A stretch of DNA of 19,808 nucleotides, from IMG/VR virus record IMGVR_UViG_2617270952_000001; one strand, given 5' to 3'. How positions within the stretch are numbered: position 1 is the stretch's first letter; each line of letters starts with the position of its first letter. This stretch comes from a virus (Duplodnaviria > Heunggongvirae > Uroviricota > Caudoviricetes). A model generated the notes under the pieces. It was not told the origin of the DNA and did no database searches. It saw only the letters and a list, made by a program, of their open reading frames with translations. Of this stretch, positions 1-19,808 are shown piece by piece. The translations under genes were made by a program, and so were the position numbers.

Positions 1-210
1 AACGCTGAAAAATGAGAGCCTGAGCCACTATCGTTTTAATAACCGGGATGAAGCCATCTCAGTAATACGGGAATACATTGAGATTTTCTACAATCGTCAG
101 CGTCGTCACTCTCGTCTGGGGAATATCTCCCCGGCAGCCTTCAGGGAAAAATATCATCAGATGGCTGCTTAAAAAAAGAACAAATGGTAGTGTCCGCTAT
201 TGCCAGTACA
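1..210 (+). mobile_element. 3' end of an IS3-family insertion sequence (orfB 3' end plus right terminal repeat ending ...TGCCAGTACA)
   Basis: Frame 2 of 2-172 translates to ...EYIEIFYNRQRRHSRLGNISPAAFREKYHQMAA*, a typical IS3-family OrfB C-terminus. Sequence 185-210 ends in CA and resembles IS3/IS150-group terminal repeats (reverse complement begins TGTACTG). Left part of the element lies outside the window. Confidence 0.6.
2..172 (+). CDS. IS3-family transposase OrfB, C-terminal fragment (5' end outside window)
   Basis: Open frame from the window edge to TAA at 170-172; conserved YNxxRxHSxLGxxSP motif of IS3-family DDE transposases. Confidence 0.7.
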   Translation, partial: TLKNESLSHYRFNNRDEAISVIREYIEIFYNRQRRHSRLGNISPAAFREKYHQMAA

Positions 211-646
211 CCTCACGCTTCCAGTCTTCGCGGTCGTTGTCGATAACTTCTTTTTTTGCCCAGCGATGGATGCTGCCGTCAATGTTTCCGGCATCCACAT
301 CACTAGGCCAGAGAGCGTAGGCCAGTTCGTCATCCAGTGTTTTCCATGTCTGCTTGTATTCGCGATGAATGGCAGCAATGACCGGGCTGATTTTTCCTGT
401 TGAATTTTCAGTGTACTGTTGATTGGCTCTGGCGCGGGCGAGATCAACAACAGACGTGTATTTTCCGGTTTCCTTGCGTTCACCTTCGCGACGTTTTTTC
501 CAGATGCGCATCTCTGCCTGAATTTCGGGCCATTTAGCACCAGGAATACATTTATGCTTAACCCACCCAATGGCGTGCAACTTAAGCTCCGGATACGGGT
601 TATTCCCCTCTGAACAGGCGCGTAAGGACTGGCAAAACGCCCGCAA
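197..646 (-). CDS. hypothetical protein; C-terminal codons and stop lie inside the IS terminus (probably an IS-truncated gene)
   Basis: 149-codon ORF with protein-like charged composition. First codon at 646 is TTG; first ATG is codon 46. The last three codons and the TAG stop (197-208) fall within the putative IS terminal repeat. Confidence 0.35.
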   Translation of the reverse strand: MRAFCQSLRACSEGNNPYPELKLHAIGWVKHKCIPGAKWPEIQAEMRIWKKRREGERKETGKYTSVVDLARARANQQYTENSTGKISPVIAAIHREYKQTWKTLDDELAYALWPSDVDAGNIDGSIHRWAKKEVIDNDREDWKREVYWQ

Positions 647-836
647 AAAACTCTCGAGGGCAAAGGTGAAGAAACCTGCTGTGGTTGATCCGGACCTTAT
701 CTGGTCATCACCTGACGGAGAAATACGTCGCTACGACAGTCGCCTAAACATAATCTGTCGCGAGTGCCGGAAGAGCGAAGTTATGCAGCGCATACTGGCT
801 TTCTATCAGGGTAATTTTCAGGACGTGGCGCAGTGA
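570..836 (+). CDS. small hypothetical ORF translationally coupled to the methyltransferase frame (GTG at 666 is an alternative start that avoids overlap with the minus ORF)
   Basis: ORF ends in TGA overlapping the GTG at 833 (GTGA). A GAGGG motif lies 6 nt upstream of the in-frame GTG at 666. May be the out-of-frame N-terminal part of the methyltransferase. Confidence 0.3.
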   Translation: MACNLSSGYGLFPSEQARKDWQNARKKLSRAKVKKPAVVDPDLIWSSPDGEIRRYDSRLNIICRECRKSEVMQRILAFYQGNFQDVAQ

Positions 837-1279
837 GTGCACCGGCAACCATTCTTGATATGTGCTGTGGCAGCCGCATGTTCTGGTTCGATAAGTCTGA
901 CGAACGGGCGATATTCAGCGATATCAGAAAAGAAGGATACACATTACGCAATGGGAGACGCTTGATTATCAGCCCTGACATTATCGCAGATTTTCGTGCA
1001 TTATCATTTGCAGACGCATCTTTTTCGATGGTTGTATTAGACCCTCCGCATCTTGAGAGTGTTGGTGATAACGCCTGGATGGGAAAGAAATATGGACGGC
1101 TGAATAAAGATGCCTGGCGTGATGATTCGCGACAGAAATTTAAAGAAGCCTTTCGGGTGTTGAGGCCGCACGGCGTTCTGATTTTTTAATGGAATGAAAC
1201 GCAAATACCGGTAAGCCAGATTCTGGCACTGACAGACAGAAAACCTGTTATCTGTCAACGAACAGGGAAAAAACGATAA
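833..1279 (+). pseudogene. SAM-dependent methyltransferase (motif I DMCCGSR, motif IV VVLDPPHL) interrupted by an in-frame TAA at 1187-1189
   Basis: The 118-codon ORF has a motif-I-like glycine-rich segment and a DPPH motif 60 aa later. After the TAA the same frame continues for 29 codons (WNETQIPVSQ...) to a TAA at 1277-1279. Confidence 0.5.
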
Positions 1280-1451
1280 AACCCACTGGATTATTTTTAT
1301 GAAAGAGGCATCCAGTGAGTAGATTCGTAAGGCTACAGATACGTATATCTGAATAATTAAATTCAGTTCTGTAAATAAAATTTAATCCTTAACCGGATGG
1401 ATTTCTGCACCCTCAGAACATCAGGAGGCCGCCCGAAAGGGCGGTAGTGAA

Positions 1452-1562
1452 ATGCGAAAGTTCAAAATTATTATTGAAACGGGAATAGCTGGTGGAGATT
1501 TTGAGGATGTATTCGAAGTGGACGATGACGCAACACCTGAGGAAATTCATGACGGAGCATAA
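1452..1562 (+). CDS. mini-ORF (36 aa, acidic) preceded by an AGGAGG-hairpin-ATG arrangement
   Basis: ATG at 1452. AGGAGG at 1423-1428 is separated from the ATG by a perfect 6-bp stem with GAAA loop (1429-1444). Stop overlaps the next ATG (ATGA). Confidence 0.3.
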   Translation: MRKFKIIIETGIAGGDFEDVFEVDDDATPEEIHDGA

Positions 1563-2341
1563 GAAATTTTCTTTAACTACTGCAATTACTCATACCACGA
1601 AATAAAAGACGATGAGGAAGAACAAAGTGGCTGATTTTTGTTCAGCTAAATATAACATCAGTTTTGAAGAGCGGGATGAACTATTAATGGACTATGGTGA
1701 GTTACGCGGTGGAAGTGCTGCTGATGTCGAATCCTAGCGTGATGACTATGAAGCGGGAAAAACTCCGGTCGAAGCATATTGTGATGAGTGGGGCGATGAA
1801 TGAGCGAGATTAATTATCAGGAAGGGCATGAAACGGCGGGGGAAGCAAAACCAGTGGCATGGCGATATCGCTACGTGAAAAAAGGCGTTACGGACTTTCA
1901 GGGGAAGTAGTGGTCTGGTGACTGGAAATATGTACCGAAAAAAGAGGATTGTAACGACAGGCCGAACTATCAAATTCAGGCCTTATTCACTGCCTCACCA
2001 GTCCCAGTTACATCAGAAGAACTGGTTAAAGCTGTGCACTTTTATGAACAACTAAAACGCGAAAATCCACCAACATCCGGCAACTAGATTAATGGATTAA
2101 CTATGTCGGTTAAACGACCAGCCAACTGAAAAAGCGGAAACCTGATTACAGGTTGCCAGATAAGGCAATGAGCTACCTGGCGCGGAACGGACTGATAAGT
2201 ATGGGGAATGTTTTACGATGAACCTTTAGACTAAAGAGTTTGTAACGCTATGTAAGTGATTTTTTCTGGTTTAGATATTTATATGTCCGGCCAAATTGAG
2301 GTGTGTTTAAATGTAATTGCACATTGATTGTAGGAGGAATA

Positions 2342-2521
2342 ATGAAAAACGCATTGCAGTTTTTGTTTGTTGCGTTCTGGTTGTTCGCATCATGTATGCC
2401 CATCATCTTCACAGCAAGGTATATGGAAAAAGTTGATGTTTTGATATTAATATTTGGATATATAAATGCCCTTTTTTTAGGGGTGTTCATGGCGGTCATG
2501 TGCATTGAATACTGGCGGTAA
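2342..2521 (+). CDS. small membrane protein, 59 aa, two predicted transmembrane helices
   Basis: AGGAGG at 2332-2337, 4 nt before the ATG. Product MKNALQFLFVAFWLFASCMPIIFTARYMEKVDVLILIFGYINALFLGVFMAVMCIEYWR has two hydrophobic stretches of about 20 aa. Confidence 0.5.
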   Translation: MKNALQFLFVAFWLFASCMPIIFTARYMEKVDVLILIFGYINALFLGVFMAVMCIEYWR

Positions 2522-2779
2522 ATACAGCGAACTCCATTGGTTTAGTTGGATATTTACTGTGCTGGACAAAAACGGTTTGCGGGGAAATCTTAGTTAAGTA
2601 GAATGACTGCGGGTGCTTGAGGCTATCTGCCTCGGGCATGGACACCAACGGCAGATAGAGAAAAGCCCCAGTTAACATTACGCGTCCTGCAAGACGCTTA
2701 ACATTAATCTGAGGCCAATTTCATGCTAGACACATGTAGGTTAGCCTCTTACGTGCCGAAAGGCACGGAGAAGCAGGCT

Positions 2780-4420
2780 ATTGTTAACACCAAGCTGTAA
2801 TGTCCCCTTTGAACCATTCTAAAATGTCCCCAGACAATTCTCTGGGGGATTTTTCATGATCAAAGAGACTGTTACGATGAGTCATAAGGAACTCCACCGA
2901 CTTCAGATTATTCAGGAACAAGCTGCGGCACGCATTGGCATTTCTATTCGGCAGGTTAAACGTCTGGTGCAACGGTATAGAAATGAAGGGCCTTCTGGTC
3001 TGGTTTCCCACCGACGTGGAAAGCGTCCTAATAATTCCTTTTCTACTGAATTCAGAGCAACAGTAATTTCACTCCTCAAAGGCCGTTACGCTGATTTTGG
3101 ACCTACGTTTGCGTGCGAAAAATTGCGCGAGATACACGGTTTATCTTTATCCGTTGAAACTCTCAGAAAGTGGATGATAGAAGAGGGGTTATGGCGTGAA
3201 CGCCGTCGTAAAATTGCCCGTATATATCAACGCCGCATGCGACGACCATCTTACGGTGAACTGATCCAGATTGATGGCTCACCTCATGACTGGTTTGAAA
3301 ATCGAGGCCCCAGATGTACACTGATCGTTTTCATTGATGATGCCACCAGTGCGTTGATGGCGTTGCGTTTTGTGCCTGCTGAAACAACCCGGGCTTACAT
3401 GGAAACCCTCCGGGGTTACCTTAATGATCATGGCGTACCGCTCGCTCTCTACTCTGATAGACACAGTATATTCAGGGTAAATAACCCAGAGCGGGAAGGT
3501 GAGCTGACCCAGTTCACTCGTGCGATAAAGACACTGGGCATCGAGCCAATCCATGCCAACAGCCCGCAGGCAAAAGGGCGGGTAGAGCGCGCCAATCAGA
3601 CACTACAGGACAGGCTGGTCAAAGAAATGCGGCTTCAGAATATCAGTGATATTGAAACAGCAAATGCATGGTTGCCGACCTTTATTGAAGCCTATAACAA
3701 CCGGTTCGCTACGTCGCCTCGTACTACTGATAATGCTCATCTTGATGTGCACCATTCTGAAGAGGAACTGGGTTATATCTTCAGCCTACAGGCGAAGCGC
3801 GTTCTGTCTAAAAATCTCACTTTCCAGTACAAAAGCAGTGCGTTTCAGGTACGCAGTGAGGGCCGGGGATATCGACTTAGGCATTCGGTTGTTACTGTAT
3901 GCGAGAACTTTGACGGTGAAATTAACGTTCTGTATGACGGGAAAGCGCTGGGCTGGGAAAAGTATGTTGATGGCCCGGAGCCTATACCACTGGATGATGA
4001 AAAGAGTGTCCATGAACGAGTGGATAATGCCCGTATTGATTTACGCTCAAAATACTATGTTAAACCTAAAGCTGACCATCCCTGGCTTACGCGCCGAACG
4101 CAAAGTCATCAGCAAGTTAAGCCCCCGAAGTTACCTAAAAAGAAGCCTGATCCCGATAAAAAAGATTGAAACCAAGATCGATTCGGTTGAGTGCATATCC
4201 ATTCATAGGGTAGATTCTTAAGTCGCGTTTCTGGTGTTCATTTTCGGGTGGTTTGTTACTTGTTTTACCGGGGATATGCCAGAAACGCGCTGAGTCAGTC
4301 TGGGCGGTGCGCGTAATGAGGCGTTATGGTAAATAGCCTATGCTAATGTCCGCTAAGAGCAAGAAGCGGAAGTTGGCAGTTTTGTGGACTGTCCCCACAA
4401 AAGTGACTACAGAAATAGTT
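2780..4420 (+). mobile_element. putative insertion sequence carrying the DDE transposase; termini not resolved
   Basis: Transposase ORF flanked by short repeated motifs (AATGTCCCC at 2799-2807 and 2823-2831; TAATGTCC at 4344-4351; TGTCCCC at 4390-4396). I could not find clean terminal inverted repeats, so the boundaries are approximate. Confidence 0.3.
2856..4169 (+). CDS. DDE transposase with retroviral-integrase-type (rve) catalytic core and N-terminal helix-turn-helix; IS481/ISNCY-like single-ORF transposase
   Basis: 437-aa ORF. Catalytic-core signature IQIDGS ... LYSDRHS ... KGRVERANQTLQD (D, D, E with K/R), N-terminal HTH (IGISIRQVKRLVQRY), basic C-terminal tail. Confidence 0.85.
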   Translation: MIKETVTMSHKELHRLQIIQEQAAARIGISIRQVKRLVQRYRNEGPSGLVSHRRGKRPNNSFSTEFRATVISLLKGRYADFGPTFACEKLREIHGLSLSVETLRKWMIEEGLWRERRRKIARIYQRRMRRPSYGELIQIDGSPHDWFENRGPRCTLIVFIDDATSALMALRFVPAETTRAYMETLRGYLNDHGVPLALYSDRHSIFRVNNPEREGELTQFTRAIKTLGIEPIHANSPQAKGRVERANQTLQDRLVKEMRLQNISDIETANAWLPTFIEAYNNRFATSPRTTDNAHLDVHHSEEELGYIFSLQAKRVLSKNLTFQYKSSAFQVRSEGRGYRLRHSVVTVCENFDGEINVLYDGKALGWEKYVDGPEPIPLDDEKSVHERVDNARIDLRSKYYVKPKADHPWLTRRTQSHQQVKPPKLPKKKPDPDKKD

Positions 4421-4564
4421 GCAATTCATAATTGATCATGGGTTGTCAGTTAAACTCGTGGCGATTTAAATAGACTAATTGGGAGTGCGTCCATTACTTA
4501 TATCTTGTAATGTTAACTATCAGAAATGATACAAAGATAATATGTCTTTAAAGAAAAGGCTGAT

Positions 4565-4592
4565 GGCGAAAAGTGGCCCGATGAGGGCCACA
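4565..4592 (-). terminator. rho-independent terminator downstream of flxA
   Basis: 7-bp stem GTGGCCC/GGGCCAC with 5-nt loop (4574-4592), followed on the minus strand by TTTTCGCC. Confidence 0.5.
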
Positions 4593-4605
4593 ATACGGCT
4601 GTCAC

Positions 4606-4938
4606 TTAGACGTAAATATCAATGGTGCCAGCGGTATTTGTATCGTCTTTTTTCTCTTCTTTTTTATCAGGCTGAACTGTCGCGTCTTCATTCTTTTTCT
4701 CTGCCTGCTGCCTTAACAACTGCTCCAGTTGAGCCCAGAGGCTTTCAATTTGCTTCTGTACCAATGCAGCCATTTCTTTTTTCTGCTGTGTCGTCATCCC
4801 CTCTTCCGATGAGATTTTCCCAAGCTTTTCAGTCAGCACCTGAATTTGTCTTGTGATTTTGGCTATTTCTGATGTTCCTTCCGGGGCGGAGTTGTTTGAA
4901 ATAACGGTTGAGGTATTTCCCTGAATTGTGACAGACAT
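4606..4938 (-). CDS. flxA: FlxA (FliA-regulated protein of Qin prophage)
   Basis: 110-aa product MSVTIQGNTSTVISNNSAPEGTSEIAKITRQIQVLTEKLG... matches my recollection of K-12 FlxA. A sigma-28-type promoter lies immediately upstream. Confidence 0.9.
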   Translation of the reverse strand: MSVTIQGNTSTVISNNSAPEGTSEIAKITRQIQVLTEKLGKISSEEGMTTQQKKEMAALVQKQIESLWAQLEQLLRQQAEKKNEDATVQPDKKEEKKDDTNTAGTIDIYV

Positions 4939-4961
4939 AGATTTCTCCTTTTAAAAAAGCA

Positions 4962-4988
4962 CTATCGGCATGCACAAAAAAATCTTTA
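4962..4988 (-). promoter_or_regulatory. sigma-28 (FliA) type promoter for flxA
   Basis: Minus strand reads TAAAGATT-N11-GCCGATAG, close to the sigma-28 consensus TAAAGTTT-N11-GCCGATAA, about 25 nt upstream of the flxA ATG. Confidence 0.65.
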
Positions 4989-5140
4989 ATCGTATTTCTT
5001 GTGTCATTAATTGTTTGATGTTCAGATTGTTTTCCTCGCGGGCTGGCGCGCCTCAGAAAGTAAAGCTTGTTGACAGGGGTAAACGTTCGGCAATAATTTT
5101 CTGCCGCATGCGGGTGTTGCATAAAACGTGTTACGTTCCT

Positions 5141-5446
5141 TTATCGACAGGTCAGGTCACCGCTCACCCGCCGACGAGAAAGCAACACTGACATGCTAAA
5201 GCAAAAAATAGATGAATAAGTTGAGTTGTGCATATGTAGCCTGACCGTCACAAAGTATATGGTGTCTGTACCAGTAAGATGATGGCCGGACTCTTTAAAA
5301 ACGAGCTGACCTGCACAATACAGGATGGACTTAGCAATGGCTGCTCCTGGCACAAAGCGGACAGTGATCACCGTTCTTACGACTACTTTCTGACTTCCTT
5401 CGTGACTTGCCCTAAGCATGTTGTTGTGCGATACTTGTAATGACAT
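5141..5446 (-). CDS. ydfV: hypothetical protein at the position of YdfV (between relB and flxA)
   Basis: 101-codon ORF in the position and with the length I recall for K-12 ydfV. Its ATG (5444-5446) lies inside the relBE operator palindrome; no clear Shine-Dalgarno seen. Confidence 0.5.
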   Translation of the reverse strand: MSLQVSHNNMLRASHEGSQKVVVRTVITVRFVPGAAIAKSILYCAGQLVFKESGHHLTGTDTIYFVTVRLHMHNSTYSSIFCFSMSVLLSRRRVSGDLTCR

Positions 5447-5459
5447 TTGTAATTACAAG
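5434..5459. promoter_or_regulatory. relBE operator (relO) inverted repeat in the relB promoter
   Basis: Palindrome CTTGTAATGACATTTGTAATTACAAG 12 nt upstream of the relB ATG; RelB-RelE autoregulation through such a palindrome is established. Confidence 0.7.
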
Positions 5460-5470
5460 AGGTGTAAGAC

Positions 5471-5710
5471 ATGGGTAGCATTAACCTGCGTATTGACGAT
5501 GAACTTAAAGCGCGTTCTTACGCCGCGCTTGAAAAAATGGGTGTAACTCCTTCTGAAGCGCTTCGTCTCATGCTCGAGTATATCGCTGACAATGAACGCT
5601 TGCCGTTCAAACAGACACTCCTGAGTGATGAAGATGCTGAACTTGTGGAGATAGTGAAAGAACGGCTTCGTAATCCTAAGCCAGTACGTGTGACGCTGGA
5701 TGAACTCTGA
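5471..5710 (+). CDS. relB: RelB antitoxin
   Basis: 79-aa product MGSINLRIDDELKARSYAALEKMGVTPSEALRLMLEYIADNERLPF... matches RelB; stop overlaps the relE start (TGATG). Confidence 0.95.
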   Translation: MGSINLRIDDELKARSYAALEKMGVTPSEALRLMLEYIADNERLPFKQTLLSDEDAELVEIVKERLRNPKPVRVTLDEL

Positions 5711-5997
5711 TGGCGTATTTTCTGGATTTTGACGAGCGGGCACTAAAGGAATGGCGAAAGCTGGGCTCGACGGTACGTGAACAGTTGAAAAAGAAGCTGG
5801 TTGAAGTACTTGAGTCACCCCGGATTGAAGCAAACAAGCTCCGTGGTATGCCTGATTGTTACAAGATTAAGCTCCGGTCTTCAGGCTATCGCCTTGTATA
5901 CCAGGTTATAGACGAGAAAGTTGTCGTTTTCGTGATTTCTGTTGGGAAAAGAGAACGCTCGGAAGTATATAGCGAGGCGGTCAAACGCATTCTCTGA
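5710..5997 (+). CDS. relE: RelE toxin (ribosome-dependent mRNA endonuclease)
   Basis: 95-aa product MAYFLDFDERALKEWRKLGSTVREQLKKKLVEVLESPRIEANKLRGMPDCYKIKLRSSGYRLVYQV... matches RelE. Confidence 0.95.
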   Translation: MAYFLDFDERALKEWRKLGSTVREQLKKKLVEVLESPRIEANKLRGMPDCYKIKLRSSGYRLVYQVIDEKVVVFVISVGKRERSEVYSEAVKRIL

Positions 5998-6068
5998 ACC
6001 AAAGCATGACATCTCTGTTTCGCACCGAAGGTGACACTTCTGCTTTGCGTTGACAGGAGAAGCAGGCT

Positions 6069-6224
6069 ATGAAGCAGCAAAAGGCGATGTTAATCGCCCT
6101 GATCGTCATCTGTTTAACCGTCATAGTGACGGCACTGGTAACGAGGAAAGACCTCTGCGAGGTACGAATCCGAACCGGCCAGACGGAGGTCGCTGTCTTC
6201 ACAGCTTACGAACCTGAGGAGTAA
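6069..6224 (+). CDS. hokD: Hok-family membrane toxin (HokD/RelF), 51 aa
   Basis: ATG at 6069 gives MKQQKAMLIALIVICLTVIVTALVTRKDLCEVRIRTGQTEVAVFTAYEPEE*, the Hok family signature. Below the 60-aa cutoff of the supplied ORF track. Confidence 0.9.
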   Translation: MKQQKAMLIALIVICLTVIVTALVTRKDLCEVRIRTGQTEVAVFTAYEPEE

Positions 6225-6292
6225 GAGACCCGGCGGGGGAGAAATCCCTCGCCACCTCTGATGTGGCAGGCATCCTCAACGCACCCGCACTT

Positions 6293-6319
6293 AACCCGCT
6301 TCGGCGGGGTTTTGTTTTT
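6293..6319 (+). terminator. rho-independent terminator after hokD
   Basis: CCCGC-TTCG-GCGGG hairpin followed by GTTTTGTTTTT. Confidence 0.6.
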
Positions 6320-6440
6320 ATTTTCAACGCGTTTGAAGTTCTGGACGGTGCCGGAATAGAATCAAAAATACTTAAGTAGCGCGCAGGGATAAGAGGGATG
6401 GTCCCTTAAAGGGGAGAGCTAATTATCCGGAAGGATTCTG

Positions 6441-6692
6441 ATGATGAACATCGAAGAACTGCGTAAAATTTTTTGTGAAGATGGCCTCTATGCTGTGTGC
6501 GTTGAAAATGGAAATCTTGTTAGTCATTACCGCATTATGTGTTTGCGAAAGAATGGGGCTGCGTTAATTAATTTTGTGGATGCTCGGGTCACGGACGGAT
6601 TTATCTTGCGCGAAGGTGAGTTTGTCACTTCATTACAGGCATTGAAAGAGATCGGAATAAAAGCTGGCTTTTCTGCTTTTTCAGGAGAATAA
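6441..6692 (+). CDS. rem: Rem (Qin prophage small protein)
   Basis: 83-aa product MMNIEELRKIFCEDGLYAVCVENGNLVSHYRIMCLRKNGAALINFVDARV...; position between hokD and the DUF968 gene as in K-12 Qin. Confidence 0.85.
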   Translation: MMNIEELRKIFCEDGLYAVCVENGNLVSHYRIMCLRKNGAALINFVDARVTDGFILREGEFVTSLQALKEIGIKAGFSAFSGE

Positions 6693-6758
6693 ACTCATCT
6701 ACAATCTTGCGCGGGGCTGAACTCCCGCTGAGTAACACCGTGCCACCGGAGAAAACCG

Positions 6759-7158
6759 ATGGCACGCAACGCAAAATATTACAATTCTGATAATTCGCCC
6801 GTTCTTGCCTGCACGCACGGGCGGTATTCTCACGCATTCAAGTCTGAATGGTTCCAGCACCCTCCATGCACTGCAGAACAGGCCGAATGGCTGATTCATT
6901 CTTACCGCAGGCGCGGGTTCGAGGTTAAGAAAGCTCTCAGTCTCGACTATGCCAGCCGACGATCCGCATCATCTGATTGGTCACGGGCAGGGCGGAATGG
7001 GAACAAAAGCACATGATCTCTTTGTGTTGCCTTTGTGCAGAAAGCATCACAACGAGCTGCATACGGATACAGTGGCATTTGAAGATAAGTATGGCTCCCA
7101 ACTGGAGCTGATATTTCGTTTTATCGATCGCGCGCTGGCAATTGGCGTACTGGCGTAA
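6759..7158 (+). pseudogene. ydfU: DUF968/YdfU-like gene remnant with HNH-like motif, split over two frames by a +1 frameshift
   Basis: ORF 6759-7016 and ORF 6949-7158 overlap in different frames. The second carries HHLIGHGQGGMGTKAHD...CRKHHNELHTD. Total span about 400 nt, which I believe is much shorter than intact ydfU. Confidence 0.45.
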
Positions 7159-7171
7159 GTGGAGAACGAGC

Positions 7172-7924
7172 ATGAACCTTGAAGCCTTACCAAAATATTA
7201 CTCCCCAAAATCTCCAAAATTGAGCGATGACGCTCCAGCGACAGGCACCGGTTGTTTAACAATTACGGATGTAATGGCAGCGCAGGGGATGGTGCAGTCG
7301 AAAGCACCACTTGGGTTGGCCTTATTTCTGGCAAAAGTTGGTGTTCAGGACCCTCAGTTTGCGATTGAAGGCCTGCTAAATTACGCGATGGCACTGGATA
7401 ACCCGACATTGAACAAATTGAGTGAAGAAATCCGGTTACAGATTATTCCTTACCTCGTGAGTTTTGCCTTTGCTGATTACTCCAGGTCTGCGGCAAGTAA
7501 GGCTCGCTGTGAGCATTGTTCAGGTACGGGATTTTATAATGTATTGCGCGAAGTGGTGAAACACTACAGACGCGGGGAATCTGTAATCAAGGAAGAATGG
7601 GTGAAGGAACTATGTCAGCATTGCCATGGTAAGGGCGAAGCCAGCACAGCGTGCAGAGGGTGTAAGGGTAAAGGGATTGTTCTGGATGAAAAAAGAACCC
7701 GGTTTCATGGCGTACCGGTATATAAGATTTGTGGGCGTTGTAATGGAAACCGGTTTAGTCGTTTACCGACCACGCTGGCACGACGTCATGTCCAGAAGCT
7801 GGTACCAGACCTGACCGATTATCAGTGGTATAAGGGGTATGCGGACGTCATTGGTAAACTGGTAACAAAGTGCTGGCAGGAAGAAGCATACGCGGAAGCG
7901 CAATTGAGGAAGGTGACGAGATAA
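7172..7924 (+). CDS. quuQ: Q-family late-gene antiterminator
   Basis: 250-aa product from MNLEALPKYY... with the cysteine cluster CEHCSGTGF...CQHCHGKGE...CRGCKGKG...CGRCNGN (zinc-binding motifs of phage-82-type Q). GGAGA lies 7 nt before the ATG at 7172. Confidence 0.9.
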   Translation: MNLEALPKYYSPKSPKLSDDAPATGTGCLTITDVMAAQGMVQSKAPLGLALFLAKVGVQDPQFAIEGLLNYAMALDNPTLNKLSEEIRLQIIPYLVSFAFADYSRSAASKARCEHCSGTGFYNVLREVVKHYRRGESVIKEEWVKELCQHCHGKGEASTACRGCKGKGIVLDEKRTRFHGVPVYKICGRCNGNRFSRLPTTLARRHVQKLVPDLTDYQWYKGYADVIGKLVTKCWQEEAYAEAQLRKVTR

Positions 7925-7955
7925 ATGATTTTTGCTGAAGATGGCGACATGATGT

Positions 7956-7984
7956 TTGCATTTTTCAAAAAATATGGATAAAAT
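7956..7984 (+). promoter_or_regulatory. putative late promoter (pR'-like) downstream of Q
   Basis: TTGCAT-N17-TAAAAT, about 30 nt after the quuQ stop and about 45 nt before a strong terminator; this layout is typical of lambdoid pR'/qut/tR'. Confidence 0.45.
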
Positions 7985-8030
7985 TTTTTCAACGATGGGC
8001 TTTGTATACCCGACGTTAAGAAAAAGTAGA

Positions 8031-8060
8031 AAACCCGCTGATGAGCGGGTTTTGTGCTTT
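8031..8060 (+). terminator. rho-independent terminator (candidate tR') after the late promoter
   Basis: CCCGCT-GATG-AGCGGG hairpin followed by TTTTGTGCTTT. Confidence 0.6.
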
Positions 8061-8345
8061 AAATGGGGCAATGGTAATGTTGAATCTCATCCCGGGACTC
8101 ATGTCTGTTAACTTATTATTTAGCTGGTGACTTGGTTATTTGCCTGATGTTTAAAATGTTTTCTTCCAGTACAATGTCCCTAAACACAATGAGTCTGCTT
8201 ATTATATTATTAGCAGAGCTATTACGGCCAAAGTACAGCATAAGCTTTTAAAGCCAATCAACCAGTCATCAAGACAGACGGGGTTATTCATAAAAACTCT
8301 CCATGTGTGATCCGATGGGGCCTGAAATTAAAGCTTTAATATAGC

Positions 8346-8558
8346 TCATGAAAGGTAAACATTGGCAGCTGAAGGGCCACGCAGACCATTTATCCGGCAA
8401 AATTCCACGCGTAATCCGGTGGTAATTTCTTCTGCATCGCGGAGATTGAGCGCTGAAACATGAAGCTGGACATCGATACGACCATCGGATGGGGTGATAA
8501 GACCCTTGCCGCTTTTGCCGTCAAAGGTTTTGACAATTCCTGTCATTTTACGGGACAA
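8346..8558 (-). CDS. cspF: cold-shock protein CspF (CspA family)
   Basis: 70-aa product [70 protein letters not shown]. Confidence 0.9.
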
Positions 8559-8858
8559 AAAAATTCCTTAATACTGATAACTTGGCGCACTATACACACG
8601 TTCCTGAAGAAAGCTATAGTTTTTTGATGGGGTTGAAGATGGCTGGATGTCTAAAATAAACATTGCTTCATATGTTCAACTATGCGTTAATGATTGCGTC
8701 GGTTTGAAGAACAGACGATATACGAAGTAGTTTACTAAAGCAGTTCTCATTTCAGGTGTTATTCACTTATTCCTTCTTTGAGTCTCTCCAATTAAGTACG
8801 AAGTCGTTTCTGTTATGCAAACCATTTATGCCGAAAGGCTCAAGTTAAGGAATGTAGA

Positions 8859-9074
8859 ATGTCAAATAAAATGACTGGTTTAGTAAAATGGTTTAACGCT
8901 GATAAAGGTTTCGGCTTTATTTCTCCTGTTGATGGTAGTAAAGATGTGTTTGTGCATTTTTCTGCGATTCAGAATGATAATTATCGAACCTTATTTGAAG
9001 GTCAAAAGGTTACCTTCTCTATAGAGAGTGGTGCTAAAGGTCCTGCAGCAGCAAATGTCATCATTACTGATTAA
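8859..9074 (+). CDS. cspB: cold-shock protein CspB (CspA family)
   Basis: 71-aa product [71 protein letters not shown]; about 300-nt leader typical of cold-shock genes. Confidence 0.95.
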
Positions 9075-9355
9075 AATTCATCGCTCGTCTGTATACGATA
9101 ACGAAGAAGGCTGATGCCTGAGTAGAGATACGGACAGAGTAGTGAATATTGGATCTCTTTAATAAAAAGTAAGGAGGTCCAATACATGAAACAATGGCTA
9201 GCATATTTGGCAAAATCTTAATCAGGAAAAGTATGCTAACCATTGTGGTGAAGTGCAGGTTTGCTGCATGAATAGTTTTACAGCAGAAGCTAACTGCTGG
9301 CATGGCAAAACAAAGTGCGTAAGTGGATGACTCCCACAAAAAGCACCACAATCTC

Positions 9356-9379
9356 AAACCCGCTCAGGCGGGTTTTTTA
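9356..9379 (+). terminator. rho-independent terminator downstream of cspB (possibly bidirectional)
   Basis: AAACCCGC-TCAG-GCGGG followed by TTTTTT; an A-run precedes it, so it may also terminate the convergent minus-strand gene. Confidence 0.6.
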
Positions 9380-9437
9380 TTATCTGCTTTAAATATATTA
9401 TTAAAATATAAAAAATACTTGTTACTAATAAAATCAA

Positions 9438-9608
9438 TCAGGCTACAGCTTTAAGATTTGTCTGGAATACTTTGTTGCAATGAGGGCAGATCAAAAGGGC
9501 ACCTTTTTGTACTCTTGAAAAACTGTGTTCTGACTCTTGGGTGCAGTTTGGGCAGGAACATTTAACGAGATAATTACGGCGTGATTTTGAGTTTTTACGT
9601 TCTGACAT
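9438..9608 (-). CDS. ynfU: small zinc-ribbon protein (56 aa; two Cys pairs CSCPNC and CPHC)
   Basis: ATG-initiated product MSERKNSKSRRNYLVKCSCPNCTQESEHSFSRVQKGALLICPHCNKVFQTNLKAVA. Gene name is from uncertain memory of a Qin small zinc-binding protein. Confidence 0.5.
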   Translation of the reverse strand: MSERKNSKSRRNYLVKCSCPNCTQESEHSFSRVQKGALLICPHCNKVFQTNLKAVA

Positions 9609-9827
9609 AGGCTTTTCCTGTATAAATGGCCGTATACAGTACACTAAATATGAAAACATTTCTCGTATTATTATTTTATATATGACTTTCTTTCAAAATA
9701 ATTACCCACATTTTTAATGTGTATGTTTTTTTAGCGCCGTTGAGAACAACGTGTGCTGTCAAAACTACCCCGTAGACTCCGATCTTTTCAAACATATTGC
9801 ACCATCCGTGTACATCGGGGTGAGGAT

Positions 9828-10043
9828 ATGAAATCAATGGATAAGTTAACAACAGGTGTTGCCTATGGCACATCGGCGGGTAATGCTGGTTTCTGGGCAT
9901 TGCAGTTACTCGATAAAGTAACTCCGTCACAGTGGGCTGCAATCGGTGTGCTGGGTAGCCTGGTTTTTGGCCTGCTGACGTATCTGACAAATCTTTATTT
10001 CAAGATTAAAGAAGACAGGCGTAAGGCTGCGAGAGGAGAGTAA
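9828..10043 (+). CDS. essQ: class II holin, phage-21 S-type, with dual start (Met1 and Met4)
   Basis: 71-aa product [71 protein letters not shown]; GGTGAGGA precedes the ATG. Confidence 0.9.
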
Positions 10044-10047
10044 TCCA

Positions 10048-10355
10048 ATGACTCAAGACTATGAACTGGTTGTGAAAGGAGTCCGTAATTTTGAGAATAA
10101 AGTTACGGTAACTGTAGCCTTACAGGACAAAGAACGCTTTGACGGTGAAATTTTTGACCTGGATGTCGCCATGGACCGTGTTGAAGGAGCTGCGCTGGAG
10201 TTTTATGAGGCAGCAGCCAGAAGGAGCGTCCGGCAAGTCTTCCTGGAAGTAGCAGAAAAATTGTCAGAAAAAGTTGAGTCTTATCTGCAGCATCAGTACT
10301 CCTTTAAGATTGAAAATCCTGCCAATAAGCACGAGCGTCCTCATCATAAATATCT

Positions 10356-10359
<4 letters not shown>
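10048..10359 (+). CDS. ydfR: YdfR (small protein between holin and endolysin)
   Basis: 103-aa ORF in the position and length of K-12 ydfR; stop overlaps the endolysin start (ATGA). Confidence 0.8.
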
Positions 10360-11383
<1,024 letters not shown>

Positions 11384-11745
11384 GGTAATATTAAATCGGA
11401 ACATTTACATCGCGGAATGTAAAATTTAAATAAAAAGGACTCTTCCATGAGCCAAAATTCCTGAAATCTTAAGGGTAAGATAAAAGGTCTTAATCAGAAT
11501 GACACGTTTTATTAATAAATAAAGCTATTCTTTCATTGCTGTGTTTTTCTTTACAAAAGTAATCCTTGCTATGGGTGGTTAATCATGCGTTAATGGTGTT
11601 CTGGTTTGTTACAAATTTATCTGAAGCAGTCATTGTTATAATTTTATTATTTGTACCTCTTGAGATTTCCTTGTTGGTTTTTCTCTCTGATATTTTTTTT
11701 CGGACCATTCTGCCCAAGGGCTAATTTCTTCAAAAGGTAATAATT

Positions 11746-11958
11746 ATGTCTAACAAAATGACTGGTTTAGTGAAATGGTTTAACCCTGAAAAAGGTTTTG
11801 GTTTCATCACGCCGAAAGATGGCAGCAAAGATGTGTTTGTCCATTTCTCAGCAATTCAGAGCAACGATTTCAAAACATTAACTGAGAATCAGGAAGTTGA
11901 ATTTGGTATTGAGAACGGACCTAAAGGTCCTGCCGCTGTTCATGTAGTGGCGCTTTGA
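11746..11958 (+). CDS. cspI: cold-shock protein CspI (CspA family)
   Basis: 70-aa product [70 protein letters not shown]; long AT-rich leader. Confidence 0.95.
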
Positions 11959-12162
11959 GGTAGACAATATTACAAACCATATTCACTTTAGATGCCCGTG
12001 TTGTCATGGTTCCCAGTATAGAACATCATCTTTTGATGTTTCTGACATGAATCCTTTCGGGGCAAAATGTATCTTTTGTAAATCAATGATGATTACATTT
12101 GATAATATTTCACAATACTTAAATGCCAGCCGTCTGTCGTTGGATTTAAAAAAGTGAAAATG

Positions 12163-12186
12163 AAGGCTCCTTCGGGAGCTTTTTTG
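12163..12186 (+). terminator. rho-independent terminator
   Basis: GGCTCC-TTCG-GGAGC hairpin followed by TTTTTTG. Confidence 0.5.
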
Positions 12187-12229
12187 CTTGGTGTCTATTC
12201 GATGGATACTCACATACTACGGTAACATC

Positions 12230-12460
12230 ATGAAAAAAATCATAGTTTTTTTTAACTCTGAACCAGCAGTGGTAGTGCCAGCGATGACTGGAGTTAACAC
12301 CATCATGCGTGAATATCCAAATGGCGAAAAAACACACCTTACTGTAATGGCCGCAGGGTTTCCATCTCTGACCGGAGATCATAAAGTCATTTATGTAGCC
12401 GCGGATCGACATGTTACTTCAGAAGAAATTCTGGAAGCAGCAATAAGGCTCTTGAGTTGA
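12230..12460 (+). CDS. hypothetical protein, 76 aa, no family assigned
   Basis: ATG-initiated ORF MKKIIVFFNSEPAVVVPAMTGVNTIMREYPNGEKTHLTVMAAGFPSLTGDHKVIYVAADRHVTSEEILEAAIRLLS with protein-like composition; weak ribosome-binding site; sits just after a terminator. Confidence 0.3.
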   Translation: MKKIIVFFNSEPAVVVPAMTGVNTIMREYPNGEKTHLTVMAAGFPSLTGDHKVIYVAADRHVTSEEILEAAIRLLS

Positions 12461-12628
12461 TTTGATGCTATTGCATTGATAATTCAGGAAAATTCTCTTT
12501 GTCTGTTTGTGTAAAATTTAGACTATCGTATGTTGATTATTGCGATGTTTCATCTTATCTTTTACACGTTTGCACCATATAATCGACTTACTGTGTAACT
12601 GGAAAGTCATAACAGACTAAAAGAGGAA

Positions 12629-12805
12629 ATGATGAATATTGAAAACTTAAAAACAAAAGCAGAAGCAGATATTTCTGAATATATAACAAAAAAAATTATT
12701 GAACTTAAGAAAAAGACCGGGAAAGAAGTTACCAGTATTCAGTTTACCGCACGGGAAAAAATGACGGGTCTTGAAAGCTATGATGTCAAGATTAATTTAA
12801 TCTGA
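12629..12805 (+). CDS. gnsB: GnsA/GnsB-family small protein
   Basis: 58-codon product MMNIENLKTKAEADISEYITKKIIELKKKTGKEVTSIQFTAREKMTGLESYDVKINLI; AAGAGGAAA precedes the ATG. Below the supplied ORF track cutoff. Confidence 0.85.
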   Translation: MMNIENLKTKAEADISEYITKKIIELKKKTGKEVTSIQFTAREKMTGLESYDVKINLI

Positions 12806-12956
12806 TGTATTCAATAATAAAATTTATCCATAAACCTCGTTTTTACGGGGTTTTGTTATATTTGAATGGTTCCGAATATCTAAATCACAATTGTTGATGG
12901 TTTTTATTAAACCAATGCAGTCCGGCTCAGGAGTGAGAGAAGCCGGACGTTATGGT

Positions 12957-13367
12957 TTAGCGTGGTAAGATCTGTGTAGTTTTCTGGATGCTTTCAGTAA
13001 ATAGTAATGAATTATCAAAGGTATAGTAATATCTTTTTTGTTCGTGGATATTTGTAACCCACCGAAAAACTCCTGCTTTAGCAAGGTTTCTTCTGTATTC
13101 CTGAAATGTGATCTCTCTGGATTTCAGCTTATTAGAGGTCGTTTCTATAAGATGCCTATCCTTTGAAAATTTGACAGACACAATGTTTTTTAGGCCCTTT
13201 AATAACACTGTATTATCATTTTTTAATACAATATGAACATTCTCTGTGGCTAAATAGTAAATGTAATGTGAGACATTGTGACGTTTTAGCTCAGAATAAA
13301 ACCATTGATAGTTTAAATCGTTTCGAACTTTATCAAATATTTGTTTAAAAATGACTACCTGATCCAT
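12957..13367 (-). CDS. ydfO: YdfO (DUF1398-type prophage protein)
   Basis: 136-aa product [60 protein letters not shown]... matches my recollection of YdfO and a lambda right-arm ORF. Confidence 0.85.
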
Positions 13368-13424
13368 AGATAAACCTTCCATGTGATATGAGGGGGCGTA
13401 GTCTGCACGATTATCTAAATTGCT

Positions 13425-13658
13425 TCAATCTGGTCTGACCTGTTTTCTGAGCAATTCAGTAATGTCACTCTTTTCTTTGTTTGCTTCAGAAGAAACTCTT
13501 TTTTCTGAGCACAGTCTCCGGCGGCAGGCTTCAATGACCCAGGCTGAGAAATTCCCGGACCCTTTTTGCTCAAGAGCGATGTTAATTTGTTCAATCATTT
13601 GGTTAGGAAAGCGGATGTTGCGGGTTGTTGTTCTGCGGGTTCTGTTCTTCGTTGACAT
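13425..13658 (-). CDS. ynfO: YnfO, small basic protein (possible ribbon-helix-helix fold)
   Basis: 77-aa product MSTKNRTRRTTTRNIRFPNQMIEQINIALEQKGSGNFSAWVIEACRRRL...; matches an ORF I recall near the lambda right end. Confidence 0.8.
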   Translation of the reverse strand: MSTKNRTRRTTTRNIRFPNQMIEQINIALEQKGSGNFSAWVIEACRRRLCSEKRVSSEANKEKSDITELLRKQVRPD

Positions 13659-13824
13659 GAGGTTGCCCCGTATTCAGTGTCGCTGATTTGTATTGTCTGA
13701 AGTTGTTTTTACGTTAAGTTGATGCAGATCAATTAATACGATACCTGCGTCATAATTGATTATTTGACGTGGTTTGATGGCCTCCACGCACGTTGTGATA
13801 TGTAGATGATAATCATTATCACTT

Positions 13825-14040
13825 TACGGGTCCTTTCCGGTGATCCGACAGGTTACGGGGCGGCGACCTCGCGGGTTTTCGCTATTTATGAAAATTTTCC
13901 GGTTTAAGGTGTTTCCGTTCTTCTTCGTCGTAACTTAATGTTTTTATTTAAAATACCCCCTGAAAAGAAAGGAAACGACAGGTGCTGAAAGCGGGCTTTT
14001 TGGCCTTTGTCGTTTCCTTTCTCTGTTTTTGTCCGTGGAA
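13825..14040. other. cos site (cosQ, cosN with the 12-nt cohesive-end sequence GGGCGGCGACCT at 13858-13869, cosB) of a lambda-like packaging system
   Basis: Sequence ...GATCCGACAGGTTACG|GGGCGGCGACCTCGCGGGTTTTCGCTATTTATGAAAATTTTCCGG... is nearly identical to the lambda genome ends as I recall them, directly upstream of Nu1. Confidence 0.85.
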
Positions 14041-14046
14041 TGAACA

Positions 14047-14592
14047 ATGGAAGTCAACAAAAAGCAGCTGGCTGACATTTTCGGTGCGAGTATCCGTACC
14101 ATTCAGAACTGGCAGGAACAGGGAATGCCCGTTCTGCGAGGCGGTGGCAAGGGTAATGAGGTGCTTTATGATTCTGCCGCCGTCATAAAATGGTATGCCG
14201 AAAGGGATGCTGAAATTGAGAACGAAAAGCTGCGCCGGGAAGTTGAAGAACTGCGGCAGGCCAGCGAGACAGATCTCCAGCCAGGGACTATTGAGTACGA
14301 ACGCCATCGACTTACGCGTGCGCAGGCCGACGCACAGGAGCTGAAAAATGCCAGAGACTCCGCTGAAGTGGTGGAAACCGCATTCTGTACTTTCGTGCTG
14401 TCGCGGATCGCAGGTGAAATTGCCAGTATTCTCGACGGGATCCCCCTGTCGGTGCAGCGGCGTTTTCCGGAACTGGAAAACCGACATGTTGATTTCCTGA
14501 AACGGGATATCATCAAAGCCATGAACAAAGCAGCCGCGCTGGATGAACTGATACCGGGGTTGCTGAGTGAATATATCGAACAGTCAGGTTAA
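14047..14592 (+). CDS. nohA: terminase small subunit (lambda Nu1 homologue)
   Basis: 181-aa product MEVNKKQLADIFGASIRTIQNWQEQGMPVLRGGGKGNEVLYDSAAVIKWYAERDAEIENEKLRREVEELRQ..., essentially lambda Nu1 with a winged-HTH N-terminus. Confidence 0.95.
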   Translation: MEVNKKQLADIFGASIRTIQNWQEQGMPVLRGGGKGNEVLYDSAAVIKWYAERDAEIENEKLRREVEELRQASETDLQPGTIEYERHRLTRAQADAQELKNARDSAEVVETAFCTFVLSRIAGEIASILDGIPLSVQRRFPELENRHVDFLKRDIIKAMNKAAALDELIPGLLSEYIEQSG

Positions 14593-15703
14593 CAGGCTGC
14601 GGCATTTTGTCCGCGCCGGGCTTCGCTCACTGTTCAGGCCGGAGCCACAGACCGCCGTTGAATGGGCGGATGCCAATTACTATCTCCCGAAAGAATCCGC
14701 ATACCAGGAAGGGCGCTGGGAAACACTGCCCTTTCAGCGGGCCATCATGAATGCGATGGGCAGCGACTACATCCGCGAGGTGAATGTGGTGAAGTCTGCC
14801 CGTGTTGGTTATTCCAAAATGCTGTTGGGTGTTTATGCCTACTTCATAGAGCATAAGCAGCGCAACACACTTATCTGGTTGCCGACGGATGGTGATGCCG
14901 AGAACTTTATGAAAACCCACGTTGAGCCGACCATCCGTGATATTCCTTCGCTGCTGGCGCTGGCCCCGTGGTATGGCAAAAAGCACCGGGATAACACGCT
15001 CACCATGAAGCGTTTCACCAATGGGCGTGGCTTCTGGTGCCTGGGCGGTAAAGCGGCAAAAAACTACCGTGAAAAGTCAGTGGATGTGGCGGGGTATGAT
15101 GAACTTGCTGCCTTTGATGAGGATATTGAACAGGAAGGCTCTCCGACGTTCCTGGGCGATAAGCGTATTGAAGGCTCTGTCTGGCCAAAATCCATCCGTG
15201 GCTCCACGCCCAAAGTGAGAGGCACCTGCCAGATTGAGCGTGCAGCCAGTGAATCCCCGCATTTTATGCGTTTTCATGTTGCCTGCCCGCACTGCGGGAA
15301 GGAGCAGTACCTTAAATTTGGCGACAAAGAGACGCCGTTTGGCCTCAAATGGATGCCGGATGATCCCTCCAGCGTGTTTTATCTCTGTGAGCATAATGCC
15401 TGCGTCATCCGTCAGCAGGAGCTGGACTTTACTGATGCCCGTTATATCTGCGAAAAGACCGGGATCTGGACCCGTGATGGCATTCTCTGGTTTTCGTCAT
15501 CCGGTGAAGAGATTGAACCGCCTGACAGTGTGACCTTTCACATCTGGACGGCGTACAGCCCGTTCACCACCTGGGTGCAGATTGTCAAAGACTGGATGAA
15601 GACGAAAGGGGATACTCCGTGTTTGAGCAGTCACTGTTGCGGTATATCGCTGCCGGGCTGGGTGTCTCGTATGAGCAGCTTTCCCGGAATTACGCCCAGA
15701 TGA
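14567..15703 (+). pseudogene. terminase large subunit (lambda A homologue), N-terminal 350 codons only, joined out of frame to portal-gene sequence
   Basis: MNISNSQVNRLRHFVRAGLRSLFRPEPQTAVEWADANYYLPKE... follows lambda gpA through ...VQIVKDWMKTKGDT (to about 15616). The next 28 codons are portal-gene DNA read in the wrong frame, ending at the stop at 15701-15703. Confidence 0.85.
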
Positions 15704-16164
15704 GCTACTCCACGGCACGGGCCAGCGCGAACGAGTCGTGGGCGCACTTTATGGGGCGGCGAAAATTCGTCGCATCCCGTCAGGCGAGCCAGATGTTTCT
15801 GTGCTGGCTGGAAGAGGCCATCGTTCGCCGCGTGGTGACGTTACCTTCAAAAGCGCGCTTCAGCTTTCAGGAAGCCCGCAGCGCCTGGGGGAACTGTGAC
15901 TGGATAGGCTCCGGTCGTATGGCTATCGATGGTCTGAAAGAAGTACAGGAAGCGGTGATGCTGATAGAAGCCGGACTGAGCACCTACGAGAAAGAGTGCG
16001 CAAAACGCGGCGACGACTATCAGGAAATTTTTGCCCAGCAGGTCCGTGAAACGATGGAGCGCCGCGAAGCCGGTCTTAAACCGCCCGCCTGGGCGGCAGC
16101 GGCATTTGAATCCGGGCTGCGACAATCAACAGAGGAGGAGAAGAGTGACAGCAGAGCTGCGTAA
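15617..16164 (+). pseudogene. portal protein (lambda B homologue), C-terminal 181 codons only
   Basis: ...FEQSLLRYIAAGLGVSYEQLSRNYAQMSYSTARASANESWA...EEEKSDSRAA* matches the C-terminus of lambda gpB. No ATG or ribosome-binding site at the fragment start; the frame differs from the A fragment. Confidence 0.8.
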
Positions 16165-17464
16165 TCTCCCGCATATTGCCAGCATGGCCTTTAATGAGCC
16201 GCTGATGCTTGAACCCGCCTATGCGCGGGTTTTCTTTTGTGCGCTTGCAGGCCAGCTTGGGATCAGCCGCCTGACGGATGCAGTATCCGGCGACAGCCTG
16301 ACTGCCGGAGAGGCACCCGCGGCGCTGGCGTTATCCGGTGATGATGACGGACCACGACAGGCCCGCAGTTATCAGGTCATGAACGGCATCGCCGTGCTGC
16401 CGGTGTCCGGTACGCTGGTCAGCCGGACGCGGGCGCTGCAGCCGTATTCGGGAATGACCGGTTACAACGGCATTATCGCCCGTCTGCAACAGGCTGCCAG
16501 CGATCCGATGGTGGACGGCATTCTGCTGGATATGGACACACCGGGCGGGATGGTGGCGGGAGCATTTGACTGTGCTGACATCATCGCCCGTGTGCGAGAC
16601 ATAAAACCGGTATGGGCGCTGGCCAACGACATGAACTGCAGTGCAGGTCAGCTGCTTGCCAGCGCCGCCTCCCGGCGTCTGGTCACGCAGACCGCCCGGA
16701 CAGGCTCCATCGGCGTCATGATGGCTCACAGTAATTACGGTGCTGCGCTGGAGAAACAGGGCGTGGAAATCACGCTGATTTACAGCGGCAGCCATAAGGT
16801 GGATGGCAACCCCTACAGCCATCTACCGGATGAGGTCCGGGAAACACTGCAGTCCCGGATGGATGCAACCCGCCGGATGTTTGCACAGAAGGTGTCGGCA
16901 TATACCGGCCTGTCCGTGCAGGCTGTGCTGGATACCGAGGCTGCAGTGTACAGCGGTCAGGAGGCCATTGATGCCGGACTGGCTGATGAACTTGTGAACA
17001 GTACCGATGCGATCACCGTCATGCGTGATGCACTGGATGCACGTAAATCCCGTCTCTCAGGAGGGCGAATGACCAAAGAGACTCAATCAACAACTGTTTC
17101 AGCCACTGCTTCGCAGGCTGACGTTACTGGCGTGGTGCAAGCGACGGAGGGCGAGAACGCCAGCGCTGCGCAGCCGGACGTGAACGCGCAGATCACCGCA
17201 GCGGTTGCGGCAGAAAACAGTCGCATTATGGGGATCCTCAACTGTGAGGAGGCTCACGGACGCGAAGAACAGGCATGCGTGCTGGCCGAAACCCCCGGTA
17301 TGACCGTGGAAACGGCCCGCCGTATTCTGGCCGCAGCACCACAGAGTGCACAGGCGCGCAGTGACACTGCGCTGGATCGTCTGATGCAGGGGGCACCGGC
17401 ACCGCTGGCTGCAGGTAACCCGGCATCTGATGCCGTTAACGATTTGCTGAACACACCAGTGTAA
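16145..17464 (+). CDS. head maturation protease / minor capsid protein (lambda C homologue), GTG start
   Basis: 439-aa product from GTG at 16145 (TAELRNLPHIASMAFNEPLMLEPAYARVFFCALAGQLGIS...) matches lambda gpC; start overlaps the end of the B fragment. Confidence 0.9.
   Translation: MTAELRNLPHIASMAFNEPLMLEPAYARVFFCALAGQLGISRLTDAVSGDSLTAGEAPAALALSGDDDGPRQARSYQVMNGIAVLPVSGTLVSRTRALQPYSGMTGYNGIIARLQQAASDPMVDGILLDMDTPGGMVAGAFDCADIIARVRDIKPVWALANDMNCSAGQLLASAASRRLVTQTARTGSIGVMMAHSNYGAALEKQGVEITLIYSGSHKVDGNPYSHLPDEVRETLQSRMDATRRMFAQKVSAYTGLSVQAVLDTEAAVYSGQEAIDAGLADELVNSTDAITVMRDALDARKSRLSGGRMTKETQSTTVSATASQADVTGVVQATEGENASAAQPDVNAQITAAVAAENSRIMGILNCEEAHGREEQACVLAETPGMTVETARRILAAAPQSAQARSDTALDRLMQGAPAPLAAGNPASDAVNDLLNTPV
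16859..17464 (+). CDS. scaffolding protein Nu3 homologue, nested in frame in the 3' part of C
   Basis: In-frame internal ATG at 16859 (MDATRRMFAQKV...) at the position corresponding to the lambda nu3 start as I recall it. Confidence 0.55.
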   Translation: MDATRRMFAQKVSAYTGLSVQAVLDTEAAVYSGQEAIDAGLADELVNSTDAITVMRDALDARKSRLSGGRMTKETQSTTVSATASQADVTGVVQATEGENASAAQPDVNAQITAAVAAENSRIMGILNCEEAHGREEQACVLAETPGMTVETARRILAAAPQSAQARSDTALDRLMQGAPAPLAAGNPASDAVNDLLNTPV

Positions 17465-17473
17465 GGGATGTTT

Positions 17474-17806
17474 ATGACGAGCAAAGAAACCTTTACCCAT
17501 TACCAGCCGCTGGGCAACAGTGACCCGGCTCATACCGCAACCGCGCCCGGCGGATTGAGTGCGAAAGCGCCTGCAATGACCCCGCTGATGCCGGACACCT
17601 CCACCCGTAAGCTGGTTGCGTGGGATGGCACCACCGACGGTGCTGCCGTTGGCATTCTTGCGGTTGCTGCTGACCAGACCAGCACCACACTGACGTTCTA
17701 CAAGTCCGGCACGTTCCGTTATGAGGATGTGCTCTGGCCGGAGGCTGCCAGCGACGAGACGAAAAAACGGACCGCGTTTGCCGGAACGGCAATCAGCATC
17801 GTTTAA
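17474..17806 (+). CDS. head decoration protein (lambda D homologue)
   Basis: 110-aa product [68 protein letters not shown]...; AAGGGA 6 nt before the ATG. Confidence 0.9.
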
Positions 17807-17826
17807 CCTGACCCTTCATCACTAAA

Positions 17827-17848
17827 GGCCGCCTGTGCGGCTTTTTTT
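17827..17848 (+). terminator. terminator-like hairpin with T7 run between D and E
   Basis: GGCCGCC-TGT-GCGGC followed by TTTTTTT, 14 nt before the E start codon; may attenuate or structure the D-E junction rather than fully terminate. Confidence 0.4.
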
Positions 17849-17861
17849 ACGGGATTTTTTT

Positions 17862-19715
17862 ATGTCGATGTACACAACCGCCCAGCTGCTGGCGGCAAAT
17901 GAGCAGAAATTTAAGTTTGATCCGCTGTTTCTGCGTCTCTTTTTCCGTGAGAGCTATCCCTTCACTACGGAGAAAGTCTATCTCTCACAAATTCCGGGAC
18001 TGGTAAACATGGCGCTGTACGTTTCGCCGATTGTTTCCGGTGAGGTTATCCGTTCCCGTGGCGGCTCCACCTCTGAATTTACGCCGGGATATGTCAAACC
18101 CAAGCATGAGGTGAATCCGCAGATGACCCTGCGTCGCCTGCCGGATGAAGATCCGCAGAATCTGGCGGACCCGGCTTACCGCCGCCGTCGCATCATCATG
18201 CAGAACATGCGTGACGAAGAGCTGGCCATTGCTCAGGTCGAAGAGATGCAGGCAGTTTCTGCCGTGCTCAAGGGCAAATACACCATGACCGGTGAAGCCT
18301 TCGATCCGGTTGAGGTGGATACCGGAGCTTTGTGGAAGCGTACAGCCGTCGGATTAACGAATTTCGCCTGGATCAACACATCCGGCGATACATATGATAT
18401 TTACGTTGAGATTGGCAATTATGCGACGAGTGTAAATATCCATTGGGATTGTACTACAAATGCGTCAGTTTCTATTTATACCTCGCCAACATATTCAGCG
18501 AGTAAGCCTTCCAGCGTTACCGGTGGTGTTGTTTATACGATGTATAGCTCACATCAGAAACCTACACCATCAGATATTGGAGCGCTGCCAACGACTGGAG
18601 GGACTATTTCAGGTCCGTTGTCTGTTACTGATGGGATCACCGGGGCACTGAAGGGGAACGCCGATACCGCGACGAAACTTGCGGCAGCCCCAAAAATTAA
18701 CGGTGTTAAGTTTGATGGCTCGGCGGATATTAACCTCACGCCGGAAAATATTGGTGCATTTGCCCGACGTTCGACGGGGGCTTATGCGGATTCGGATGGA
18801 GCCGTTCCCTGGAATGCCGAATCAGGCGCTTACAATGTCACCCGCTCTGGCAACAGCTATATTCTGGTTAACTTCTATACCGGAGTCGGAAGTTGCCGGA
18901 CCTTGCAGATGAAGGCACATTACAGAAATGGAGGTCTGTTCTACCGTTCCTCAAGAGATGGCTATGGTTTTGAGGAAGACTGGGCAGAAGTTTATACCTC
19001 GAAAAATCTTCCACCAGAAAGCTACCCAGTCGGCGCACCAATCCCGTGGCCATCAGATACCGTTCCGTCTGGTTATGCCCTGATGCAGGGGCAGACTTTT
19101 GACAAATCTGCTTACCCGAAACTTGCAGCCGCTTATCCGTCAGGTGTGATCCCTGATATGCGTGGCTGGACGATTAAGGGCAAACCTGCCAGTGGTCGGG
19201 CCGTATTGTCTCAGGAACAGGACGGCATTAAATCGCACACCCACAGCGCCAGCGTATCCAGTACGGATTTGGGGACGAAAAACACATCGTCGTTTGATTA
19301 CGGAACCAAATCCACGAATAACACCGGGGCGCATACCCATAGTATTAGCGGGACTGCAAATAGTGCCGGTGCGCACCAACACAAGAGTTCCGGTGCATTT
19401 GGTGGCACGAACACGAGCATTTTCCCTAATGGTTATACCGCGATTTCAAATCTAAGCGCGGGGATTATGAGCACAACAAGCGGTAGTGGCCAGACTCGTA
19501 ATGCAGGGAAGACATCATCAGATGGTGCTCATACCCACTCGCTGTCCGGCACTGCTGCAAGCGCAGGCGCACACGCACATACTGTCGGTATTGGTGCTCA
19601 TACGCACTCCGTTGCGATTGGTTCACATGGACATACCATCACCGTTAACGCTGCTGGTAACGCGGAAAACACCGTCAAAAACATCGCATTTAACTATATT
19701 GTGAGGCTTGCGTAA
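17862..19715 (+). CDS. chimeric ORF: major capsid protein E N-terminal 153 codons fused in frame to a side-tail-fibre (Stf) C-terminal region of 464 codons
   Basis: [34 protein letters not shown]... follows lambda gpE to ...[10 protein letters not shown] (about 18320). The frame then continues into tail-fibre-like sequence with GAHTHS-type His repeats ending ...[11 protein letters not shown]. Confidence 0.85.
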
Positions 19716-19808
19716 TGGCATTCAGAATGAGTGAACAACCACGGACCATAAAAATTTATAATCTGCTGGCCGGAACTAATGAATTTATTGGTGAAGGTGA
19801 CGCATATA
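19715..19808 (+). CDS. tail fibre assembly protein (Tfa), N-terminal 31 codons (3' end outside window)
   Basis: ATG overlapping the stf stop (TAATG) gives [31 protein letters not shown]..., the N-terminus of lambda-type Tfa. Confidence 0.8.

Follow-up and report, generated by a model that had tools for sequence, protein, structure and literature searches.

We identified, between positions 1349 and 2221 of the window (the whole stretch of viral DNA analysed, 19,808 nucleotides, IMG/VR record IMGVR_UViG_2617270952_000001), what is probably the remnant of a three-gene accessory operon with overlapping stops and starts. It lies in the nin-type region of a Qin-type prophage and is headed by a leader in which a very stable hairpin would bridge a distant Shine-Dalgarno (SD) sequence to its start codon. 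We assign this combined explanation, a dead operon behind a leader for hairpin-bridged initiation, a probability of about 0.6. Comparison with intact relatives leaves very little doubt that the chain of short open reading frames (ORFs) found here is the decayed remnant of three co-oriented accessory genes (A, B and C) that were killed by point mutations and deletions. Hairpin-bridged initiation at the ATG that follows the AGGAGG-hairpin, which is modelled from a predicted fold and from comparative data, has in our judgement slightly better than an even chance of being correct. As a case of prophage decay, the chain of pseudogenes is routine and of little importance; the SD-hairpin leader, from its sequence, is a plausible example of a split ribosome-binding site that is unusual in its reuse across unrelated genes.

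Judged by its gene content and order, the window is a Qin-type defective lambdoid prophage of Escherichia coli (dicA/dicC ... relBE/hokD). Many E. coli chromosomes, as well as the induced prophage PhiR42_1, match positions 1300–2300 with 99.8–99.9% identity. The segment is preceded, in an annotated chromosome, by dicA, dicC, a YdaT-family gene, a putative replication gene (labelled replication protein O in a phage record), a DUF977 gene and a SAM methyltransferase gene, and is followed by an ISNCY transposase gene, ydfW, flxA, ydfV, relBE and hokD. The mini-ORF segment is therefore located 3' of the replication-type and methyltransferase genes, which is the place of the nin region in lambda. 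Identity to the window allele is bimodal: 484 complete E. coli genome records carry the same allele (at least 99% identity), and about 1430 fall at 80–95%. The annotations of phage examples at about 89–93% identity list genes A and B as intact ORFs. A single SNP, at position 1842, separates the window from the common Qin allele. The partners used for alignment were vB_EcoS-640R1, vB_Apl-pPE4, a Rac-type prophage and the Stx2a phage ArgO145, in addition to IMG/VR loci. The pseudogenised accessory genes of the Qin prophage have the same genomic context, order and annotation as those of the window. The NCBI RefSeq annotation (PGAP) already flags 1452–1634 and 1800–2221 as pseudogenes, and gene B (1627–1803) carries no pseudogene annotation in the record examined; what is added here to the Qin annotation is the ancestral state of each lesion.

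Gene A (1452–1634, + strand, 60 codons) is a DUF7167-family pseudogene, recognized by Pfam family PF23768, by the PGAP annotation ('DUF7167 family protein, internal stop') and by alignment to intact alleles. When its internal TAA is read as lysine, the frame matches PF23768 with 51.6 bits, as compared to a cut-off of 24.4 bits. In the window this reading frame is interrupted: ATG 1452 opens an ORF of 36 codons that ends at TAA 1560–1562 (codon 37), where every intact relative has AAA (Lys37). The start of gene A can be assigned to ATG 1452, because the DUF7167 profile match begins at residue 2 of this ORF and the distant DUF7167 homologues all start at the same methionine. Compared with the nearest intact allele, the window copy has four nonsynonymous changes and one synonymous change. 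A confident AlphaFold model of the gene A product (pLDDT 87) consists of two strands and a helix, and a Foldseek search of the PDB with this model gave no match below E = 0.47. For all three genes, PHROGs and Pfam offer only 'unknown function'.

Gene B (1627–1803, + strand, 58 codons, PHROG 519) is recognized as a pseudogene by alignment to intact alleles. It starts with GTG in the window and with ATG in its relatives, and this start at 1627 overlaps the stop codon of gene A (TGA 1632–1634) as ATGGCTGA. Its nonsense codon is TAG 1735–1737, as opposed to TGG (Trp) in the relatives, and its own stop, TGA 1801–1803, overlaps the start of gene C (ATG 1800) as ATGA. Gene C (1800–2221, + strand, PHROG 660) has 171 codons in its intact relatives and is labelled by PGAP as 'hypothetical protein; frameshifted; internal stop'. 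Alignment to intact alleles of 171 and 132 codons resolved four lesions in it: an amber codon at 1908–1910, where relatives have CCG, CAG, ATG, CTG or TCG; an in-frame deletion of 90 nt at about 2061/2062; a second amber codon at 2085–2087, where relatives have CAG; and a frameshifting deletion of 4 nt at about 2118/2119. The gene ends at TGA 2219–2221. The B/C overlap becomes apparent only when the in-frame stops are read through. An earlier note on this DNA, made from the sequence alone, had overlooked both of the real overlaps, A/B and B/C, as well as the nonsense codons of genes A and B.

That note had described the segment as a chain of four coupled mini-ORFs with starts at 1452, 1559, 1613 and 1800. 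Positions 1452 and 1800 are indeed ATG codons, but 1559 is ATA and the start given as 1613 is really ATG 1612, itself the product of an allele-specific substitution within gene A. The first two ORFs were said to be joined by ATGA, which is not the case: the nearest ATGA (1549) lies inside an off-frame ORF (1492–1605) and its TGA is out of frame with the ORF that starts at 1452. The four 'coupled mini-ORFs' are instead pseudogene fragments together with one spurious ATG made by mutation. The ORF at 1800–1910 was described correctly, as it runs for 36 codons to TAG 1908–1910 and its frame continues to TAG 2085–2087, for a total of 95 codons. The proposal that an amber codon splits a gene of 95 codons holds for TAG 1908 but not for the length, given that the ancestral gene C has 171 codons and the stop at 2085 is a second amber. 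Similarly, on the question whether 1800–2087 is one gene elsewhere, alignment to relatives shows it as a single frame, but as a part of the 171-codon gene C. Homologous loci do not show the same stops with no longer ORF, since intact longer genes exist.

Intact versions of A (60 aa), B (58 aa) and C (171 aa) are found in many phages and prophages, active lambdoid phages among them, with a sense codon at every position where the window has a stop. Between intact alleles dN/dS is 0–0.18, a low value which indicates that A, B and C are real protein-coding genes, as opposed to 0.13–0.87 for the window allele; in the case of gene B, the corresponding ranges are 0–0.18 and 0.22–0.29. Intact homologues, disabling lesions, relaxed constraint and PGAP flags are all found together in this segment. 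The disabling lesions arose by ordinary mutation (AAA to TAA in A; TGG to TAG in B; two ambers and deletions of 4 and 90 nt in C), and further amino-acid changes accumulated alongside them. Judged by these alignments, the decay is well supported and ordinary, and it is already annotated for A and C. The earlier description of a decaying early or nin-type segment is borne out by the intact homologues of all three genes and by the nin-like position.

It has also been proposed that a stop in this segment could be suppressible. If the in-frame stops were functional, as suppressible ambers or sites of programmed read-through, the genes would still be expressed, and TAG does account for three of the four in-frame stops. 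However, gene A has TAA instead of an amber codon, the 4-nt deletion additionally puts gene C out of frame, and the stops are confined to the diverged Qin-type allele, all intact alleles having sense codons at these sites. Nonsynonymous changes are also raised in the Qin-type allele, and the window contains no tRNA gene, so a suppressor tRNA encoded there was rejected. We consider functional stops to be extremely improbable.

The 5' end of the segment contains an unusual arrangement of initiation signals. A Shine-Dalgarno sequence, AGGAGG (1423–1428, + strand), lies 23 nt 5' of ATG 1452 and is followed immediately by the hairpin CCGCCC-GAAA-GGGCGG (1429–1444, + strand), with a perfect 6-bp stem and a GAAA loop; G1428 and U1445 could form an optional seventh, G.U pair. 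Both the SD at this distance and the perfect 16-nt hairpin had been noticed before and are readily seen in the sequence. In a 42-nt context the predicted fold has a free energy of -16.9 kcal/mol (z = -3.85; none of 200 shuffled sequences was as stable), and the hairpin also dominates the predicted fold of an 81-nt context. The stem is separated from the ATG by an A-rich spacer, TAGTGAA (1445–1451, + strand), which contains no SD-like tetramer and is 7 nt long in all 61 DUF7167 contexts listed. With the hairpin taken out, these 7 nt are what remains between SD and ATG. The core order of elements would thus be AGGAGG, a GAAA-loop hairpin of 6–7 bp, 6–9 A-rich nucleotides and a start codon. We suggest that the very stable hairpin would be looped out on the 30S subunit, which would bring the sole SD, 23 nt away in the linear sequence, to within approximately 6–7 nt of the AUG. 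An SD located 23 nt from the ATG, i.e. beyond the functional distance, a predicted intervening stem and the lack of an alternative SD in this arrangement are the features expected of a split site. In the window itself, the device would yield at most a truncated peptide of 36 residues.

The ribosome-binding site is preceded by a conserved leader (1349–1422, + strand), which was delineated by comparison across contexts and by folding of the alignment. It starts with an AT-rich inverted repeat, CTGAAT-N6-ATTCAG (1349–1366), and contains a second hairpin, GAGGG-N9-CCCTC (1396–1414). In addition, RNAalifold predicts that TCCT at 1386–1389 can pair with AGGA at 1423–1426 within the SD. In the window, a G to T change at 1398 breaks one pair of the second hairpin and creates an ATG at 1397; with this mutation and a dead downstream gene, the leader itself is decaying here. 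The hairpin does not resemble an intrinsic terminator, as there is no T-run after the stem, where the sequence reads TAGTGAAATG on the + strand and CCTCCTGATG on the - strand, and it was not listed in a terminator scan of positions 1100–2900. A promoter scan of the same positions found none in the leader. A search of positions 1300–1500 against Rfam 15 gave no match at the gathering threshold, and with an E-value cut-off of 10 no match was better than E = 1.2.

The same SD-hairpin core is found in front of genes that have nothing to do with DUF7167. A scan of IMG/VR for the exact hairpin gave at least 124 matches, of which 29 of those listed precede DUF7167 genes. Approximately 90 of the 124 matches listed have an SD-like hexamer (mostly AGGAGG) directly 5' of the hairpin and TAA or TAG directly 3' of it. 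The core precedes genes of at least five families, namely DUF7167, a 72-aa membrane protein (N-termini MTTLFR, MKHYLE or MVTLFR) and the xTELTK, MQDIKE and MEITKE proteins; in the MEITKE family, TGG or GGG directly follows the hairpin. Some contigs, as well as phage ArgO145, contain two copies of the core. In most contexts the conserved unit extends approximately 100 nt upstream and includes the AT-rich inverted repeat and the second hairpin, and short contexts of the ArgO145 type are found without this upstream leader. Homology breaks immediately 5' of CAGGAGG in contexts of the ArgO145 type, and again immediately 3' of GGGCGG(TA), which is the point where one or another of the downstream genes starts, and in the alignment of the window with ArgO145 it starts exactly at TCAGGAGG. 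Among the 102 classified contexts listed, the distance between hairpin and start codon is 7, 6, 9 and 9 nt in four families, and the spacer is free of GGAG, GAGG and AGGA in 96 contexts. A fifth family, with an 11-nt spacer, is the only one that has its own GGAG. A 68-nt leader consensus is present in 2377 of 5426 complete E. coli genomes (approximately 44%), with up to five copies in each, and a scan of species-representative genomes found the leader in E. coli and Shigella only.

To look at variation in the hairpin, we sampled IMG/VR by the upstream leader, leaving the hairpin unconstrained, and obtained a list of 116 non-identical leader contexts. Loci in this and the other IMG/VR scans overlap, and duplicates were removed by identical local context, so that the counts given here do not represent independent events. 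The hairpin position is occupied in all 116 contexts listed. The reference hairpin sequence is found in 65 of them and all six pairs are formed in 94; the remaining 22 have at least one mismatch, and gene A is intact in these nevertheless. The SD is AGGAGG in 92 of these contexts and AGGAGA in 16, and it adjoins the stem in 108. In the AGGAGA variant the seventh pair becomes A-U instead of G.U. Stem variants upstream of DUF7167 genes include one fully compensatory haplotype (CCACCC/GGGTGG), several that preserve pairing as G.U, and some with mismatches, and the loop is GGCA, TAAA or AAAA in some copies. Counted by locus among the matches listed, 32 loci have C to T changes in the 5' arm, which preserve pairing as wobble in the RNA of the + strand, as opposed to 10 loci with pair-breaking G to A changes in the 3' arm; counted by haplotype among the same matches, the two kinds are about equal, with seven pair-preserving and six pair-breaking changes. 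In 25 distinct DUF7167 haplotypes, no measure of stem covariation exceeded the shuffled controls (92.6% of haplotype cells pair, as compared to a shuffled mean of 92.8%). The earlier suggestion of structure-dependent initiation is plausible and is strengthened by the comparative data, but it gains nothing from covariation. Gene A is also open in a few recombinants from which the SD or the 5' arm is missing, and in some cases the recombination joint is located within the hairpin itself.

The hairpin is not a feature of the DUF7167 family as a whole; this idea was rejected when four distant homologues that were looked up proved to lack it. In Klebsiella and Enterobacter, DUF7167 genes have GGAGG 4–7 nt before the ATG, overlapping the stop of the previous gene, and no hairpin, and this spacing is about the same as the effective bridged spacing proposed here. 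More generally, the distant DUF7167 genes (Klebsiella, Enterobacter, Pseudomonas) use an ordinary SD or are tightly coupled to the upstream gene. The absence of the hairpin from these genes indicates that it belongs to the E. coli leader, rather than to the gene family. A locus search with the distant-homologue profile returned almost only E. coli copies.

To our knowledge, only a few single genes are known to have split ribosome-binding sites, among them genes 38 and 25 of phage T4 and thrS of E. coli. The T4 sites were described by Gold 1988, Nivinskas et al. 1999, and Malys & Nivinskas 2009 (reviewed in PMC3014915 and PMC7297116). Intervening structure shortens the SD-AUG distance from 22 to 5 nt in gene 38 and from 27 to 11 nt in gene 25, and mutations that destabilise this structure lower translation (PMC3014915; PMC7297116). 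The arrangement in the window resembles these T4 sites in several respects: the linear distance from SD to AUG is too great (23 nt, as compared to 22 and 27 nt in T4), a stable hairpin, predicted in our case, lies wholly between SD and AUG, and the effective spacing is 6–7 nt, as compared to 5–11 nt in T4. As with genes 38 and 25, the arrangement is kept in close relatives and missing from the gene's distant homologues. However, the T4 cases are single genes that were proven by mutagenesis and structure probing, whereas the present one is predicted from sequence. Also in contrast to T4, a near-identical core is reused in temperate lambdoid prophages, where it precedes at least five unrelated genes, and the downstream gene in the window is dead. 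Our literature search on split ribosome-binding sites found no lambdoid example, and neither the hairpin sequence nor the term 'DUF7167' was found in the papers searched.

Lambdoid phages offer other points of comparison. In their mosaic genomes, conserved boundary or 'linker' sequences flank interchangeable accessory genes and moron-type modules, and morons are typified by a sigma-70 promoter and an intrinsic terminator. The element described here is like a lambdoid linker in being a short conserved intergenic sequence with swappable flanking genes and breakpoints at its edges, but differs in that the conserved unit coincides exactly with a translation-initiation region. In contrast to morons, the leader yielded neither a sigma-70 promoter nor an intrinsic terminator when scanned. 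The hairpin is also reminiscent of lambda boxB, which shares its short GC-rich stem, GNRA-type loop and location in the lambdoid early region but has a pentaloop rather than a tetraloop. The nut/boxB reading was rejected on account of the tetraloop, the absence of a boxA-like CGCTCTT from positions 1340–1428 and the repeated placement of the hairpin flush with start codons.

Several alternatives to hairpin-bridged initiation have to be considered. The hairpin could be an mRNA stability, processing or insulating element, for instance one that blocks exonucleases or ribosomes arriving from upstream, with S1-dependent, SD-independent initiation on the A-rich spacer and with AGGAGG serving as a standby site at most. 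Such a role would fit the spacers, all of which are A-rich and free of structure in the contexts listed, the tolerance of mismatched hairpins upstream of intact genes, and the lack of significant covariation in the stem. It would leave unexplained why AGGAGG or AGGAGA is flush with the stem in 108 of the 116 contexts listed and why the distance from hairpin to AUG in four unrelated families, at 6–9 nt, equals a normal SD-AUG spacing. Two further observations are at odds with it: the family with the 11-nt spacer has acquired a GGAG of its own, and in DUF7167 genes that lack the hairpin a canonical SD lies about as far from the ATG as the bridged one would. On this evidence we regard a stability or insulator function without bridging as rather unlikely. 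Less probable still is that the SD-hairpin core is mainly a recombination 'linker', conserved by recent spread or hitch-hiking and not by an RNA function. Homology does break at both edges of the core, some joints lie within the hairpin, and the element is nearly invariant and restricted to Escherichia and Shigella; given this restriction, its high identity may reflect recent spread instead of selection. A linker alone, however, accounts neither for four families without any other SD, nor for an SD that is always flush with the stem, nor for wobble-preserving changes in the 5' arm being three times as frequent, per locus among the matches listed, as pair-breaking changes in the 3' arm. Linker and translational roles are not mutually exclusive, and in view of the homology breakpoints at both edges of the core they may well coexist.

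A regulatory site seems very doubtful. In such a case the hairpin and leader would be bound by a phage- or host-encoded RNA-binding regulator, or the UCCU:AGGA pairing would occlude the SD. The presence of an identical GAAA-loop hairpin and leader before several genes, in up to five copies per genome, would suit a shared regulator, as the RNAalifold pairing of TCCT 1386–1389 with AGGA 1423–1426 would suit occlusion. Nevertheless, we identified no candidate for the regulator, the UCCU:AGGA helix is invariant and just 4 bp long, short ArgO145-type contexts do without the upstream leader, and the loop varies in some copies (GGCA, TAAA, AAAA). Hairpin-bridged initiation, as set out above, is the reading that we favour for the leader.

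A more far-reaching possibility, which we put forward only tentatively and consider rather doubtful, is that the core of approximately 25 nt and the leader of approximately 100 nt constitute a dedicated portable translation-initiation cassette, a multi-gene family of hairpin-bridged sites that would also serve as a crossover point for accessory genes and possibly as a shared control point. This would be a case of a functional sequence doubling as a linker at mosaic joints in lambdoid phages. If the hairpin does bridge the SD to the AUG, its copies, with their slightly different spacers, would be a naturally occurring set on which the accommodation of a looped-out helix by ribosomes could be measured, and gene finders and ribosome-binding-site calculators would mis-score the starts of these genes. 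In the complete E. coli genomes, copies of the 68-nt leader are always unannotated, and several DUF7167 entries in the databases carry upstream extensions that were translated through the hairpin.

Upstream of the DUF7167 pseudogene (gene A, 1452-1634, + strand), the leader contains a TCCT motif (1386-1389) that is able to pair with the AGGA (1423-1426) of the Shine-Dalgarno sequence in a helix of 4 bp. In the RNAalifold prediction this pairing, which spans 1386-1426, encloses the second leader hairpin (GAGGG-N9-CCCTC), and the predicted helix, which is invariant, might weakly occlude the Shine-Dalgarno sequence. The same leader includes a mini-ORF of 16 codons (1397-1447, + strand), opened by an ATG that arose from a G>T change at 1398; relatives have AGG in place of the ATG at 1397 and do not have that start. 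The mini-ORF runs through the Shine-Dalgarno sequence and the hairpin that follows it (1429-1444) and ends at a TAG (1445-1447), 5 nt ahead of the ATG at 1452.

Many DUF7167 proteins in the databases (P0004, one such entry, and similar ones of 87-93 aa) carry an N-terminal extension of 27-33 residues (…QEAARKGGSE…), which is the Shine-Dalgarno sequence and hairpin translated in frame. These extended entries are gene-caller artefacts, produced either where the ATG is mutated or where the caller has chosen an upstream start.

Downstream, a hydrophobic ORF of 59 aa with a strong RBS (TAGGAGGAATAATG) lies at 2342-2521 (+ strand) and overlaps an ORF of 85 aa on the - strand (2248-2505) that is labelled 'hornerin' in GenBank phage records. 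Neither ORF has a match in Pfam; of the two, the small membrane protein encoded on the + strand seems likelier to be a real gene. A terminator-like hairpin, AACCTG-TAAT-CAGGTT followed by TCCGCTTTTT (2139-2154, - strand), is located where the inactivated gene C (1800-2221) has its 3' portion and could terminate leftward transcription out of the 2248-2505 region.

Further on, a sok/hok RNA match (2611-2782, + strand; Rfam RF01794, 104 bits) is directly followed by an intact ISNCY-family transposase ORF of 437 aa (2856-4169, + strand). Related phages have a hok ('host killer') gene at the corresponding position, and therefore the ISNCY element was probably inserted in or beside the hok/sok locus.

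The GenBank record PP818812.1 ('Actinobacillus phage vB_Apl-pPE4') has Actinobacillus pleuropneumoniae as its recorded host. This phage carries the E. coli-type module at ~90% identity (100% in the leader part), a likeness that suggests either an origin in an E. coli prophage or a mis-assigned host. NZ_CP026085.1, a 4.83-Mb record labelled as strain DH5alpha, is close in size to the E. coli W/LY180 records that were also matched. Its Qin region includes genes that are not known from K-12 MG1655, and the strain label may be wrong.

Elsewhere in the window, the cspA thermoregulator 5' UTR is matched over its full length at two places (8698-9090, 158.8 bits, and 11600-11985, 112.8 bits; both + strand), which presumably belong to cold-shock protein genes carried by the prophage. 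Homology with the reference Qin arrangement starts only at 587, leaving 1-586 outside it. At the junction with unrelated sequence, the first ~57 codons of the DUF977 gene (expected position 414-836) have been lost; the unrelated sequence carries an ORF of 149 aa (197-646, - strand).

What the first reader, a model, noticed from the sequence alone, without database searches (positions are those of the whole stretch)
2303..2855. Unassigned module: strongly initiated 59-aa two-helix membrane protein followed by a hairpin-dense non-coding block
ORF 2342-2521 has AGGAGG 4 nt before its ATG and encodes two hydrophobic helices; I cannot place it in any Qin gene I know. The next 270 bp hold no ORF but three perfect hairpins: a 9-bp stem at 2624-2658 (CTATCTGCC/GGCAGATAG), a 5-bp stem at 2682-2697 flanked by a 9-bp direct repeat TTAACATTA (2672-2680 and 2698-2706), and a 6-bp stem with GAAA loop at 2752-2767. 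Small prophage membrane proteins are often toxins, lysis or exclusion factors paired with a cis RNA. The block could instead be a nut-like element or the left end of the downstream IS.
Basis: seen in the sequence. Interest (0 to 1): 0.6.

Follow-up and report, generated by a model that had tools for sequence, protein, structure and literature searches.

The report
Orphaned hok/sok leader beside unannotated small gene
The "hairpin-dense block" is the regulatory front half of a known Hok/Sok toxin-antitoxin locus, cut off from its toxin gene (hokD, 3.3 kb downstream) by a relBE-carrying transposon. The 59-codon ORF upstream is a separate, probably real but uncharacterised small membrane-protein gene.

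Summary
In detail: the ORF, its AGGAGG and all three hairpins are there, with one coordinate off by one base.

**Hairpin block.** Window 2611-2782 matches Rfam RF01794 (hok mRNA leader/sok) at 104 bits against a cut-off of 59. It is 92% identical to the annotated sokW/mokW/hokW locus of phage 933W. It is therefore not a cis-RNA partner of the 59-aa ORF.

**What cut it.** Homology to intact hok loci such as CFT073 stops at 2781, inside the hok start codon, and resumes at 6055 in front of hokD. The intervening 3,274 bp (2782-6055) is a transposon:
- left end and transposase of "ISEsa1" (IS1202 family);
- cargo flxA and ydfV;
- relBE, then a diverged right inverted repeat;
- a perfect 15-bp target duplication, GGAGAAGCAGGCTAT.

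Three plasmids carry the same element with other cargo, each with its own 15-bp duplication in a different hok locus.

**The 59-aa ORF.** It matches no Pfam, PHROG, NCBIfam or PADLOC model. A 41%-identical paralogue of the same length has a coding-type substitution pattern and also lies beside a hok remnant. It is probably a real two-helix membrane protein of unknown function.

**Verdict.** Mostly ordinary biology. The hok-targeting relBE transposon is the interesting by-product.

The parts
2342..2521 (+). orf59: 59-aa predicted two-helix membrane protein. Its SD, AGGAGG, lies at 2332-2337. Unannotated in all 40 sampled RefSeq rows. Probably a real gene of the prophage early-right ('nin') region; function unknown.
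   Evidence: Searches give sequence and hydropathy. Searches found a 41%-identical paralogue (P0037/P0042) of the same length; codon-position differences 25/18/31, 14 synonymous-only codons, and only this frame is open in both copies; no Pfam, PHROG, NCBIfam or PADLOC match.
2577..2604 (+). Putative hok mRNA promoter: -35 TTGCGG (2577-2582), 16-nt spacer, -10 TAGAAT (2599-2604). It lies 6 nt upstream of the leader start.
   Evidence: Read from the sequence. It lies inside the stretch conserved with 933W, from 2565. It did not pass the consensus promoter scan, so this is an inference.
2611..2781 (+). 5' leader of a hok-family mRNA. Elements: tac (2611-2623); long 5' hairpin including the 9-bp stem 2623-2631/2650-2658; hairpin 2670-2708, which is the Sok terminator read on the other strand and carries an 18-nt lineage-specific insert forming the 5-bp stem; Sok-target/mok initiation region 2710-2748; GAAA hairpin 2752-2767; hok SD GGAG at 2767-2770; first two bases (AT) of the hok start codon at 2780-2781.
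   Evidence: RF01794, 104.1 bits against a gathering score of 59, model positions 1-157 of 157; z = -4.6; covariation; homology to intact hok loci ends at 2781.
2661..2731 (-). Sok-type antisense RNA gene: a 5' tail, then a long terminator hairpin, then UUUUCUCU. Its core promoter lies within 2732-2781 and was retained.
   Evidence: coordinates transferred from the sokW misc_RNA of phage 933W (offset +1964; 217-nt gap-free match at 92.2%); fold -31.4 kcal/mol, z = -4.9.
2723..2800 (+). Truncated mok reading frame (25 codons) that runs into the IS and stops there.
   Evidence: the mokW start maps to 2723; translation is MLDTCRLASYVPKGTEKQAIVNTKL*.
2767..2781 (.). Left copy of the 15-bp target-site duplication GGAGAAGCAGGCTAT (hok SD to 'AT' of the start codon).
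   Evidence: perfect direct repeat with 6056-6070; both copies map to one 15-16-bp stretch of the uninterrupted CFT073 locus.
2782..2855 (+). Left end of the ISEsa1-type (IS1202-family) element: IRL TGTTAACACCAAGCTGTAATGTCCCC (2782-2807), a second subterminal repeat (2813-2831), and a terminator-like hairpin (2827-2848) just before the transposase ATG.
   Evidence: copies of the element in unrelated contexts all start at 2782; repeat family D1; terminator-like site.
2856..4169 (+). Transposase, 437 aa. Identical to a 446-aa plasmid copy except for a 9-aa in-frame deletion (SINRHITQE) in the N-terminal HTH, so probably defective. K-12's ydfW lies within its C-terminal part.
   Evidence: 437/446 identical. 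HTH_32/HTH_29 and rve-type domains..
2782..6055 (+). The whole 3,274-bp transposon inserted in the hok start codon: IRL, tnp, conserved left module to about 4370, cargo flxA (4606-4938, minus) and ydfV (5141-5446, minus), conserved right module 5343-6055 with relB (5471-5710) and relE (5710-5997), then IRR.
   Evidence: parallel complete elements in three plasmids.
6030..6055 (-). Diverged right inverted repeat. Read on the minus strand: TGTCAACGCAAAGCAGAAGTGTCACC.
   Evidence: 19/26 (22/30) identical to IRL, and the best non-self match to IRL anywhere in the window on either strand; ends in ...TTGACA like the IRR of intact Hahella relatives; the same IRR abuts the duplication in L097, L099 and L100.
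6056..6070 (.). Right copy of the 15-bp target-site duplication. It supplies the SD and the 'AT' of the hokD start codon.
6069..6224 (+). hokD (relF): the toxin reading frame that originally belonged to the leader at 2611-2781. An fbi-like element, TCCTCAACGCACCC at 6273-6286, is complementary to tac.
   Evidence: PF01848, E = 1.2e-23. CFT073 locus 3227-3483 equals window 6055-6312 at 98.5%; same protein accession, WP_000813254.1, in both; fbi-like match.

Best explanation
Three unrelated things sit side by side in the flagged interval.

**(1) 2342-2521, orf59.** A small gene of the prophage's early-right (nin-like) region. It encodes a 59-aa protein with two predicted membrane helices. It is probably real; its function is unknown. 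It would be transcribed with the neighbouring same-strand phage genes.

- It holds the hok promoter, the structured hok mRNA leader (tac, Sok target, mok start, hok SD), and, on the other strand, the Sok antisense RNA gene.
- In an intact locus, Sok pairs with the leader and blocks mok translation and, through translational coupling, hok translation.
- The 5' tac element pairs with the 3' fbi element to keep the full-length mRNA inert.

**(3) 2782-2855, the left end of a 3.27-kb IS1202-family transposon.** Its order is ISEsa1 left end and transposase, flxA, ydfV, relBE, then a diverged right inverted repeat.
- It inserted between the T and the G of the hok ATG and duplicated 15 bp.
- The insertion decapitated the locus. 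The Hok reading frame became hokD, third gene of the relBEF operon, driven by the relBE promoter and its duplicated SD with no Sok or mok control.
- Leader and sok were left as an orphan. It probably still makes Sok and a short leader transcript that ends in the IS, but it has no toxin to regulate in cis.

**Shown versus inferred.**
- Shown: the family assignment, the breakpoints, the duplication, the inverted repeats, the parallel insertions, and the coding-type conservation of orf59.
- Inferred: the transcripts, the promoter positions, any residual activity of Sok, and the function of orf59.
For: **Family assignment.**
- RF01794 full-length hit at 2611-2782, 104.1 bits against a gathering score of 59.
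- 92.2% identity over 217 nt to phage 933W, where sokW, mokW and hokW are annotated.
- Leader and Sok folds have z = -4.6 and -4.9.
- Compensatory pairs occur in the 5' hairpin.

**Breakpoints.**
- The uninterrupted CFT073 locus matches window 2135-2781 at 95.8% and window 6055-6312 at 98.5%, with a 16-bp overlap.
- The perfect 15-bp repeat lies at 2767-2781 and 6056-6070.
- CFT073 Hok and Qin HokD share the accession WP_000813254.1.

**Transposon.**
- IS copies in unrelated contexts begin at 2782.
- IRL and IRR match 19/26, the best such match in the window.
- Cargo-free Hahella relatives are 1,450 bp, have the same end architecture, and carry perfect repeats of at least 15 bp immediately flanking them.
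- Three plasmids hold complete elements with the same IRR and relBE, different cargo, and their own perfect 15-bp duplications in different hok loci: L097 (GGAGAAGAAGGCCAT), L099 (GGAGAAAAAGGCTAT) and L100 (GGAGAAGAAGGCCTG).
- A 15-17-bp DR is characteristic of one IS1202-family subgroup (bioRxiv 10.1101/2022.12.17.520857).

**orf59.**
- A paralogue of equal length is 41% identical.
- Differences by codon position are 25/18/31, and 14 codons differ only synonymously.
- No other frame is open in both copies.
- The paralogue is present in 1,045 of 5,426 E. coli genomes.
Against: - No expression data exist for Sok, the leader or orf59 in this strain background.
- The consensus promoter scan found no sigma-70 site in 2100-2950.
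- orf59 is T-rich (GC 37%), which favours chance hydrophobic ORFs.
- Within its own clade the four substitutions seen are all non-synonymous.
- It is split by an IS3 in strain WEM25, and frameshifted variants occur in the protein collection.
- Two phage records annotate the opposite strand instead.
- The window's transposase has a 9-aa deletion, so this copy is probably immobile.
- Several enterobacterial IS copies had no detectable duplication within the DNA available.
- I could not read Ramisetty & Santhosh 2016, who already described relBE integration at hokD, so part of the transposon story may be published.
Confidence: 0.85

Rival explanations
1. One reading: the 59-aa protein is a type I-like toxin, lysis or exclusion factor, and the downstream hairpin block is its own cis-regulatory RNA.
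For: The ORF is small and hydrophobic and has a strong SD. It lies next to a hok locus or hok remnant in two lineages that are 41% diverged.
Against: - The block is a full-length match to the hok leader model and reads into the hok start codon.
- Sok maps 140 nt or more downstream of the ORF's stop and is complementary to the hok leader, not to the orf59 mRNA.
- Plasmid and 933W hok/sok loci have the same leader without orf59.
- In the paralogous locus the ORF is intact although the leader and sok are deleted.
Confidence: 0.03
2. orf59 is not a gene. It is a chance open frame in T-rich intergenic DNA between the last nin-region gene and hok.
For: - RefSeq lists no feature there in all 40 sampled rows.
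- It matches no family in four libraries.
- Within-clade changes are all non-synonymous.
- It is disrupted in some strains.
- GC is 37%.
Against: - The paralogue has exactly the same length, start and stop at 59% nucleotide and 41% protein identity.
- The third codon position is the most variable and the second the least (31 versus 18).
- 14 codons differ only synonymously.
- All five other frames carry stops in at least one copy.
- Conserved motifs: W13, SC17-18, PII20-22, FG38-39, NAL42-44, IE55-56 and WR58-59.
Confidence: 0.25
3. The 15-bp repeats and the 3.27-kb insert arose by recombination between two separate hok loci, or between IS copies, and not by transposition of one relBE-carrying unit.
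For: - The IS1202-family preprint suggests copies without direct repeats may arise by recombination between copies.
- ISEsa1 is catalogued as a 1,609-bp IS with no target duplication.
- The middle of the element is variable.
Against: - There are four complete elements. Each has a different, perfectly duplicated 15-mer exactly abutting IRL and IRR, in four different hok loci and replicons.
- A 15-bp duplication is in the range reported for the ISTde1 subgroup of this family, and the cargo-free Hahella relatives carry perfect flanking repeats of at least 15 bp.
- The empty site exists in CFT073 with a single copy of the 15-mer.
Confidence: 0.05
4. The block is a nut-like (boxA/boxB) antitermination site of the prophage.
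For: GCCTCTTA followed by a GAAA-loop hairpin at 2744-2767 superficially resembles boxA plus boxB.
Against: - The same stretch is conserved in plasmid hok/sok loci.
- The loop sequence varies freely among hok leaders while the stem is kept.
- The Rfam model explains the whole region.
Confidence: 0.01

Closest known systems
hokW / mokW / sokW of Shiga-toxin phage 933W (AF125520)
   Same: Leader, mok start and Sok region are 92.2% identical over 217 nt with no gaps. Both are prophage-borne.
   Different: The 933W locus is intact, with hokW directly following the leader. Here the hok start codon is split by a transposon and the toxin frame lies 3.3 kb away. 933W has no orf59 upstream; its match starts only at window 2565.
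hok/sok (parB) of plasmid R1 and the Rfam family RF01794
   Same: Same leader architecture: 5' tac hairpin, Sok-terminator hairpin, Sok-target/mok initiation hairpin, and the hairpin before the hok SD. Full-length model match.
   Different: There is an 18-nt insert in the second hairpin. mok is truncated to 25 codons. No hok ORF or fbi lies on the same transcript, so post-segregational killing by this copy is impossible.
hokD (relF) of the E. coli K-12 relBEF operon
   Same: It is the other half of the same ancestral locus. hokD keeps only 15 bp of leader (the duplicated SD) plus the ORF and the fbi/3' end. That relBE integrated into and truncated the hokD/mok frame is stated in PMC6379469, citing Ramisetty & Santhosh 2016.
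   Different: K-12 lacks window 1-3984 and so has neither the leader/sok nor orf59. The vehicle (an IS1202-family transposon with inverted repeats and a 15-bp duplication) is not mentioned in the papers I could read.
ISEsa1 and the IS1202 family
   Same: The transposase is 98% identical to proteins annotated 'IS1202-like element ISEsa1 family transposase'. Ends begin 5'-TGT. The 15-bp duplication fits the 15-17-bp ISTde1 subgroup.
   Different: ISEsa1 is catalogued as 1,609 bp with no detectable duplication (PMC10132070). Here the mobile unit is 3.3-12.8 kb, ends in a relBE module plus a diverged IRR, and inserts at the hok SD/start region. The ISAba32 subgroup instead targets dif/XerC sites and makes 5-bp duplications.
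K-12 chromosomal hok loci inactivated by nearby IS elements (Pedersen & Gerdes 1999; recalled from memory, not read here)
   Same: A chromosomal hok locus disabled by an insertion sequence.
   Different: A different IS family. Here the insertion is exactly in the start codon, and the same site is hit repeatedly in many hok loci.

Membership tests
[quoted passage not shown] | Structured hok mRNA leader matching the family covariance model | tested here: met
   RF01794, 104.1 bits (gathering 59), model 1-157/157, E = 4.6e-23; covariation in the 5' hairpin.
[quoted passage not shown] | Antisense Sok RNA gene inside the leader, with a 5' tail and a terminator hairpin | tested here: met
   gap-free transfer of the 933W sokW annotation to 2661-2731 (minus strand); fold with z = -4.9 and a U-run. 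Transcription was not tested.
[quoted passage not shown] | mok reading frame overlapping and translationally coupled to hok | tested here: not met
   the mok start is present at 2723, but the frame ends after 25 codons inside the IS.
[quoted passage not shown] | Hok/Gef toxin ORF (PF01848) directly downstream on the same mRNA, with a 3' fbi element pairing to tac | tested here: not met
   homology ends at 2781; the ORF (6069-6224) and the fbi-like element (6273-6286) lie 3.3 kb away in the relBEF unit. This is therefore a split remnant, not a functional member.
[quoted passage not shown] | Post-segregational killing or Sok-dependent repression | not testable with these tools
   Needs genetics and RNA analysis.
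IS1202 family (ISTde1-like subgroup / ISEsa1) | DDE transposase with N-terminal HTH, related to catalogued members | tested here: met
   HTH_32/HTH_29 above cut-off, rve-type domains below cut-off; 98% identical to a RefSeq 'ISEsa1 family transposase'.
IS1202 family (ISTde1-like subgroup / ISEsa1) | Imperfect terminal inverted repeats beginning 5'-TGT | tested here: met
   IRL TGTTAAC... and IRR (reverse complement) TGTCAAC..., 19/26 identical; same architecture in Hahella relatives.
IS1202 family (ISTde1-like subgroup / ISEsa1) | Long target-site duplication of 15-17 bp | tested here: met
   perfect 15-bp duplications in four independent insertions; perfect flanking repeats of at least 15 bp in the Hahella copies.
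IS1202 family (ISTde1-like subgroup / ISEsa1) | Simple IS of about 1.5 kb carrying only the transposase | tested here: not met
   the units are 3.27, 6.09, 5.38 and 12.84 kb and carry relBE and other cargo. This makes it a transposon or 'transporter IS' built on the family.
Type I toxin (as proposed for the 59-aa ORF) | Antisense or adjacent RNA complementary to the toxin's own mRNA | tested here: not met
   the only antisense RNA identified is complementary to the hok leader, 140 nt or more beyond the ORF's stop. One search found no other RNA family at gathering score in the region.
Type I toxin (as proposed for the 59-aa ORF) | Growth arrest or membrane damage on expression | not testable with these tools
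   Requires inducible expression.
Lambdoid nut site | boxA plus a boxB hairpin with a conserved GNRA-like loop | tested here: not met
   the loop of the 2752-2767 hairpin is not conserved among homologous leaders. The region belongs to the hok model.

The most novel reading that the evidence does not exclude
**Reading.** The element catalogued as 'ISEsa1' is the left arm of a family of target-specific transposons. They carry relBE as a built-in addiction module at their right end, and variable cargo between the arms: flxA/ydfV, a cytochrome b plus cation-diffusion transporter pair, or nickel and chromate resistance.

**Target.** They home to one site in hok/sok loci. The 15 bp they duplicate start at the hok SD, just after the conserved hairpin. 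Each insertion decapitates a type I toxin-antitoxin system and puts its toxin frame under the relBE promoter. The textbook relBEF operon of E. coli K-12 would then be the scar of one such event, and the orphan leader/Sok seen here its missing half.

**Possible extensions.**
- The orphan Sok may still act in trans on the 92-98% identical hok leaders of incoming lambdoid phages.
- orf59 may be a functional companion of prophage hok loci.
Probability: 0.4. Interest if true: 0.65.

Novelty: new member of a known kind. Interest (0 to 1): 0.4.

Why it matters
**For annotation.**
- About 1,550 of 5,426 complete E. coli genomes carry this exact arrangement.
- In the RefSeq rows sampled, no feature is listed for the sok/leader remnant or for orf59.
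- The transposase is called a partial pseudogene.

**For toxin-antitoxin biology.** The region shows where the regulatory half of hokD went. It also shows that the classic relBE locus lies inside a transposon bounded by inverted repeats and a 15-bp duplication.

**For transposon biology.**
- It would explain why ISEsa1 was reported without a target duplication: the catalogued 1.6 kb is only the left arm.
- It would add a second kind of site-specific targeting to the IS1202 family.
- It would identify the vehicle of nickel and chromate resistance clusters on Klebsiella and Enterobacter plasmids.

**For small-protein discovery.** orf59 and its paralogue form an unclassified two-helix membrane-protein family present in about 1,570 and 1,045 of the 5,426 E. 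coli genomes.

Tried and rejected
**Searches that returned nothing.**
- Pfam, PHROGs, NCBIfam and PADLOC scans of orf59 gave nothing. The only trace was a sub-threshold Na-symporter small-subunit hit for the paralogue (E = 0.031).
- The sigma-70 consensus scan of 2100-2950 found no site.
- The word-indexed protein search with the single sequence found only relatives of at least 74% identity, many of them truncated. The exhaustive HMMER search was needed to reach the 41% paralogue.

**False starts.**
- My first searches for the duplication and IRR in the genome-collection loci failed, because the 2.5-kb flanks were too short for elements carrying cargo. Plasmid records with longer flanks solved it.
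- I first read the ~4370 boundary as the IS right end. The sequence there shows no inverted match to IRL (my reading of the sequence printed; not scored), and no duplication abuts it.

**Readings rejected.**
- The nut-like reading.
- The idea that the whole block is IS terminal sequence. Only 2782-2855 is.

**Literature.**
- Ramisetty & Santhosh 2016 could not be retrieved.
- The Shigella TSS paper gave no usable coordinates.
- A search for papers combining IS1202 or ISNCY with hok or relE listed nothing relevant among the rows shown.


Full report
**Setting.** The window is a Qin-type cryptic lambdoid prophage of E. coli, in the form found in ATCC 8739 and many other strains.
- Gene order there: dicA, dicC, ydaT-like, replication-like gene, DUF977, methyltransferase, two pseudogenes, an unannotated gap, an 'ISNCY family transposase (partial)', ydfW, flxA, ydfV, relB, relE, hokD, rem.
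- The flagged DNA (window 2200-2900) is present at 80% coverage or more in 1,546 of 5,426 complete E. coli genomes.
- K-12 MG1655 matches the window only from position 3985 onward.

**Observation.** Everything described is present.
- AGGAGG lies at 2332-2337, four bases before ATG 2342. The 59-codon ORF ends at 2521.
- The 5-bp stem is at 2682-2686/2693-2697, between TTAACATTA repeats at 2672 and 2698.
- CGTGCC-GAAA-GGCACG is at 2752-2767.
- The region folds much better than shuffles (z = -4.6).

**The hairpin block is a hok leader.**
- A scan of the whole window against Rfam gave three hits above gathering score. Two are cspA thermoregulators elsewhere. The third is RF01794 ('sok') at 2611-2782 on the plus strand, 104.1 bits against a cut-off of 59, matching all 157 model positions.
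- Despite its name, the model matches the strand of the hok mRNA. It starts with the tac element (GGGUGCUUGAGGC) and ends on the hok AUG.
- The block is 92.2% identical, without gaps, to the locus of phage 933W, where sokW, mokW and hokW are annotated.
- Transferring those coordinates puts Sok at 2661-2731 on the minus strand, the mok start at 2723, and the hok start codon at 2780-2782.
- The minus-strand RNA folds into a short 5' region, a long hairpin and a U-run (z = -4.9). This matches the usual Sok architecture (from my own knowledge of the family, not checked here).
The first is the core of the conserved 5' hairpin, which shows compensatory changes across ten diverged leaders. The second is a lineage-specific 18-nt insert at the tip of the hairpin that serves as Sok's terminator. 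The third is the small hairpin just before the hok SD.
- A plausible hok promoter (TTGCGG, 16 nt, TAGAAT) ends 6 nt before 2611. It failed the strict consensus scan, so I treat it as inferred.

**Where the toxin went.**
- Megablast against E. coli genomes shows that homology to intact loci annotated 'hokD / Hok family' always stops at window 2781.
- The uninterrupted locus in CFT073 matches window 2135-2781 (95.8%) and window 6055-6312 (98.5%). The two matches overlap by 16 bp in CFT073.
- In the window that stretch is present twice, as a perfect 15-bp direct repeat GGAGAAGCAGGCTAT at 2767-2781 and 6056-6070.
- The second copy supplies the SD and the 'AT' of the start codon of hokD (6069-6224; PF01848, E = 1.2e-23). 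The CFT073 Hok and the Qin HokD carry the same protein accession.
- Downstream of hokD there is still an fbi-like sequence complementary to tac.
- The block at 2611-2781 is therefore the missing regulatory half of hokD. The mok frame now runs 25 codons and stops inside the insert.

**What was inserted.**
- The insert (2782-6055, 3,274 bp) begins with TGTTAACACCAAGCTGTAATGTCCCC. Copies of the same transposase gene in other genera all begin exactly there.
- The transposase (2856-4169) equals a 446-aa Klebsiella plasmid protein annotated 'IS1202-like element ISEsa1 family transposase', except for a 9-aa in-frame deletion in the HTH.
- Sequence shared among copies ends near 4370. That corresponds to the 1,609-bp 'ISEsa1' of ISfinder, for which no target duplication could be found (PMC10132070).
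- The last 26 bp of the insert, read on the other strand, match the left end at 19 of 26 positions. This is the best non-self match in the whole window. They end in TTGACA, like the right ends of cargo-free 1,450-bp relatives in Hahella, which carry perfect repeats of at least 15 bp immediately flanking them.
- A 15-17-bp duplication defines one subgroup of the IS1202 family.
- The unit that moved was thus IRL, tnp, flxA, ydfV, relB, relE, IRR.

**Independent confirmation.** Three plasmids carry complete elements with the same left module, the same relBE-plus-IRR right module (window 5343-6055, 98.6% identical in L097), different cargo, and their own perfect 15-bp duplication in a different hok locus.

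| Locus | Replicon | Cargo | Size | Duplication |
|---|---|---|---|---|
| L097 | E. hormaechei pSHV12-1301491 | cytochrome b, CDF transporter, ISEsa2 | 6.09 kb | GGAGAAGAAGGCCAT |
| L099 | K. pneumoniae strain NDM-71 plasmid | cytochrome b, CDF transporter, IS1 in relE | 5.38 kb | GGAGAAAAAGGCTAT |
| L100 | E. cloacae pRHBSTW-00508_2 | nickel and chromate resistance | 12.84 kb | GGAGAAGAAGGCCTG |

- The L100 element is followed by a second, tandem copy.
- Among the enterobacterial loci fetched, the left end abuts the SD/start region of at least nine distinct, diverged hok leaders, once in inverted orientation. Four flanks were not hok.
- The duplicated 15-mer always starts at the GGAG/GGAT that follows the conserved hairpin. 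This suggests that the hairpin or the conserved AGCCUCUUAC region positions the insertion. That last step is an inference.
- That relBE integrated into and shortened the hokD/mok frame has been stated before (PMC6379469, citing Ramisetty & Santhosh 2016). In the papers I could read I found no description of the transposon, its ends, its duplication or its target preference. I could not read the 2016 paper itself.

**The 59-aa ORF.**
- It has no match in Pfam, PHROGs, NCBIfam or PADLOC.
- RefSeq lists no feature there in all 40 sampled rows. Two phage records annotate the opposite strand.
- Close relatives occur only in E. coli and Shigella, and some are frameshifted or IS-disrupted. The few within-clade substitutions are all non-synonymous.
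- The exhaustive HMMER search found a paralogue of identical length, P0037/P0042, which is 41% identical end to end.
- Its DNA is 59% identical. Differences by codon position are 25, 18 and 31, and 14 codons differ only synonymously. The other five frames are closed in one copy or the other.
- That is the pattern of a protein under constraint, so I take orf59 to be a real gene with probability about 0.7.
- The paralogue lies in a decayed prophage remnant between ttcA and uspF in 1,045 of 5,426 genomes. It too lies immediately upstream of a hok fragment, of which only the 3' half of the coding region survives.
- The orf59-hok adjacency is therefore ancestral. However, plasmid and 933W hok loci lack orf59, and the paralogue survives without leader or sok. 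A regulatory link is unlikely.
- Function remains open. Its position and strand place it in the delayed-early operon between the replication genes and the Q antiterminator.

**How the region probably works now (inferred).**
- Sok and a short leader transcript may still be made. The core sok promoter (to about -50) lies left of the insertion point.
- The leader transcript would run into the IS, where a terminator-like hairpin (2827-2848) sits just before the transposase start. Chance expectation for such sites in this stretch is about one, so this is weak evidence.
- Neither RNA has a toxin to control in cis.
- hokD is expressed, if at all, from the relBE promoter without Sok/mok control.

**Verdict.**
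- The block is a remnant of a well-known family, which is ordinary.
- orf59 is a modestly interesting unclassified small protein.
- The by-product worth following up is the hok-targeting, relBE-carrying IS1202-family transposon.

Noticed in passing
window 2782-6055; L097 9001-15092; L099 12001-17377; L100 12001-24843: 'ISEsa1' looks like only the left arm of a transposon family that ends in a relBE module plus a diverged IRR and makes 15-bp duplications. Cargo varies: flxA/ydfV; cytochrome b plus a CDF transporter; ncrABCY plus chrBA metal resistance. This would explain why ISEsa1 was reported to have no target duplication.
   Followed up: yes
left flanks of the IS in L007, L008, L011, L014, L016, L021, L025, L039, L097, L099, L100 and window 2767-2781: The element sits at the same place in at least nine diverged hok loci. 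The 15-bp duplication starts at the hok SD right after the conserved hairpin. L021 has the inverted orientation. L100, and L027 in Hahella, hold tandem copies. In Leclercia (L022 2396-2440) a related IS lies 10 bp after the IRR. This suggests strong target-site preference.
   Followed up: partly
L090 3501-3680 (E. coli, between ttcA and uspF); L089 829-1008: A 59-aa paralogue of orf59 (41% identical) is intact in 1,045 of 5,426 genomes. It sits inside a decayed prophage remnant whose integrase, sit-like transporter and hok neighbours are fragments. No feature is listed there in the 25 RefSeq rows sampled.
   Followed up: partly
window 2224-2236 and L089 about 703-715: A short palindrome, CTTTAG-A-CTAAAG, follows the upstream pseudogene. 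In the paralogous locus it reads CTTCAG-T-CTGAAG, so one position changed on both arms and kept the symmetry. It may be an operator or a small hairpin upstream of orf59.
   Followed up: no
window 5141-5446 (ydfV, minus strand): ydfV spans the boundary at 5343 between the conserved relBE right-end module and the strain-specific cargo. Only its first 34 or so codons are shared with the plasmid elements, so ydfV may be a chimeric or spurious ORF.
   Followed up: no
window 2904-2917: The transposase carries a 27-bp in-frame deletion (9 aa, SINRHITQE) relative to plasmid copies. K-12's ydfX/ydfW region begins at window 3985, inside this gene, and ydfW corresponds to its C-terminal part.
   Followed up: yes
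window about 6948-6950: Relative to K-12 MG1655 the window lacks about 0.93 kb within the ydfU (DUF968) region. K-12 locus L098, reverse-complemented, has an extra 6109-7035.
   Followed up: no
window 8698-9090 and 11600-11985: Two cspA-type thermoregulator leaders (RF01766, 158.8 and 112.8 bits), as expected for the Qin cold-shock genes.
   Followed up: no
L005 (strain WEM25) 800-2237: orf59 is split by an IS3-family insertion in this strain, so the gene is dispensable there.
   Followed up: no

Follow-up and report, generated by a model that had tools for sequence, protein, structure and literature searches.

The stretch from 2782 to 6055 of the window (the whole 19,808-nucleotide stretch of caudovirus DNA that was analyzed) is very probably a single 3274-bp cargo-carrying transposon of the IS1202 family, of the ISEsa1 type, that sits in the hokD locus with a 15-bp target duplication and belongs to a clade that hits the upstream edge of promoters. 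It is a "transporter" IS, and tnp, flxA, ydfV, relB, and relE all lie within it; a sequence-only reading had confined the element to 2780 to 4560. Three modules were distinguished. The left arm (2782 to 4374) consists of the left inverted repeat (IRL), the transposase gene, and a terminal hairpin. It is followed by variable cargo (4375 to 5344) with flxA and most of ydfV, and then by a conserved right arm (5345 to 6055) with relB, relE, and the right inverted repeat (IRR).

The transposase gene tnp (2856 to 4169, plus strand) encodes a 437-aa protein of the ISEsa1 type of the IS1202 family, and the sequence-only reading had this ORF right. That reading had also called the element a DDE transposase element and had named the IS481 and ISNCY families for comparison. 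The transposase was borne out by a match to the NCBIfam model NF033594 (ISNCY_2, "ISNCY family transposase") at 456 bits against a cutoff of 250 (E = 7e-137), and the ISNCY assignment stood with it; IS481 membership did not, since the score with the IS481 model NF033577 was 125.7 bits, below the cutoff of 224. Pfam gave HTH domains and a weak rve_3 match, and the sole match in a sequence search of the PDB was a weak one to a retroviral integrase core. The plasmid copies are annotated by PGAP as "IS1202-like element ISEsa1 family transposase." Traits of the IS1202 family that were found are a DDE transposase in the range of ~390 to 510 aa (437 aa here, 446 aa when intact), TGT...ACA tips, imperfect inverted repeats (~22 to 29 bp in the family), and a duplication of subgroup-specific length. 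Among the other ORFs of the unit (flxA, ydfV, relB, and relE), there was no Tn7-like gene for TnsA, TnsC, or a target selector (TnsD, TnsE, or CRISPR based). Compared with all relatives, tnp has a 27-bp in-frame deletion that removes 9 aa (SINRHITQE) from the N-terminal helix-turn-helix region; the intact element, as on the Enterobacter IncF plasmid NZ_CP096189 and in the Shigella copy, is 3301 bp long with a 446-aa transposase. Because these residues were lost from the N-terminal DNA-binding region, the transposase of the window copy is probably crippled and the copy immobile.

Downstream of tnp, flxA (4606 to 4938, minus strand) matched Pfam PF14282 FlxA (E = 2e-14). The ydfV ORF (5141 to 5446, minus strand), for which Pfam returned no match, spans the boundary between cargo and right arm at ~5345, as set by alignment with pGW1. 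The conserved right arm encodes the relB antitoxin (5471 to 5710, plus strand; Pfam RelB, E = 1e-32), which is ~99% identical in the element of Cronobacter sakazakii pGW1, and the relE toxin (5710 to 5997, plus strand; Pfam ParE_toxin, E = 2e-13).

The IRL (2782 to 2831, plus strand) starts with TGT and has two putative direct transposase-binding sites (2793 to 2807 and 2816 to 2831), each ending in ATGTCCCC (2800 to 2807 and 2824 to 2831). Its junction falls at the same base in five contexts and also in ~100 loci. The IRR (6000 to 6055, plus strand) lies just 3' of relE and ends in CTGCTTTGCGTTGACA. When its reverse complement, read from 6055, was compared with the IRL, read from 2782, 22 of 30 positions matched (19 of 26 over a shorter span). 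The outer tips are TGT (2782 to 2784) and ACA (6053 to 6055), and TGT...ACA tips were found in all relatives too. The absence of clean terminal inverted repeats, noted in the sequence-only reading, thus holds near 4400 but not overall, as the partner of the IRL stands at 6000 to 6055. The IRR tip was identical at every validated right junction and resembles the element ends of the Hahella (GGGTTGACA) and Rhabdochlamydiaceae (TTTTGCGTTGACA) relatives. Within the IRR, the sites are GTGTCACC and a degenerate inner GATGTCAT, and in the Hahella and Rhabdochlamydiaceae relatives two putative binding-site motifs are clear at both ends. The identity of only 22/30 and the degenerate inner IRR site speak against the single-transposon reading.

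TGTCCCC occurs exactly three times in the window, always on the plus strand (2801 to 2807, 2825 to 2831, and 4390 to 4396), with a related sequence, AATGTCCGC, at 4345 to 4353. The sequence-only reading had located these motifs correctly and had seen that the left copies are in direct orientation. Their number alone is not significant, with 3 against 1.75 expected and 47 of 200 shuffles reaching three. The position of the two left copies was kept in every relative examined, from Hahella to Chlamydiae. Judged from the sequence, this pair, which had been taken to stand in place of inverted repeats, is the tandem pair of putative transposase-binding sites of the IRL, the normal double site of an IS1202-family end and like those of Tn7 and Mu-like ends. 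Between the IRL and the tnp start codon, a terminator scan found a terminator-like hairpin with a T-run (2827 to 2853, plus strand; fold −13.1 kcal/mol, z = −2.2), which may shield tnp from outside transcription. The third TGTCCCC stands in the loop of a palindrome that had also been described before, TTTTGTGG-ACTGTCC-CCACAAAA (4380 to 4402, with arms at 4380 to 4387 and 4395 to 4402; −12 kcal/mol, z = −2.4). The palindrome is part of the cargo, was found only in copies with flxA-type cargo, and is not an element end.

The flanks of the 3274-bp element are two halves of one locus. On the promoter side, the target DNA is the hok/sok leader of the hokD locus (2611 to 2781, plus strand), with the mok start and the sok gene; Rfam RF01794 "sok" matched 2611 to 2782 over the full model with 104 bits (gathering score, 59), with the end of the match precisely on the junction, where the hok start codon lies. 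The other half is the hokD ORF (6069 to 6224, plus strand; Pfam HOK_GEF, E = 1e-23), now transcribed behind relBE. A hok/sok locus consists of a hok mRNA leader, which includes sok and mok, and a Hok/Gef ORF behind it; in empty sites, the two halves are contiguous. The left copy of the target duplication (2767 to 2781), GGAGAAGCAGGCTAT, comprises the hok Shine-Dalgarno sequence and the AT of ATG and is repeated exactly in the 15 bp at 6056 to 6070. The insertion hit an intact hokD locus, splitting the leader from the ORF and duplicating 15 bp. A query made by joining the left flank to the hokD ORF gave a one-piece match in 3826 of 5426 Escherichia coli genomes. Strain CP53 has such an empty site: in the same prophage surroundings, the 15-mer occurs once, and the flanks are identical to the window at 209/215 and 249/250 positions. 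A comparison with an empty site had been proposed in the sequence-only reading.

E. coli K-12 is identical to the window from ~3985 to beyond 6224. Because of this identity from ~3985 rightwards, K-12 carries a 5'-truncated remnant of the element, from which the IRL and most of tnp were lost by deletion; the view of the window copy as an insertion relative to the K-12 layout is thus reversed. K-12 ydfW is a fragment of the transposase C terminus. The right arm of the element corresponds to the relB-relE-hokD region (relBEF, with hokD as relF) of the K-12 Qin prophage, and this layout of E. coli is an outcome of the hokD insertion. The element is not recognizable in K-12 because K-12 lacks the IRL. 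In the literature searched, relBE is presented as a horizontal acquisition that integrated into hokD (PMC6379469), without mention of a transposon, inverted repeats, or a duplication. No published description of a relBE transposon was found in the literature searched, which comprised papers outside subscription.

The left flank also contains a predicted promoter on the minus strand (2738 to 2766), read as a −35 hexamer, GTGCCT (2761 to 2766), a 17-nt spacer, and a −10 hexamer, TAACCT (2738 to 2743). From the position at which Sok has to base-pair with the mok start, we infer that this is the sok promoter. It is directed to the left, away from the element, with its −35 hexamer directly adjoining the target duplication. 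The same layout, with TTGCCT as the −35 hexamer, was found in 19 distinct hok-like flanks, and the empty site also has TTGCCT. A "hok-specific" target was given up for a "promoter-specific" one after non-hok flanks showed this −35/−10 layout. At 43 of 62 unrelated non-hok junctions of the clade, a sigma-70-type −35/−10 pair starts exactly at the end of the 15- to 17-bp duplication and points away from the IRL and the element. Scored at this fixed position against shuffles, 43/62 flanks exceeded the 95th percentile and 32/62 the 99th, and at other offsets 1 to 5 of the 62 exceeded. Raw base counts across the flanks peak at TTG and TAnnnT. The data set used 73 of 120 metagenome junctions; plasmid and metagenome flanks were read from alignments, and metagenome loci were searched at the left end only. 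The promoters are sequence predictions, with independent support in the tRNA and sok cases only. tRNA genes lie directly downstream of predicted promoters at loci L025 and L036 and, by eye, at L072 and L044. The orientation of ORFs beside the junctions gave no signal on whether the promoters are real, since long spurious ORFs occur on both strands. The pattern was absent in ~19 of the 62 non-hok flanks. It was not seen in the Massilia (45% identity), L053, and L067 relatives, whereas L044, L078, and L079 show it, and the promoter rule is therefore clade limited.

It is quite possible, and we propose it tentatively, that promoter-bound RNA polymerase holoenzyme guides ISEsa1-clade transposases, by way of either sigma-70 region 4 or the alpha C-terminal domain, and that one cut falls precisely on the upstream border of the −35 hexamer. 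The transposase would select promoters by contact with the bound holoenzyme or by readout of promoter DNA, and the proximal edge of its 15- to 17-bp staggered cuts would coincide with this border. As the promoter would survive the insertion, the site could be hit again. Tandem re-insertions at the same site were observed.

With the structure of the element unchanged, the promoter likeness could also be incidental, a reading that we consider somewhat doubtful. The transposase might have a DNA preference of its own (~TTG-N21-TA-N3-T), or only insertions just upstream of promoters might survive selection. Few positions are conserved (TTG, TA, and T), the support comes from nucleotide patterns and not from protein-protein contact, and relatives of the ISAjo2 group likewise keep a constant distance from the DNA site dif (PMC10132070). 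However, enrichment falls on just the positions that sigma-70 reads (the −35 TTG, the −10 T/A/T, and a hint of an extended −10 TG, with a spacer of 17 to 18 nt), several targets are promoters of tRNA genes or sok, and the pattern spans Enterobacteria, Hahella, and Chlamydiae, whose transposases are only 50% identical. As for survivor selection, insertions upstream of a −35 hexamer are likely harmless, but selective survival alone would not explain a junction set to one exact base pair.

The element at hokD was also found at three plasmid-borne loci of the hok family, where the duplications to its left and right match in every case and the IRR tip is the same. At the IncF hok locus the duplication is GGAGAAGAAGGCCAT and at IncI pndA it is TGGAGGGGCTATGAT; the IncHI2 hok insertion of C. 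sakazakii, a 6.1-kb unit, has the same 15-mer as IncF hok next to a different hok ORF. At one hok site (L020) the insertion is reversed, an exception to the promoter pattern. In Scandinavium, a 4275-bp unit with a putative GNAT-type toxin and an adjacent small ORF as cargo occupies a non-hok site with the matching duplication CATTAAGCTGCAAAT, and L077 is a further independent insertion with a matching duplication; both have the same IRR tip. These additional copies, a search for which had been suggested from the sequence alone, delimit the long unit at the IncF, IncI, IncHI2, and Scandinavium sites. Duplications of 15 to 17 bp were likewise found in cargo-less relatives of 1449 to 1466 bp with a single ORF (11 Hahella copies and 8 of 9 Rhabdochlamydiaceae copies). 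The overrepresentation of hok among the enterobacterial copies may partly reflect selection or the spread of plasmids carrying the element.

Homologous recombination between plasmid and chromosomal hok loci could in principle have spread the hok-flanked layout after one ancestral insertion, since hok loci share homology and often occur on the same replicons, and relBE was acquired from plasmids and integrated into hokD according to Ramisetty and Santhosh (2016), as cited in PMC6379469. We regard this as very unlikely: hokD and pndA each have a 15-mer of their own that is the same to the left and right of the element, the IncF and IncHI2 sites adjoin different hok ORFs despite their common 15-mer, the element is 99 to 100% identical between sites whose flanks are only ~70% alike, and non-hok sites with their own duplications exist.

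All enterobacterial variants have the sequence from 2782 to ~4364-4374 in common and diverge within 4360 to 4374. A hairpin that closes the conserved left arm, AATGTCCGC ... GCGGAAGTT (4341 to 4378, plus strand; fold −16.9 kcal/mol, z = −3.7), marks this boundary between core and variable cargo and is the site of ISEsa2 in other copies; in pGW1, ISEsa2 sits in its loop. The transposase is ~92% identical in protein to those of Cronobacter-type plasmid copies of ISEsa1 (C. sakazakii; PMC10132070), and the left end is the same. The ISEsa1 entry of ISfinder, tabulated in that paper and compared here by its description, gives a length of 1609 bp, an inverted repeat of 15/22, and "no TSD," whereas the present unit extends over 3.3 to 6.1 kb with a distal IRR, a 15-bp duplication, and relBE among other cargo. 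The limit of 1609 bp matches the position of the ISEsa2 insertion junction, and we predict that the last base of the ISfinder sequence falls at that junction, after GAGCGAGA. No end-to-end match to a known IS that would leave the TGTCCCC motifs outside was found: ISEsa1 aligns only over ~2782 to 4364, and the motifs lie inside the element. It is very improbable that the element is a self-contained 1.6- to 1.8-kb IS (2780 to ~4400-4560) with direct TGTCCCC repeats as ends, or the 1609-bp ISEsa1 without duplication, and that relBE and flxA are mere neighbors: the ISfinder entry, the divergence of the variants beyond the common core, and a TGTCCCC-like site at 4366 to 4374 (GCGGAAGTT, or GCGGACATT in relatives) with the orientation expected of a right end speak for it, but the right junctions of the "short" forms are ragged within 4360 to 4374, no "short" form has a duplication, the 1610-bp stretch of C. 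sakazakii ends at the junction of the inserted ISEsa2 with the hairpin resuming beyond it, and duplications and empty sites exist for the long unit only. Two further candidate right ends were considered. One near 4374 to 4411 was rejected, as there was no acceptable inverted repeat by eye and the junctions were ragged in other contexts; GGTTGACG, 3' of the hairpin in the Phytobacter and Klebsiella michiganensis copies (L003 and L006), looked like a degenerate IRR but had the wrong spacing and no duplication.

For the transposon of 2782 to 6055, it follows that the "no TSD, no target" entry of ISEsa1 appears to be a truncated description. ISEsa1-type elements leave the "no TSD" subgroup, and that subgroup, used to argue for splitting the IS1202 family, is removed. 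The relBE paradigm adjoins hokD in K-12 because transposon cargo landed in hokD, dropped into a type I toxin-antitoxin locus. Toxin-antitoxin genes, as well as metal- or drug-related genes, travel on the element between IncF, IncI, and IncHI2 plasmids and prophages. Its simple landing rule, the upstream edge of promoters, is a possible tool for promoter-proximal insertion. No published description of promoter targeting by IS1202-family elements was found in the nonsubscription literature searched, and if the transcription machinery mediates it, this would be a mode of target selection of which that literature gave no bacterial description. If holoenzyme guidance is true, the strong sok promoter would make hok loci hot spots, and the relBEF operon would have been created by such an event.

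Harmer and Hall (2023; PMC10132070) gave duplication lengths of 3 to 5 bp, 16 to 28 bp, and none for ISEsa1 in the subgroups of the IS1202 family; they set ISEsa1 apart in a "no TSD" subgroup, and neither for this nor for the long-TSD subgroup did they identify a target. The long-TSD subgroup (ISTde1, ISCARN53/62/63, ISShha1, and ISVisp7; 16- to 17-bp TSD) has in common with the present clade the TGT...ACA tips, a long duplication of 15 to 17 bp, imperfect inverted repeats of ~25 bp, a putative second internal binding site, and a single large DDE transposase; the target rule at the promoter edge and the passenger genes are seen in the present clade. The ISAjo2 group, which inserts at dif/pdif 5 bp from the XerC arm, has in common the family, insertion in one orientation and at a set distance relative to a site that a host protein complex binds, and the lack of accessory targeting proteins, but its duplication is 5 bp instead of 15 to 17 bp and its site is a Xer site instead of a sigma-70 promoter. 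With Tn7, whose ends are bound by TnsB and whose site is attTn7, the element has in common TGT/ACA tips and multiple direct putative transposase-binding sites per end. The yeast element Ty3, which inserts at Pol III start sites, is the known case of a mobile element that the transcription machinery positions at a promoter. Both Tn7 and Ty3 make "safe-haven" insertions beside, not inside, a conserved functional site, as the present element does. Unlike these, it is a bacterial DDE IS without homologues of TnsA, TnsC, and TnsD and not a retroelement, and any tether would be hypothetical; if holoenzyme guidance holds, it would be a bacterial counterpart of the targeting of Pol III promoters by Ty3.

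The element proved to be longer than the 2780-4560 given to it in the sequence-only reading. On the left, five aligned contexts became identical exactly at position 2782 (TGTTAACACC...), a junction common to about 100 more loci from genomes and metagenomes. No right end was found near 4400, and the other contexts diverged raggedly within 4360-4374. In Hahella, a relative that lacks cargo (62% protein identity, 11 copies, 1449 bp) carries two ATGTCCCC sites at each end, the tip ...GGGTTGACA and 15-17-bp duplications. A tip of the same kind, ...CTGCTTTGCGTTGACA, stops at 6055 in the window, just past the relE stop codon. The reverse complement of this right inverted repeat (IRR) agrees with the left end in 22 of 30 bases, so the terminal inverted repeats thought to be missing are present, with the partner much farther to the right. 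The duplication GGAGAAGCAGGCTAT lies at 2767-2781 and is repeated at 6056-6070. Because of the left junction at 2782, the matching right tip at 6055 and the flanking 15-mer repeat, the mobile unit is 2782-6055 (3274 bp).

An empty-site query was then made as a synthetic join of the left flank and the hokD open reading frame (ORF) with a single copy of the 15-mer. Of 5426 complete E. coli genomes, 3826 matched it as one uninterrupted stretch. Strain CP53 has the 15-mer once in the same Qin-like neighborhood, with flanks identical to the window at 209/215 and 249/250 positions, compared with two copies around 2782-6055. The left flank comprises an entire hok/sok leader (Rfam RF01794, 104 bits), the match stopping exactly at the junction, which is the hok start codon, and the hokD ORF forms the right flank. 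Beside the element, the predicted sok -35 hexamer (2761-2766) is GTGCCT, a single T-to-G change at the most conserved -35 position relative to the TTGCCT of the CP53 empty site (locus L207, ~4721-4726) and other hok loci. A short ORF from the mok ATG (2724-2790) extends out of the hok leader into the left inverted repeat (IRL); on plasmids, the corresponding ORF (21 aa) bears the annotation "DUF5431 family protein." The ORF is a shortened mok and does not belong to the element.

Intact copies of the window's unit at other sites measured 3301 bp. At such sites, a 15-mer was shared by both sides of the unit, and at hokD and pndA it was the site's own. The duplication was GGAGAAGAAGGCCAT at hok of IncF plasmids and TGGAGGGGCTATGAT at pndA of IncI plasmids. 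It was again GGAGAAGAAGGCCAT around a 6.1-kb unit in the IncHI2 hok locus of Cronobacter sakazakii pGW1, where the adjoining hok ORF was different, and CATTAAGCTGCAAAT around a 4275-bp unit at a non-hok site in Scandinavium. A 2575-bp unit (locus L077) was flanked by GGATTCACGACGGAT, the two copies differing by 2 mismatches.

The 437-aa transposase ORF (tnp) was confirmed at 2856-4169 on the plus strand. As for the two families suggested for it, the protein scored 456 bits with the NCBIfam model NF033594, "ISNCY family transposase" (cutoff, 250), and fell under the cutoff of the IS481 model. Pfam gave helix-turn-helix domains at the N terminus and a weak rve_3 core, and 99%-identical plasmid copies carry the annotation "IS1202-like element ISEsa1 family transposase." The window tnp lacks 27 bp (9 aa, SINRHITQE) between short direct repeats, and these residues are kept in every relative. 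Since they belong to the N-terminal helix-turn-helix region, the window lineage is probably immobile. K-12 was identical to the window from ~3985 rightwards and unrelated leftwards. Because identity begins only there, K-12 has a 5'-truncated copy itself, and the element is not simply an insertion relative to K-12, as had been supposed. The K-12 gene ydfW is the final 49 codons of tnp (window 4020-4169 region). In window-type strains (locus L001, 6278-7570), PGAP splits the intact tnp ORF into a "partial, missing C-terminus" pseudogene and YdfW, a name that goes back to the remnant in K-12.

The left arm (2782-4374) comprises IRL with two predicted binding sites, a terminator-like hairpin and T-run directly before the tnp start codon (2827-2853), tnp, and a strong closing hairpin (4341-4378; -16.9 kcal/mol, z = -3.7). 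The variable cargo (4375-5344) contains the palindrome TTTTGTGG/CCACAAAA, found at 4380-4402 as first described, flxA and most of ydfV, whose ORF spans the right cargo boundary. In the right arm (5345-6055), relB with its promoter region is followed by relE and IRR. The C. sakazakii element shares this arm at ~99% identity but has genes for cytochrome b and a cation-diffusion transporter in place of the window's variable cargo. In the Scandinavium element (locus L037, 4568-7020), the cargo includes four long ORFs of 208, 210, 163 and 88 aa; their translations, inspected by eye, suggest a GrpB-like protein, a streptogramin-type hexapeptide acetyltransferase, a GNAT-type toxin and a small antitoxin. 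The putative toxin and the antitoxin-like ORF adjoin IRR and, if these readings are true, represent a second toxin-antitoxin type in the position of relBE. Similar motifs, AAGCGGAAGTTG on the left (4366-4374) and AAGCGGACAGTG on the right (~5345-5360), bracket the variable cargo, and both resemble the predicted transposase-binding site GCGGACATT. These motifs hint at a mode of cargo exchange.

The TGTCCCC repeats were indeed in direct orientation, with three in the window, all on the plus strand (2801-2807, 2825-2831 and 4390-4396), and a related AATGTCCGC at 4345-4353. Their number was not unusual (1.75 expected; at least three in 47 of 200 shuffles). The motifs are therefore real as sequence, but what they mean has to be read from other copies of the element. 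In light of those copies, the left pair is the predicted double transposase-binding site of IRL, and the third, in the palindrome loop, occurs within E. coli-type cargo only.

To examine target choice, left junctions were gathered with an IRL-only pattern, so that the flanks had no influence on selection. Among the 87 distinct flanks, 19 were hok-like, and several more had a hok-type duplication. Outward from the junction, all of these showed 15-17 nt, TTGCCT or TTGCAT, a 17-nt spacer and TAnCCT. This -35/-10 pair falls at the expected place of the Sok RNA promoter, and transcripts from it would run antisense across the mok start. The non-hok flanks (n = 62) were mutually unrelated and had base-count peaks at the same positions (T17 in 49/68, also G19, T40, A41 and T45). 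With a sigma-70 weight matrix whose -35 start was fixed to nt 16-17 (spacer, 16-18), they scored 4.9 bits on average versus -5.1 in shuffles; 43 of the 62 exceeded the 95th shuffle percentile and 32 the 99th, compared with 1-5 at every other offset. Wherever the duplication is known, it stops exactly at the -35 hexamer. tRNA genes lay behind the predicted promoters in L025 (tRNA-Met) and L036 (tRNA-Asn/Pro) and, by eye, in L072 and L044, which independently supports these promoters.

The pattern extended to distant relatives: 6 of 9 Rhabdochlamydiaceae copies (50% identity) scored more than 6.3 bits, and L078, L044 and L079 (47-49% identity) also fitted. It was not found in relatives from Massilia, L053 or L067, and because the Massilia relatives lack it, target choice may have changed as the family diversified. 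The Massilia copies (45% identity; L059, L066, ~2880-2930) adjoin REP-like palindromes (GTGGGCAC...GTGCCCAC) or have a GTAGGGTG flank in common. Tandem elements one duplication length apart (L021, ~2916; L026, 4377-4395; L127) fit a target that survives insertion. In L046 (~2997), IRR abuts an internal position of another tnp.

The data show a DDE element whose tips are TGT/ACA and whose ends each carry several sites. Its cuts are staggered by 15-17 bp, and the one nearer the promoter is phased to the -35 edge. The preferred orientation has tnp divergent from the promoter, with one inverse hok insertion (L020, 2927). The transposase would recognize a promoter, and one bound by holoenzyme is favored, since the enriched bases are those that sigma-70 reads and the rule spans distant hosts; direct reading of promoter DNA by the transposase is a serious rival. 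At hok loci, sok and hok overlap, so the site upstream of the sok -35 is at the hok ribosome-binding site. Insertion frees hokD from mok and sok control and puts it behind relBE, and the duplication restores the hokD Shine-Dalgarno sequence and ATG.

IS1202 family members have TGT...ACA tips, imperfect ~25-bp inverted repeats and a second internal transposase-binding site per end (Harmer & Hall 2023, PMC10132070). By sequence, the element belongs to this family, and every defining feature that could be tested was found except at IRR, where the inner site is degenerate. The same authors gave ISEsa1 a length of 1609 bp and a 15/22 inverted repeat, with neither a duplication detected nor a target known. 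In pGW1, the IS110-family ISEsa2 lies inside the loop of the core-end hairpin (locus L206, ~10738-12230; window 4364/4365). Its left junction is GAGCGAGA|TATAGTC, and the hairpin picks up again as AGCGGACATT ~1.49 kb on; a Kluyvera copy (L017) is the same element without ISEsa2. Many IncHI2 plasmids from Klebsiella, Enterobacter and Salmonella have ISEsa2 in this hairpin as well. IRL and the ISEsa2 junction lie 1610 bp apart, versus 1609 bp in the ISfinder entry. We infer that the listed limit is this junction rather than IRR, which would explain why ISEsa1 seemed to lack a duplication. Relative to the openly readable literature, several points appear to be new: how far ISEsa1-type elements really extend, that they make a 15-bp duplication and carry toxin-antitoxin and other genes, that the relBE-hokD arrangement stems from a transposon, and the promoter-edge target rule. 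Earlier work in that literature noted only the horizontal acquisition of relBE and its integration into hokD (PMC6379469).

Follow-up and report, generated by a model that had tools for sequence, protein, structure and literature searches.

The locus raises the question of whether a lambda-type cos site and a complete small terminase subunit gene, standing next to a truncated large subunit gene (A'), provide a route by which a defective prophage could have its relBE, hok and csp cargo mobilised, as an earlier note on this DNA had proposed. The answer reached here is that the cos-Nu1-A' segment is probably a decaying one, and that the cargo would realistically move by recombination and not by packaging from this cos.

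The window, that is, the whole stretch of DNA analysed, comprises a complete contig of 19.8 kb (19,808 nucleotides; JNMB01000053.1) from the draft Escherichia coli assembly GCA_000700205.1. It is bounded by an IS600 copy at the left end and finishes on the right at position 19808. Its gene order agrees with that of Qin in strain K-12 and of an intact Qin-type prophage in strain B379. Synteny with the late region of K-12 Qin, together with the cargo (relBE-hokD, cspF/B/I, essQ-rrrQ-rzpQ, gnsB, ydfO, ynfO and nohA), identifies the window on sequence grounds as a Qin-type lambdoid cryptic prophage in mid-decay. K-12 Qin shares its type and order (flxA-relBE-hokD-rem-ydfU-ydfT-cspF-cspB-essQ-rrrQ-rzpQ-cspI-gnsB-ydfO-ynfO-cos-nohA) and is 99.9% identical to B379 across 11.5 kb, its own break lying just after the A start, inside the Nu1/A overlap (lambda bp 719), with nohA fused to stfQ. 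Compared with K-12 Qin the present allele is less decayed on its right side and more decayed on its left, where the immunity region and part of ydfU are deleted.

Table 1. Coordinates of the cargo, cos, terminase and head or tail features in the window.
Feature	Position	Strand	Remarks
relBE	5471-5997		upstream of 13858
hokD	6069-6224		upstream of 13858
cspF, cspB, cspI	about 8346-11958		upstream of 13858
cosQ	13828-13834	+	GGGTCCT, packaging termination element; sequence and cosN spacing identical to lambda 48473-48479
cosN	13856-13871	+	16 bp identical to lambda
cosB	13907-14026	+	5 differences from lambda
R3 core	13910-13921		GTTTCC/GGAAAC motif
IHF site I1 region	about 13930-13960		within cosB
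R2 core, inverted	13966-13977		GTTTCC/GGAAAC motif
R1 core	14011-14022		GTTTCC/GGAAAC motif
Nu1 / nohA	14047-14592	+	full length, 181 aa; lambda, 2H10 and Pfam comparison
A', truncated large terminase	14567-15703	+	gpA residues 1-350 plus 28 out-of-frame residues
Deletion junction J2	15610-15615		GGATAC; strict microhomology TAC at 15613-15615
Portal (gpB) C-terminal fragment	15616-16164	+	about residues 352-533; other frame than A'
Head gene C	16145-17464	+	S49 protease/scaffold, apparently intact
Head gene D	17474-17806	+	decoration, apparently intact
Major capsid E::side tail fibre C-terminal part	17835-19715	+	in-frame fusion
Second deletion junction J3	18317-18322		GGATAC

The cos site was compared with lambda base by base. 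Positions 13658-13909 correspond to lambda 48303-48502 followed by 1-52 with every base identical, including all 200 bp 5' of the nick, and lambda 48473-48479 is what we take, from the Feiss laboratory literature, to be cosQ. The cohesive-end 12-mer, GGGCGGCGACCT, occurs once in the window, at 13858-13869, and the top strand would be nicked between 13857 and 13858; lambda bp 1, with which the cohesive end begins, falls at 13858, which agrees with the packaging start given in the earlier note. The agreement of these features with the stated coordinates goes far beyond what chance would give. The description there of cosQ, cosN and cosB as complete and lambda-like also holds, cosQ (7 bp; PMC4669245) and cosN (16 bp as defined in PMC9026076) being identical to lambda, and R3, I1, the inverted R2 and R1 following in lambda order and spacing between cosN and Nu1. 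The changes in cosB are C53T, A73G, T102C, deletion of A137 and C151T. All five co-occur in phages 2H10 and phiSTEC1575-Stx2k, and reading them as inactivating mutations was rejected as the default because the entire allele, with an identical Nu1, is found in phage 2H10. C53T changes the opening base of the R3 core, and its occurrence in isolated phages suggests that it is tolerated.

The small subunit is likewise complete, as had been claimed. It shares 179 of 181 residues with lambda Nu1 (substitutions A75T and L132I), is 100% identical to phage 2H10 Nu1 and B379 nohA, and matches the whole Pfam Phage_Nu1 profile (PF07471; positions 1-164 of 164, 336 bits, E 4e-101), from the N-terminal DNA-binding domain to the C-terminal gpA-binding end. 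Residues 1-74, including the DNA-binding domain, are identical to lambda. With these residues and cosQ/cosN as in lambda and the cosB/Nu1 pair as in 2H10, recognition of this cos by a terminase of lambda specificity is plausible.

The large subunit is a composite of 378 aa in which gpA-derived DNA runs to 15615 and the 28-residue tail is read from portal DNA. Residues 1-350 differ from lambda gpA by D185E, E245K and T263M, and they keep the Pfam GpA_ATPase domain (PF05876; residues 47-285, 174 bits) with Walker A and B motifs (KSARVGYS at residue 76, VAGYDE at 174). No GpA_nuclease match (PF20454) was found in A', whereas lambda gpA scored alongside gave 251 bits over residues 322-600. Residues 351-641 are deleted, and with them the C-terminal region assigned to portal docking (PMC9026076). 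In the structure of gpA the ATPase domain spans 29-366 and the nuclease 373-623 (PMC10810279), and the gpA part of A' stops about 16 residues before the end of the former. The loss of the C-terminal half and of the nuclease, stated in the earlier note, is thus borne out; the ATPase had been wrongly included in that loss, as its Pfam domain sits in the N-terminal half that was kept.

The deletion at J2 comprises 2,129 bp (lambda 1760-3888), equivalent to A codons 351-641, W and portal codons 1 to about 351, and at the TAC microhomology it puts A codon 350 next to about codon 352 of the portal gene. The portal remnant matches Pfam Phage_portal_2 at profile positions 308-354, and C and D are collinear with B379. 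In the capsid fusion the E part amounts to about the first 153 codons, with its ATG at 17862, and the product has Pfam matches to Phage_cap_E (14-164) and Collar (400-447). Besides the gpA nuclease and portal-docking region, gpW and portal residues 1 to about 351, the prophage is without FI and FII, every tail gene from Z to J and, in the major capsid protein, the C-terminal half. The view that this prophage cannot package itself is correct and over-determined, each of these losses bearing on it, and judged by its gene content the prophage should be unable to yield particles.

Whether the truncation is real deserves attention, as the source is a draft assembly of short contigs and the J2 junction was found in none of 5,426 complete E. 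coli genomes, nor in the GTDB species-representative genomes. It is present, however, in the IMG/VR contig L023 and in the Logan contigs L013 and L014 (exact-protein look-up and IMG/VR), the same 378-aa product and junction having been assembled independently from two sequencing runs besides this contig. The E'::stf junction J3 is likewise common to independent assemblies (L013, L023 and L028), and assemblers do not join sequences on microhomologies of 3-10 bp; an assembly artefact is accordingly given an almost negligible probability.

The deletion seems to be young. Positions 6948-15615, to the left of the junction, are 99.977% identical to B379 (2 mismatches in 8,668 bp), and in this relative A, W and the portal gene are all complete. 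The simplest reading is that the J2 deletion is recent and that cos and Nu1 may be intact by youth and not by maintenance. Recency accounts for the intactness, and selection would also be compatible with it, Nu1 homologues persisting in many cryptic prophages.

The site of the break in A is not particular to this locus. The breakpoint GGGGATACG^GG (the caret marks the break) was found again in eight distinct rearrangements in other genomes, the sequence at the site being GGATACGGG, and these junctions very probably mark a recurrent break hot spot in lambda-like prophages. As the break site is recurrent, the deletion that truncated A probably did not fall at a random place. This bears on the proposal that cos, Nu1 and gpA(1-350) are selected as a decoy against lambdoid phages, where Nu1 and an ATPase-only gpA would co-assemble with the terminase of an invader and poison its nuclease or motor ring while cos titrates terminase. 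Several independent deletions do yield the same cos-Nu1-A(1-349/350) product, the N-terminal region and complete Pfam ATPase domain are kept in A', a Q antiterminator homologue upstream of the segment is intact, and PICIs are known to interfere by hijacking the terminase small subunit (PMC6739421). The breakpoints, however, agree within 1-3 bp, which indicates a mutational hot spot and not selection at a domain boundary; the same-site event in EM20-18-50 breaks the integrity of the ATPase domain; A' itself lacks the last residues of the structural ATPase domain and carries a nonsense tail; and the truncations of K-12 Qin and DLP12 lie far earlier in A. Selection as a decoy is considered improbable, and recent decay at a hot spot is preferred.

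The breakpoints in A and E both resemble the left half of cosN. Break sites of the form GGNTAYG^GG are like its left, sequence-sensitive half (GGTTACG^GGG), have the same orientation and lie downstream of cos. A candidate mechanism is that terminase nicks such pseudo-cosN half-sites on the top strand, after which the 3' end ...TACG may prime at microhomology further downstream, producing the recurrent A and E breaks; this proposal is tentative and rather doubtful. Strict end-joining, starting with a double-strand break where the nick falls, was rejected because at J1 the microhomology belongs to the side of the putative nick that was lost, and J1 is unexplained by the nicking model. TA(C/T) was present at the joins in 8 of the 8 first junctions examined, a pattern that is explained for the most part by the hot-spot ends themselves, and a general TA(C/T) rule for all prophage deletions fails in BLR(DE3), which joins at CTG, and in WI1, with four junctions of little or no microhomology and no TA. 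Other candidates were set aside: type IIS enzymes of GTATCC specificity for the GGATAC motif (their cut would fall to the wrong side, and in E the site reads GGATAT), the gix/pix sites of DNA invertases (crossover 13 bp off), secondary sites of lambda Int (partner not conserved), transposases of the IS200/IS605 type or REP-associated (hairpins absent), and IS ends, XerCD and gyrase as makers of the GGATAC breaks. For Rpn nucleases the paper checked gives no cleavage motif, and searches of the literature on deletion hot spots or pseudo-cos sites yielded nothing relevant.

The proposed mobilisation of the cargo depends on the direction of packaging. After the cut, terminase frees the upstream end and keeps the end containing cosB, which is translocated (PMC7229814, PMC4669245), and lambda polarity here (cosN, cosB, Nu1) leads in the direction opposite to relBE, hokD and the csp genes. 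A helper phage of lambda type might in principle initiate at the chromosomal cos and package the adjacent cargo, since cos and Nu1 look functional and both lambda and phi80 transfer plasmids and PICIs bearing cos (PMC6092414). The cargo lies on the upstream side of cosN, so this cos is not a plausible packaging route for it. Only one cos is present, whereas cos phages need a second one to end packaging, and uncut protruding DNA prevents tail joining (PMC6687093, PMC8575938); lambda is considered to carry out neither generalised nor lateral transduction (PMC6687093, PMC8575938). Packaging from cos to cos fares no better, as no integrase or replication genes with which to build a concatemer were found among the called genes and Pfam hits of the 19.8-kb contig, which has also lost the immunity region; the rest of the genome may hold an integrase, a replication module or a second cos. 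Helper packaging of the cargo is thus very improbable, and the mobilising route suggested by the earlier note is not supported.

Growth of a lambda-specificity phage in the cell could bring its terminase onto cosB, with a nick in cosN at 13857/13858. Terminase would remain bound on the Nu1 side, and any translocation would proceed to the right, past the remnants of the head genes and the tail-fibre genes, and enter the chromosome; lacking a second cos, it would not end in an infectious particle. The freed upstream end (ynfO, ydfO, gnsB, cspI and the lysis genes) would be free to recombine, and the relBE/hok/csp side could cross by homologous recombination into the lambdoid phage that infects the cell, the route taken in the lambda-qin and lambda-qsr' hybrids. 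By analogy this recombination is the realistic and supported route for the cargo. Lambda acquires markers from DLP12, Qin and Rac at frequencies that have been measured; for DLP12, where the homology spans cos, the frequency exceeds the others about 100-fold and every second junction adjoins cos, and cos cuts in both lambda and DLP12 may stimulate the exchange, as the authors of that study suggest (PMC3945230).

The closest parallel in K-12 is DLP12, which also has a cos of lambda type, a full-length Nu1 homologue (nohD) and a 5' fragment of A (pseudogene aaaD), and which recombines with infecting lambda most often beside cos (PMC3945230). Its A fragment keeps about 102 codons compared with 350 here and runs into tail-fibre DNA across a deletion with TAT microhomology; the prophage and its neighbouring cargo are different, and remnants of portal, C and D follow only in the present locus. 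The locus has the cosQ and cosN of lambda, the cosB allele and Nu1 of 2H10 and a gpA 1-350 three substitutions away from lambda, but it lacks the gpA nuclease domain and portal-docking end, W, and functional portal, capsid and tail genes. Another known case is that of the 'doc' particles of the lambda literature of the 1970s, where packaging started from an unexcised prophage at a single in-situ cos and was polarised via Nu1 and A into host DNA. That case is a complete induced prophage, unlike this remnant, and the comparison serves as a lead only. The PICI EcCICFT073 and P4 are similar in being chromosomal elements with cosQ and cosN compatible with a helper (PMC6092414, PMC9026076). PICI transfer, however, depends on excision and on replication to concatemers with cos one unit apart (PMC6092414), and PICIs carry an Rpp that redirects the helper small subunit; an own integrase, a replication module and an Rpp beside cos were not found within this contig, and lambda cosB, absent from PICI cos, is present in this one.

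In E. coli K-12, cryptic prophages of the lambdoid kind in which A is broken while cos is usable and a Nu1 homologue persists were recognised decades ago, and experiments have already measured how their late regions are exchanged with lambdoid phages that infect the cell. Genes upstream of a single chromosomal cos are poorly served by it as a vehicle, and relBE, hok and csp should not be credited with a transduction route at this locus. If the terminase mechanism is true, lambdoid prophages would be wrecking their own head genes at predictable places, and if the deletions begin at a few cosN-like sites, their domestication would be partly programmed or self-inflicted and not a random erosion.

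The window is a Qin-type lambdoid prophage, as identified by comparison with annotated genomes, and corresponds in its entirety to JNMB01000053.1 (19,808 bp) of the draft E. coli assembly GCA_000700205.1. The nearest complete genome is that of strain B379, 99.977% identical across window 6948-15615, where the same prophage type is intact with complete A, W and portal genes and the head and tail set. Relatedness steps down at the deletion junction in A, from 99.98% to B379 over 6948-15615 to 98.2% over 15616-18321, a stretch 98.8% identical to strain PCP06021. By sequence, the head-gene remnant seems to have a different lineage of origin than the late/lysis region and, given this step, a recombination event may have accompanied or predated the A-portal deletion. 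The left end of the contig holds the 3' part of an IS600 copy (IS3 family), which adjoins an exonuclease fragment, and the identical junction (100%) is present in several complete genomes, e.g. FORC 064. A sok antitoxin RNA match about 3.3 kb from hokD, adjoining an ISNCY/IS1202-like transposase remnant, suggests a second hok/sok-type locus or the remnant of one. For both cspB and cspI, leader and coding sequence match the cspA thermoregulator, so that these prophage genes are predicted to keep the cold-shock mRNA structure.

Coordinates of the features described (window positions unless lambda or a comparison contig, L015-L033, is named; slashes mark breaks)
Feature	Position	Detail
Genes, first half		flxA, ydfV, relB, relE, hokD, rem, ydfU', ydfT (Q antiterminator), cspF, cspB
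Genes, middle (after cspB, before cos)		essQ, ydfR, rrrQ, rzpQ, cspI, gnsB, ydfO, ynfO
Genes, last part		cos, nohA (Nu1), A', portal fragment, C, D, E'::tail-fibre fusion
IS600 3' end	1-214	
sok match	2611-2782 (+)	Rfam, 104 bits
Transposase remnant ORF	2856-4169	
hokD	6069-6224	
cspB thermoregulator match	8698-9090 (+)	Rfam, 159 bits
cspI thermoregulator match	11600-11985 (+)	Rfam, 113 bits
cosQ	13828-13834	GGGTCCT
cosN	13856-13871	
A' frame	14567-15703	
E::side-tail-fibre ORF	17835 or 17862 to 19715	~617-626 aa, E part ~1-153
Junction 1, window		A to portal; A DNA ends at lambda 1759
Junction 2, APEC O78 group (22 genomes)	lambda 17967	A to J, GATA/ACCG
Junction 3, strain 1223		in-frame A(350)::tail-fibre fusion, GATACG/ACCG
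Junction 4, EM20-18-50	L019 3066-3075	end of inverted A segment joined to portal DNA, GTATCC microhomology
Junction 5, IMG/VR contig L024	lambda 16141	A to J
Junction 6, contigs L025-L027		A to another tail-fibre position
Junction 7, contig L032	near lambda 17799	A to J
Junction 8, contig L033		7-bp deletion at A site
A-site breaks in other contigs	L015 4908-4915; L022 2693-2701	
E-site breaks elsewhere	L029 ~5814-5837; L030 ~603-626	
EM20-18-50 inversion	L019 2932-3075	145 bp
WI1 deletions	L020 2555, 4180, 5464, 6539	
BLR(DE3) junction	L018 4027-4029	
A site with C-to-T change	L031 ~4059-4080	

Aligned with lambda, the window agrees base for base from lambda 48303 to the right end of that genome and on across lambda bp 1-52, and therefore cosQ, cosN and the spacer between them are identical to those of lambda; lambda bp 1 falls at window 13858, in agreement with the earlier note. 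Five differences from lambda were identified in cosB: C53T, at the opening base of the R3 core, A73G, T102C, C151T and the deletion of A137. All three R cores are kept in their orientation. The Nu1 gene is complete, and its product differs from that of lambda by two substitutions, neither within residues 1-74. The description of cosQ, cosN, cosB and Nu1 as complete and lambda-like is thus borne out. Among the aligned cos regions of isolated and inducible phages, the five cosB variants occur together in phage 2H10 and in phiSTEC1575-Stx2k, and the Nu1 of 2H10 is 100% identical to that of the window; judged by these identities, a phage deposited as an isolate carries this cos/Nu1 pair. By sequence, recognition of this cos by a helper terminase is plausible, and the site is probably usable.

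The A' frame comprises gpA residues 1-350 (three substitutions) and 28 out-of-frame residues from portal DNA, followed by a stop, so that the truncation of A described in the earlier note is confirmed too. Compared with B379 and lambda, 2,129 bp (lambda 1760-3888) are missing, which takes out A codons 351-641, all of W and the portal gene from codon 1 to ~351; the frame shifts after the junction because 2,129 is not divisible by three. The join lies at TAC (GGGGATAC/GGG on the A side, ACGGCTAC/TCC on the portal side, GGGGATAC/TCC as product). This junction was found in none of 5,426 complete E. coli genomes and in no species-representative genome; the identical 378-aa product was recovered from two sequencing runs, assembled independently, and the junction is also present in one IMG/VR contig. 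It is real and limited to a small lineage. Pfam places the gpA ATPase domain at residues 47-285 of A', with Walker A KSARVGYS (76) and the VAGYDE segment (174) kept, and finds no nuclease domain, while lambda gpA, scored alongside, shows both. Models of lambda gpA set the ATPase at 29-366 and the nuclease at 373-623 (PMC10810279), and the Feiss and Catalano groups describe an N-terminal ATPase and a C-terminal endonuclease (PMC4669245, PMC7229814). The proposal that the lost half carries both functions is therefore half wrong: the nuclease is gone and the ATPase domain is retained.

Through a second deletion, ~153 codons from the start of capsid gene E now read in frame into the C-terminal portion of a side tail fibre, and the rest of E, FI, FII and all tail genes are gone. 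Together with the A-W-portal deletion, this gives more grounds than the earlier note had for its correct statement that the prophage is unable to package itself. The third, at window 587-596, removed 5.8 kb with ydfD, dicB, ydfABC, dicA, dicC and ydaT-like genes (the immunity region); a 10-bp near-repeat (CTCCGGATAC and CTCCGGCTAC) marks the join, which connects the interior of a RecE-like exonuclease gene (minus strand) with that of a DUF977 gene. The fourth, at 6948-6950, is a 930-bp loss within ydfU at TAT microhomology, which leaves a 69-aa DUF968 remnant as the only gene call.

Mobilisation of the RelBE/Hok and csp cargo by a helper packaging from this cos had also been proposed. After nicking, terminase lets go of the upstream end and stays with the one that contains cosB; it is this end that docks on the portal and undergoes translocation (PMC7229814, PMC4669245, PMC9026076). 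In the window, packaging would thus run rightwards from 13858, first through Nu1 and A' and then through the head remnants and tail-fibre genes, and relBE, hokD and the csp genes are on the opposite, left-hand side. Termination requires a downstream cosQ-cosN, and without a terminal cut the protruding DNA blocks tail attachment; cos phages including lambda are considered incapable of generalised or lateral transduction (PMC6687093, PMC8575938). The position of the cargo and these rules argue against the proposal. PICIs, the cos-bearing elements that lambda transfers, excise and replicate to concatemers with cos one unit apart (PMC6092414), whereas gene calls and genome comparison identified no integrase or replication genes within the 19,808-bp contig. 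The way in which genes of cryptic lambdoid prophages are documented to move is by recombining homologously into an infecting phage, as measured for DLP12, Qin and Rac by De Paepe and colleagues; the highest rate was that of DLP12, with homology spanning cos, and half of the junctions adjoin cos. These authors suggest that cos cutting in both lambda and DLP12 may stimulate recombination, breaks at cos being stimulatory on the left side and the right side being shielded by bound terminase (PMC3945230). Given this asymmetry, a cut at 13857/13858 would aid the upstream cargo in recombination, not in packaging.

The A gene is broken at the same place elsewhere, with eight distinct junction types, drawn from E. 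coli genomes and IMG/VR contigs and including the window, within GGGGATACG (lambda 1752-1760; window 15607-15618), here called the A site. Four of the ~11 A breakpoints met without selecting for the site lie there, the others being at lambda 719, 918, 1018, 1281, 1536, ~1614 and 2372. All A-site events except the EM20-18-50 inversion keep the left (cos-Nu1) side, to within 0-2 nt; events keeping the right side were looked for and none was found. A single control position 35 bp upstream showed a divergent-A-allele boundary only and no deletion. This hot spot is very likely real. The breakpoint in E, GGTGGATATG/GG (lambda 6590-6598; window 18313-18322), is likewise used repeatedly, joined to three distinct partners. 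Decay of the head genes is common and comes about in mechanistically different ways, and other strains have A-to-portal lesions of their own: WI1 presents four head-region deletions nearly without microhomology, EM20-18-50 an inverted A segment, and the DLP12-type prophage of the E. coli B strain BLR(DE3) has A codon ~553 joined to the portal at CTG.

The A site (GGATACGGG) matches the cosN top-strand nick GGTTACG/GGG at 8 of 9 positions and the E site (GGATATGGG) at 7 of 9, and the right partner of the 587-596 deletion, GGCTACGGG (GGCTACG/GG), matches the nick region at 8 of 9. In one contig (L031) with A otherwise intact, a C-to-T change turns the A site into GGATATGGG, the 9-mer of the E site. 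On both strands of the 33-kb B379 locus, GG-N-TA-Y-GGG occurs only four times, at cosN and the three break sites and in the same orientation, the pattern being derived from the break sites themselves and hence partly circular; canonical 16-bp cosN contains only its YG/GG part. Since the sequence sensitivity of cosN resides in its left half and the gpA nuclease is not highly specific for sequence when unanchored by cosB (PMC4669245, PMC9026076), nicking of pseudo cosN half-sites by terminase is conceivable. Terminase would nick the top strand at such a half-site and the 3' end ...TACG would prime at a downstream microhomology, which would explain why the left side is always kept to 0-2 nt and why partners carry TA(C/T). 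The geometry of the 587-596 junction does not readily fit simple nick-priming, several other prophage deletions have no cosN-like motif, and no paper describing such cosN-like break sites was found in the literature. A terminase mechanism behind the hot spot is considered rather unlikely.

The arrangement of the packaging region, in which cos is followed by a complete Nu1 homologue and a 5' A stump, is annotated in K-12 DLP12 as nohD-aaaD; in K-12 Qin nohA is fused to stfQ, whereas in the window it is followed by A', the portal fragment, C and D. The window allele is an intermediate decay stage of the same kind of element, and it belongs, as an ordinary case, to a class that is well known; the recurrent cosN-like breakpoint is the sole part of the locus worth follow-up.

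What the first reader, a model, noticed from the sequence alone, without database searches (positions are those of the whole stretch)
17862..19715. In-frame chimera of capsid protein E N-terminus and side-tail-fibre C-terminal domain
The first 153 codons follow lambda gpE; the next 464 codons are tail-fibre sequence, in frame, with a normal start, the natural E ribosome-binding region and a coupled tfa gene downstream. A deletion from within E to within stf removed the rest of E and the whole tail module yet left an expressible fusion. If made, the protein would carry a receptor-binding tip on a capsid-derived N-terminus, with its assembly chaperone still encoded.
Basis: partly seen in the sequence, partly recalled or inferred. 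Interest (0 to 1): 0.5.

Follow-up and report, generated by a model that had tools for sequence, protein, structure and literature searches.

The report
Capsid–tail-fibre fusion from prophage decay
A 14.8-kb deletion in a decaying lambda-like prophage of E. coli joined the first 153 codons of the capsid gene E in frame to the last 464 codons of the side-tail-fibre gene; this is a real but ordinary decay scar of a kind that recurs (E. coli K-12 stfQ is one), and nothing shows that it is made or used.

Summary
Window 17862-19715 is one 617-codon ORF. Codons 1-153 match lambda gpE at 153 of 153 residues. Codons 154-617 match residues 589-1052 of an intact 1052-aa Stf, with one amino-acid difference. 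The join is at 18320/18321 on a 2-nt TA microhomology, and tfa starts on the stop codon (TAATG).

The window is a whole draft contig (E. coli 3-105-05_S3_C2). The identical junction is in 5 of 5,426 complete E. coli genomes, which form one clone, so it is not an assembly artefact.

It is best read as a deletion scar:
- The prophage carries at least four other internal deletions.
- Only 45% of the capsid fold and none of the fibre's tail-attachment domain survive.
- A terminator-shaped hairpin precedes the start codon, so expression needs Q.
- Independent E'-'stf junctions in other strains are out of frame.

In-frame head::Stf chimeras recur elsewhere. K-12 StfQ is gpA codons 1-3 fused to Stf. 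An A(1-350)::Stf ORF is in 62 genomes.

Blocking of phage adsorption is untested, although StfE2 is a published precedent.

One thing is unexplained: deletion junctions in these remnants are strongly biased to TA microhomology and reuse the same end points.

The parts
17862..19715 (+). Chimeric ORF, 617 codons plus stop. GenBank KDT31377.1 and KDT43764.1 call it from the upstream GTG at 17835 as 626 aa, named 'phage major capsid E family protein'.
17824..17852 (+). Native lambda D-E intergenic hairpin (9-bp stem, 4-nt loop) followed by a U7 run. It has the shape of an intrinsic terminator and ends about 10 nt before the ATG. The GTG at 17835 lies inside it.
   Evidence: -14.5 kcal/mol; hairpin identical to lambda; annotated as 'terminator' in phage 434 and HK629 records
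17862..18321 (+). E' segment: lambda gpE codons 1-153, matching lambda 6135-6594. It covers Pfam Phage_cap_E profile positions 1-147 of 329.
18320..18321 (.). Deletion junction: the dinucleotide TA is shared by both parents (E ...GGTGGATA|TGG; stf ...GGAATTA|CCGG).
18322..19712 (+). 'stf segment: codons 154-617, equal to Stf residues 589-1052 of a 1052-aa side tail fibre. It starts inside a shaft domain and lacks the N-terminal tail-attachment domain PF08400.
19017..19712 (+). Complete distal tip (residues 386-617) homologous to the T4 gp37 collar-needle-head fragment, with the His-x-His repeats. The Pfam Collar domain covers residues 391-438.
19715..19808 (+). tfa (tail fibre assembly chaperone): the first 31 codons, with a start that overlaps the fusion's stop. 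The gene is cut by the end of the contig.
   Evidence: complete 193-aa gene in IAL7255
14047..17806 (+). Rest of the decayed head operon upstream. It comprises nu1/nohA (14047-14592), A' (14567-15703) joined out of frame to 'B at 15610-15615 (lambda 1759|3883), C (16145-17464) and D (17474-17806).
7172..11383 (+). Late-operon control and lysis genes on the same strand: the Q-type antiterminator (ends 7924), holin, ydfR, lysozyme and Rz-like genes (9753-11383). + strand terminator-like hairpins lie at 9356-9375 and, just beyond this range, at 12832-12853.

Best explanation
The ORF is a deletion scar in a decaying lambdoid prophage.

Shown:
- One illegitimate recombination event between E nt 460 and stf nt 1764, at a 2-nt TA microhomology, removed about 14.8 kb (the rest of E, the head-completion genes, the whole tail module, lom and the 5' 56% of stf).
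- It left E codons 1-153 fused to stf codons 589-1052 in front of tfa.
- The same prophage carries several other internal deletions.

Inferred:
- The frame is open by chance.
- The gene is silent unless Q-modified RNA polymerase reads through the late operon.
- If translated, the product (about 66 kDa) would be a non-native N-terminal fragment of the HK97-type capsid fold joined to a truncated fibre shaft and a complete gp37-type tip. The tip could trimerise with Tfa, but the protein could not attach to any tail and has no export signal.

The only role with experimental backing for this kind of remnant is at the DNA level: a stock of stf-tip/tfa sequence that infecting lambdoid phages can pick up by homologous recombination.
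For: Both parents were mapped base by base.

Multiple decay events are present in the same element. Relative to an intact relative it lacks the exo-to-replication block including dicA/dicB, it lacks ydfU, and its A'|'B junction is out of frame.

Sister alleles with the identical E'-'stf junction carry further nested deletions in nu1-A-C (IAL7255, BS74R-D). This shows ongoing erosion.

The carriers are rare and clonal. Five of 5,426 complete genomes carry the junction. The two lineages compared (BS74R-D and IAL7255) are 99.98-100% identical over 40 kb including chromosomal flanks. One protein cluster on 2 contigs among about 15 billion proteins spans both halves. Metagenome and GTDB-representative scans found nothing.

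Other E'-'stf junctions are out of frame (VE-T2, P377). In-frame deletion chimeras arise repeatedly as by-products:
- Nu1::C, 452 aa.
- A(1-350)::Stf, 601 aa, in 62 genomes.
- Nu1::Lom, 244 aa.
- K-12 StfQ, which is gpA codons 1-3 fused to Stf.

Only 147 of 329 capsid-profile positions are present, no PF08400 attachment domain is found, and the tip is complete.

A terminator-shaped hairpin lies in front of the ATG, and no promoter-like site lies between D and the ATG.

Lambda recombines with the stf-tfa region of K-12 Qin at about 2e-6 (PMC3945230).
Against: Nothing contradicts the reading, but absence of function is not shown.
- The ORF is intact in all carriers. With zero substitutions among them this says nothing about selection.
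- The tip and its chaperone gene are complete, and an intact Q gene and lysis cassette lie upstream, so production on induction is possible.
- Three of the six head|stf junctions seen are in frame (J1, K-12 StfQ, WP3 type). This is above one third but far from significant.
- A published case (StfE2) shows that a cryptic-prophage Stf fragment can matter to the cell.
Confidence: 0.78

Rival explanations
1. Adsorption blocker or decoy. The fusion and Tfa are made when the late operon is switched on by its own Q or by the Q of an infecting lambdoid phage. They are released by the remnant's lysis cassette and occupy the receptor recognised by the gp37-type tip, which protects sister cells from phages that use that receptor.
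For: The receptor-binding tip is complete, with strong homology to T4 gp37, and tfa is coupled. Q, holin, lysozyme and Rz-like ORFs upstream are open. As a precedent, the cryptic-prophage fragment StfE2 reduced T2 adsorption to 3-12% when produced from a plasmid (PMC12529663).
Against: There are no expression data. The protein has no signal peptide or export route other than lysis. The N-terminus is a misfold-prone fragment and the first fibre domain is cut. The fusion is confined to one clone plus two sister isolates. Independent E'-'stf remnants are out of frame, yet their stf 3' ends are just as open and show mostly synonymous differences (P377 versus intact stf: 6 synonymous, 0 nonsynonymous). 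An open, conserved-looking tip is therefore not evidence of use.
Confidence: 0.08
2. Sequence-directed deletion. This rival concerns the origin of the fusion and is compatible with the best explanation on function. The junction was not made by random illegitimate recombination. It was made by a process that prefers TA-centred sites of the form G-R-T-A / T-A-Y-C-C and reuses particular end points, so head::stf joins are a favoured outcome of lambdoid prophage decay.
For: In a discovery set of 14 junctions, 11 have TA inside the microhomology. Random junctions with 2-4 nt of microhomology give 2-4%. A later test set of remnants from other strains gave TA in 5 of the 7 junctions with at least 2 nt of microhomology (p about 3e-6).

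End points are reused:
- Lambda 6594 (E nt 460) is joined to two different stf sites (window, P377).
- stf site y is joined to E (P377) and to gpA nt 9 (K-12 Qin).
- Lambda 1759/60 is joined to B (window) and to stf (WP3).
- Lambda 697 has four different partners.

The E' alleles of the window and P377 differ at 7 sites, 6 of them silent. This suggests they diverged as working genes before truncation.
Against: No enzyme fits. The Pin invertase sites of e14 have an AA/TT centre and the opposite half-site polarity. The papers read on gyrase and Rpn gave no matching specificity. The sample is small, was partly assembled after the pattern was seen, and junctions sharing an end are not independent. 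Gene conversion by passing phages could explain the silent differences. Several junctions have 6-10 nt repeats and are classical short-repeat deletions, and lambda nin5 is a 10-nt repeat without TA.
Confidence: 0.3
3. Assembly or annotation artefact: the contig joins reads from separate E and stf loci.
For: The window is a short-read draft contig that ends in repeated tfa sequence. The sister assembly breaks at window 13522.
Against: The identical junction with 3.58 kb of flanking identity is present in five complete genomes from two countries.
Confidence: 0.01
4. Capsid-assembly poison: the gpE 1-153 fragment co-assembles with the capsid protein of an infecting lambda-like phage and spoils head assembly.
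For: The N-terminal part of gpE is 100% identical to lambda gpE.
Against: Only 45% of the fold is present. Nothing here indicates dominant-negative activity, and the expression problems are the same as for the blocker model.
Confidence: 0.02

Closest known systems
E. coli K-12 Qin stfQ (b1547) with tfaQ and pinQ
   Same: It sits in the same prophage family at the same place in the late operon. A head-gene start (gpA GTG plus 3 codons, lambda 711-719) is fused in frame to a stf 3' end with the same gp37-type tip, and tfa follows directly. The junction also has a TA microhomology.
   Different: The K-12 deletion starts earlier, in A rather than E, so it keeps no C, D or E'. It retains 317 stf-derived residues from a different stf allele and site. 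It is widespread, whereas the E::Stf allele is confined to one clone plus two draft isolates.
A(1-350)::Stf chimera WP_049254577.1 of Qin (strain WP3-S18-ESBL-07 and 61 other complete genomes)
   Same: It is an independent in-frame fusion of a lambda head-module gene to the Stf tip, followed by tfaQ. It was created by an internal deletion at a TA-containing microhomology (GGGATACG).
   Different: The 5' partner is terminase gpA, only 251 Stf residues are retained, and RefSeq annotates it as a normal 'terminase large subunit'. Its gpA end point (lambda 1760) is the same as that of the window's A'|'B deletion.
StfE2 of cryptic prophage e14 (Kirigo et al., NAR 2025, PMC12529663)
   Same: It is a chimeric Stf fragment encoded by a cryptic prophage.
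   Different: StfE2 is created reversibly by Pin-mediated inversion at pix sites, not by deletion. It is a small Stf::Stf chimera with a gp53-like domain and no capsid part. Its effect was measured, whereas nothing is measured for the E::Stf ORF.
YmfN of e14 (b1149), annotated 'chimeric replication protein/phage terminase'
   Same: It is a textbook K-12 example of an open chimeric ORF left by an internal prophage deletion.
   Different: The fused genes are different, and its junction was not analysed here.
T4 gp37 distal tip (PDB 2XGF) and lambda Stf/Tfa
   Same: Residues 386-617 align over the whole crystallised fragment, including the His-x-His repeats and the C-terminal [10 protein letters not shown]. 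The last 231 residues are 68% identical to lambda orf-314, and a Tfa-type chaperone gene follows.
   Different: The central head region of the tip has insertions relative to gp37, so the receptor may differ. The fibre's proximal half is missing.

Membership tests
Lambda gpE / HK97-fold major capsid protein (Pfam PF03864) | Complete capsid fold of about 330-340 residues able to form capsomers | tested here: not met
   Only profile positions 1-147 of 329 are present, and the alignment to the lambda gpE structures ends at the junction.
Lambda gpE / HK97-fold major capsid protein (Pfam PF03864) | Sequence homology of the N-terminal part to gpE | tested here: met
   153/153 residues are identical to lambda gpE; PF03864 E = 1e-25.
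Lambdoid side tail fibre Stf | N-terminal tail-attachment domain (PF08400, 'prophage tail fiber N-terminal domain') | tested here: not met
   It is absent from the Pfam scan of the fusion and present in the full-length 1052-aa relatives. The fusion starts at Stf residue 589.
Lambdoid side tail fibre Stf | C-terminal gp37-type collar/needle/head tip with His-x-His repeats | tested here: met
   2XGF match E = 4e-83 over residues 386-617; Collar PF07484 E = 4e-12.
Lambdoid side tail fibre Stf | Cognate tfa chaperone gene immediately downstream | tested here: met
   TAATG overlap, with 31/31 codons identical to lambda Tfa inside the window. The complete 193-aa gene is present in identical loci.
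Head-gene::stf deletion chimeras of cryptic lambdoid prophages (K-12 stfQ type) | 5' end and start codon of a lambda head-module gene joined by internal deletion to the stf 3' end, followed by tfa, downstream of nohA/nohD | tested here: met
   The window's structure compared with K-12 Qin and WP3.
Receptor-blocking Stf fragments (StfE2 type) | Production of the protein reduces adsorption of a phage | not testable with these tools
   This needs expression and adsorption assays. Only the precedent was read.
Receptor-blocking Stf fragments (StfE2 type) | Generated and controlled by Pin-type inversion at pix sites | tested here: not met
   The junction has a TA centre and no AAACC-NN-GGTTT site. 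The pix sites of e14 read AAACC TT GGTTT.
Capsid-forming phage satellites (cf-PICI-like) | Complete own head module (terminase, portal, protease, capsid) without tail genes | tested here: not met
   A, B and E are all truncated by deletions.

The most novel reading that the evidence does not exclude
The E::Stf join is one product of an unrecognised, sequence-directed route of lambdoid prophage decay. Under this reading, deletions in these remnants preferentially cross over at TA inside G-R-T-A / T-A-Y-C-C-like sites and reuse a handful of end points (lambda 697, 1759, 6594; stf site y). As a result, head-gene starts are repeatedly placed in front of the stf tip and tfa, as in K-12 stfQ, the 62-genome A::Stf ORF and this E::Stf ORF. 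If such a process exists, and if the resulting tip proteins are used as adsorption blockers as reported for StfE2, these 'scars' would be a recurrent way of domesticating receptor-binding proteins.
Probability: 0.2. Interest if true: 0.6.

Novelty: new member of a known kind. Interest (0 to 1): 0.25.

Why it matters
In itself it matters little. It is one more open chimeric reading frame left by prophage erosion, present in one E. coli clone, and databases already hold it under misleading names ('major capsid E family protein', or two pseudogenes).

It is useful in three ways:
- It is a warning for annotation. In-frame deletion chimeras are named after one parent. Examples seen here are 'terminase small subunit' of 452 aa, 'terminase large subunit' of 601 aa and 'Ail/Lom' of 244 aa.
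- It is a natural construct for testing whether a gp37-type tip with Tfa folds and binds cells when hung on an unrelated N-terminus.
- It is an entry point to the unexplained TA bias and end-point reuse of deletion junctions in lambdoid remnants. If that bias is general, it would say something new about how prophages are dismantled.

Tried and rejected
- Assembly artefact: rejected, because the junction is in five complete genomes.
- Selection test on the fusion: impossible, because the carriers are 100% identical across the ORF. As a control, stf 3' ends of out-of-frame remnants are equally open and differ from intact genes mostly at silent sites, so openness is uninformative.
- Search for the junction 32-mer in metagenome contigs and in GTDB species representatives: no hit.
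- Exact look-up of the 617-aa ATG form: not on record. Only the 626-aa GTG form is.
- Protein search for other capsid+fibre chimeras: only the query's own cluster spans both halves among the 120 best of 8000 hits. Weaker chimeras could be hidden.
- Pin invertase quasi-site recombination as the cause of the junction: rejected, because the pix centre is AA/TT and the half-sites are AAACC/GGTTT.
- Gyrase-mediated and Rpn-mediated recombination: the papers read gave no sequence preference that could be matched to TA.
- A common origin of the window and P377 junctions by descent: not resolved. The chromosomal flanks differ by 1.3% and the E' differences are 6 of 7 silent, which fits either independent events or later conversion.
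- Lambda laboratory deletions as an outside test: nin5 is a 10-nt repeat without TA, and the DE3 b-region deletion is an EcoRI construct.
- Structure prediction: not run. Only near-identical homologues were available for an alignment, and a trimeric fibre tip modelled as a monomer would not be informative.
Full report
**What is there**

The ORF list shows a single open frame from 17835 (GTG) or 17862 (ATG) to the TAA at 19713-19715. Local BLAST against lambda J02459 aligns three window segments:
- Window 13858-15615 aligns to lambda 1-1759.
- Window 15610-18321 aligns to lambda 3883-6594, without gaps.
- After 18321 the match to lambda stops.

Lambda E begins at 6135, so the window carries E nt 1-460. 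The 153 encoded residues are identical to lambda gpE, and the six nucleotide differences are all silent.

From 18320 onward the sequence matches the 3' part of a 3159-nt stf gene in E. coli MS15047, starting at stf nt 1765, with 2 differences in 1395 nt. At the protein level, residues 154-617 equal Stf 589-1052 at 99.8% identity. Both parents share only the dinucleotide TA at the join (E ...GGTGGATA|TGG, stf ...GGAATTA|CCGG), so this is a microhomology join, and it is in frame. The stop overlaps the tfa start (TAATG). The 31 tfa codons before the window ends are those of lambda Tfa.

**Where it comes from, and whether it is real**

An exact-sequence look-up finds the 626-aa GTG form as KDT31377.1 and KDT43764.1, named 'phage major capsid E family protein', from E. 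coli 3-105-05_S3_C2 and _C1. The longest carrying contig is 19,808 bp, so the window is that whole draft contig, JNMB01000053.1.

The junction is not an assembly error. Window 16228-19808 is 100% identical to the chromosome of IAL7255, and the junction query (window 17400-19808) is 100% identical in all five complete genomes: BS74R-D from Switzerland and IAL7250, IAL7252, IAL7254 and IAL7255 from Brazil. In those genomes PGAP annotates two adjacent pseudogenes. BS74R-D and IAL7255 are 99.98-100% identical over 40 kb including chromosomal flanks, so they belong to one clone.

The junction 32-mer was not found in the metagenome collection or in the GTDB species representatives. Among the best hits of a search of 5.8 billion protein clusters, only the query's own cluster covers both halves. 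The allele is therefore real but rare: 5 of 5,426 complete genomes plus two sister isolates.

**Context**

The window is a Qin-type prophage carrying relBE, hokD, rem, a Q-type antiterminator, cspB/F, holin-ydfR-lysozyme-Rz, cspI, gnsB, ydfO and ynfO, followed by cos, nu1, A', 'B, C, D, E'-'stf and tfa.

Compared with a more complete relative (PCP06021), it has lost:
- the exo-to-replication block, including dicA and dicB;
- ydfU;
- lambda 1760-3882, giving an A'|'B junction that is out of frame with a stop after 28 foreign codons;
- the E-to-stf interval.

On the lambda map the last deletion removes 6595-19649 plus 1764 nt of stf, about 14.8 kb.

In the complete genomes the same E'-'stf-tfa segment sits in a DLP12-type remnant at the lambda attachment site, between ybhC and ybhB. 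There it carries larger, nested deletions upstream:
- IAL7255 has A'|'C, out of frame.
- BS74R-D has Nu1'|'C, in frame, giving 452 aa annotated as 'terminase small subunit'.

The head genes are thus still being eroded, while D, E'-'stf and tfa have not yet been touched. The sister draft assembly breaks at window 13522, which is where the Qin-type and DLP12-type backbones diverge. The linkage of the fusion to the Qin-type left arm therefore rests on one short-read assembly.

**What the protein would be**

Pfam finds Phage_cap_E over residues 5-155, matching profile positions 1-147 of 329. It also finds Collar (391-438) and weak fibre-repeat and gp37_C matches. It finds no PF08400 tail-attachment domain, which the full-length relatives have.

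Against solved structures:
- Residues 1-153 match lambda gpE.
- Residues 296-391 match the Mu fibre.
- Residues 386-617 match the whole crystallised T4 gp37 tip (2XGF, E = 4e-83). The collar, the His-x-His needle repeats and the C-terminus are conserved, and there are insertions in the head region.

The stf breakpoint falls inside a shaft domain (...ELVLRAGNGNPKGIT|[10 protein letters not shown]...).

From this I infer three things. The N-terminal 153 residues cannot adopt the capsid fold. The first retained fibre domain is incomplete. The distal tip could fold and trimerise with Tfa, but the protein cannot dock on a tail and has no export signal.

**Could it be expressed?**

The D-E intergenic region is the native lambda one. 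It includes a 9-bp hairpin followed by U7 (-14.5 kcal/mol) that ends about 10 nt before the ATG. The GTG used by GenBank lies inside this hairpin. No promoter-like site lies between D and the ATG. Further + strand terminator-like hairpins lie between the Q gene and nu1.

As in lambda, transcription therefore requires Q-modified polymerase. The immunity and early region that would drive Q is deleted in this element. Q, holin, lysozyme and Rz-like ORFs are open, so expression after supply of a matching Q is conceivable but not shown.

**Is the open frame meaningful?**

The chance of an in-frame join is one in three.

Other E'-'stf remnants exist and are out of frame:
- VE-T2 and VE-T10 (E nt 722 joined to stf).
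- P377 (E nt 460 joined to another stf allele).

In-frame chimeras also arise elsewhere:
- Nu1::C in BS74R-D.
- Nu1::Lom, 244 aa, in M18.
- A(1-350)::Stf, 601 aa, in WP3-S18-ESBL-07 and 61 other complete genomes, annotated as 'terminase large subunit'.
- K-12 StfQ itself, which begins with the gpA start codon and three gpA codons (VNI) fused to Stf.
- K-12 e14 also carries an annotated chimeric replication/terminase ORF, YmfN.

Selection cannot be tested on the E::Stf ORF because all copies are identical. As a control, I compared the last 750 nt of stf in eight loci. All are open, including those behind out-of-frame junctions. P377 differs from an intact stf at 6 silent and 0 replacement codons. 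Openness and silent-site bias therefore reflect recent descent from, or conversion by, working phage genes, not use of the remnant.

**Mechanism and rivals**

The best-supported reading (confidence about 0.78) is a deletion scar that is open by chance, silent without Q, and without a demonstrated protein function. Its documented kind of usefulness is as DNA: lambda acquires sequence from the stf-tfa region of K-12 Qin and Rac at about 2e-6 per phage (PMC3945230).

StfE2 of e14, created by Pin inversion, lowered T2 adsorption to 3-12% when produced from a plasmid (PMC12529663). That case differs in origin, size and domain content, and it offers no route by which a cytoplasmic protein reaches the receptor. 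I put this rival at about 0.08. A capsid-poison role is less likely still.

**An unexpected regularity**

While placing other junctions as controls, I found that they are not random.

In a first set of 14 distinct internal deletion junctions (from the window, IAL7255, BS74R-D, VE-T2, P377, K-12 Qin and K-12 DLP12), 11 have TA inside the microhomology (TA, TAC, TAT, TTA, CTA). Simulated junctions with 2-4 nt of microhomology in lambda or in a Qin-type prophage contain TA in 2-4% of cases.

I then fetched ten further remnants chosen only by where their match to the lambda head region ends. Among the 7 new junctions with at least 2 nt of microhomology, 5 contain TA (p about 3e-6). The sites lean to G-R-T-A on the left and T-A-(N)-C-C on the right. 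About 13 of 27 distinct TA sites are GATA or GGTA, against a background of 19-23%.

End points are reused:
- E nt 460 is joined to two different stf sites (window and P377).
- One stf site (GGGTA|ACC) is joined both to E (P377) and to gpA nt 9 (K-12 Qin).
- Lambda 1759/60 is joined to B (window) and to stf (WP3).
- Lambda 697 is joined to C, J, lom and a fibre-like sequence.

The E' alleles of the window and P377 differ at seven sites, six of them silent. This argues against simple neutral descent from one truncated ancestor, although conversion by passing phages could also produce it.

The pix sites of e14 have an AA/TT centre and AAACC/GGTTT arms, so Pin does not fit. The papers read on gyrase and Rpn gave no matching preference. 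Lambda nin5 is a plain 10-nt repeat without TA.

I cannot name the mechanism. The sample is small and partly chosen after the pattern was seen. I report this as an unexplained lead, not as a result.

**Comparison with what is known, and verdict**

The ORF fails the membership tests for a capsid protein (fold incomplete) and for a functional side tail fibre (no attachment domain). It meets those for the fibre tip plus chaperone. It fits fully the informal class of head-gene::stf deletion chimeras, of which K-12 stfQ is the reference example.

It is a new member of a known kind, already deposited under misleading names. I score interest at 0.25. A specialist would not be surprised by the fusion. 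The TA bias and the reuse of end points are the only parts that might repay further work.

Noticed in passing
window 18320-18321, 15610-15615, 587-596, 6948-6950; loci L001-L003, L009, L011, L012, L018-L024: Internal deletion junctions of lambdoid prophage remnants are strongly biased to TA-containing microhomology: 11 of 14 in the first set and 5 of 7 in a later test set, against a random expectation of 2-4%. The flanks lean to G-R-T-A / T-A-(N)-C-C. No enzyme identified so far fits.
   Followed up: partly
L009 4914-4930 (P377); L011 reverse strand (K-12 Qin nohA|stfQ); L018 4252-4259; L021-L023 near 3184-3200: Deletion end points are reused with different partners. E nt 460 (lambda 6594) has two partners. 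stf site GGGTA|ACC has two partners, including the K-12 stfQ junction. Lambda 1759/60 has two partners. Lambda 697 has four partners.
   Followed up: partly
L018 3210-5015 (WP3-S18-ESBL-07) and 61 other complete genomes: An in-frame gpA(1-350)::Stf(251 aa) chimera followed by tfaQ and pinQ is annotated in RefSeq as an ordinary 'phage terminase large subunit family protein' (WP_049254577.1).
   Followed up: partly
L001 18707-20065 (BS74R-D); L023 2678-3412 (M18): There are further in-frame deletion chimeras named after one parent: Nu1::C (452 aa, 'terminase small subunit') and Nu1::Lom (244 aa, 'Ail/Lom family').
   Followed up: yes
L011 (K-12 MG1655 1634885-1636367): K-12 StfQ starts with the gpA GTG start and three gpA codons (VNI) fused in frame to the Stf C-terminus. 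Its start overlaps the extended end of nohA, so the reference stfQ gene is itself a head::fibre deletion chimera.
   Followed up: yes
L015 8878-11011 (DS26-1); L016 6169-8496 (J-8): In two strains the lambda-like head operon is cut, inside E at lambda 6379 or inside B at lambda 3670. It is followed at once by a tyrosine integrase, an HTH regulator and other genes. This looks like another integrative element sitting inside prophage head genes.
   Followed up: no
window 13496-13522; L008: Left of about 13496 the window is Qin-type, whereas the complete genomes with the identical fusion have a DLP12-type remnant at att-lambda. The sister draft assembly breaks at 13522, so the contig's linkage across this point is unverified.
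   Followed up: partly
window 17835-17861: The GTG start used for the deposited 626-aa protein lies inside the D-E terminator-like hairpin. The native E start is the ATG at 17862.
   Followed up: yes
window 18311-18331 and 18626-18646 (fusion residues about 151-157 and 256-262): The Stf part contains two paralogous G-I-T-G-A-L motifs. The window junction lies at the first. The P377 and K-12 junctions lie at the position of another stf allele that corresponds to the second.
   Followed up: partly
window 2856-4169: There is an intact 437-aa ISNCY/IS1202-type transposase ORF inside the prophage. The relative PCP06021 has only a truncated copy, with an IS1203 inserted downstream of it.
   Followed up: no
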